DNA of 32,000 bases from assembly GCA_022843095.1 (NCBI GenBank), contig JALHOH010000001.1, positions 450,001-482,000 on the forward strand, read 5' to 3'. The notes beneath the pieces were generated by a model. It saw only the letters and a program-made list of their open reading frames with translations. It was not told the origin of the DNA and ran no database searches. This stretch comes from Candidatus Saccharimonadota bacterium. GTDB taxonomy: Bacteria > Patescibacteriota > Patescibacteriia > 2-12-FULL-60-25. Positions 1 to 32,000 of the stretch are shown piece by piece; the first letter of the stretch is position 1; every line of letters begins with the position of its first letter. The position numbers were made by a program, and so were the translations under genes.

Positions 1-648
1 GTCGCCTACCGTGAAGCCATCCGCGGTCGCGCAGAAGATGTGGAAGGGAAGTACGTCCGTCAGTCCGGTGGTCGCGGTCAGTACGGTCACGCGGTGATCA
101 ACATCGAACCGAACGAACGTGGCAAGGGCTACGAATTCATCGACAGCGTGAAGGGTGGGACGGTTCCGCGCGAATTTATCCAGCCGATCAACAAGGGGAT
201 CCAGGAAGCGTTGCAGCGTGGGATCTTGGCCGGGTATCAGGTGATCGACGTCAAAGTCGAGCTCATTGATGGGTCGTACCACGATGTCGACTCCTCCGAA
301 GCTGCCTTTAAGATCGCCGGTTCGCTGGCGGTGCAGGAAGCGGCAAAGAAGGCCGGTATCTACCTGCTCGAGCCGATCATGAAGGTCGAAGTGGTGACGC
401 CGGAACAGTTTATGGGAGACGTGATCGGGGACCTGAACGCGAAGCGCGGACAGATCCAGGACATGGGCGAACGCTCTGGCGCGCGCATCGTGAATGCGAT
501 GGTGCCGCTCTCCGAAATGTTCGGCTACTCCACGAGCTTGCGTTCGATGACCCAGGGTCGCGCGAGCTACTCGATGGAATTCTCTCACTACGGTGAAGTG
601 CCAAACAACGTGGCGCAGGCGATCATCGAAGGGAAGGGGAAGAAATAA
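1..648 (+). CDS. fusA: Elongation factor G, C-terminal ~215 aa (gene starts upstream of window)
   Basis: Frame 1 is open from base 1 ([33 protein letters not shown]...). EF-G domain IV/V signatures are present ([54 protein letters not shown]). TAA at 646-648. Confidence 0.96.
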
Positions 649-654
649 CCTCCG

Positions 655-697
655 TTCAAAAACAAACACCGTCCGAACTGGACGGTGTTTGTGTTTA
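655..697. terminator. Bidirectional intrinsic terminator between convergent fusA and the 707..1408 gene
   Basis: Perfect 13-bp stem ACAAACACCGTCC (662-674) / GGACGGTGTTTGT (680-692) with a 5-nt loop. It has an A-run on the 5' side and a T-rich tail on the 3' side. Confidence 0.7.
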
Positions 698-706
698 CGA
701 AGGTGC

Positions 707-1408
707 TTAGCCAAACCACGAACGGATTTTTCCAAGGAGTCCCGGTTTTTTAGCCGGAGCGGGCGGGGTCTGCATCACCATGGTGCGTTCGTCTGGACGA
801 GCGAAGTCCGTAGGGTTTTGGCGTTCAGGCGGACGCTGCATCACAACCGTTCGTTCGCCGGGAGGGCTGTATTCTGCAGGGCCACGTGGGGTGTCGAATG
901 TGGCGGGGGCCTCATCTTCGATCGGAACGTAGTCTCCTCCGCGATCAAGGCGGTAGCGACGTCCGTCAGAGGCGGTAAAAATTTGTTCGGGCGCATCGGT
1001 AATGGTTTGCGTCATCAGTTCTTTTGCGGGCGCCGGAGGTGCTTCCAGGCGTTGGCCTTTGACACCAACCCCGAGACGGGGTGGGGGAGGTGCGCCAATG
1101 GTTGCACGGATTTTTGTCAGTTCCTCTTCTTGTTTTTTTAGGTCTGCCTGTTGCTGCTTGAGACGTGCGCCGGTCATCTCTGCGACACGGGTTTGGATGT
1201 AGGTATCATAAAATCGTTTTTCCCCGGGTTGTAAAAACTCGTCCAGTTTTCCCTCCAGCCCAAACTGTCGTGCCACGGTGGCGACGCGATTAAACTCCTC
1301 CTGCGTTTTGGCGGGCGCGCGTTGTTGGAGAATTTCTTCATGCGAACTGCGAAGGGGTTGTTCTCCAGCTTCTTGCGCGTGTGCGCTGGCTTCAGGTCGA
1401 TAGGCCAT
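707..1408 (-). CDS. Hypothetical Gln/Glu/Pro-rich protein with a coiled-coil-like centre and a C-terminal amphipathic helix
   Basis: 233-aa ORF with ATG at 1408 in GTATG context. Its TAA (707-709) abuts the bidirectional terminator. No family recognised by eye. The overlapping + ORF 593..1141 is Arg/Cys-rich junk that runs into fusA. Confidence 0.6.
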   Translation of the reverse strand: MAYRPEASAHAQEAGEQPLRSSHEEILQQRAPAKTQEEFNRVATVARQFGLEGKLDEFLQPGEKRFYDTYIQTRVAEMTGARLKQQQADLKKQEEELTKIRATIGAPPPPRLGVGVKGQRLEAPPAPAKELMTQTITDAPEQIFTASDGRRYRLDRGGDYVPIEDEAPATFDTPRGPAEYSPPGERTVVMQRPPERQNPTDFARPDERTMVMQTPPAPAKKPGLLGKIRSWFG

Positions 1409-1502
1409 ACGGTAAGAGTATACCCGATTGGATGACTCTGGACAGAATCGGGGATTTTGGTCATCCTGCGAAACGCCCCAGGTGGCAGAAGGAGATGCAA
1501 AG

Positions 1503-1970
1503 ATGGAGACGGCTGATGATAAGGGTATCTTGCGAGAGTATGACCACTTCTTGCTCCGCGTGGCGGAGCGTCAACACACGCTTGGATGTTGTGAAATCGT
1601 CGCGCTCAGGAGCGATGCCTTCCAGCTTCACGAGCTTGGTCATGTAGAACTGTCCGAGCTCGCGCTCGTCCAAAAGCATGTGGTAGAGGTGCTTCGTGCT
1701 GCGGGAGCGTTCAAGCCGGACATCATCCATCACGCCGAGTTCGGCGATGGAACCACGCGCTTCACGCGGCTCATCCTTCCGCGTTATCGGGAGGCGCGAA
1801 ACTTTCCGCCGCGGGAGTGGCGTGATGCGTTGCCGGATCGACCGTTGACGGCTTGGATGGGCTGGCCGGAGGAGCCGTCGGTGATTCAGGCGATCGCCGA
1901 GCGGCTTCGTCCGGGGCTGCCGGCATGGGCACCGCGCGGAAGGAGAAGGGGGTTGATCGATATTGACTGA
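1503..1970 (+). CDS. HIT-fold-like protein with the histidine triad replaced (putative pseudo-enzyme)
   Basis: ATG 1503 is preceded by GAAGGAG (1488-1494, 8-nt spacing), and TGA 1968-1970 is followed by terminator 1980-2010. By-eye colinear alignment to HIT proteins (..EYDHFLL.., ..HTLG..EIV.., ..LILPRY) over ~85 aa. The ORF-track start 1428 has no RBS. Confidence 0.5.
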   Translation: METADDKGILREYDHFLLRVAERQHTLGCCEIVALRSDAFQLHELGHVELSELALVQKHVVEVLRAAGAFKPDIIHHAEFGDGTTRFTRLILPRYREARNFPPREWRDALPDRPLTAWMGWPEEPSVIQAIAERLRPGLPAWAPRGRRRGLIDID

Positions 1971-1979
1971 GTTGCATCT

Positions 1980-2010
1980 ACACGAGCTCGCGCTGAGTCT
2001 CGTGTTTTTT
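1980..2010 (+). terminator. Intrinsic terminator
   Basis: Stem ACACGAG (1980-1986) / CTCGTGT (1999-2005), extendable by inner CTC/GAG pairing, followed by TTTTTT. Confidence 0.6.
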
Positions 2011-2041
2011 ATTTCTTTTCCCATTCGCGTATGATGGAGGT

Positions 2042-2668
2042 ATGTTAACGGACTATCATGCGCAGTACGCCACCAAATCCGAGGCGGAGATTTTGCAACG
2101 TGCGTGGGTCAAAGAGCGCGAATTGCGTCAGGTATTCATGACCATCGGGTTCCCTCGATGTGCAGAACCTGTTGCACGTGTCGCTGGGCTTGGATGTGTG
2201 GATGTGCGGCTCCTACCGCATCGACAACGCATTTTTGAGCTTTTACTGGAACGACCGGTGCATCTGACCACGTATGATATCGCGGTAGAGCATTTGCAAG
2301 CATTTCCCAATGTTTTTCAGCATGACGTCACAAATCCATTTCCTGGCGGCCCGTATGACGTCGTATTCAGCGATTTATTAATTCGCTTTATCCCGCCGGA
2401 AAAACAACAAGCGGTGCTTTTGCATGCCTATAATGCGCTTGTGCCTGGGGGGATTTCGGTCCACACCTTCGCAGAGGAGGATTTTTATCCAGAACGAGCA
2501 AAAACTCGTGTTCTCGGAGCGCATCCCGTTGATTTTCTTCGTCTTCAACGAGAGTTAAGCGCTCTGGGGATGCATTATCTTGAAATCCCATTTCAATTGG
2601 AGGCGCCGGTGCCCGGAACCGATGAGAAGCAACTTGTTCGACAGTGGGCGCTGGTTTTGAAGAAATAA
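2042..2668 (+). CDS. Class I SAM-dependent methyltransferase-like protein
   Basis: 208 aa with a Rossmann-type MTase pattern (VAGLGCVD motif-I-like, DVVFSDLLIRF, NALVPGG). ATG is in GTATG context. GGAGG (2036-2040) is only 1 nt from the ATG, too close for a normal SD. A TATGAT box at 2030-2035 would make the mRNA leaderless. Confidence 0.7.
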   Translation: MLTDYHAQYATKSEAEILQRAWVKERELRQVFMTIGFPRCAEPVARVAGLGCVDVRLLPHRQRIFELLLERPVHLTTYDIAVEHLQAFPNVFQHDVTNPFPGGPYDVVFSDLLIRFIPPEKQQAVLLHAYNALVPGGISVHTFAEEDFYPERAKTRVLGAHPVDFLRLQRELSALGMHYLEIPFQLEAPVPGTDEKQLVRQWALVLKK

Positions 2669-2670
2669 GA

Positions 2671-2697
2671 AACCCCCGCGTATGCGGGGGTTTCGTT
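2671..2697 (+). terminator. Intrinsic terminator-like hairpin
   Basis: AACCCCCGC (2671-2679) gtat GCGGGGGTT (2684-2692), followed by TCGTTCCGTTT (a weak U-tract). Confidence 0.55.
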
Positions 2698-2898
2698 CCG
2701 TTTCGGATGCAAACAGCTGAAAGGTAAAGTTTTTTCTGTGTTCACGAGTCGGACCGAATGCACTGTCGTTTGATCAACCGGTTTCAATCATACGCTGACG
2801 AAGAATCGTCAAGCACTCACGTAGTACAATAGCCTGTTTCTTGATTTTTGTCAACACCCCAGCGGTCATTTTATCCATTTTTAGATGAAAAAAACGTT

Positions 2899-2927
2899 TT
2901 GACAGGCCTTGGTGCGGGTGTTGAGAT
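2899..2927 (+). promoter_or_regulatory. Sigma70-like promoter candidate for the 2937 gene
   Basis: Consensus -35 TTGACA (2899-2904), 17-nt spacer, weak -10 TGAGAT (2922-2927). The AAAACGTTTT palindrome overlaps the -35. Confidence 0.3.
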
Positions 2928-2936
2928 GACGAGAGT

Positions 2937-3389
2937 ATGTCGTTTCAACGGATTCTTGATTGGGCGCGGAGGGAGTCTGTCCCGGTGATTGTGACGGACG
3001 TCGCCGGCCGCGAACCCATGGTGATTCTGCCATTTTCGGAGTATGAACGTCTGACAGAGCGTCAAAAAGGGGAGAGTATACGGGATCGCCCCTCGGTTTC
3101 CGGGGCATTTGTACCTGTTGCTCCGGTCTATGCCCCTGTTCCAGAGCCGATTCGCCCCGTAGAACCGGTCTTTCGACCCTCGCCGCCACCCCCGGTTTCA
3201 TCCGTGAAGGAGCCGGTCATGGTGCCGGTCGAGGCGGCGCAGGAGTCATCGCCAGAGCCCAAAAAATCACCCCCATCGCTTGAATCTGTTCTCGAAACCA
3301 TCTCGGTTGCCCCGGTAAGCGATGTGATGCTCGAGACCGTGGAAGATCGTTTTTACTTGGATTCGAGCGGAGATCAGTCAAAAAAATAG
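2937..3389 (+). CDS. Phd/YefM-antitoxin-like N-terminal domain fused to a long Pro-rich acidic tail
   Basis: 150 aa. The N-terminus (ILDWARRESVPVIVTDVAGREPMVILPFSEYERL) resembles the Phd/YefM core (..ITRRGREPAVIV...E.Y..). Residues ~50-150 are low-complexity P/V/E/S. Start is in GTATG context. Confidence 0.5.
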   Translation: MSFQRILDWARRESVPVIVTDVAGREPMVILPFSEYERLTERQKGESIRDRPSVSGAFVPVAPVYAPVPEPIRPVEPVFRPSPPPPVSSVKEPVMVPVEAAQESSPEPKKSPPSLESVLETISVAPVSDVMLETVEDRFYLDSSGDQSKK

Positions 3390-3405
3390 CCAGTTCTAAA
3401 GAGAA

Positions 3406-3429
3406 ATACGCCCTTCGTCAAGGGCGTAT
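3406..3429 (+). terminator. Terminator-like hairpin (poor U-tract)
   Basis: ATACGCCCT (3406-3414) tcgtca AGGGCGTAT (3421-3429). Confidence 0.4.
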
Positions 3430-3459
3430 GTTCGTCCCCAGGAAAAGCAGGGGTTGCTC

Positions 3460-3488
3460 TTGCAGGGATGATTTGGCTCTGTTATCAT
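3460..3488 (+). promoter_or_regulatory. Promoter candidate for tuf
   Basis: TTGCAG (3460-3465), 17 nt, TATCAT (3483-3488). It would give a ~130-nt leader containing small hairpins (TCGCA aaaac TGCGA TTTTT near 3508-3526). Confidence 0.4.
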
Positions 3489-3621
3489 CAGGACACTCGC
3501 AAAAACTGCGATTTTTCCGTGGCTTGTGAAACGTGGACTGCGCTTCGCCAACGTAAGGTGAATCGCGGTACGCGTTCCACGCGTTACGGCCTTTATTCCT
3601 CAATTTCGCTTCACAGCGTAT

Positions 3622-4812
3622 ATGGCAGAAGTTTTTCAGCGGACCAAACCGCACGTGAACATTGGGACGATTGGTCACGTCGACCACGGGAAGACGACGA
3701 CCACGGCCGCCATCCTTGCGGTGCTTTCTAAGCACGGCATGAAGGCTCAGACTAAGGGCGTCGATGATCTTGACAAAGCGCCGGAATCCAAGGCGCGTGG
3801 GATTACGATCGCGACCGCGCACACGGAATATGAATCCGACAAGCGCCACTACGCGCACGTCGACTGTCCGGGACACGCGGACTACATCAAGAACATGATC
3901 ACGGGTGCCGCCCAGATGGACGGCGCGATCCTGGTCGTGTCCGCGACGGATGGTCCGATGCCACAGACGCGTGAACACATTCTTCTTGCTCGCCAGGTCG
4001 GCGTGCCGGCGATCGTGGTCTTCCTGAACAAGGTCGACATGGTCGAAGATCCGGAACTCGTGGACCTCGTGGAACAGGAAATCCGCGATCTTTTGAAGAA
4101 GTACGAATTCGATGGCGACAACACGCCGATCATCCGCGGTTCCGGGCTGAAAGCGCTCCAGAACCCGCAGGACGAAGCGGCCGCGAAGCCGATCCTCGAC
4201 CTGATCAAGGCGTGTGACGACTTCATTCCGGAACCGGTCCGCGAAACGGACAAGCCGTTCCTCATGCCGGTCGAAGACGTGTTCTCGATCGAAGGTCGTG
4301 GGACGGTGGTGACGGGCCGTATCGAACGTGGTCAGATCAAGTTGAACGAAGAAATCGAAATCGTCGGTATTGGCGAAACCAAGAAGACGACGGTGACGGG
4401 GATCGAAATGTTCAACAAGCAGCTCGAATCCGGGCTCGCGGGGGACAACGCCGGTCTCTTGCTCCGTGGGATCAAGAAGGAAGACGTCGAACGCGGGATG
4501 GTGCTCGCGAAGACGGGTTCCATCACGCCGCACACGGAATTCGAAGCGCAGGTGTACGCGCTTACGAAGGAAGAAGGCGGACGCCACAAGCCGTTCGTCA
4601 CGGGCTACAAGCCGCAGTTCTACATCCGCACGACGGATGTGACGGGTGAAGTGACCCTTCCGGCGGACGTCGCGATGGTGCAGCCGGGCGACACGGTCAA
4701 CATGGTCGTGAAGCTCATCAACCCGGTCGCTATGGAAGAAAAGATGCGTTTCGCCATCCGCGAAGGTGGCAAGACGGTCGGCGCCGGTGCGGTGACGAAG
4801 ATCATCAAGTAA
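3622..4812 (+). CDS. tuf: Elongation factor Tu
   Basis: 396 aa with full-length EF-Tu signatures: [36 protein letters not shown]. Confidence 0.98.
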
Positions 4813-4818
4813 CTTTTA

Positions 4819-4884
4819 ACGAGAGGGGTTTCCCTCCTCTCGTCCATTCGCCGGAGCGAGTATCCGACGCAGGGACGAGAGGGG
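4819..4884 (+). promoter_or_regulatory. rpsJ leader: hairpin plus duplicated 10-mer that could gate the rpsJ ribosome-binding site
   Basis: ACGAGAGGGG occurs at 4819-4828 and again at 4875-4884, where it overlaps the purine-rich rpsJ RBS. The CU-rich CCCTCCTCTCG (4832-4842) can pair with either copy. No U-tract follows the first hairpin. Confidence 0.35.
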
Positions 4885-4888
4885 TGGA

Positions 4889-5266
4889 ATGACAGGGCCC
4901 CTCCCATTTCACATGACGACAGCAAAAGCAAAGGCGCCTGCAAAAGACGCCGCTGCTACGGGCGCACACCGCGTTCGTATCAAGATCCGGGCATATGATC
5001 ACAAGATCATCGACCAGGCCACGCGCACGATCATCGAAACGGCGACGCGCACGGGGGTGAAGGTTGTTGGTCCGGTCCCACTTCCGACGGAAAAGAAGAA
5101 GTGGACGGTCAACCGCTCGACGTTCGTCCACAAAAATGCTCGCGAACAGTTTGAGATGCGGATTCACAAGCGTGTCGTCGATATCTTGGATCCAAACGCC
5201 AAGACGATCGATTCGCTGACGTCTCTGAATCTCCCGGCGGGCGTGGATGTGGAGATCAAGATGTAG
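4889..5266 (+). CDS. rpsJ: 30S ribosomal protein S10 (uS10) with ~20-aa N-terminal extension
   Basis: [26 protein letters not shown]...GPVPLPT...VNRS.FV.K..REQFEMR.HKR..DI is the canonical S10. ATG 4889 follows GAGAGGGGTGGA. Confidence 0.92.
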
Positions 5267-5283
5267 AGAGAAGTTCACAATCC

Positions 5284-5491
5284 ATTCGCATCCGAGTTGC
5301 TCGGATTCGATTCCTCAAGGAGAAAGGTGGATGGCCCGCGTGGTCATCGCAAAACCTCCCTGTAGAACCAAGGTTTCCTTGGTGCCCGCTCAACTGGAGC
5401 GGGACGAATCGTAAATGGCTTCGACCTCGCTCCAAAAGAGCCAGAGGGTTGGAGGCGATTTACGTTCGCCTACAGCCGTCTGGCTTTTTTT
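5284..5491 (+). ncRNA. Candidate structured RNA / attenuator in the rpsJ-rplC spacer
   Basis: Five consecutive stem-loops are present. H1 is 5290-5306 (ATCCGAG/CTCGGAT). H2 is 5330-5348 (GATGGCC/GGTCATC). H3 is 5367-5383 (ACCAAGG/CCTTGGT). H4 is 5385-5403 (CCCGCTC/GAGCGGG). H5 is the long imperfect 5410-5464 (CGTAAAT...ATTTACG). They are followed by AGCC gtct GGCT plus a T7 run (5474-5491). No family recognised by eye. Confidence 0.35.
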
Positions 5492-5509
5492 GTAAAAAAA
5501 GACGCGCGG

Positions 5510-5538
5510 TTGAGACAGGTGTCTTTCGGTATTAATCT
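5510..5538 (+). promoter_or_regulatory. Internal promoter-like box upstream of rplC with an embedded inverted repeat
   Basis: TTGAGA (5510-5515), then TATTAAT (5530-5536; the best 17-nt-spaced hexamer is TAATCT 5533-5538). The inverted repeat AGACA-GG-TGTCT (5513-5524) lies in the spacer. Confidence 0.3.
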
Positions 5539-5560
5539 CATGCGACCAAGCTCAATTGGT

Positions 5561-6163
5561 ATGAAGTTCATCCTTGGGAAAAAACTCGAGATGTCGCAAG
5601 TGTTCGGCCAAGATGGCAACGTCATTCCCGTGACGTTGGTCCAGGCGGGTCCGTGCCATGTGACGCAGGTGAAGACGGTGGAAAAGGACGGCTACGCAGC
5701 GGTCCAAGTTGGCTTTTTGCCAGCCAAGAAGTTGTCGAAGCCGGAAGAAGGTCATTTGAAGGATCTTCCAAAGTTGCAGGTGTTGCGTGAATTCCGTGTG
5801 GACGGGGAAGTCTCCCTGAAGCGCGGTGACGTCATCAATGCCGCAACGTTCCAGCCGGGTGATGTGGTGGAAGTGTCCGGAACGTCGAAAGGAAAGGGGT
5901 TCCAGGGGGTGGTCAAGCGCCACGGATTCCATGGACACCCGACCTCTCACGGTCACAAGGACCAGGCGCGTATGCCGGGTTCCATCGGCGCCGGTGGGGT
6001 GCAGCACGTGTTGAAGGGACGCCGCATGGCGGGCCGAATGGGAAATGAAGAGGTGACGGTGAAAAATTTGAAGGTCGTGGAAGTTCGCGACGGAGGAATC
6101 CTTGCCGTAAAAGGCGCGGTTCCTGGAGCGCGAAACACCGTGATCGCCATTATCGCCAAGTAA
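5561..6163 (+). CDS. rplC: 50S ribosomal protein L3 (uL3)
   Basis: MKFILGKKLEMSQVF...VTLV is a canonical L3 N-terminus, and FQGV.KRHGF..HP.SHG is present. The ORF-track TTG 5510 start was rejected. Confidence 0.93.
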   Translation: MKFILGKKLEMSQVFGQDGNVIPVTLVQAGPCHVTQVKTVEKDGYAAVQVGFLPAKKLSKPEEGHLKDLPKLQVLREFRVDGEVSLKRGDVINAATFQPGDVVEVSGTSKGKGFQGVVKRHGFHGHPTSHGHKDQARMPGSIGAGGVQHVLKGRRMAGRMGNEEVTVKNLKVVEVRDGGILAVKGAVPGARNTVIAIIAK

Positions 6164-6164
6164 T

Positions 6165-6791
6165 ATGCCGAAGGTACCAGTCTATAACCAGGAAGGCGCA
6201 TCCGTCGGAGACGTTTCCTTGCCGGAAGCGGTATTTGCCGTGAAGGTGAATCCGTCGCTTGTCCACGAAGTGATGGTCGGTCTGCAGGCAAATCGCCGCA
6301 ACGCAATTGCGCACACGAAGACGCGTGGCGAAGTGCGTGGTGGTGGTCGCAAGCCATGGAAGCAGAAGGGGACGGGTCGTGCGCGTCAGGGGTCCATCCG
6401 TTCACCGCAGTGGATTGGCGGTGGGATCGTGTTTGGTCCGCGCGGCGATCGCAATTTTTCCGTGAAGATCAATAAGAAGGTGAAGCGACAGGCGTTGTTC
6501 ATGGCGCTTACGGATAAGGTCGCAGACAAGCAGTTGGTGGTGGTGGATGCGATTCACGCCGCCGCGCCAAAGACGAAGATCATGGCCGCGATGCTCGCAA
6601 AGCTTCCGGTTGGGAAGACGTCGCTTGTCGTGTTGCCGGCTTCTCGCCCGGAGGTGGTGCGCATGGCGCGCAACATCCCGTCGGTGACGGTCGTCACGGC
6701 GAACTCCGTTGGTCTCTTGGATGTGCTTTCGCACCGCTCGATCGTGTTCGTGAAGGACGCGATCCCGGCGTTTGAAAAGCTCACCGCATAA
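6165..6791 (+). CDS. rplD: 50S ribosomal protein L4 (uL4)
   Basis: TKTRGEVRGGGRKPWKQKGTGRARQGSIRSPQW.GGG..FGP is the L4 signature. ATG lies 1 nt after the rplC TAA. Confidence 0.95.
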   Translation: MPKVPVYNQEGASVGDVSLPEAVFAVKVNPSLVHEVMVGLQANRRNAIAHTKTRGEVRGGGRKPWKQKGTGRARQGSIRSPQWIGGGIVFGPRGDRNFSVKINKKVKRQALFMALTDKVADKQLVVVDAIHAAAPKTKIMAAMLAKLPVGKTSLVVLPASRPEVVRMARNIPSVTVVTANSVGLLDVLSHRSIVFVKDAIPAFEKLTA

Positions 6792-6795
6792 CGCT

Positions 6796-7218
6796 ATGGC
6801 AATTCTCGATCGATTTCGCAAAAAGTCGGATGCCGTAAAGGCGCCCGCCGCGGCAAAGAAAGCCGCGTCCAAGAAAGCGGCGGAAAAAGAAGCGCCGGTC
6901 GCGCAAGACGCGAACGCGCAGAGTCCCCGCATGCTCCTTGCCTACGCAACCCTTGAAGCGCCGCATGTGAGCGAAAAGGCGGCACGTCTCGCCGAGTCTG
7001 GCGTGTACGTCTTCCAGGTGCCGGTGTCTGCCGAAAAGGTAGCCATCAAGAAGGCGGTGGAAGCGATGTATCAGGTGAAGGTCACGGGCGTCCGCACCAT
7101 CAAGGTGGGCGGGAAGCCGGTGTTCCGCGGTCGCCGTGTCTCGGCGCGCAAGGATTGGAAGAAGGCGCTTGTGACGCTTGCGCCTGGACAGAAGATTGAC
7201 CTCTACGAAGGCGTCTAA
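6796..7218 (+). CDS. rplW: 50S ribosomal protein L23 (uL23) with ~50-aa Lys/Ala-rich N-terminal extension
   Basis: The core (PHVSEKA...YVFQV...A.K..IK.AVE.MY.VKV..V.T......KKA.VTL) is L23. Start chosen at ATG 6796 (CGCTATG), 4 nt after the rplD TAA. Confidence 0.88.
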   Translation: MAILDRFRKKSDAVKAPAAAKKAASKKAAEKEAPVAQDANAQSPRMLLAYATLEAPHVSEKAARLAESGVYVFQVPVSAEKVAIKKAVEAMYQVKVTGVRTIKVGGKPVFRGRRVSARKDWKKALVTLAPGQKIDLYEGV

Positions 7219-7222
7219 CCCT

Positions 7223-8071
7223 ATGCCAATTAAGCAATATCGTCCGGTCACCAAAGGGCGCCGTCTCTCGTCGGTGCAGGACTTTTCGGATATCACCAAG
7301 ATGGAACCGGAGAAGTCGCTCATCACGATCCGCAAGAAGTACGCGGGTCGCACGGGCGGCAAAATCACGGTGCGTCACCAAGGCGGTGGCACGAAGAAGT
7401 TCCTCCGCGAGGTGGACTTCATCCGCGCACGTTTCGACATCCCGGCCACCGTCACGGCGGTCGAGTATGACCCGAATCGTGGCGCGCGTCTGGGTCTTAT
7501 CTCCTACAAGGACGGCGTGAAGAGCTACATCATTTTGCCGGATGGCATGAAGGTGGGCGACACGGTGGTTTCCTCGAAGGAGAAGGCGGAAATCGCGATG
7601 GGAAATCGTCTTCCGCTCGAAAAGATCCCGGTTGGGACCCCGGTCCACTGCGTCGAGCTTCAGCCCGGAAAGGGCGGTCAGCTTGGTCGCGGCGCCGGTG
7701 CCCGCATCGAGTTCGTGGCCATTGAAGGGGATTTTGCCACGCTCAAGCTTCCGTCGGGAGAAATGCGTATGGTTCCGAAGAGCTGTATGGCGACGATCGG
7801 AACGGTGTCGAACCCGGATTGGTCGCTTGTGCGCTGGGGGAAGGCCGGTCGTATGCGCCATCGCGGGATCCGTCCGACGGTTCGCGGGAAGGTGATGAAC
7901 CCGGTGGATCACCCGCACGGTGGTGGTGAAGGGAAGCATCCGATTGGGATGAAGTTCGCGAAGACGAAGTGGGGCAAGCACGCGCTTGGCGTGAAGACCC
8001 GCCGCGCGCACCGCGCATCCGACAAGCTCATTGTCATGCGCCGCCGCGGGAATAAGCTCAAGCTCTCGTAA
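7223..8071 (+). CDS. rplB: 50S ribosomal protein L2 (uL2)
   Basis: MPIKQYRPVTKGRR...VEYDPNR.A...I.Y.DG...YI..P.G...G...NPVDHPHGGGEG. The ORF-track start 7178 was rejected. Confidence 0.97.
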   Translation: MPIKQYRPVTKGRRLSSVQDFSDITKMEPEKSLITIRKKYAGRTGGKITVRHQGGGTKKFLREVDFIRARFDIPATVTAVEYDPNRGARLGLISYKDGVKSYIILPDGMKVGDTVVSSKEKAEIAMGNRLPLEKIPVGTPVHCVELQPGKGGQLGRGAGARIEFVAIEGDFATLKLPSGEMRMVPKSCMATIGTVSNPDWSLVRWGKAGRMRHRGIRPTVRGKVMNPVDHPHGGGEGKHPIGMKFAKTKWGKHALGVKTRRAHRASDKLIVMRRRGNKLKLS

Positions 8072-8074
8072 CCT

Positions 8075-8404
8075 ATGTCTCGAAGTCTGAAAAAGGGTCC
8101 CTTCGTGGATCCGAAACTCCTCGCCAAGGTGAAGAAGGCGGGTCCTGGCGCAAAGGCGCCAATCAAGACGTGGTCGCGTGCCTCGACGATCACGCCGGAA
8201 ATGGTGGGAATGACGTTCGCCGTGCACAACGGCCGCCAGTTCATCAACGTGTTCGTGGTCGAGAACATGGTCGGGCACAAGCTTGGAGAATTTTCTCCGA
8301 CGCGTAAGTTCACGCGGCATGGTGGGAAGTTGACGAAGGCGCTCGAAACCGCGAAGGCGGCGACGGCGGCTCCGGCAGCAGCCCCTGCAGCGGCGAAGAA
8401 GTAA
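8075..8404 (+). CDS. rpsS: 30S ribosomal protein S19 (uS19) with Ala/Pro/Lys C-terminal tail
   Basis: [15 protein letters not shown].......[39 protein letters not shown]. Confidence 0.95.
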
Positions 8405-8407
8405 TCT

Positions 8408-8875
8408 ATGGACGTCCATGCATCTCTCCGGCATCTCCGCATGTCGCCCCGCAAGGTGCGCCTCGTGGTGAATGCTATCCGTGGGCAAAAGGCCACGGTG
8501 GCGGAAACCCGCCTTCAATTCATGCAACAGCGCGCGGCACAGCCGGTGCTGAAGCTCTTGCGTTCCGCCATGGCAAACGCGGTCAACAACTTCCAGCTTT
8601 CCAAGGAATCGTTGACGATCGCGAAGATCACGGCGGACGGTGGTCCGTCGCTCAAGCGGTTTTCTCCGCGAGCGTTCGGTCGCGCCGCGCCGATCCGTCA
8701 GCGCACCGCACACATCATGATCACGCTTACCTCTCCGGAAGCTGGTCGTGCCAAGGCGGTTGCAGAAACGACGGAAAAGACGACCAAGAAGTCCGCGGCA
8801 CAGGCCAAGAAGCCAGCCGCCGCTCGTGCCAAAAAGGCCAAGGCACCGAGTGTCAAAAAAGAGGCCGCTTCCTAA
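8408..8875 (+). CDS. rplV: 50S ribosomal protein L22 (uL22) with ~44-aa Lys/Ala-rich C-terminal tail
   Basis: LRMSPRKVRLV.N.IRG......L.F....A...V.K.L.SA.ANA......RA.GRA..I..RT.HI.I.L. Confidence 0.95.
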   Translation: MDVHASLRHLRMSPRKVRLVVNAIRGQKATVAETRLQFMQQRAAQPVLKLLRSAMANAVNNFQLSKESLTIAKITADGGPSLKRFSPRAFGRAAPIRQRTAHIMITLTSPEAGRAKAVAETTEKTTKKSAAQAKKPAAARAKKAKAPSVKKEAAS

Positions 8876-8878
8876 TCT

Positions 8879-9694
8879 ATGGCACACAAAGTCCATCCCA
8901 TCGTGTTCCGTCTCGGGACCGTGACCACCTGGCCTTCTCGCTGGTTCGCACGTTCCGGTTCGTACCGGCAGAACCTCGAGCAAGACTTGGAGCTTCGCTC
9001 CTTCCTTGCGAAGGAATTGAAGGAAGCGGCGGTGAATCGCATCGATATCGAACGTTCCCGCGCTGCTGTCACCGTCCAAATCTGGTCGGCGAAGCCGGGG
9101 ATCGTCATCGGTCGCTCCGGCGACGGCATCGATGCACTCCGCGCGAAAATTTTGAAGAAGTTCTTCCCTGGAAAGACGAAGACGACGCAGTTGCACATCG
9201 CCGTCCACGAAGTTTCCAAGCCTTCCTTGGAAGCCGCGTTGGTTGCGCAGGGCATCGTTCTTGACCTCGAACGCCGCATGGCATTCCGCCGGGTCATGAA
9301 GATGACGCTTGAGCGCGTCAAGAAGGCCGGTGCACTTGGGGCAAAGGTCTGTCTCTCTGGTCGGTTGAACGGTGCGGAAATTGCTCGTACGGAAAAGCTT
9401 TCCTGGGGCAAGATCCCGCTTACGAACTTGCGTGCGGACATTGATTATCATCAGACGTTTGCGCGTACGATGGCGGGAGCTATCGGCGTCAAAGTCTGGA
9501 TCTACCGTGGCGACATCTTTGCCCAGGACCGTCTTTCGGCCTACCAGCCGACGACGCCGTCTCGTGGGGGACGCGACGGGGAACGCCGTGGTGGCGGCCG
9601 CTTTGGCCAGGATCGCCGCGGTGGTGGTCGCGGTTACACGCCGCGCCCAGCTGCCCCAGCCGCCGAAGGTGCCGTTGCGCCGGTCAATTCCTAA
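8879..9694 (+). CDS. rpsC: 30S ribosomal protein S3 (uS3) with Arg/Gly-rich C-terminal tail
   Basis: MAHKVHPIVFRLG....W.SRWFA........LEQD..LR.FL.KEL..A.V..I.IER is the KH-domain S3. The tail is SRGGRDGERRGGGRFGQDRRGGGRG. Confidence 0.95.
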   Translation: MAHKVHPIVFRLGTVTTWPSRWFARSGSYRQNLEQDLELRSFLAKELKEAAVNRIDIERSRAAVTVQIWSAKPGIVIGRSGDGIDALRAKILKKFFPGKTKTTQLHIAVHEVSKPSLEAALVAQGIVLDLERRMAFRRVMKMTLERVKKAGALGAKVCLSGRLNGAEIARTEKLSWGKIPLTNLRADIDYHQTFARTMAGAIGVKVWIYRGDIFAQDRLSAYQPTTPSRGGRDGERRGGGRFGQDRRGGGRGYTPRPAAPAAEGAVAPVNS

Positions 9695-9703
9695 CCTTCG
9701 CGT

Positions 9704-10117
9704 ATGTTGATCCCGAAGAAAGTCAAACACCGCAAGTGGCACAAGGGCCGCGCGCGGAACATCCGCCACGCGACGGACAAGATCGAACTCGCGTTTGGAG
9801 CCTACGGGCTTAAGGCGATGACCCCGTCGTGGGTGTCGAGCCAGCAGATCGAAGCGGCTCGCCGCGTGCTGACGCGCTACATCAAGCGTGGAGGCAAGAT
9901 CTGGATCCGGATTTTCCCGGACAAGCCGATCACGAAAAAGGGCAACGAAGTGCCGATGGGTGCCGGGAAAGGTGCCGTCGACCACTACGTCGCTGTGGTG
10001 AAGCCGGGAACTGTGCTGTTCGAAATGGACGGCATCTCGGAAGCCTCGGCAAAGGAAGCGCTGGAATCGGCTGCCTACAAGCTCGCTTCCGTCTGTAAAT
10101 TCATCCGCAACGCTTAA
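9704..10117 (+). CDS. rplP: 50S ribosomal protein L16 (uL16)
   Basis: [16 protein letters not shown]......FG.YGLKA.....V.S.QIEAARR...[23 protein letters not shown]. Confidence 0.97.
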
Positions 10118-10120
10118 TGT

Positions 10121-10321
10121 ATGGACGCCAACGCATTGCGTCAGTCGTCGTCGGTGGAACGGGAACGCTTGGTCGCGGAATTGCGTGCCAAGATCCAGAA
10201 ACTCCGCCGCGCCGCTGCTACCCGCGCGCTTTCGAACGTCCGTGAGCTGCGCGAAACCCGTGCCGCTCTCGCTCGTCTTTTGACGGTGCGGAACGAAGCG
10301 CCTACGGAGAAGACCTCCTAA
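10121..10321 (+). CDS. rpmC: 50S ribosomal protein L29 (uL29)
   Basis: 66 aa at the L29 position, with a helical-hairpin pattern (LRQSS..ER..LVAELRAK...LR.........N.RELRETR.ALARLLTV). Confidence 0.88.
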   Translation: MDANALRQSSSVERERLVAELRAKIQKLRRAAATRALSNVRELRETRAALARLLTVRNEAPTEKTS

Positions 10322-10324
10322 CCT

Positions 10325-10618
10325 ATGACCGCAGAAACGAAGAACGCATCTGTCTCGACGCACCGCCGCTTTGAAGGGACGGTTGTCTCGACGCGCATGC
10401 AGAAGACGGCGGTCGTTCGCATCGATCGCCGCGTTGCCCACGCGAAATACGGCAAGTATTTCACGCTGACGACGAAATTCATGGTCCATGACCCGGAAGG
10501 AAAGGCGAAGGTCGGGGACCTCATCACCTTTGAAGAATGCCGTCCGTTGTCGCGCAACAAGCGCTGGCGCTACGTCGCCACCGTGAAGGCTGCGATGCCG
10601 GCGGGTTCCGCAAGCTAA
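10325..10618 (+). CDS. rpsQ: 30S ribosomal protein S17 (uS17)
   Basis: [30 protein letters not shown]......KF.VHD......VGD.I.F.ECRPLS..KRW. Confidence 0.92.
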
Positions 10619-10619
10619 T

Positions 10620-10991
10620 ATGGTGCAACATCGTTCCATGCTGAACGTGGCGGACAACACCGGAGCAAAATTGCTTCAGTGCATCCACGTACACGGTGGC
10701 CACGGCAAGCGCTACGGCCGCATCGGCGACCTTCTCACGTGTGTCGTGAAGGAGGCGGCGCCACGCGGGACCGTCAAGAAGTCGGACATCGTTCACGTCG
10801 TGCTCGTGCGCTCCCGCAAGGAAGTGCGCCGCAAGGACGGAACCTACATCCGCTTCAGCGAAAACGCCGGGGTGATCGTGGATAAGAAATCGAAGGACCC
10901 GAAAGGGACGCGTATCTTTGGACCGGTCGCGCGCGAATTGCGCACGCGTGGGTTCGTGAAAATCGTCTCGCTCGCTCCGGAAGTGCTGTAA
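10620..10991 (+). CDS. rplN: 50S ribosomal protein L14 (uL14)
   Basis: [24 protein letters not shown]...RY..IGD...C.VK.A.P.G.VKK........VR......R.DG.YIRF..NA.V. Confidence 0.97.
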
Positions 10992-10995
10992 TCCT

Positions 10996-11262
10996 ATGCC
11001 AAAGCTCCATGTGAAAACGGGGGACGAAGTGATCGTCCTCGCCGGAAAAGACGCCGGCAAGCGTGGCAAGGTGACGCAGGTGTTTCCGGAAAAGAACCGG
11101 GTGGTGGTGGAGGGGTTGAACCTCATGAAGCGCCACTTGAAGCCACGCCGCGCTGACACGCCGGGTCAAATCGTCGAATTCTCCATGCCGATGCATGCTT
11201 CCAACGTGAAGCGCTTCGCCGCCGAAAAGGCAGAGAAGAAGACGAAGAAAGCCAAGGCGTAA
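10996..11262 (+). CDS. rplX: 50S ribosomal protein L24 (uL24)
   Basis: KTGDEVIVLAGKDAGKRGKV..V.P..NRVVVEG.N..KRH.KP is the KOW motif, at the L24 position. Confidence 0.92.
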   Translation: MPKLHVKTGDEVIVLAGKDAGKRGKVTQVFPEKNRVVVEGLNLMKRHLKPRRADTPGQIVEFSMPMHASNVKRFAAEKAEKKTKKAKA

Positions 11263-11271
11263 CGCCCAACT

Positions 11272-11811
11272 ATGACGCTCAAAGAACGCTACCAAAAAGA
11301 GATCGTCCCCATGCTGAAGGAGAAGACGGGGGCGACGAACGCGATGGCCGTGCCCAAAGTGGTCAAGGTCATGGTTACGGTCGGCTTGAACGCCGCGCAG
11401 AAAGATCCGAAGGTGCTCGAAACGGTCGAACAGACCTTGCGCCGCATCACGGGTCAGAAGCCGGTGCAGACGAAAGCAAAGAAATCCATCGCCAGCTTCA
11501 AGATTCGCGAAGGGATGGTGGTCGGCATGATGGTGACCCTTCGTGGCGATCGCATGTGGGACTTTTTGACCAAATTGACGAACGCGGCATTCCCGCGCAT
11601 CCGTGACTTCCGTGGGTTGAACCCGAAGTCCGTGGACGCAGAAGGGAACTTGTCCATCGGATTCAAGGAACACATTGCGTTCCCGGAAATCCGCACGGAC
11701 GAGGTGGAGCGCTTGCACGGTCTTCAGATCACGGTGGTCACCACCGCGCATGATCGTGAGATCGGTACGGAATTGTTCCGTGCGCTCGGCTTCCCGCTTC
11801 GCACCGCCTAA
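11272..11811 (+). CDS. rplE: 50S ribosomal protein L5 (uL5)
   Basis: LKERY.KEIVP.L........N.MAVPK..KV.V..G........K.LE.....[36 protein letters not shown]. Confidence 0.95.
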
Positions 11812-11822
11812 CCCACAACGCT

Positions 11823-12008
11823 ATGGCTACTGAATCGCAAATCGCAAAATCCAAGCGCAAGCCGAAGTTTTCGTCGCGGGCAGTCCGGCGCTGCTGGCGC
11901 TGTGGACGCAAGCGCGGATTTATCCGGGACTTCGAACTCTGCCGCATTTGTTTCCGTGAATTGGCGAACCGTGGCGAGCTGCCCGGCGTAACCAAGTCCA
12001 GCTGGTAA
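11823..12008 (+). CDS. rpsN: 30S ribosomal protein S14, short zinc-binding type (61 aa)
   Basis: [42 protein letters not shown] contains the CxxC...CxxC pair. Confidence 0.93.
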
Positions 12009-12018
12009 CCTCCTACGT

Positions 12019-12411
12019 ATGATGACGGACCCAATCAGCGACTTTCTGACGCGCATCCGCAATGCGCTCGCCGCCCGCCACGATGTCGTGACGGCGCCGT
12101 CTTCGCGTCTCAAGCTCCAGATCGCCAAAATCTTGGCGGCCGAAGGGTTTTTGGCCGAAGTGCGCGAGGAAAAGGATGGCGCGAAATCCATGATCGTCGC
12201 GCAGCTTAAATATAACGGAAAGCAGCCGGTGATCCGCTCGATCACGCGCGTCTCCAAGCCGGGGAAGCGGGTGTATCGCGGGTCGCGTGAACTGCCGACC
12301 GTGCTCTCAAACCAAGGGATTGCCATCGTCTCCACGTCTGCGGGGGTGATGACGAACCGAGAGGCTCGCCGCCGCAAGTTGGGCGGGGAGGTCTTGTGTG
12401 AAGTCTTCTAA
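12019..12411 (+). CDS. rpsH: 30S ribosomal protein S8 (uS8)
   Basis: MTDPISDFLTRIRNA..A.H..V..P.S..K..IAKIL..EGF........SKPG.RVY......P.V.N..GIAIVSTS.GVMT..EAR....GGEVLC.V. The start may be 12019 or 12022 (MM). Confidence 0.95.
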   Translation: MMTDPISDFLTRIRNALAARHDVVTAPSSRLKLQIAKILAAEGFLAEVREEKDGAKSMIVAQLKYNGKQPVIRSITRVSKPGKRVYRGSRELPTVLSNQGIAIVSTSAGVMTNREARRRKLGGEVLCEVF

Positions 12412-12420
12412 CAAACGCCT

Positions 12421-12972
12421 ATGTCTCGTATTGGGAAAAAGCCGGTTCTCCTTGCCCAGGGCGTCGATGCCCAGGTGCAGGACAACCAGGTGATCGTGAA
12501 GGGACCGAAAGGAACCCTCACCGTGGCGTTGCCGCCGCTTACCACCGCCTCGGTGGTGGCGGATCCGCGGTCGGTGCAAATCGCCGTCGGGCATGAAGAT
12601 CGTGTGGAAGATCGCGCGCAGTGGGGGTTGGCTCGCCAGCTCGTGCAAAACGCGGTTGACGGGGTGCAGAAGCCGTTCGAAAAGCAGCTCGAATTCGTGG
12701 GGGTCGGCTACAAGGTCGCCCTTCAAGGACGCGATCTCGTGATGGACGTCGGCTACTCGCACCAAGTACCCTTCACCCTGCCGGAAGGCGTGGAAGCGAA
12801 GGTGGAAAAGCAGGTGGTGACCCTCGCCTCCGCGGATAAGCAGTTGGTCGGTGAAACGGCCGCGCGCATCCGCCGGATCCGCCCGCCGGAACCGTACAAG
12901 GGGAAGGGGATCAAATACGTGGATGAAGTCATTCGCCGCAAGGCCGGGAAGACGGCCAAGTCCGGCGCGTAA
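12421..12972 (+). CDS. rplF: 50S ribosomal protein L6 (uL6)
   Basis: MSRIGKKPV..........V..V.VKGPKG.L......L.F.GVGYK....G..L....GYSH.V.......V.......[18 protein letters not shown]. Confidence 0.95.
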
Positions 12973-12989
12973 TTCTTGCAGAAACGCCT

Positions 12990-13352
12990 ATGTCTAAGAC
13001 GACCATGCAAGCACGCGCTGCCCGCCGCCTCGCTCGGGTGCGCGCCAAGATTTCTGGAACGAGCGAACGCCCGCGTCTCGCCGTGTCTCGCAGTTTGAAA
13101 CACATTGCCGCGCAGTTGATTGACGACGTGGCAGGAAAGACCCTCGTGGCCGCGAACGATACGGAGATCGCGGACGCGGATCGCAAGGGAAAGAAGAAGG
13201 CGGAACTCGCGTTTTTGGTGGGGAAACTCATCGCGGAACGCGCGAAAGCCAAGGGAGTATCGACGGTCGTGTTTGACCGCCGCGATAAGCAATTTCATGG
13301 CCGCGTGAAAGCCGTCGCTGACGGCGCACGTGAAGCCGGACTGACGTTCTAG
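12990..13352 (+). CDS. rplR: 50S ribosomal protein L18 (uL18)
   Basis: R.R.KI.GT.ERPRLAV.RS.KHI.AQLIDD..G.TL.AA.......FDR....[17 protein letters not shown]. Confidence 0.93.
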
Positions 13353-13355
13353 CCT

Positions 13356-14036
13356 ATGTCCGACCAAGTACAAACGACGCCGACGCCGGCAGCACCGGCC
13401 GCACCGGCAGCACCAGCGACGTCCGCGCCTCAGGGCGGTCGTCCGATGGGTCGTCCGATGGGAGGGGGCCGTGGCCAGGGTGGCCGTGGCGGGTTTGGCG
13501 GAAATCGCGGAGGTCGCGGCGGCCAGGGTGGTCGCGGGGGCGACCGTCGCGGTCCGCGCCCGGACGTTCCGGCGGAAGCGGATTATGAAGAAAAGAATCT
13601 CGAGATCGCTCGCGTGACGCGTGTGACCAAGGGAGGGAAGCGCATGCGCTTCCGTGCTCTGACGGTCATCGGGAATCGCAAGGGGCGTGTCGGATTCGGG
13701 ATTGCGAAGGGGATCGACGTCGCGGGGGCGACGTCCAAAGCCACGACGCAGGCGCGCAAGGCGCTGCTCTCGGTTCCGTTGAAAGACGAAACCGTACCAC
13801 ACCAGGTGATCGCAAAGTTCGGTGCTTCGCGCGTGCTGCTGAAGCCCGCCCCGAAAGGGACCGGGATCAAGGCGGGGGGCGCGGTGCGCATCGTGCTTGA
13901 ACTCGCGGGTGTTCCAAACGTGGTGTCCAAGATTCTTGGATCCTCGAACAAGATCAATAACGTAAAAGCGACCTTTGCTGCGTTGCGCATGCTCCGCATG
14001 CCAGCGGCGAAGGAAGCGGATACGAAGACCTCCTAA
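13356..14036 (+). CDS. rpsE: 30S ribosomal protein S5 (uS5) with ~70-aa Pro/Ala then Arg/Gly-rich N-terminal extension
   Basis: The core is VTRVTKGGKRMRFRAL.V.GN..GRVGFG.AKG..V..A..KA...A.K........VPH.V...FG...V.L.PA..GTG..AGG..R.VLE.AG. The N-terminus carries GGGRGQGGRGGFGGNRGGRGGQGGRGG. Confidence 0.93.
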   Translation: MSDQVQTTPTPAAPAAPAAPATSAPQGGRPMGRPMGGGRGQGGRGGFGGNRGGRGGQGGRGGDRRGPRPDVPAEADYEEKNLEIARVTRVTKGGKRMRFRALTVIGNRKGRVGFGIAKGIDVAGATSKATTQARKALLSVPLKDETVPHQVIAKFGASRVLLKPAPKGTGIKAGGAVRIVLELAGVPNVVSKILGSSNKINNVKATFAALRMLRMPAAKEADTKTS

Positions 14037-14039
14037 CCT

Positions 14040-14474
14040 ATGTTGTCCATGCATGCGCTCGCCCCGGCAAAAGGGGCACGCACCAAATCGTTCCGCATCG
14101 GTCGCGGACTCGGTTCGGGTCGCGGCAAAACCGCGGGTCGCGGGACCAAGGGGCAGAAGTCCCGCTCCGGCGGCAGCAACAAGCTGGTCTTGAAGGGGTT
14201 GAAGCAGATGTTGCTCGCGTTCCCGAAGTCGCGCGGATTCCAGAGCCGCTTTGTGAAAGCGGCGACGGTGCCGGTTGCGAAGCTTGCGGCGTTTGAGGAC
14301 GGATCCAAGGTGGATTTGGCCACGCTGAAAGCCAAGGGATTGGTGCTTCGCACCGCCCTCTCTGCCAAGGTGATCGGCGGCGGAGAGCTCAAGAAGAAAA
14401 TGCACCTGAAGGGCATCGCCACGACGGCCGGCGCGAAAGCGCAGATCGAAGCGGCGGGCGGCTCGGTGAAATAA
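14040..14474 (+). CDS. rplO: 50S ribosomal protein L15 (uL15)
   Basis: L.PA.GA...S.R.GRG.GSG.GKT.GRG.KGQKSRSGG. It starts 3 nt after the rpsE TAA, so there is no room for rpmD. Confidence 0.93.
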   Translation: MLSMHALAPAKGARTKSFRIGRGLGSGRGKTAGRGTKGQKSRSGGSNKLVLKGLKQMLLAFPKSRGFQSRFVKAATVPVAKLAAFEDGSKVDLATLKAKGLVLRTALSAKVIGGGELKKKMHLKGIATTAGAKAQIEAAGGSVK

Positions 14475-14481
14475 TTCCTGA

Positions 14482-14510
14482 CAATGTACGCGCATGAGGC
14501 GCGTACATTG
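14482..14510 (+). promoter_or_regulatory. Very stable hairpin between rplO and secY (no U-tract)
   Basis: 12-bp perfect stem CAATGTACGCGC (14482-14493) / GCGCGTACATTG (14499-14510) with loop ATGAG. It buries the ORF-track ATG at 14484. Confidence 0.6.
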
Positions 14511-14522
14511 GTTTCTCGACGT

Positions 14523-15794
14523 ATGTGGGAATCACTTGCTCGCGTGTGGCGCGTCAAAGACGTGCGGAACGGCCTGCTCTTCGTGCTCGCCATGATGGTG
14601 GTGTTCCGCATCGCCGCGAACATCCCGTTGCCGGGCATCGACATCGGGGCGCTCCAGCGGTTCATTGACGCAAACAACGTGCTTGGTCTCCTGAACCTCT
14701 TTTCCGGTGGCACGATTCGCAATTTCAGCATCGTGGCACTCGGGGTCGCGCCGTACATCACGGCATCGATCATCTTCCAGTTGCTTGGCATGATGGTGCC
14801 ACGCATCGAGGAGATCCAAAAAGATGGCGAACAGGGCCAGAAGCGCATCAACCGATGGACACGGTGGCTGACCGTGCCATTGGCCATCATTCAGTCATTT
14901 AGCTTGCTGCAGCTCATGCAGTCGTCCCAGGTGCCGATTCTGACGCGCACCGACGCCTTCCATATTCTGACGATTGTGCTCACCGTCACGGCGGGAACCA
15001 TGTTCCTGGTCTGGATGGGGGAACTCATCACGGAAAAGAAGGTGGGGAACGGAACGTCGCTGTTGATCGCGGCGGGGATCATGGCAGATTTGCCATCGCA
15101 GGTGTCGCAAGCACTTACGACCTTTGACGGGTCGCAGTACTTCACCCTTGCGCTCTATGCCGCGGTTGCGGTTGTCACGATCGCCGGAGTCATCTTTGTC
15201 TCCGAAGGTCAGCGCAACATTCCGGTGCAGTACGCTCGGCAGGTGCGCGGGTTGGGTGGGGCATCCACCTCGACCATGCTGCCGCTTCGCATCAATATGG
15301 TGGGGGTGATTCCGATCATCTTCGCCATCTCGCTCTTGGTCTTCCCGACCATGATTGCGCAGTTTGTGGCACAGGCCCGCACAGCGTGGCTTGCAAACGC
15401 CGCAAATTGGGTGATGCTGACCTTACAGAATCAGTGGGTATACGGCATTGCGTATTTCGTGCTCGTGGTCCTGTTCACGTATTTCTACACGGAAATCGTG
15501 TTTCATCCGGATCGCGTTGCCGAAAACCTTCAAAAACAAGGCGGCTTTATTCCGGGGATCCGTCCGGGCAAGCCGACGTCCGAATATCTGTGGGCCGTGG
15601 TGCGCCGCATCACGCTTGCGGGGGCGTTGTTTCTTGGAGCAATCGCCGTGTTGCCGATCGTGGCACAAGGGATTACGGGGACGCAGGCACTGGCGCTTGG
15701 AGGCACCTCGCTTCTCATCGTCGTGTCCGTGATCATCGAATCCATGAAACAGATCGAATCGCAGCTCACGATGCGTGCGTACGAAACGTACTAG
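14523..15794 (+). CDS. secY: Preprotein translocase subunit SecY
   Basis: MWESLARVW.VKDVRN.LLF.L.....FRIA..IP.PGID then ten TM-like segments, 423 aa. ATG 14523 (CGTATG) is preferred over 14484, which lies inside the hairpin stem. Confidence 0.92.
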   Translation: MWESLARVWRVKDVRNGLLFVLAMMVVFRIAANIPLPGIDIGALQRFIDANNVLGLLNLFSGGTIRNFSIVALGVAPYITASIIFQLLGMMVPRIEEIQKDGEQGQKRINRWTRWLTVPLAIIQSFSLLQLMQSSQVPILTRTDAFHILTIVLTVTAGTMFLVWMGELITEKKVGNGTSLLIAAGIMADLPSQVSQALTTFDGSQYFTLALYAAVAVVTIAGVIFVSEGQRNIPVQYARQVRGLGGASTSTMLPLRINMVGVIPIIFAISLLVFPTMIAQFVAQARTAWLANAANWVMLTLQNQWVYGIAYFVLVVLFTYFYTEIVFHPDRVAENLQKQGGFIPGIRPGKPTSEYLWAVVRRITLAGALFLGAIAVLPIVAQGITGTQALALGGTSLLIVVSVIIESMKQIESQLTMRAYETY

Positions 15795-15809
15795 CGCACA
15801 AAGAGCCAT

Positions 15810-15837
15810 AAAAAACGTCCAGAAATGGGCGTTTTTT
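15810..15837 (+). terminator. Intrinsic terminator after secY
   Basis: AAAAAACGTCCA (15810-15821) gaaa TGGGCGTTTTTT (15826-15837). This is a 12-bp stem with one G-U pair, ending in a T6 run. Confidence 0.7.
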
Positions 15838-15900
15838 ATGAATCAGGCTGTTGCCTTGGCATAGACGACATTCCACGCTACGCTACGGAGCGCATCGTCT

Positions 15901-16560
15901 ATGGCTCGCAAGCGACTTCGTGCCGTCATCTTTGGTCCGCAGGGAAGCGGAAAAGGCACGCAAGGACAATTGCTGGCAGAGCGGTTGGATGTGCCGCTGA
16001 TTGGCGCAGGGGATTTGTGCCGCGCGGAGATCGCCGAAGGAACGCCACTTGGTCGCCTCATGGATGAGTATGTGTCGCACGGGATGCTTGCGCCGGATGA
16101 ACTGGTGCACGCGATTATCCTAAAGCGGTTGGCGCATGTTCCCATGGAAAAAGGATTTATCCTGGACGGATTTCCACGGAACGTCGAGCAGGCCGGGTTC
16201 TTTGATAAGTTTTGCAAGTTGACACTCGCGATTCACCTTAAAATGCCGGATGCGGTGGCGGTGGAACGATTGGCGCATCGTCGACAATGCCCGAAGTGTA
16301 AATCCGTGTATCACCTAAAACACCTGCCGCCGGCGATCGAAGGGATCTGCGCGTTGTGCAAAGGGGAATTGGTGCATCGCGACGATGATGTGGAGGAGGT
16401 GATTCGGAAACGTCTCGCGGTGTATCATTTTATGACCGAGCCGATGGTTGTGTACTATCGGGCACGCGGTGTGCTGCTCTCGGTGAATGCGGATCAGCCG
16501 GTGCGGGAACTCTTTGATGAACTGATTAAGAAAATGGGCAAACTAGGATTTTCTGTATGA
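15901..16560 (+). CDS. adk: Adenylate kinase (long form with Cys4 zinc lid)
   Basis: FGPQGSGKGTQ P-loop, GDL.R, lid C.KC...Y......C..C.G.L..R.DD. 219 aa, TGA stop. Confidence 0.95.
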   Translation: MARKRLRAVIFGPQGSGKGTQGQLLAERLDVPLIGAGDLCRAEIAEGTPLGRLMDEYVSHGMLAPDELVHAIILKRLAHVPMEKGFILDGFPRNVEQAGFFDKFCKLTLAIHLKMPDAVAVERLAHRRQCPKCKSVYHLKHLPPAIEGICALCKGELVHRDDDVEEVIRKRLAVYHFMTEPMVVYYRARGVLLSVNADQPVRELFDELIKKMGKLGFSV

Positions 16561-17342
16561 GCATGAAAAAAACGCCGGAAGAAATCGCGAAGCTCCGTGC
16601 CTGCGGAGCGCTTTTGTCGAAGACGTTGCGTGAAGTCCGCGCGCAATGCGTCGCGGGTGCGTCAACCGAGGCATTGGACGCGCTTGCGCGCAAACGGTTT
16701 GCAGAGGCGGGCGGCACGCCGTCATTTTTGGGATATCTCATCGGGGACGATGTCCCACCGTTTCCGGGCGCGCTTTGTGTGTCCATCAACGAGGAGGTGG
16801 TGCATGGGTTGCCTATCCCGAACCGGACGATCAAGGACGGGGATATTGTCGGGCTGGACATCGGTGTCTGGTTGGATGGCGTGTGCACGGACATGGCGAC
16901 CACGGTGATCGTCGGCGAGGTAGATCAACAAACGCGTCAGTTGGTCGCGGATACGCGTGCTTCGCTTGAGGTTGCGCTTGGGCAGGTGAAGGCCGGAAAT
17001 TGGGTGCATGACATTGGCGCGGCCGTGGAAGATTTTTTGCTTCCAAAAAAATACGGAATCGTGAAGGATTTGGTGGGGCACGGCGTTGGGCATGCAGTCC
17101 ATGAAGAACCGCAGGTGCCGAATTATCGCGAACCGCGCGCGCCAAAAATCCGGTTGGAAACGGGGATGGTACTGGCTCTTGAACCGATGGTGAACCTGGG
17201 GACGTGGCGCGTCCGCTTAAAGCGCGACGGTTGGACGGTGGTCACGGCAGACGGAAGTCGCTCCGCGCATTTTGAGGTGACGGTTGCGGTCACAGATACG
17301 GGGTATGAACTCTTGACGCCGTGGCCGGACGTGAAAGAATAG
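16557..17342 (+). CDS. map: Methionine aminopeptidase, type I
   Basis: Metal ligands are in the expected context (VVHG.P, GDIVGLD.G....G...D...T...G, GHG.G...HE.P.V.NY, LEPM, E.T). ATG 16557 overlaps the adk TGA (ATGA); ATG 16563 is the alternative start. Confidence 0.93.
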   Translation: MSMKKTPEEIAKLRACGALLSKTLREVRAQCVAGASTEALDALARKRFAEAGGTPSFLGYLIGDDVPPFPGALCVSINEEVVHGLPIPNRTIKDGDIVGLDIGVWLDGVCTDMATTVIVGEVDQQTRQLVADTRASLEVALGQVKAGNWVHDIGAAVEDFLLPKKYGIVKDLVGHGVGHAVHEEPQVPNYREPRAPKIRLETGMVLALEPMVNLGTWRVRLKRDGWTVVTADGSRSAHFEVTVAVTDTGYELLTPWPDVKE

Positions 17343-17351
17343 GGTCAACCT

Positions 17352-17720
17352 ATGTTCATGGAAGGGCAGAGCCAACGTGGACCAGAACATGAGCGCTTGC
17401 GCATGCGGAATTTGGTGCAAGCCGGTTTAATGATGCGCTACGCCGAAGACATGAAGAAACGGGGGATCGAGATGACACAGGATGAGGCGGCAATGGAATG
17501 GATTGCACGGTATGCATCAGCGTTTGGGGGCGCATTTGATAATCCGTCCGAATGGAAAAAAGTGGAAGCACTGAAGGATCCAAGTGCGCTTCAGGCGTAT
17601 TTGAACGAACGGGCGGGGTACTTGGAAACGCTGCGTGCGCGTACACCGGACCCGCGTGAACAGCTTGCTCTCGAACGGCTTTCCCTGGAGGAATTAAAGG
17701 CACGTGCCACAACATCCTAA
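17352..17720 (+). CDS. Hypothetical helical protein, last gene of the operon
   Basis: 122-aa ORF that starts in the operon-type junction context (CAACCTATG), 9 nt after the map TAG. It ends ...TS-TAA like several r-protein genes and is followed by a terminator. No family recognised. Confidence 0.55.
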   Translation: MFMEGQSQRGPEHERLRMRNLVQAGLMMRYAEDMKKRGIEMTQDEAAMEWIARYASAFGGAFDNPSEWKKVEALKDPSALQAYLNERAGYLETLRARTPDPREQLALERLSLEELKARATTS

Positions 17721-17755
17721 ACACCTCGATTCCATTGACCGGACGGGGTGTTTTT
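17721..17755 (+). terminator. Intrinsic terminator
   Basis: ACACCTCG (17721-17728) / CGGGGTGT (17744-17751) with one G-U pair and a 15-nt loop, then TTTT. Confidence 0.5.
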
Positions 17756-17798
17756 GATAGCGTCGCCCATACTCGGATGGACGAGTGGAGGTGAAGCC

Positions 17799-18647
17799 AT
17801 GGAAGAGTTTGAAACGCGGATTACGACCGCAAAAGGAGAGTTGTTCGGAGCCTTTCGCGCGATTGATGCCCGGAGGCGGGTCATCGTCAGCCGTGATCGC
17901 ATTTCGTACGAAGAGAAGGGGAAGGGAAGCGCGGTGCTTCCGCGCGGCACGTGTTTTGCGCTTACCACCTCGACGGTGGAAGGGCGACCCAAGCGGACGA
18001 TTTTGGACGATGGCCTCGTCCAGGCGTGGCGTCAGGCGCATCATGTGCGGGATGCGAATTTGCACAAAGCGGGTGTGATCGTGGAGTCAGCGGAACCGGC
18101 TCTGCAGCACAAAAAACAATCCCATGAGCAGATCGCGTCTGTGTATCAGGGACTGGCCAATGCGCTCTTGCTGCGTTTGCAGGCGATCGAGGAGGTGATC
18201 GTGCGGGCAGAGCAATGGTGCCTTCCTGGCGCGTCTACGATCGATCCAGCCATGCTCGTGCGGGATCTTGAGGTGATCTGGGAGCGACCGTATGTCGAGC
18301 GTGCGATGGCACTTGCGGGAGCGATTCGTGAATCGGGCGCCTCGACGCCCGGCGCGCTCGTGGAGGTGCGGTCGCTGCGTCTCATCCACATGCTTTCGAT
18401 GGACCTTCTGTCGCCCGTCGCGTTCGCGCTGACGGAAGCGGATGAAGAATCTAAAGGCGTCGATACCTGTTGGGCACGCGTCGCGGAGGGAAGGAAGGCG
18501 GTGATTCATCTCCTGAAGCAAGGGACGTTCCACCGTGATCGGGAGATCCGAGACGCGCTCGCGGCACAGCCCCCGATCATCAAGGCGAAGCAGGCGAAGG
18601 TACTGAAACACACGACGGAGCAGGTGATTCGGTTCCTTGCGGGTTGA
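17799..18647 (+). CDS. Hypothetical protein (282 aa)
   Basis: GGAGG (17787-17791) lies 7 nt upstream of ATG 17799; the ORF-track start 17748 has no RBS. TGA 18645-18647 is followed by a terminator. No family recognised. Confidence 0.6.
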   Translation: MEEFETRITTAKGELFGAFRAIDARRRVIVSRDRISYEEKGKGSAVLPRGTCFALTTSTVEGRPKRTILDDGLVQAWRQAHHVRDANLHKAGVIVESAEPALQHKKQSHEQIASVYQGLANALLLRLQAIEEVIVRAEQWCLPGASTIDPAMLVRDLEVIWERPYVERAMALAGAIRESGASTPGALVEVRSLRLIHMLSMDLLSPVAFALTEADEESKGVDTCWARVAEGRKAVIHLLKQGTFHRDREIRDALAAQPPIIKAKQAKVLKHTTEQVIRFLAG

Positions 18648-18650
18648 TAC

Positions 18651-18679
18651 GAAGGTCTCAGCGGAGACCTTCTTTTTTT
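18651..18679 (+). terminator. Intrinsic terminator overlapping the 3' end of the convergent methyltransferase gene
   Basis: GAAGGTCTC (18651-18659) agcg GAGACCTTC (18664-18672) plus a T7 run. Confidence 0.65.
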
Positions 18680-19200
18680 GTGCAGGTAAACACGAACGCG
18701 GGCGGGACATTGAGAGGCACGAATTCGACGCGGACCTGTTCGCGACCGAAGAGCGCAATGAGCTCGTTCAGGGTGGTTTTGGAGTATTGAAACATGACGA
18801 ACGTCCCACCGGGGGCGAGTCGCGAAAAAATGTCATGAAACACGCGCCGCCGTTTTTCGCGATCCATCACGGCAAAGGGAATGCCTGAGATGATAGAGGT
18901 GTACGCCGGTTTTTTTGCGAGCGCTTCTTCGATGTCGCAGCAGTGTGTCGTGAGCTGGGGAAAGAGTTGTTCGAGATGCTTCACCAGGGCGGGATCAATC
19001 TCGACAAGTTCCAGCTTCCCATGCGGAGGAAGTGTCTGGAGGATTGCTTTTGTGATGGGACCACGTCCCGCGCCAAGTTCCAGAACATCCCCATCCAGTC
19101 GCGCATGCTTGACCATCGCCTCTGCCAAAAACGGACTACTATCCGCGATGCTTCCCGTTTGTTTTGGCGTTTTGAGAAAGCGTTGGAGAAGGGTTGCCAT
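18658..19200 (-). CDS. Small class I SAM-dependent methyltransferase (rRNA adenine dimethylase / phospholipid N-methyltransferase-like)
   Basis: 180 aa with motif I VLELGAGRGPIT, then LVEID acidic loop, then ISGIPF. Start is in ATATG context. Confidence 0.75.
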   Translation of the reverse strand: MATLLQRFLKTPKQTGSIADSSPFLAEAMVKHARLDGDVLELGAGRGPITKAILQTLPPHGKLELVEIDPALVKHLEQLFPQLTTHCCDIEEALAKKPAYTSIISGIPFAVMDREKRRRVFHDIFSRLAPGGTFVMFQYSKTTLNELIALFGREQVRVEFVPLNVPPAFVFTCTKKEGLR

Positions 19201-19242
19201 ATCGGGATCAGGGTACGCGAGTGGAGCGAAAAAGGCGAATGC

Positions 19243-19272
19243 AAAAACACCTCCGTTGCAGGAGGTGTTTTT
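19243..19272 (-). terminator. Terminator immediately 3' of tRNA-Val
   Basis: AAAAACACCTCC / GGAGGTGTTTTT hairpin (19243-19272). On the minus strand it is followed by a T-run. Confidence 0.6.
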
Positions 19273-19273
19273 A

Positions 19274-19350
19274 TGGTGGACGGCAGAGGAGTCGAACCTC
19301 TGACCTTCACAATGTCAATGTGACGCTCTAACCAACTGAGCTAGCCGTCC
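19274..19350 (-). tRNA. tRNA-Val (anticodon GAC), CCA encoded
   Basis: The manual fold of the reverse complement is GGACGGC TA GCTC AGTTGGTTA GAGC G TCACA TTGACAT TGTGA AGGTC AGAGG TTCGACT CCTCT GCCGTCC A CCA. All stems are Watson-Crick; 77 nt. Confidence 0.95.
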
Positions 19351-19375
19351 GCAGGAACCATCAAGAAGCGCGAAA

Positions 19376-19405
19376 ACTATAGCGGTTTTGAGAGAGGGAC
19401 GTCAA
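19376..19405 (-). promoter_or_regulatory. Promoter candidate for tRNA-Val
   Basis: On the minus strand: TTGACG (19405-19400), 18 nt, TATAGT (19381-19376). This sits ~25 nt upstream of the mature 5' end. Confidence 0.5.
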
Positions 19406-19440
19406 TAGAAGAAGACCCGCCAGAGGGCGGCGGGTGCATC

Positions 19441-19683
19441 TTAGTGATGCGTACAGATGCGATGAAGTTCGGCGCGCGAAGGGGCGGGGAGCTGTCCCGA
19501 GCCCGCCTCTGCTTGGGCGCACCAGTGAAAGAACGCTTCTTCCGAGTCATGGAGAACGCGTTCGCGACGCAAAAGGTCGCGTTCACGTTCTTCGCGTGTG
19601 TGTTGCTCGAACGCGTTTTCTGAACGAATGAGCGAGAAGAGACCGATCGATGCGATAATTCCGAGCGCGTACAACCACCTCAT
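19441..19683 (-). CDS. Small N-terminally anchored membrane protein (80 aa), hypothetical
   Basis: GGAGG lies 4 nt upstream of the ATG. One N-terminal TM segment (WLYALGIIASIGLFSLI) is followed by a charged helix. A CCGCC/GGCGG hairpin (19416-19429) follows the stop. Confidence 0.45.
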   Translation of the reverse strand: MRWLYALGIIASIGLFSLIRSENAFEQHTREERERDLLRRERVLHDSEEAFFHWCAQAEAGSGQLPAPSRAELHRICTHH

Positions 19684-19792
19684 GAGACCTCCAGGGTATC
19701 AATCGTTGCAGGAATTCCGAAACGTTTCAAGGCTCCTCGTGGATTGGACATATCCACAAGTCTCTGGAGGATCTGCGAGAAAGAATGGAGTG

Positions 19793-19801
19793 TGCTATAC
19801 T
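19793..19801 (+). promoter_or_regulatory. Extended -10 promoter element
   Basis: TGcTATACT lies ~30 nt upstream of ATG 19833. Confidence 0.4.
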
Positions 19802-19832
19802 GTCATCATCACTCACATGCGATCAGTACTTT

Positions 19833-20318
19833 ATGTCGAATCTTCCCTCTAAGCGACGTCCGGTGCGCCGACGTTCTGTTGCAGAAACAGAACCCGCAAC
19901 AGATGCTTCGACGCCCATCCCAACGGGACCGGGATCATCGGGCGATGCCTCTTGCGGACACGGAAAATGCTATGGTCCGCAATGTTCTGTTCGGTACGTC
20001 GGACCCACATCGCACTTGCGCGACCACCATGCGATGCATGCCTCCCGTGGGATGACGCATGTCTGGATGGCGGCAATCGTGACCGGTACGGCGCTTGTGT
20101 TAACCGGAGCGCTCGCATTCACCTCGGTGCAGGCAAAAGATGTTCAGCGTCAAGCGCGGCAAGAGCTCATGCAAAAGCAGGATTGGGGAAAGGTGACGCA
20201 ACGATTAGAAGCAATGGAAAAAGCGATGCGCGACATCCGTGAATTGTGTGCAAAGGCAGGCTCTATGCCAACGCCGCGCCCACTTCCACCGTCCTCAACT
20301 TCCACCAACGCACAATAA
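19833..20318 (+). CDS. Hypothetical single-pass membrane protein with Cys/His cluster
   Basis: Start chosen at ATG 19833 (TTATG) downstream of the extended -10; the ORF-track start 19785 would lie upstream of it. Basic N-terminus, CGHGKCYGPQC cluster, TM VWMAAIVTGTALVLTGALAF, coiled-coil-like C-terminal part. Confidence 0.5.
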   Translation: MSNLPSKRRPVRRRSVAETEPATDASTPIPTGPGSSGDASCGHGKCYGPQCSVRYVGPTSHLRDHHAMHASRGMTHVWMAAIVTGTALVLTGALAFTSVQAKDVQRQARQELMQKQDWGKVTQRLEAMEKAMRDIRELCAKAGSMPTPRPLPPSSTSTNAQ

Positions 20319-20320
20319 CA

Positions 20321-20347
20321 AAAAGCACCCCGTTCGGGGGTGTTTTT
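20321..20347 (+). terminator. Intrinsic terminator
   Basis: AAAAGCACCCC (20321-20331) / GGGGTGTTTTT (20337-20347), an 11-bp stem ending in a T-run. Confidence 0.7.
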
Positions 20348-20355
20348 GTAGACGC

Positions 20356-20379
20356 AAAAACCGGCGTTTGCCGGTTTTT
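20356..20379. terminator. Bidirectional terminator (3' of tRNA-Gln on the minus strand)
   Basis: AAAAACCGGC gttt GCCGGTTTTT, with an A-run and a T-run on either side. Confidence 0.65.
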
Positions 20380-20384
20380 GAACA

Positions 20385-20458
20385 TGGCTCCGGGACTTGG
20401 ATTCGAACCAAGATACGCAGCTCCAGAGGCTGCAGTCCTACCATTAGACGATCCCGGA
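20385..20458 (-). tRNA. tRNA-Gln (anticodon CTG), CCA encoded
   Basis: The manual fold of the reverse complement is TCCGGGA TC GTCT AATGGTA GGAC T GCAGC CTCTGGA GCTGC GTAT CTTGG TTCGAAT CCAAG TCCCGGA G CCA. The U1-A72 pair is typical of bacterial tRNA-Gln. Confidence 0.93.
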
Positions 20459-20477
20459 AAGAAACGATGGCCGCGCC

Positions 20478-20506
20478 AGTGTACCCATCCGCGAGGCCAG
20501 CGTCAA
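20478..20506 (-). promoter_or_regulatory. Promoter candidate for tRNA-Gln
   Basis: On the minus strand: TTGACG (20506-20501), 17 nt, TACACT (20483-20478). It lies directly after the ndh-like stop codon. Confidence 0.5.
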
Positions 20507-20511
20507 CAGGG

Positions 20512-21699
20512 TTAGAGACCTGTAATTTGCGTAAACCGTACCCGATAAAACAGATCGCGTACCCAGGGGGCGATGCGGGTTTTCCATTGAAAGAACTTCA
20601 TATCAAGATACCCCGTCGTCCCATACGACAGCAGGTTTCCGCGCGAAACATAGCGAAACGGTTTTAACGGTAGGTTCTGTGCTTCGCGTACGATATTGTT
20701 TGCGATGGTCGCACTCATCATCATGGCGGTTTGCGCATTCTTTGGGATCACTACATTCCGTTCCCGGTACAATGCGCAATCACCTGCGGCAAAAACGCCG
20801 GGTTCGATGCGAAGGGATTGATCCACGGAAAGACAGCCGGATTTATCCACGGCATAGGGCGGGATGGCTTCGATCCGACGGGGAAGAATCCCGGCGCACC
20901 AGATGACGAGATGCGAGTTGATGCGTGTGCCTTTGGAGGTTAACAAAAACCCATCACCCAATTTAGCCGCTGCATCACCCAAGTGTGCTGTGATCCCTTG
21001 GTGAGCCAGTTCGTCCATGGTGCCGTTCACGAGGTTTGGGGGAAAGCCGGGGAGGATTTGCGGAGCGGCTTGCACAAGATGGAGACGAGGTGCATGAATC
21101 AGTGCGGGTGCGGATTTTGCGAGCGCACGTTCGAGATAGCCTTTGATGGCAAATAGCGCTTCCAATCCGGATGGACCTCCGCCGACGACGGCGACCGTGA
21201 GAAGCGCTTCCGCTGATTCTGGGGTTTGTATCGCGGCTGCGATCAGTTCGTTTGCACGCGCATGGATCTGTTCGACATGCGCAACGGATTTTAATGGGAA
21301 GGCAAACGTATCGGTGCCAGGAACGCCAAAAAAATTCGTCTCTGATCCGGACGCAAGGACAAGTGCGTCATAGGGAACGGGGGTCAGGGTTTCTTCCTGC
21401 GGTTCCTGAACAAACACAATTTTGCGAGCTCGATCCACGCTCAAGGTGTGGCCTTGGACGTAGGTAAAACCATCGCGTGCGGCGATCTGTTTGAGCGGGG
21501 CGACGACGTGGGTCGCATCCGGTCGTGCGAGTAGGTCGATCAAGCGCGGAGAAAACTGAAATACGTCTTTTTCATCAATGAGCGTGACGGCGTGCGTATG
21601 GCGAAGGCGTGCGGCGAGTGTACGTGCCGTCGGGAGCCCGACAAATCCGGCTCCGACAATGACAATACGTTGCGGTTGCATGTCCTGGTTGTACCACAT
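20512..21699 (-). CDS. ndh: Type II NADH dehydrogenase-like FAD-dependent pyridine nucleotide-disulfide oxidoreductase
   Basis: Two dinucleotide-binding motifs (RIVIVGAGFVGL and VAVVGGGPSGLE) plus the C-terminal AAGDCA motif. 395 aa. The alternative start is Met7 (21681). Confidence 0.82.
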   Translation of the reverse strand: MWYNQDMQPQRIVIVGAGFVGLPTARTLAARLRHTHAVTLIDEKDVFQFSPRLIDLLARPDATHVVAPLKQIAARDGFTYVQGHTLSVDRARKIVFVQEPQEETLTPVPYDALVLASGSETNFFGVPGTDTFAFPLKSVAHVEQIHARANELIAAAIQTPESAEALLTVAVVGGGPSGLEALFAIKGYLERALAKSAPALIHAPRLHLVQAAPQILPGFPPNLVNGTMDELAHQGITAHLGDAAAKLGDGFLLTSKGTRINSHLVIWCAGILPRRIEAIPPYAVDKSGCLSVDQSLRIEPGVFAAGDCALYRERNVVIPKNAQTAMMMSATIANNIVREAQNLPLKPFRYVSRGNLLSYGTTGYLDMKFFQWKTRIAPWVRDLFYRVRFTQITGL

Positions 21700-21704
21700 A
21701 AGAT
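21676..21704 (+). promoter_or_regulatory. Promoter-like box that would give a leaderless GT2 mRNA
   Basis: TTGCAT (21676-21681), 17 nt, TAAGAT (21699-21704), with GTG 21711 lying 7 nt downstream. The box lies inside the first codons of the divergent ndh-like gene. Confidence 0.3.
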
Positions 21705-21710
21705 GCCGCC

Positions 21711-22532
21711 GTGCCTACGGAATCGACAAAAAAGCCACGTGTTGCCGTGATTACCGTGACCTATAACCTCTTGCGTGACGGATGCGTCGCGTCGGTTCGA
21801 CGTGCCGTTGAATCCTGTGAAGCGGGTGCTTGTTATGTTGTGGGGGATAATGGATCAACGGTATTTCGCGCAGACGAGGCGGTGAAAACAGTGATGCCGG
21901 ACGCGCGGGTGTTTTTGCGTGGCCGCAATATAGGATTTGGGGGTGGGAATAACTTTGCGGCAATGCATGTCGAGGCGGACTATTATTTTTTCTTGAATCC
22001 AGATACGGAGCTCACGGATCCTGGAACGCTGGATGCGTTGGTCGCGTTTATGGATGCGCATCCGGATGTCGGGATCGTCGGGCCAAAACAGGTGTATCCG
22101 GACGGTCGATTGCAAGAGACGTGTCGCGCATTTCCGGCGTGGTATATGCCGTTTATCCAACGAACCCCGCTTGGAAAGACCGCCTTCGGGAAACGATATC
22201 TCCAGCGGTTTTTGATGAGTGACTACGATCATGCGACGGTTGCCGACGTGGATTGGGTGCAGGGATCGGCGCTTTTTGTGCGTGCGGACATCTGGAAAAA
22301 AATCGGCGGATTCGATGAACGATTTTTTATGTACTTTGAAGACACGGATGTCTGCCGGCGAGCAAAAAAGGTAGGCGCGCGCGTCGTGTATCTTCCGGAC
22401 ATTGTGCTTACGCATGCCCACGAACGCGCAAGTGCCAAAAAGAGCCCGCTTGCGGGGCTCTTATTCTCCAAAACGGCGCGCTACCATTTTGTGAGTTGGC
22501 TCAAATATCTTTGGAAGTGGAAGGGGAGATAG
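21711..22532 (+). CDS. Family 2 glycosyltransferase (WbbL/rhamnosyltransferase-like)
   Basis: VAVITVTYN, DNGS, N.GFGGGNN, LNPDT, GSALFVRA.....GGFDE.FFMYFED.D.CRR. GTG start. Confidence 0.82.
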   Translation: MPTESTKKPRVAVITVTYNLLRDGCVASVRRAVESCEAGACYVVGDNGSTVFRADEAVKTVMPDARVFLRGRNIGFGGGNNFAAMHVEADYYFFLNPDTELTDPGTLDALVAFMDAHPDVGIVGPKQVYPDGRLQETCRAFPAWYMPFIQRTPLGKTAFGKRYLQRFLMSDYDHATVADVDWVQGSALFVRADIWKKIGGFDERFFMYFEDTDVCRRAKKVGARVVYLPDIVLTHAHERASAKKSPLAGLLFSKTARYHFVSWLKYLWKWKGR

Positions 22533-24128
22533 CTAGCAGGTAATCCCGTATTTTTTGGCGAAGTGATCATTCGCGTGCTGCAAGCTTTGGAACGTCCCCG
22601 CGTCAGACCAGAACCCGTCTACCGGACGCGCGACCAGTTTTCCTTGCGCGAGATACGCGTTGTTCACGTCCACGATCTCCAGTTCACCGCGTGCGGACGG
22701 TTTGAGCGTTTTGATGATGTCGAATACGCCCGATTCGTACACATACAACCCGACCTGCGCCAAATTGGATTTTGGCTGCTTTGGTTTTTCTTCAATCGAG
22801 AGGACGCGTCCAGACGATTCGATTTCCATTACGCCAAAACGATGTGCGTCCGGAACGGCTTTGTAGAAGGCGAGCGCACCTCCCTGGAACGATTGAATCT
22901 GGTCGCGGAAGGTATCTTCAAACAAGTTGTCGCCAAGAATCACGGTGACGTGATCATCGCCAACGAAATCTTTGGCGTAGGCGATCGCATGAGGTAGGCC
23001 ACCGGCCACGTCTTGGATGCGGTAGGTGAGTTCACACCCGTAGGCGGCACCAGAGCCAAGGAGATTCATGAAGTGTCCGGCATAATCCGGACCGGTGACG
23101 ATCATGATGTCGCGAATCCCTGCATCCAAAAGCGTTTGCAAGGGGTACAAGATCATCTGCTTGTTGGCGACCGGAAGCAGGTGCTTGTTGGTAATGTGGG
23201 TGAGCGGTGCGAGACGTGTGCCTTTGCCCCCGGCAAGAATGACCCCTTTCATTTTGCGTGTAGGTGTTGTCGCTGCAACGGGAGACGTGGCGGCTGTTCG
23301 TTTGGCGGCGGCGTATTTTTGCATCGTGTCGCGCAGAGCCACATCGATCGGACGCATCGTGATCCCGAGCGCGGCTAACCGATCGCTTTTCATCACGTTG
23401 TTGGAGCGCTTGCGCACGGCAAGGCCCTGCTTCACCAAATCCTGTTCCGTGATCCATTCGCAGGTGTGCGTTGGATCAACGTATTCGCGATAGAGCGCCA
23501 GCAAATCACGATGACGCATCGTGCCAGGGTTCACCACGTGGTACACGCCGGTCGCGCGCTTTTGCAGCAATTGGTACACGACAGCGATGAGATCTTCCAG
23601 GATTGTGACGCTGTTTTCCACGTCGATGATTTTGGGATAGCGCACCAATTTATCGATCAGGTTTTTGGGGGACGGGATATGATCGATCGGCATGCGGAAC
23701 CGCGCGATGCCGACGTTTGGCAACCGTGAAAGCACGAGGTCAGCCGCGTATTTTGTTCGCGTATAAAAGGCCTCTGGATTGCCAAAGTCTTCCTCTGTCC
23801 ACCCGCCTGGGGTGGGGGAGGCGCCATAAAAAATACAGCCAGATCCCAGGTGAAGGAGATAGACGTTTTTTTCCTGACAGGCCTCGGCAAGCACAAGCGC
23901 GCCCGTGACATTCGAGCGGAATGTTTCTACCTGATGCGTTTCGCACCAGTCGACGTTCGGCGTGCCCGCTTTCCCGGCGGCGTTTACAACCACGTCCGGC
24001 TGGACGCGTGTGAGCTCTTCCAGGACGGCGGCTTTGTCTTCGATGCGTACCGAAGAGAGGACCGCATCAGGCCACGAAGCGGCCATGCGCGATCCCACAT
24101 ACCCCTTTCCAAACACCAAAATCTTCAT
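22533..24128 (-). CDS. Fusion protein: NRS/ER-like (RmlD-superfamily) 4-keto-6-deoxyhexose epimerase/reductase domain plus glucose-1-phosphate thymidylyltransferase (RmlA-like) domain
   Basis: Residues 1-275 read MKILVFGKGYVG..., NAAGKAGTPNVDWCETH, GSGCIFYG, FYTRTK, FRMPI, RSNN. An Ala/Thr/Pro linker covers 276-292. Residues 293-531 read MKGVILAGGKGTRL.PLT....K.LLPV..K.MI.YPL..L...GI.DI.IV, ILGDN (junction Met at 23252-23250). Confidence 0.85.
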   Translation of the reverse strand: MKILVFGKGYVGSRMAASWPDAVLSSVRIEDKAAVLEELTRVQPDVVVNAAGKAGTPNVDWCETHQVETFRSNVTGALVLAEACQEKNVYLLHLGSGCIFYGASPTPGGWTEEDFGNPEAFYTRTKYAADLVLSRLPNVGIARFRMPIDHIPSPKNLIDKLVRYPKIIDVENSVTILEDLIAVVYQLLQKRATGVYHVVNPGTMRHRDLLALYREYVDPTHTCEWITEQDLVKQGLAVRKRSNNVMKSDRLAALGITMRPIDVALRDTMQKYAAAKRTAATSPVAATTPTRKMKGVILAGGKGTRLAPLTHITNKHLLPVANKQMILYPLQTLLDAGIRDIMIVTGPDYAGHFMNLLGSGAAYGCELTYRIQDVAGGLPHAIAYAKDFVGDDHVTVILGDNLFEDTFRDQIQSFQGGALAFYKAVPDAHRFGVMEIESSGRVLSIEEKPKQPKSNLAQVGLYVYESGVFDIIKTLKPSARGELEIVDVNNAYLAQGKLVARPVDGFWSDAGTFQSLQHANDHFAKKYGITC

Positions 24129-24167
24129 AGATGATTGCGTCAGCGTGCGTGTTTTTAGAGGAAAAAT

Positions 24168-25142
24168 CTAATCGATTGTCAAGGGGAGCCACCAAGATGG
24201 ATGTTCCTGATACCAACGTACGGTATCGGCTAGCCCCTCCTCAAAGGTGTAGATGCGCGTCCACCCAAGCTCTGTCTGCGCCTTCGTGTCATCGATTGCG
24301 TACCGCCGGTCATGACCTTTCCGGTCTTCTACGAAGGTAAGTAGCGACTCCGGTTTGTTTAAGAGAGCGAGGATACGTCTCGCCACGTCCACGTTGCTCG
24401 GCTCAACATTTCCCCCAAAGAGATAGGTTTCACCTTCTTTTCCACGCAGCAATACCGCTTCAATGCCGCGCACATGATCCAGAACGTGGATCCAATCGCG
24501 GACATATTTGCCATCACCGTAGATCGGGAGTGGTTTATCGCGTAACGCATTCGTGATCAGGCGAGGAATGAACTTTTCCGGGAAATGGTAGGGGCCGTAA
24601 TTGTTCGAGCAATTACTGATAGTGATTGGCAGCCCGTACGTTTCTCGGTAGGCGCGCACCAGATGATCAGAAGCGGCTTTTGAGGCGGAATAAGGGCTCC
24701 GCGGGGCGTACTTGGTGTCCTCAGTAAAGCGGTTTGCGTCTTCCAGGGTGAGAGCGCCAAACACTTCATCCGTCGAAATGTGGTGGAATCGCTTGATCTG
24801 ATCGCCACGTCGGCGCATCTCTTCAAGTAGGGTGTGCGTACCCAGCACGTTTGTTTCGAGGAATACGCGAGGCCCGGTGATGGATCGGTCAACGTGTGAT
24901 TCTGCAGCGAAATGGACGATCGTCTGGACGCCTTCCATCGCATCATGGACCGCCGTTTCGTCGCAGATATTGCCGTGGACGAATCGGTATCGGGTTTGGT
25001 CAATCCCTTCCAAGTTTTCTGGCCGTCCCGCATAGGTCAGTGCATCCAGGTTGGTGATGCGATCTTCCGGGTACGCCGAAAGCCAGTACCGGATGAAATT
25101 TGATCCGATAAATCCACATCCACCGGTGACGAGGAGATGCAT
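24168..25142 (-). CDS. rfbB: dTDP-glucose 4,6-dehydratase
   Basis: MHLLVTGGCGFIGSNF, HFAAESHVDRS, STDEV(F)G, YSASKAASDHLVRAY, DGKYVRDW.HV.DH. 324 aa, start in CTATG context. Confidence 0.95.
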   Translation of the reverse strand: MHLLVTGGCGFIGSNFIRYWLSAYPEDRITNLDALTYAGRPENLEGIDQTRYRFVHGNICDETAVHDAMEGVQTIVHFAAESHVDRSITGPRVFLETNVLGTHTLLEEMRRRGDQIKRFHHISTDEVFGALTLEDANRFTEDTKYAPRSPYSASKAASDHLVRAYRETYGLPITISNCSNNYGPYHFPEKFIPRLITNALRDKPLPIYGDGKYVRDWIHVLDHVRGIEAVLLRGKEGETYLFGGNVEPSNVDVARRILALLNKPESLLTFVEDRKGHDRRYAIDDTKAQTELGWTRIYTFEEGLADTVRWYQEHPSWWLPLTID

Positions 25143-25205
25143 AGACAGGCGCGTTGATCGTTGTTACGGTGGAACCATAACAAGCCCCAGAAAATGGGGC
25201 AATGT

Positions 25206-26090
25206 ATGGCAATCACCTGGCTCACGACCCCCGATCCGGCCACCGCAGACCTTGCGGTGGTGATTGTGTCGTGGAATGTCCGGGAACGCGTGCTCGAAAA
25301 CCTGGCGGCCTTGAAGCAAAGTCGAGGGGATTTGCGGGTACGTGTCGTGCTCGTTGATAACGCCTCCTCCGATGGAACCGTCGAACGCGTGCGGGCGGAA
25401 CATCCATGGGTACGGGTGATCGCGAATCCGGAGAATGCAGGCTTTGCGCGTGGAAATTTACAGGGCGTGCTGGCGGCCCCGGCGCGTCATGTCTTGCTTT
25501 TGAATCCGGACATGCGCGTGGAAGACGACACCTGTGCGCGGATCGTCTCGGCTTTGGACGCTCGTCCAGAGGTCGCCGTCGTCAGCGGTTTGCTTCGGAA
25601 GGGCGATGGAACCGTGGTTCCCTCGGTTCGTCGTTTTCCAACGCTCGCGTCGCAATTGGTCGTACTGCTCAAGCTTGGCAAGCTGTTTCCGGCACTCCTG
25701 CGTACCTATCATGCCGAAGACGTGGATTTAACGGTCGAACAATGCGTCGATTCCGTCCGTGGATCGCTGTTTGGGATGAATCGCACCGCGCTCGAGCGCA
25801 TCGGGTTTTTGGATACGCGGTATTTTTTGTGGTTTGAAGAGGTGGATTATTGCCGCCGTGCGCACGCTGCCGGGATGCGTGTGTTGCATCTCCCGACGAT
25901 TCAGGCGACCGATTTGGTCGGACAGAGCTTTGCGCAGCGTCCTACGTTTTGGAAACAGCGCCAATTCGCCACATCCATGACCACGTATTTTTCGACGTGG
26001 CATCCTGGGGTTCCGGCCTGGGTCATTCGGATCGTGAGCGCACTTGTCCTTGCGCCGCAGTGGGTGATCGATCGACTATGGCGCACGTAG
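25206..26090 (+). CDS. Family 2 glycosyltransferase (WbbL-like)
   Basis: LAVVIVSWN, DNASSDGT, N.GFARGN, LNPD, GS.F...R.....GF.D..YF.WFEEVDYC.R. The start is uncertain (ATG 25206 in GTATG context, alternatives 25194 or 25161). Confidence 0.8.
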   Translation: MAITWLTTPDPATADLAVVIVSWNVRERVLENLAALKQSRGDLRVRVVLVDNASSDGTVERVRAEHPWVRVIANPENAGFARGNLQGVLAAPARHVLLLNPDMRVEDDTCARIVSALDARPEVAVVSGLLRKGDGTVVPSVRRFPTLASQLVVLLKLGKLFPALLRTYHAEDVDLTVEQCVDSVRGSLFGMNRTALERIGFLDTRYFLWFEEVDYCRRAHAAGMRVLHLPTIQATDLVGQSFAQRPTFWKQRQFATSMTTYFSTWHPGVPAWVIRIVSALVLAPQWVIDRLWRT

Positions 26091-28225
26091 CGATTCAGGT
26101 GGTGACCTATTTTGGCTCCGGAGATTTACCGGCGCTGCTTGCGTCCCTTGCGCGTCAAACGCATACGGATTGGCATCTGTACGTGCATGAGAATTCCTGC
26201 GATGCGTCGGAATCCGCGCGCATCGGGGCGCTGCTCGCTGCCTCGGGTGTGCGGTATACCCTGACGGTTGCAGATGAAAACGAGGGATTTTCTGCACACA
26301 ATCGGTTGTGGCGTGCCCAGGATGCGCCGTTCGTGTTGGTCTTGAATCAAGATGCGGCGTTGGATCCGCGTTACTTGGAAGAGGCACTTGCGGCCGTTCA
26401 GCAGGGGGATCGGATCGCGGCCGTGGCAGGACGGGTGTTGCGGTGGGATGGCGGGGCATTTCCGGATGCGGCACAAGGTATCATCGATACGGCAGGTCTT
26501 GAGTATCAACAGTTTTCTCAGATTCGCGATCGGTTTGCCGGACAGGTGATCCCATCCCTTGCGCCTACGCCGGTATTTGGCGTGTCTGGTGCCGTGGCGT
26601 TGTATCGCCGCCACGCGGTCGAAACGGTCGCGGTGGAGCCGGGGGAGCTCTTTGTGCCCGGGTTTTTTATGTACCGGGAAGACGTGGAGCTTGCGATCCG
26701 CCTGCAACGTGCCGGTTTTGTGACGCAGTTTGTTCCTTCGGCGATCGCGTATCATCGCCGCGCGCTTCGTGAAGAAGGGGCGACGGGTTGGGCGCGGATC
26801 CGTGCAGAGCGGCGGAGATCGTCCCGTGTTCGGATGGCATCGTATCGGAATGCCTGGTGGCTTGTGGTGCTGCACGCGTCGTCTGCGTTGCCGTGGTCTG
26901 ATCGTCTCCGATCCGTTTTTCAGGAATGGTTGCGCGGGATGATGGTGTGCGCCGCCTCGCCCACGGTGTTTGCGCGCGCGTGGTTTTCGGGGATGCGCGG
27001 AACCGTTCGCATGTGGAAGCGTCGTCGTGCCATGAACCGACGGTTTCCTCCATTCGCCGGGTATCGCGCGTCCGAACCGCTTCCCGCATGGCCTGCGGAG
27101 AAACGCTGGCCAAAGGTGGGAATCATTTATTTGACGTATCCAACCGCAAACGGCCAACGCGACATTGACCGCTGTCTTGCCTCGCTTCAGAGCCTCGACT
27201 ATCCAAAAGATCGTGTCGAATTGATTTGCGTGGAATCAAAAGGGAAATTGCCCCCGATCAAGCCCTGGTTTGAGCAGACCTGGATGCCGAAATCCGGCAC
27301 GACCCTGCCGCGTATCCATTATATTTTTCGTGACGAATGGATTGGGTTTTCAGGGAACAATAATTTGGGTTTAGAAAAAGCGCAGGAGCTTGGATGCGAC
27401 TACGTTCATTTGACCAACGAGGACACGGATGTAGATCCGGCCTATCTCCGGACCGCGGTCATGCGCGCAGAGTCGGATCCTACCATCGGGATCGTGCAAT
27501 CGTTGCTTCTGCTTGGAGAAAAACGCGCACAGGTGAATTCGCTTGGGAATGCGTATCATGTGTTGGGACATGGGTATTCTGCGGGGTATTTGTGGACGGT
27601 GGATCAGGCGGAGGGATGGATTGCGCAGACCCGGGTTACGAATCCATCGCTGCAGATTCCCTATGCATCCGGTGCGGCGATGTTGGTGCGCATCGCGTCG
27701 CTTGAAGGTAAAGCCTTGTTCGATGAGAAGTTCTTTTCGTACCACGAGGACACGGATATTGCGCTGCGTTTGAGAATGCGCGGATGGAAAACGGTGCTTG
27801 AGCCCACCTCGCGTATTTGGCACTACTACGAATTCGCAAAGAGCAAGATCAATTATTACTACATGGAACGCAATCGGTACGTGCTCCCGCTGACCTATTA
27901 CCGCTTGCCGACCTTGATCCTACTCGCCCCATTGTTCGTAGCATTGGACATTGCGACCCTTGTTTTCTCGGTACGCGGAGGGTGGGCAGATATGAAAGGG
28001 AGGGTCTACCGAGACTTTGCAAGTAAGGATTTTTGGTCCTGGATTTGGTCGCGCCGCAAAGAAGCGCAACGCCTACGGACCATCTCCGACCGAGCGTTTT
28101 TGCGCCTTGCGACCGCGGAGATTGCCTTCCAGCAGGATGGCGTCAAAAACCCGGTGCTGACCTATCTGGGCAACCCACTTATGCGAATCTGGTGGCGGTC
28201 GTTGCGTGCCGTGATGTGGTGGTAG
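26078..28225 (+). CDS. Tandem double-GT2 glycosyltransferase with hydrophobic C-terminal region
   Basis: Domain 1 reads VAIQVVTYF..., [36 protein letters not shown]. Domain 2 reads VGIIYLTYP..., [37 protein letters not shown]-like segments follow ([21 protein letters not shown]). ATG 26078 (GACTATG) overlaps the upstream gene by 13 nt. The first 76 codons of the ORF-track model are an out-of-frame overlap. Confidence 0.8.
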
Positions 28226-28234
28226 GGCGATCCC

Positions 28235-28263
28235 TTGCCATCTTGGAATACCCCTGCTATCCT
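28235..28263 (+). promoter_or_regulatory. Promoter for rpmE (near-leaderless)
   Basis: TTGCCA (28235-28240), 17 nt, TGcTATCCT extended -10 (28255-28263). The ATG at 28275 lies only ~12 nt from the end of the -10. Confidence 0.5.
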
Positions 28264-28274
28264 CTCGGACATCT

Positions 28275-28577
28275 ATGAAAGCGGCTATCCATCCGAATTA
28301 CCACGCGGACGCAAAGATCGTCTGCGCTTGCGGAAACAGCTTTACGGTCGGTTCTACGGTCGACGAGATCCACGTCGAATTGTGTTCGAAGTGCCACCCA
28401 TTTTATACCGGTCAGCAGAAGCTTGTTGACACGGGTCGCCGTGTCGAAAAGTTCGGCGATCGCATGGCGGCGAGTGCAGCCAAGGCAGTCACGGCTGGCG
28501 GCAAGAAAGTGAAGAACGCCAAGCGCGCCGCGCAGAAGGAAGCCAAAAAGGCCTCCAAAGCACAGCTCGAAGCTTAG
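28275..28577 (+). CDS. rpmE: 50S ribosomal protein L31 (zinc-binding type) with Lys/Ala-rich C-terminal extension
   Basis: MKAAIHPNY......C.CGN.F.......[23 protein letters not shown]. Confidence 0.93.
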
Positions 28578-28676
28578 TCAGGAGACCGGTATCCCGTGTC
28601 GGAGGTTCAAGGTACCCCTTGATCCAAACGCGCGGTGCATGCCGGTTTTTTGTATCCTGTAAACGTACGCATTCTT

Positions 28677-29744
28677 ATGTCCACCCTTCTTGATCAGGCG
28701 AAGCAAGCAATCCAAGCGCTCCGTGAAGCCGAGGCGACTGTGTCCGCACCGGAGGTGTTGGCGGACCCGAAAAAATTAAAGGAGGCGTCCATTGCATTTA
28801 CGCATGCCAAAGAAGTGGCGGATGCGGCGGAGGCGTTGCTTGCGGCAGAGCGGACCTATGCGGATGCAAAAGAGGCGATCGCGTCGGATGATCCGGACAT
28901 GCGTGAATTGGGTACCGCGGAATTGGCAAAGATTGAGCCTGTGCTTCCGGGTGTGCGCGAGGCGTTTGAGATCGCGCTTGTCCCGCCGGATCCGCACGAT
29001 CAAAACGACATCGTCATGGAAATCCGCGCAGGCGCCGGAGGGGATGAGGCCGGCATTTTTGCAGGGGATTTGCTGCGTATGTATTTGCGATACGCGGAGC
29101 GTCGGGGGTGGAAGGCGACGCTTGTGACCGAATCGCGGAACGACCAGGGAGGATACAAGGAAGTCGTCGTGGCGATGCAGGGAGCCGGAGCGTATGGTGC
29201 GCTGAAGTATGAATCCGGTGTCCACCGCGTTCAGCGTGTGCCAGTGACGGAAAAACAGGGGCGCATCCATACCTCGACTGCGACCGTTGCTGTGTTGCCA
29301 GAGATCGAGGAGGAAGAAATTCGGATTGATGCAAAAGATCTGCGCATCGACACGTTTTGCGCCGGGGGAAAAGGGGGGCAATCCGTGAACACGACGTATT
29401 CTGCTGTGCGTATCACGCACCTGCCGACCGGCATTGTAGTCAACTGCCAAGATGAACGTTCGCAGCAGCAAAATCGTGAACGCGCCATGATGATCTTGCG
29501 TGCGCGTATTTGGGAGGCAGAGCAGGCAAAAAAACAGGCGGAATTGGAAGCAACGCGTCGCTCGCAGATTGGATCCGGGGATCGCTCGGAGAAGATCAAG
29601 ACCTATAATTACCCGCAAGATCGCATCACGGATCATCGCATCAAAAAGTCCTGGCACGGCATTCCGACAATCATGGATGGGGGATTGGATCCGCTGATTA
29701 CCGCCGTCAAAACCGGAAAGGTGGGAGACGAAGACGAAGAATAA
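28677..29744 (+). CDS. prfA: Peptide chain release factor 1
   Basis: PVT tripeptide ([14 protein letters not shown]), GGQ motif (GGKGGQSVN) and YNYPQ.R.TDHR. Start chosen at ATG 28677 (MSTLLDQ...), giving 355 aa. Confidence 0.92.
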
Positions 29745-29747
29745 CGC

Positions 29748-30437
29748 ATGCATGGTATGGATGTCGTGATCATGGCTGCCGGCAAGGGGACGCGTTTGCG
29801 CCCGTTGACCGACACGACGCCAAAGCCCCTCGTTCCCATCCACGGCCGCGGGACGTTGTTGCGATTGTTGGATGTGTTGCCCGAAGAAATTGATCGTATC
29901 ATTGTGGTGGTTGGGTATTTGCAGGAGCAGATTCGTACGGCGCTTGGGGCGTCTTGGAATGGGAAGCCGGTGGTTTACGTTGAACAGACCACGTTGAATG
30001 GGACGGGAGGCGCGCTCCGGGCGGCGGAGTCGGTGATCGTGAGCGATCGGTTTTTGGTGATCAACGGGGATGATGTATATGCCGCGGAAGATTTGCAGGC
30101 GCTTGTTCGTTGCCATCGGGGATTGATCGCCGCGAAACAGGTACTCCCGCGTCCTCTGGATACGTGGGAAGTGCGAGATGGCGCCGCGTTACGCATGACC
30201 AAGGCGGTGCCAACGGGTGCGGAAGGGTGGGTCAATACGGGGGCCTATCTCCTGGGAAAAGACTGGTTTTTGACAACGCCGGTTTTGACCCCAGGAAAAA
30301 CAGATGAGTACAGCTTGCCGCACGCGCTTCCCGAACTCATGGCGAACACGCGTTTCGAGGTCATTCCGGCAACGCGGTGGATGATGTGTGGCACCCCAGA
30401 AGAATTGGCGGCGTGTACCCGAGCGTTGGCATCGTAA
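29748..30437 (+). CDS. Sugar-1-phosphate nucleotidyltransferase family protein
   Basis: VIMAAGKGTRLRPLTD..PKPLVP..G is the NTP_transferase signature, followed by NGTGGAL and INGDD. 229 aa, starting 3 nt after the prfA TAA. Confidence 0.8.
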   Translation: MHGMDVVIMAAGKGTRLRPLTDTTPKPLVPIHGRGTLLRLLDVLPEEIDRIIVVVGYLQEQIRTALGASWNGKPVVYVEQTTLNGTGGALRAAESVIVSDRFLVINGDDVYAAEDLQALVRCHRGLIAAKQVLPRPLDTWEVRDGAALRMTKAVPTGAEGWVNTGAYLLGKDWFLTTPVLTPGKTDEYSLPHALPELMANTRFEVIPATRWMMCGTPEELAACTRALAS

Positions 30438-30503
30438 TTGACGAAGCCTGCATGCAGTGGCTACGGTGCTTCTGCGCAGGTTTTTGCGTATTGGAGGATG
30501 GTG

Positions 30504-31577
30504 ATGAAAACCAGGGGATGGGGAGTGTGTGTGTTGGGTGTGATCTCTATCGGATGTTCGCTTGGGCATCCGGGTCCGAGCGCGCGCTTTTTGCCGGATG
30601 CATCCGATGACCGTCGCGCCGATACATCGGTGATCCAGGATGCTGCGCCGGAAACGGCGTTGGATATCCTGCCGAGCCAGGAAGTGGTCATGTCTCGCCC
30701 CGATGAAGGGGGAGAGGTGTCGGACGGCATGCTCGACGCGTGGGATGGGGGAGATGCGCTGGATGACCCCATCGTCGCGGAAGATGCAGGAATGATCGAG
30801 CCGGATGTCGTGCCGGATCAGGCGCCGCCGGACGAAGCGCTGCCGGATGTGTTGATTGCGCCGATGGATGTGGCAGATATTTCGGACGTCTTCATGATGG
30901 ACCAGGGTCCGGAACCGGTTCCGGATGTGATCGTCATGGATCTGGTGGATCGACCGGATGTCCCGGATCAGATGATGGTGCCGGATCGAGTGGCGCCACC
31001 GGATGTTCCGCCTCCGCCTGATGTGCGGCCACCTCTGGATATCCAGCCTCCACCAGATGTCCAACCTCCACCGGACATTCAGCCACCCCCAGATATCCAG
31101 CCGCCCCCTGACGTACAGGTGCCGATGGATGTCGTGCCGGATGAACCTCCGCCCGACGTCCCGCCCCCGCTCGTCACGGCTCCCATCGTGGTCGAGTACG
31201 CCCATGTCGATCCGCGCTATCCGGGTCGTGATGTTCCATCCTTCGCCGACTACTGGTGGCGGGTGGAATACACGATGCCTGTGGTACGAGTCGAAGACTG
31301 GCGTCGTGGAAGGTGCATGGGAGGGATCGTCATGATCTCTGCCACCACCTCTCGCTGTACGCTGGATGTGCCCGTTCCAGATGGAACGACCATCAAGTTC
31401 TATCCCGTCTTCGGCGGAGACGTTCCGGTCTGCCCGCGCGGTGCTTCGTGCCCCGTGGGCTACATGGAACGCTACACTGTTCGCTACGGGATGCGTTCCT
31501 ACGACAACCGACGGTTGACGCTCGACTTCGAGTTCGTCCCGACGGAACGGCAGTTCGTGTTCTTGCGGGTGCCGTAG
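30504..31577 (+). CDS. Predicted lipoprotein with acidic Pro/Asp-rich repeat region and Cys-containing C-terminal domain
   Basis: GGAGG (30493-30497) lies 6 nt upstream of ATG 30504. The signal peptide MKTRGWGVCVLGVISIGC has a lipobox-like ISIGC. A long (V/I)PD-rich stretch precedes a ~130-aa C-terminal domain. Confidence 0.65.
   Translation: MKTRGWGVCVLGVISIGCSLGHPGPSARFLPDASDDRRADTSVIQDAAPETALDILPSQEVVMSRPDEGGEVSDGMLDAWDGGDALDDPIVAEDAGMIEPDVVPDQAPPDEALPDVLIAPMDVADISDVFMMDQGPEPVPDVIVMDLVDRPDVPDQMMVPDRVAPPDVPPPPDVRPPLDIQPPPDVQPPPDIQPPPDIQPPPDVQVPMDVVPDEPPPDVPPPLVTAPIVVEYAHVDPRYPGRDVPSFADYWWRVEYTMPVVRVEDWRRGRCMGGIVMISATTSRCTLDVPVPDGTTIKFYPVFGGDVPVCPRGASCPVGYMERYTVRYGMRSYDNRRLTLDFEFVPTERQFVFLRVP
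31011..31118 (+). repeat. Six tandem in-frame 18-bp units encoding PPPD(V/I)(R/Q)
   Basis: The units start at 31011, 31029, 31047, 31065, 31083 and 31101. They encode PPPDVR, PPLDIQ, PPPDVQ, PPPDIQ, PPPDIQ and PPPDVQ, and every unit uses different synonymous codons. Confidence 0.9.
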
Positions 31578-31586
31578 CCAAACCAC

Positions 31587-31615
31587 CCCCGCCCGGGTTC
31601 TCTGGGCGGGGTTTT
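31587..31615 (+). terminator. Intrinsic terminator
   Basis: CCCCGCCC (31587-31594) / GGGCGGGG (31604-31611), followed by TTTT. Confidence 0.65.
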
Positions 31616-31651
31616 GCGTTGCAAAGAATCGGCGCGGTATCATGGTCGTAT

Positions 31652-32000
31652 ATGCCACAACGCGCAACGGCGCAGCAACACGGATTCTTGCTTGGCAAAA
31701 CCATTTTTCGCGGCGCAAATCAAAAACAAATTGAACGGCGTATTTTTGGAATGGATCAAAAAAAATTGACCGGCGCGCTGCAAAAACGGGGATTAGAAAA
31801 AGTGTCCACAAAAGAGGTGGTGGATGTGCTAACCGGAAAATCGCGCACGGGACTAAAAGCGCGGGACATGGCTCGGGTGGTGCAGGCGTTCCAGGATTTG
31901 GGCGTGGCTACCGATCGCGAGGGGGCGAGTACCTTGGTGATGCGCGCAGGTAGAACGGCACAGGGAATGGAGAATGGTGTGACGCTAAAGGACACATTGA
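31652..32000 (+). CDS. Hypothetical protein, N-terminal 116 codons (runs off the window)
   Basis: The frame is open from ATG 31652 (TATATG context) to the window end with no stop: MPQRATAQQHGFLLGKTIFRGANQKQIERRIFGMDQKKLTGALQKRGLEKV.... It is not in the ORF track because it is unterminated. It is more A/T-rich than its neighbours. Confidence 0.4.
   Translation, partial: MPQRATAQQHGFLLGKTIFRGANQKQIERRIFGMDQKKLTGALQKRGLEKVSTKEVVDVLTGKSRTGLKARDMARVVQAFQDLGVATDREGASTLVMRAGRTAQGMENGVTLKDTL

Follow-up and report, generated by a model that had tools for sequence, protein, structure and literature searches.

The window, that is, the entire stretch of 32,000 nucleotides that was analyzed, contains a minus-strand gene whose single product joins a predicted NRS/ER-type 3,5-epimerase/4-reductase domain to a short nucleotidyltransferase domain of the RmlA type. 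This protein would probably be bifunctional: in a route to NDP-L-rhamnose that needs no RmlC, the product most likely being dTDP-L-rhamnose, it would catalyze the first step as well as the last ones. In bacteria, 3,5-epimerization and 4-reduction are normally split between RmlC and RmlD. The gene, its functional elements, and its neighbors are the following.

22533..24128, minus strand: whole ER-RmlA fusion gene, 531 amino acids plus stop (open reading frame listing, Pfam)
23298..24128, minus strand: predicted NRS/ER-type 3,5-epimerase/4-reductase domain, residues 1-277 (phmmer against the PDB, AF2 and Foldseek)
24093..24110, minus strand: Gly-rich dinucleotide-binding motif G7-x-G9-x-x-G12 (FGKGYVGS; codons verified)
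23835..23837, minus strand: codon of Cys98, predicted epimerization acid/base (alignment mapping)
23751..23765, minus strand: SDR reductase dyad Tyr122-x3-Lys126 (FYTRTK; alignment mapping)
23649..23651, minus strand: codon of Lys160, second predicted epimerization residue (alignment mapping)
23253..23297, minus strand: Ala/Thr/Pro-rich interdomain linker, residues 278-292 (composition, AlphaFold pLDDT)
22536..23252, minus strand: short-form RmlA domain, residues 293-531, from the conserved Met293 (PF00483, TIGR01207, 3HL3/4ECM)
24168..25142, minus strand: RmlB, dTDP-glucose 4,6-dehydratase, 324 amino acids (TIGR01181, 471 bits, above the cutoff of 365)
21711..22532, plus strand: GT2 glycosyltransferase, 273 amino acids, abutting the fusion gene and convergent with it (Pfam GT2 families)
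25161..26090, plus strand: GT2 glycosyltransferase, 309 amino acids, divergent from RmlB (PF00535, 58.7 bits)
26078..28225, plus strand: double-GT2 glycosyltransferase, ~715 amino acids from the likely start (two Pfam GT2 stretches)

Domain architecture of the fusion protein

The open reading frame runs unbroken on the minus strand from the ATG at 24128-24126 to the stop codon at 22535-22533. Pfam assigns residues 1-270 of the 531-amino acid product to RmlD_sub_bind and residues 294-524 to NTP_transferase; in the chain, an SDR domain (1-277) is connected by an Ala/Thr/Pro linker to a short RmlA domain (293-531). That one polypeptide joins an NRS/ER-type domain to a complete short RmlA domain had been proposed in the initial annotation and is borne out by Pfam and by the sequence and fold matches to RmlA. 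The E-values of 8.5e-55 for the N-terminal domain against NRS/ER and of 1.2e-71 for the C-terminal domain against short RmlA are far beyond chance. The Ala/Thr/Pro linker described there comprises residues ~278-292 (AAKRTAATSPVAATTPTRK), and the internal Met is residue 293, its codon at 23252-23250 lying precisely where it had been placed. No convincing Shine-Dalgarno motif is found before the start of the open reading frame or before Met293. In the AlphaFold model of the full-length protein (pTM 0.57), the pLDDT is below 50 in residues 282-287 only. The junction (residues 269-293, spanning the linker) measures 21-66 amino acids in 105 homologues and is unconserved in sequence, that of the window being the shortest. 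The linker is predicted to be flexible, with no set geometry between the two catalytic domains.

The C-terminal domain scores 191 bits against PF00483, 237.2 bits against TIGR01207, where it covers profile positions 1-235 of 286 and misses the cutoff of 360.65, and 210 bits against rmlA_long, where it misses the cutoff of 320.25. These equivalog scores fall short for lack of the C-terminal ~50 residues, and the domain is therefore filed as short-form RmlA-like and not as a canonical full-length RfbA. It matches the short RfbA of B. anthracis (3HL3/4ECM) with 244 bits and 50% identity, and its model superimposes on 4ECM with a TM score of 0.92 and an rmsd of 1.2 Å. The motif GGxGTRLxPLT (residues 300-310) and Gln372 are invariant in 64 fusions; Gln372 is aligned with Gln83 of S. 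enterica RmlA (1IIM), the base/pyrimidine-selecting residue.

Affiliation of the N-terminal domain

A phmmer search of the PDB with the N-terminal domain returned NRS/ER of Arabidopsis (4QQR) with 189 bits and L780 of Mimivirus (7JID) with 125 bits, whereas the best RmlD reached 33 bits. Profiles register a weak RmlD similarity, with 72.8 bits for Pfam RmlD_sub_bind and 75.8 bits for the RmlD equivalog TIGR01214, below its cutoff of 224.05. The domain was modelled separately, because RmlA entries had dominated the Foldseek result of the full-length model, and AF2 yielded a pLDDT of 97.5. Foldseek aligned this model with 7JID at an E-value of 1e-27 and a TM score of 0.91 and with 4QQR at 2.5e-24 and 0.84; the RmlDs followed behind both at 1e-18 to 1e-16, with 17-21% identity. 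All five motif pairs that had been named in the initial annotation are present in the phmmer alignment to 4QQR, namely NAAGKAGTPNVDWCETH/NAAGVTGRPNVDWCESH, GSGCIFYG/ATGCIFEY, FYTRTK/FYSKTK, FRMPI/VRMPI, and RSNN/RSNN. With bit scores, the order of the predicted fold matches, and catalytic residues in agreement, the predicted affiliation of the domain with the NRS/ER family (NRS/ER/L780 type), rather than with classical RmlD, is supported.

The catalytic positions were mapped by alignment. Cys98 corresponds to Cys108 of L780 and Cys115 of AtNRS/ER; it is kept in 101 of the 105 fusions, four being without the Cys, and is invariant in a family alignment of 48 sequences. Lys160, corresponding to Lys175 of L780 and Lys183 of AtNRS/ER, is kept in all 105. 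Cys108 and Lys175 of L780 were found to be catalytic by mutagenesis (PMC9614988). The reductase residues Tyr122 and Lys126, which align to Tyr136 and Lys140 of L780, are each retained in 104/105 fusions, and the full set C98/Y122/K126/K160 occurs in 136 of 149 family representatives. Of the dinucleotide-binding motif, G7 and G9 are present in each of the 98 fusion sequences (out of 105) that are ungapped there, and G12 in 91 of these 98. Classical RmlD (1KBZ) has Tyr at the position of Cys98 and Thr at that of Lys160, and in P0270, the one representative that is fused to RmlC, the epimerase Cys is replaced by Gly.

The bacterial domain had also been called plant/giant-virus-like. In the sense of a common family this description applies, and NRS/ER and L780 outscore RmlD throughout the comparison; in the sense of a recent transfer it does not. 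In a neighbor-joining tree, the fused bacterial domains make up a clade by themselves, apart from the clade of Arabidopsis plus L780 (bootstraps 97/100 and 100/100). This tree was computed from distances and has a single partial RmlD as its root, so that its deep branching order is not to be over-read. The idea that plants or giant viruses had recently passed on the domain was considered and rejected, the bootstrapped tree speaking against it.

Proposed pathway and gene neighborhood

In the proposed pathway, the C-terminal RmlA domain (293-531) would convert glucose-1-phosphate and dTTP, possibly also UTP, to dTDP-glucose, from which the separate upstream RmlB would form dTDP-4-keto-6-deoxy-glucose. 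A single active site of the ER domain (1-277) would cover the work of both RmlC and RmlD: Cys98 and Lys160 would act as acid/base in the epimerization at C3 and C5, and Tyr122/Lys126 together with NAD(P)H would accomplish the C4 reduction to dTDP-beta-L-rhamnose. Epimerase activity and an L-rhamnose product of the bacterial ER are inferred by homology, the identity of the N-terminal domain to characterized NRS/ER enzymes being 31-36%.

RmlB is encoded directly upstream of the fusion in the same reading frame, with one TAG and 13 codons in between. In relatives, RmlB, ER, and RmlA likewise cluster, mostly in that order, as separate, doubly fused, or triply fused units. The flanking GT2 enzymes are candidate rhamnosyltransferases, which presumably would put rhamnose into a cell-surface glycan; the rhamnosyltransferase model TIGR01556 gives weak scores of 37 bits for 21711..22532 and 40.6 bits for 25161..26090, with a cutoff of 200. 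The maximal open reading frame of the double-GT2 gene begins at 25850, and a PDB sequence search with its product returned no relative. Where the window has 25161..26090, relatives have three GT2 genes as a block.

RmlC (PF00908) was absent from the Pfam scans of the open reading frames of the window. Six-frame open reading frames of the window and 89 related loci (90 sources, 1.42 Mb), comprising the 32-kb window and +/-10 kb around the gene of each relative, also contained no RmlC at E<=10; two RmlC queries were used, which found one another at 1e-34 as a positive control. The long minus-strand open reading frames between 7100 and 14495 were considered as a hidden RmlC and rejected, as they lie antisense to ribosomal-protein genes. 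By extension, the genome as a whole would be expected to lack RmlC.

As to the nucleotide carrier, a UDP-based pathway as in plants and giant viruses, in which UDP-glucose would be made and UDP-L-rhamnose would be the final product, is regarded as unlikely. It would accord with the fact that the characterized family members make UDP-L-rhamnose and either prefer or accept UDP-sugars, L780 being more efficient with the UDP-sugar (PMC9614988), that the base-selecting Gln372 recognizes both thymine and uracil (as in PDB entries of UDP-glucose-bound RmlA), and that both nucleotide forms are products of P. parvum RmlCD (PMC6556577); the window also contains a second, UDP-sugar-pyrophosphorylase-like gene at 29748-30437. 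However, the nucleotidyltransferase domain matches RmlA models and structures with 237-244 bits, compared to 72-120 bits for GalU/UDP-glucose pyrophosphorylases, and RmlB scores above the cutoff of the dTDP-glucose 4,6-dehydratase equivalog (471 versus 365). L780 accepts dTDP- besides UDP-substrates, and a role with dTDP is therefore plausible for the NRS/ER family.

A plain 4-reductase had been named from the outset as the alternative to a bifunctional ER domain. In its present form, the N-terminal domain would be a 4-ketoreductase only, a divergent analogue of RmlD; RmlC would be encoded at another site of the genome, and the fusion would link steps 1 and 4 of an otherwise ordinary four-enzyme pathway. 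The weak RmlD similarity (72.8 bits in Pfam, 75.8 bits in NCBIfam) fits this explanation, as does the existence of fusions of RmlC with NRS/ER-like domains (P0270; Rhizaria, PMC6556577), from which it is evident that the scaffold can work beside RmlC, and the search for RmlC was confined to flanking DNA. Even so, the odds are rather poor. The epimerase Cys/Lys pair is conserved almost perfectly, while the RmlC-fused member has lost the Cys and RmlD has neither Cys nor Lys; RmlC is absent from the 1.42 Mb of flanks from 90 sources, where RmlB and RmlA lie side by side in nearly all cases, and the triple fusions hold all activities but that of RmlC.

It is quite improbable that the ER domain would make another 6-deoxyhexose, such as 6-deoxy-L-talose or a mono-epimerized product. 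The C4 stereochemistry and the degree of epimerization are unreadable from sequence, the identity to characterized enzymes is 31-36%, and the giant-virus relative Mg535 carries out C3 epimerization and reduction only (PMC9614988). Against this, the closest characterized matches (AtNRS/ER, the RHM C-domain, and L780) make L-rhamnose, both epimerase residues are present, and the sole affinity of two of the flanking GT2 enzymes to a named sugar, albeit weak, is to the rhamnosyltransferase subfamily.

Distribution of the fusion and comparison with known systems

An origin of the gene as an artefact of assembly, frameshift, or gene calling that unites two separate genes can be dismissed with near certainty: a separate RmlA gene does follow a standalone ER in many relatives (51 of 87 ER genes), but these unfused neighbors are ~360-amino acid long forms, in contrast to the distinct short form of RmlA in the fusions, the frame is uninterrupted in the window, the linker varies in length yet stays in frame across homologues, and many independent homologues share the architecture. 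Among the 120 best homologue clusters, drawn from independent NCBI, JGI, ENA, and Logan assemblies, 105 have the identical two-domain ER-RmlA layout and the other 15 add an RmlB domain. P0001, from a 683,555-bp NCBI contig, is 100% identical to the fusion protein of the window. The ER-RmlA fusion is shared by >100 sequence clusters of Patescibacteria (Uhrbacteria and relatives) and is the standard arrangement in many Uhrbacteria/Patescibacteria MAGs, not a rare one. Databases give these proteins generic names.

Further combinations occur. RmlB and ER are found in one chain in the close relatives P0056, P0032, P0113, P0109, L007, L008, and L014; an RmlC domain is missing from the RmlB-ER-RmlA triple-fusion polypeptides; and in one Polyangiaceae genome the order is reversed, as RmlA-ER. 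Most members of the large family to which the fused bacterial ER domains belong are standalone proteins of ~280 amino acids, and the family has at least 588 sites in bacterial species-representative genomes. Judging from the ER tree, fusion seems to have happened within bacteria and on at least two occasions. Daviesbacteria are among the distant standalone ER clades, and some metagenome ER proteins bear the JGI label "3,5-epimerase/4-reductase". One distant ER (L087) stands in a phage-like context, which had no echo in GenBank phages.

The activation of L-rhamnose has been described in reviews and surveys as split between a "bacterial" four-enzyme RmlABCD route and a "plant/fungal/viral" route via RHM or NRS/ER (PMC6556577; PMC9614988; 10.1101/854612). 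A phylogenomic study of 2011 listed no more than four homologues of the ER domain from bacteria, left the domain's origin open, and suggested that other prokaryotic carriers were "largely extinct" (PMC3220709). According to the present data, bacteria commonly carry the ER type (>=588 hits); there it belongs to an RmlB-ER-RmlA operon without a neighboring RmlC and is variously fused to RmlA, to RmlB plus RmlA, or in reverse order. It is tempting, if speculative, to regard the NRS/ER type as an old and abundant bacterial enzyme of Patescibacteria, Myxococcota, and others, which would have been the source for eukaryotes and giant viruses and would represent the "largely extinct" prokaryotic ancestor postulated in 2011 (PMC3220709). 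On this tentative scheme, the RmlB-ER-RmlA operon would have condensed more than once into double and triple fusions; the triple ones would be single-chain synthases from Glc-1-P to NDP-L-rhamnose and prokaryotic counterparts of plant RHM, possibly with channelling of intermediates or feedback from the last to the first step.

If the proposed activity is true, calls of dTDP-rhamnose completeness in genome-reduced Patescibacteria would need correction, as KEGG-style rules that want rfbC and rfbD could mis-score genomes of this kind, and drug-target arguments in which RmlC and RmlD count as universal among rhamnose-making bacteria would need qualifying. Compact NDP-rhamnose catalysts of one or two proteins would then be obtainable, and the origin of the eukaryotic and giant-virus enzymes would become directly testable.

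A fusion of the first and last steps had initially not been recognized among described rml loci, and the searched literature likewise takes NRS/ER as eukaryotic/viral and does not describe an ER-RmlA fusion; it is absent from those listed in the 2019 genome survey (10.1101/854612) and by Wagstaff 2019 (PMC6556577). Known rml fusions are RmlC-RmlD (bacteria, Prymnesium), RmlC-NRS/ER (Rhizaria), RmlA-RmlC, and RmlA-RmlB. RmlA-RmlC resembles the fusion of the window in joining non-consecutive steps of NDP-rhamnose synthesis, but the RmlC-containing fusions retain a separate epimerase, whereas the protein of the window has no RmlC domain. The short RfbA of B. anthracis (3HL3/4ECM, 245 amino acids) likewise is devoid of the C-terminal ~50 residues of the 290-amino acid RmlA; unlike the fused domain, it forms a protein of its own, in a classical rfbABCD setting. 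Classical RmlD (Salmonella 1KBZ, GacA 4WPG) shares with the N-terminal domain the extended-SDR fold (TM ~0.8), the Tyr-x3-Lys dyad, and the last-step position in the pathway; it differs in sequence (17-21% identity, <=33 bits) and needs a separate RmlC of cupin fold.

Mimivirus L780 (7JID) is the best structural match, a standalone viral protein of 289 amino acids that is 31% identical. Arabidopsis NRS/ER (UER1, 4QQR) and the C-domains of RHM1-3 belong to the same SDR subfamily as the window's N-terminal domain. Arabidopsis NRS/ER has the motifs NAAG.xG.PNVDWCE.H, GCIF, FYxxTK, RMPI, and RSNN and the catalytic Cys/Lys plus Tyr/Lys set in common with the latter, presumably with the same RmlC-free single active site, while the identity is ~34-36% in the structural alignment and the clades are separate. 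The partner of plant NRS/ER is a dehydratase or none, whereas that of the window domain is a nucleotidyltransferase, the carrier likely being dTDP instead of UDP. Plant RHM, a fusion of UDP-glucose 4,6-dehydratase and ER, has the domain order of the bacterial RmlB-ER relatives; in the window, the dehydratase is unfused, with RmlB adjacent, in frame, and set off by the single TAG. In comparison to plant RHM, the bacterial triple fusions possess an additional C-terminal RmlA domain and would span the entire route from Glc-1-P to NDP-Rha.

Domains of the ER-RmlA protein

The ER-RmlA gene is located in the window with RmlB directly upstream and three GT2 genes flanking the pair.

Genes around ER-RmlA in the window
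20512-21699, minus strand: Pyr_redox_2 FAD/NAD(P) oxidoreductase, 395 aa
21711-22532, plus strand: GT2 glycosyltransferase
22533-24128, minus strand: ER-RmlA
24168-25142, minus strand: RmlB (TIGR01181, 471 bits, over the cutoff of 365)
25161-26090: GT2 glycosyltransferase
ending at 28225: double-GT2 protein
29748-30437, plus strand: second, short sugar-1-phosphate nucleotidylyltransferase, 229 aa, just past the release-factor gene

According to the ORF listing, ER-RmlA is unbroken from the ATG at 24128 to the stop at 22535-22533 and encodes the single polypeptide, of 531 amino acids, that the initial annotation had proposed. Pfam gives both domains, namely RmlD_sub_bind (residues 1-270, 72.8 bits) and NTP_transferase (residues 294-524, 191 bits); the Ala/Thr/Pro-rich linker between them was found as described, and the internal Met at 23252 is residue 293, the opening residue of the RmlA-like domain. 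The full-length AlphaFold model (input of 64 homologues) has a mean pLDDT of 92.7, with residues 282-287 as the sole segment below 50, and a pTM of just 0.57, which indicates two well-folded domains of undefined mutual orientation. The stop codon abuts the convergent GT2 gene on the plus strand; with zero intergenic bases at 22532/22533, there is no space for a terminator between the two genes.

The C-terminal domain is a short-form RmlA, complete as initially claimed. Residues 293-531 match the short, 245-amino acid glucose-1-phosphate thymidylyltransferase of B. anthracis (3HL3/4ECM) with 244 bits and 50% identity and, in the structure model, with a TM of 0.92 and an rmsd of 1.2 A; scores are lower for full-length RmlAs (about 200-214 bits) and drop to just 50-75 bits for UDP-glucose pyrophosphorylases. 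The domain remains below the NCBIfam RmlA cutoff (237 vs. 360 bits) because only positions 1-235 of the 286 profile positions are covered. Invariant across the fusion family are the GGxGTRLxPLT signature and Gln372, the counterpart in the alignment of S. enterica RmlA Gln83, whose replacement gave the purine-accepting variants Q83S and Q83D.

The N-terminal domain had been assigned to the NRS/ER type, i.e., the bifunctional 3,5-epimerase/4-reductase of plants and giant viruses, and set apart from RmlD, the reductase of the classical bacterial pathway. Sequence and fold agree with this assignment. Among all PDB sequences, residues 1-277 match Arabidopsis NRS/ER (4QQR) with 189 bits (E 8.5e-55) and the Mimivirus UDP-L-rhamnose synthase L780 (7JID) with 125 bits, whereas the top classical RmlD, 1KBZ, reaches 33 bits; at 75.8 bits, the domain falls short of the cutoff of 224 set for the NCBIfam RmlD equivalog model. 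All five motif pairings of the initial annotation are seen in the phmmer alignment with the Arabidopsis enzyme. Modelled alone (pLDDT 97.5, pTM 0.94), the domain has 7JID as its top structural match (E 1e-27, TM 0.91) and 4QQR as the second (E 2.5e-24, TM 0.84), with RmlDs ranking below (E 1e-18 to 1e-16, identity 17-21%).

In L780, which takes UDP- as well as dTDP-4-keto-6-deoxyglucose, Cys108 and Lys175 were confirmed as key catalytic residues by mutagenesis (PMC9614988). In the family alignment, Cys98, Tyr122, Lys126, and Lys160 of the query correspond to Cys108, Tyr136, Lys140, and Lys175 of L780, with Cys115 and Lys183 as the Arabidopsis counterparts of Cys98 and Lys160. Conservation in the two-domain homologues is 101/105, 104/105, 104/105, and 105/105, respectively, and the full set is present in 136 of 149 representatives of the wider family. 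Salmonella RmlD carries Tyr at the Cys position and Thr at the Lys position. P0270, a 492-amino acid JGI metagenome protein, is the only one of the 149 with an N-terminal RmlC domain (PF00908, 164 bits) preceding its NRS/ER-like domain, and is probably of the RmlC-NRS/ER type reported from Rhizaria (PMC6556577); here, Gly replaces the epimerase Cys and Arg the reductase Lys. The Gly would be expected if the Cys were needed solely when the SDR domain epimerises alone. RmlD and P0270 serve as natural controls, both pointing in the same direction as the conserved residues.

Proposed route and its alternatives

The observed domain identities, residues, synteny, and recurrent fusions in both orders stand beside a best-supported reading, held with fairly good confidence, of a three-enzyme RmlA/RmlB/NRS/ER-type route to dTDP-L-rhamnose; activities, nucleotide carrier, and product stereochemistry are what we infer. 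The RmlA domain would form dTDP-glucose, which RmlB would convert into dTDP-4-keto-6-deoxyglucose. The N-domain would epimerise C3 and C5 via Cys98/Lys160 and reduce C4 via Tyr122/Lys126 and NAD(P)H, and the neighbouring GT2 enzymes would use up the dTDP-L-rhamnose.

A UDP-based pathway, a sub-variant of this reading that does not contradict it, is rather unlikely. The nucleotidylyltransferase at 29748-30437 could supply UDP-sugars, which formally leaves room for this variant; its closest relatives are archaeal GlmU N-domain and AglF-type UDP-sugar pyrophosphorylases, which it matches below cutoff in both cases (135 and 111 bits). Somewhat less probable still is a reductase-only N-domain with RmlC, the epimerase, encoded elsewhere. 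No RmlC (PF00908) is present among the scanned ORFs of the window. A second search covered six-frame ORFs of the window and 89 related loci (1.42 Mb; +/-10 kb read per gene) and gave zero matches even at E<=10. Its two queries were the RmlC domain of P0270, validated with Pfam, and a Salmonella RmlC sequence; each finds the other at E 1e-34. RmlC is absent locally and presumably genome-wide. A different 6-deoxyhexose as product is improbable; two flanking GT2 proteins weakly match a rhamnosyltransferase subfamily. An assembly artefact is hardly conceivable as the source of the fusion.

Distribution, fusion states, and gene neighbourhood

NCBI has the identical protein, on a contig of 683,555 bp. 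The two-domain architecture recurs in 105 of the best 120 homologue clusters (identity 57-72%), which bear generic names ('sugar nucleotide-binding protein', 'glucose-1-phosphate thymidylyltransferase') and, where organisms are named, stem from Candidatus Uhrbacteria, Magasanikbacteria or 'Patescibacteria group'. The other 15 are chains of 877-930 amino acids with the order RmlB-ER-RmlA, the same as that of the window genes (P0032, P0056, P0068, P0075, P0077, P0084, P0085, P0091, P0095, P0103, P0105, P0106, P0109, P0111, P0113; loci L005, L007, L008, L014, L049, L053, L084). Searched exhaustively, 1.84 billion cluster representatives yielded 301 clusters at E<=1e-30, mostly of 270-300 amino acids, together with proteins of RHM length (650-760 aa).

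A pattern scan of species-representative genomes gave at least 599 stretches, at least 588 of them encoding an ER relative; the best 80 relatives belong to Patescibacteria and about ten Myxococcota MAGs (Polyangiaceae, Labilithrix; GC 0.61-0.72, ER identity 61-66%). This similarity suggests that the gene either moved laterally between very distant phyla or is of deep ancestry. Some records are titled 'uncultured Gammaproteobacteria'; since at least one such contig, CAZMOB010000001.1 (L005/L031), has Uhrbacteria-type synteny, these labels are treated as unreliable. The high-GC Polyangiaceae/Labilithrix/Myxococcales loci (L034, L036, L040, L046, L056, L060, L063, L064, L068, L077) have the order RmlB-RmlA-ER, with no RmlC near their ER genes.

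Among 87 ER genes, 51 are standalone, 25 are ER-RmlA, nine are RmlB-ER-RmlA, and one is cut by a contig end; the last, in the Polyangiaceae locus L036 (1980-4070), joins a long-form RmlA to ER without a stop, in the order opposite to that of the window protein. Standalone ER genes usually have RmlB directly upstream and a long-form RmlA of ~360 amino acids close by; in Daviesbacteria, the genes of an RmlA-RmlB-ER operon overlap, and GT2 and PMT glycosyltransferase genes come after them. A standalone homologue of 292 amino acids (P0285; gene 4930-5808) lies on a 99,910-bp JGI contig (3300062126, L087) amidst many small same-strand ORFs, Thy1, DNA methylase, DUF3310, and AAA ATPase; the contig looks like a large phage genome, and no P0285 homologue was found in 50,697 GenBank phage records.

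The window's RmlB and ER-RmlA share a frame, which, at a 1-in-3 chance, is weak evidence; the gap (24129-24170, minus strand) consists of a TAG (24170-24168) and 13 sense codons. Their nearest relatives, L007, L008, and L014 (identity 71-77%), have all three enzymes in one chain and a Pro/Ala/Thr/Ser linker of 35-45 amino acids, and L015 likewise has a single in-frame stop. At this junction, then, a single mutation separates fusion from fission.

The succession of L31, release factor, three GT2 genes, RmlB, ER-RmlA, and Pyr_redox_2 is found again in Uhrbacteria MAGs. In Uhrbacteria relatives (L003/L004/L005/L006) the Pyr_redox_2 gene has a conserved place right after ER-RmlA or the triple fusion; in the window, the GT2 gene 21711-22532 separates the two. 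The rest of the window comprises translation genes (EF-G, EF-Tu, ribosomal proteins, SecY, Adk, Map, L31, release factor) and the FAD oxidoreductase. Five ORFs of 177-299 amino acids (707-1408, 1461-2024, both minus; 2042-2668, 17748-18647, 19785-20318, all plus) contain no Pfam family, nor do long stop-free minus-strand ORFs of up to 1186 amino acids (7100-10660, 10855-11751, 12753-14495, 28776-30116, 30189-31811). The first three lie opposite the ribosomal-protein operon, whose L2, L22, S3, L5, L6, and S5 genes were confirmed on the plus strand, and the others overlap plus-strand genes, those for the release factor and the nucleotidyltransferase included. Most likely, they are shadow ORFs from codon bias in a genome of 57% GC, albeit 1186 amino acids across several genes is unusually long.

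Relation to known rhamnose pathways

The bacterial ER domain is of one family with the plant and viral enzymes. In distance-based (NJ) trees with RmlD as one partial outgroup, the ER-RmlA fusions group as one contiguous grade, with triple fusions in at least two places; upon RmlD rooting, the fused domains come out as a compact clade without eukaryotic sequences (97/100 bootstraps), and a clade of Arabidopsis NRS/ER and L780 leaves them out (100/100). A recent import from plants or viruses is thereby rejected.

The searchable literature assigns NRS/ER and RHM, the plant dehydratase-ER chain, to plants, fungi, algae, and viruses, and RmlABCD to bacteria (PMC6556577; PMC9614988). A 2011 study listed just four bacterial ER-domain homologues, all from Verrucomicrobia, leaving the origin of the domain open (PMC3220709), and CPR genomics papers name dTDP-rhamnose synthesis at module level only. 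The fusions surveyed in 10.1101/854612 are RmlC-RmlD, RmlA-RmlC, RmlA-RmlB, and Ugd-Uger, with ER-RmlA not among them; the searchable open-access literature describes neither this fusion nor a bacterial route that lacks RmlC, which is not proof of absence. Both domain families and their chemistry are already known; the novelty lies in the architecture, in its occurrence in bacteria, in the scale of the family, and in fusions that are double, triple, or reversed. The architecture of plant RHM is matched by the first two domains of the RmlB-ER-RmlA chain, which is predicted to hold every activity leading from glucose-1-phosphate to NDP-rhamnose.
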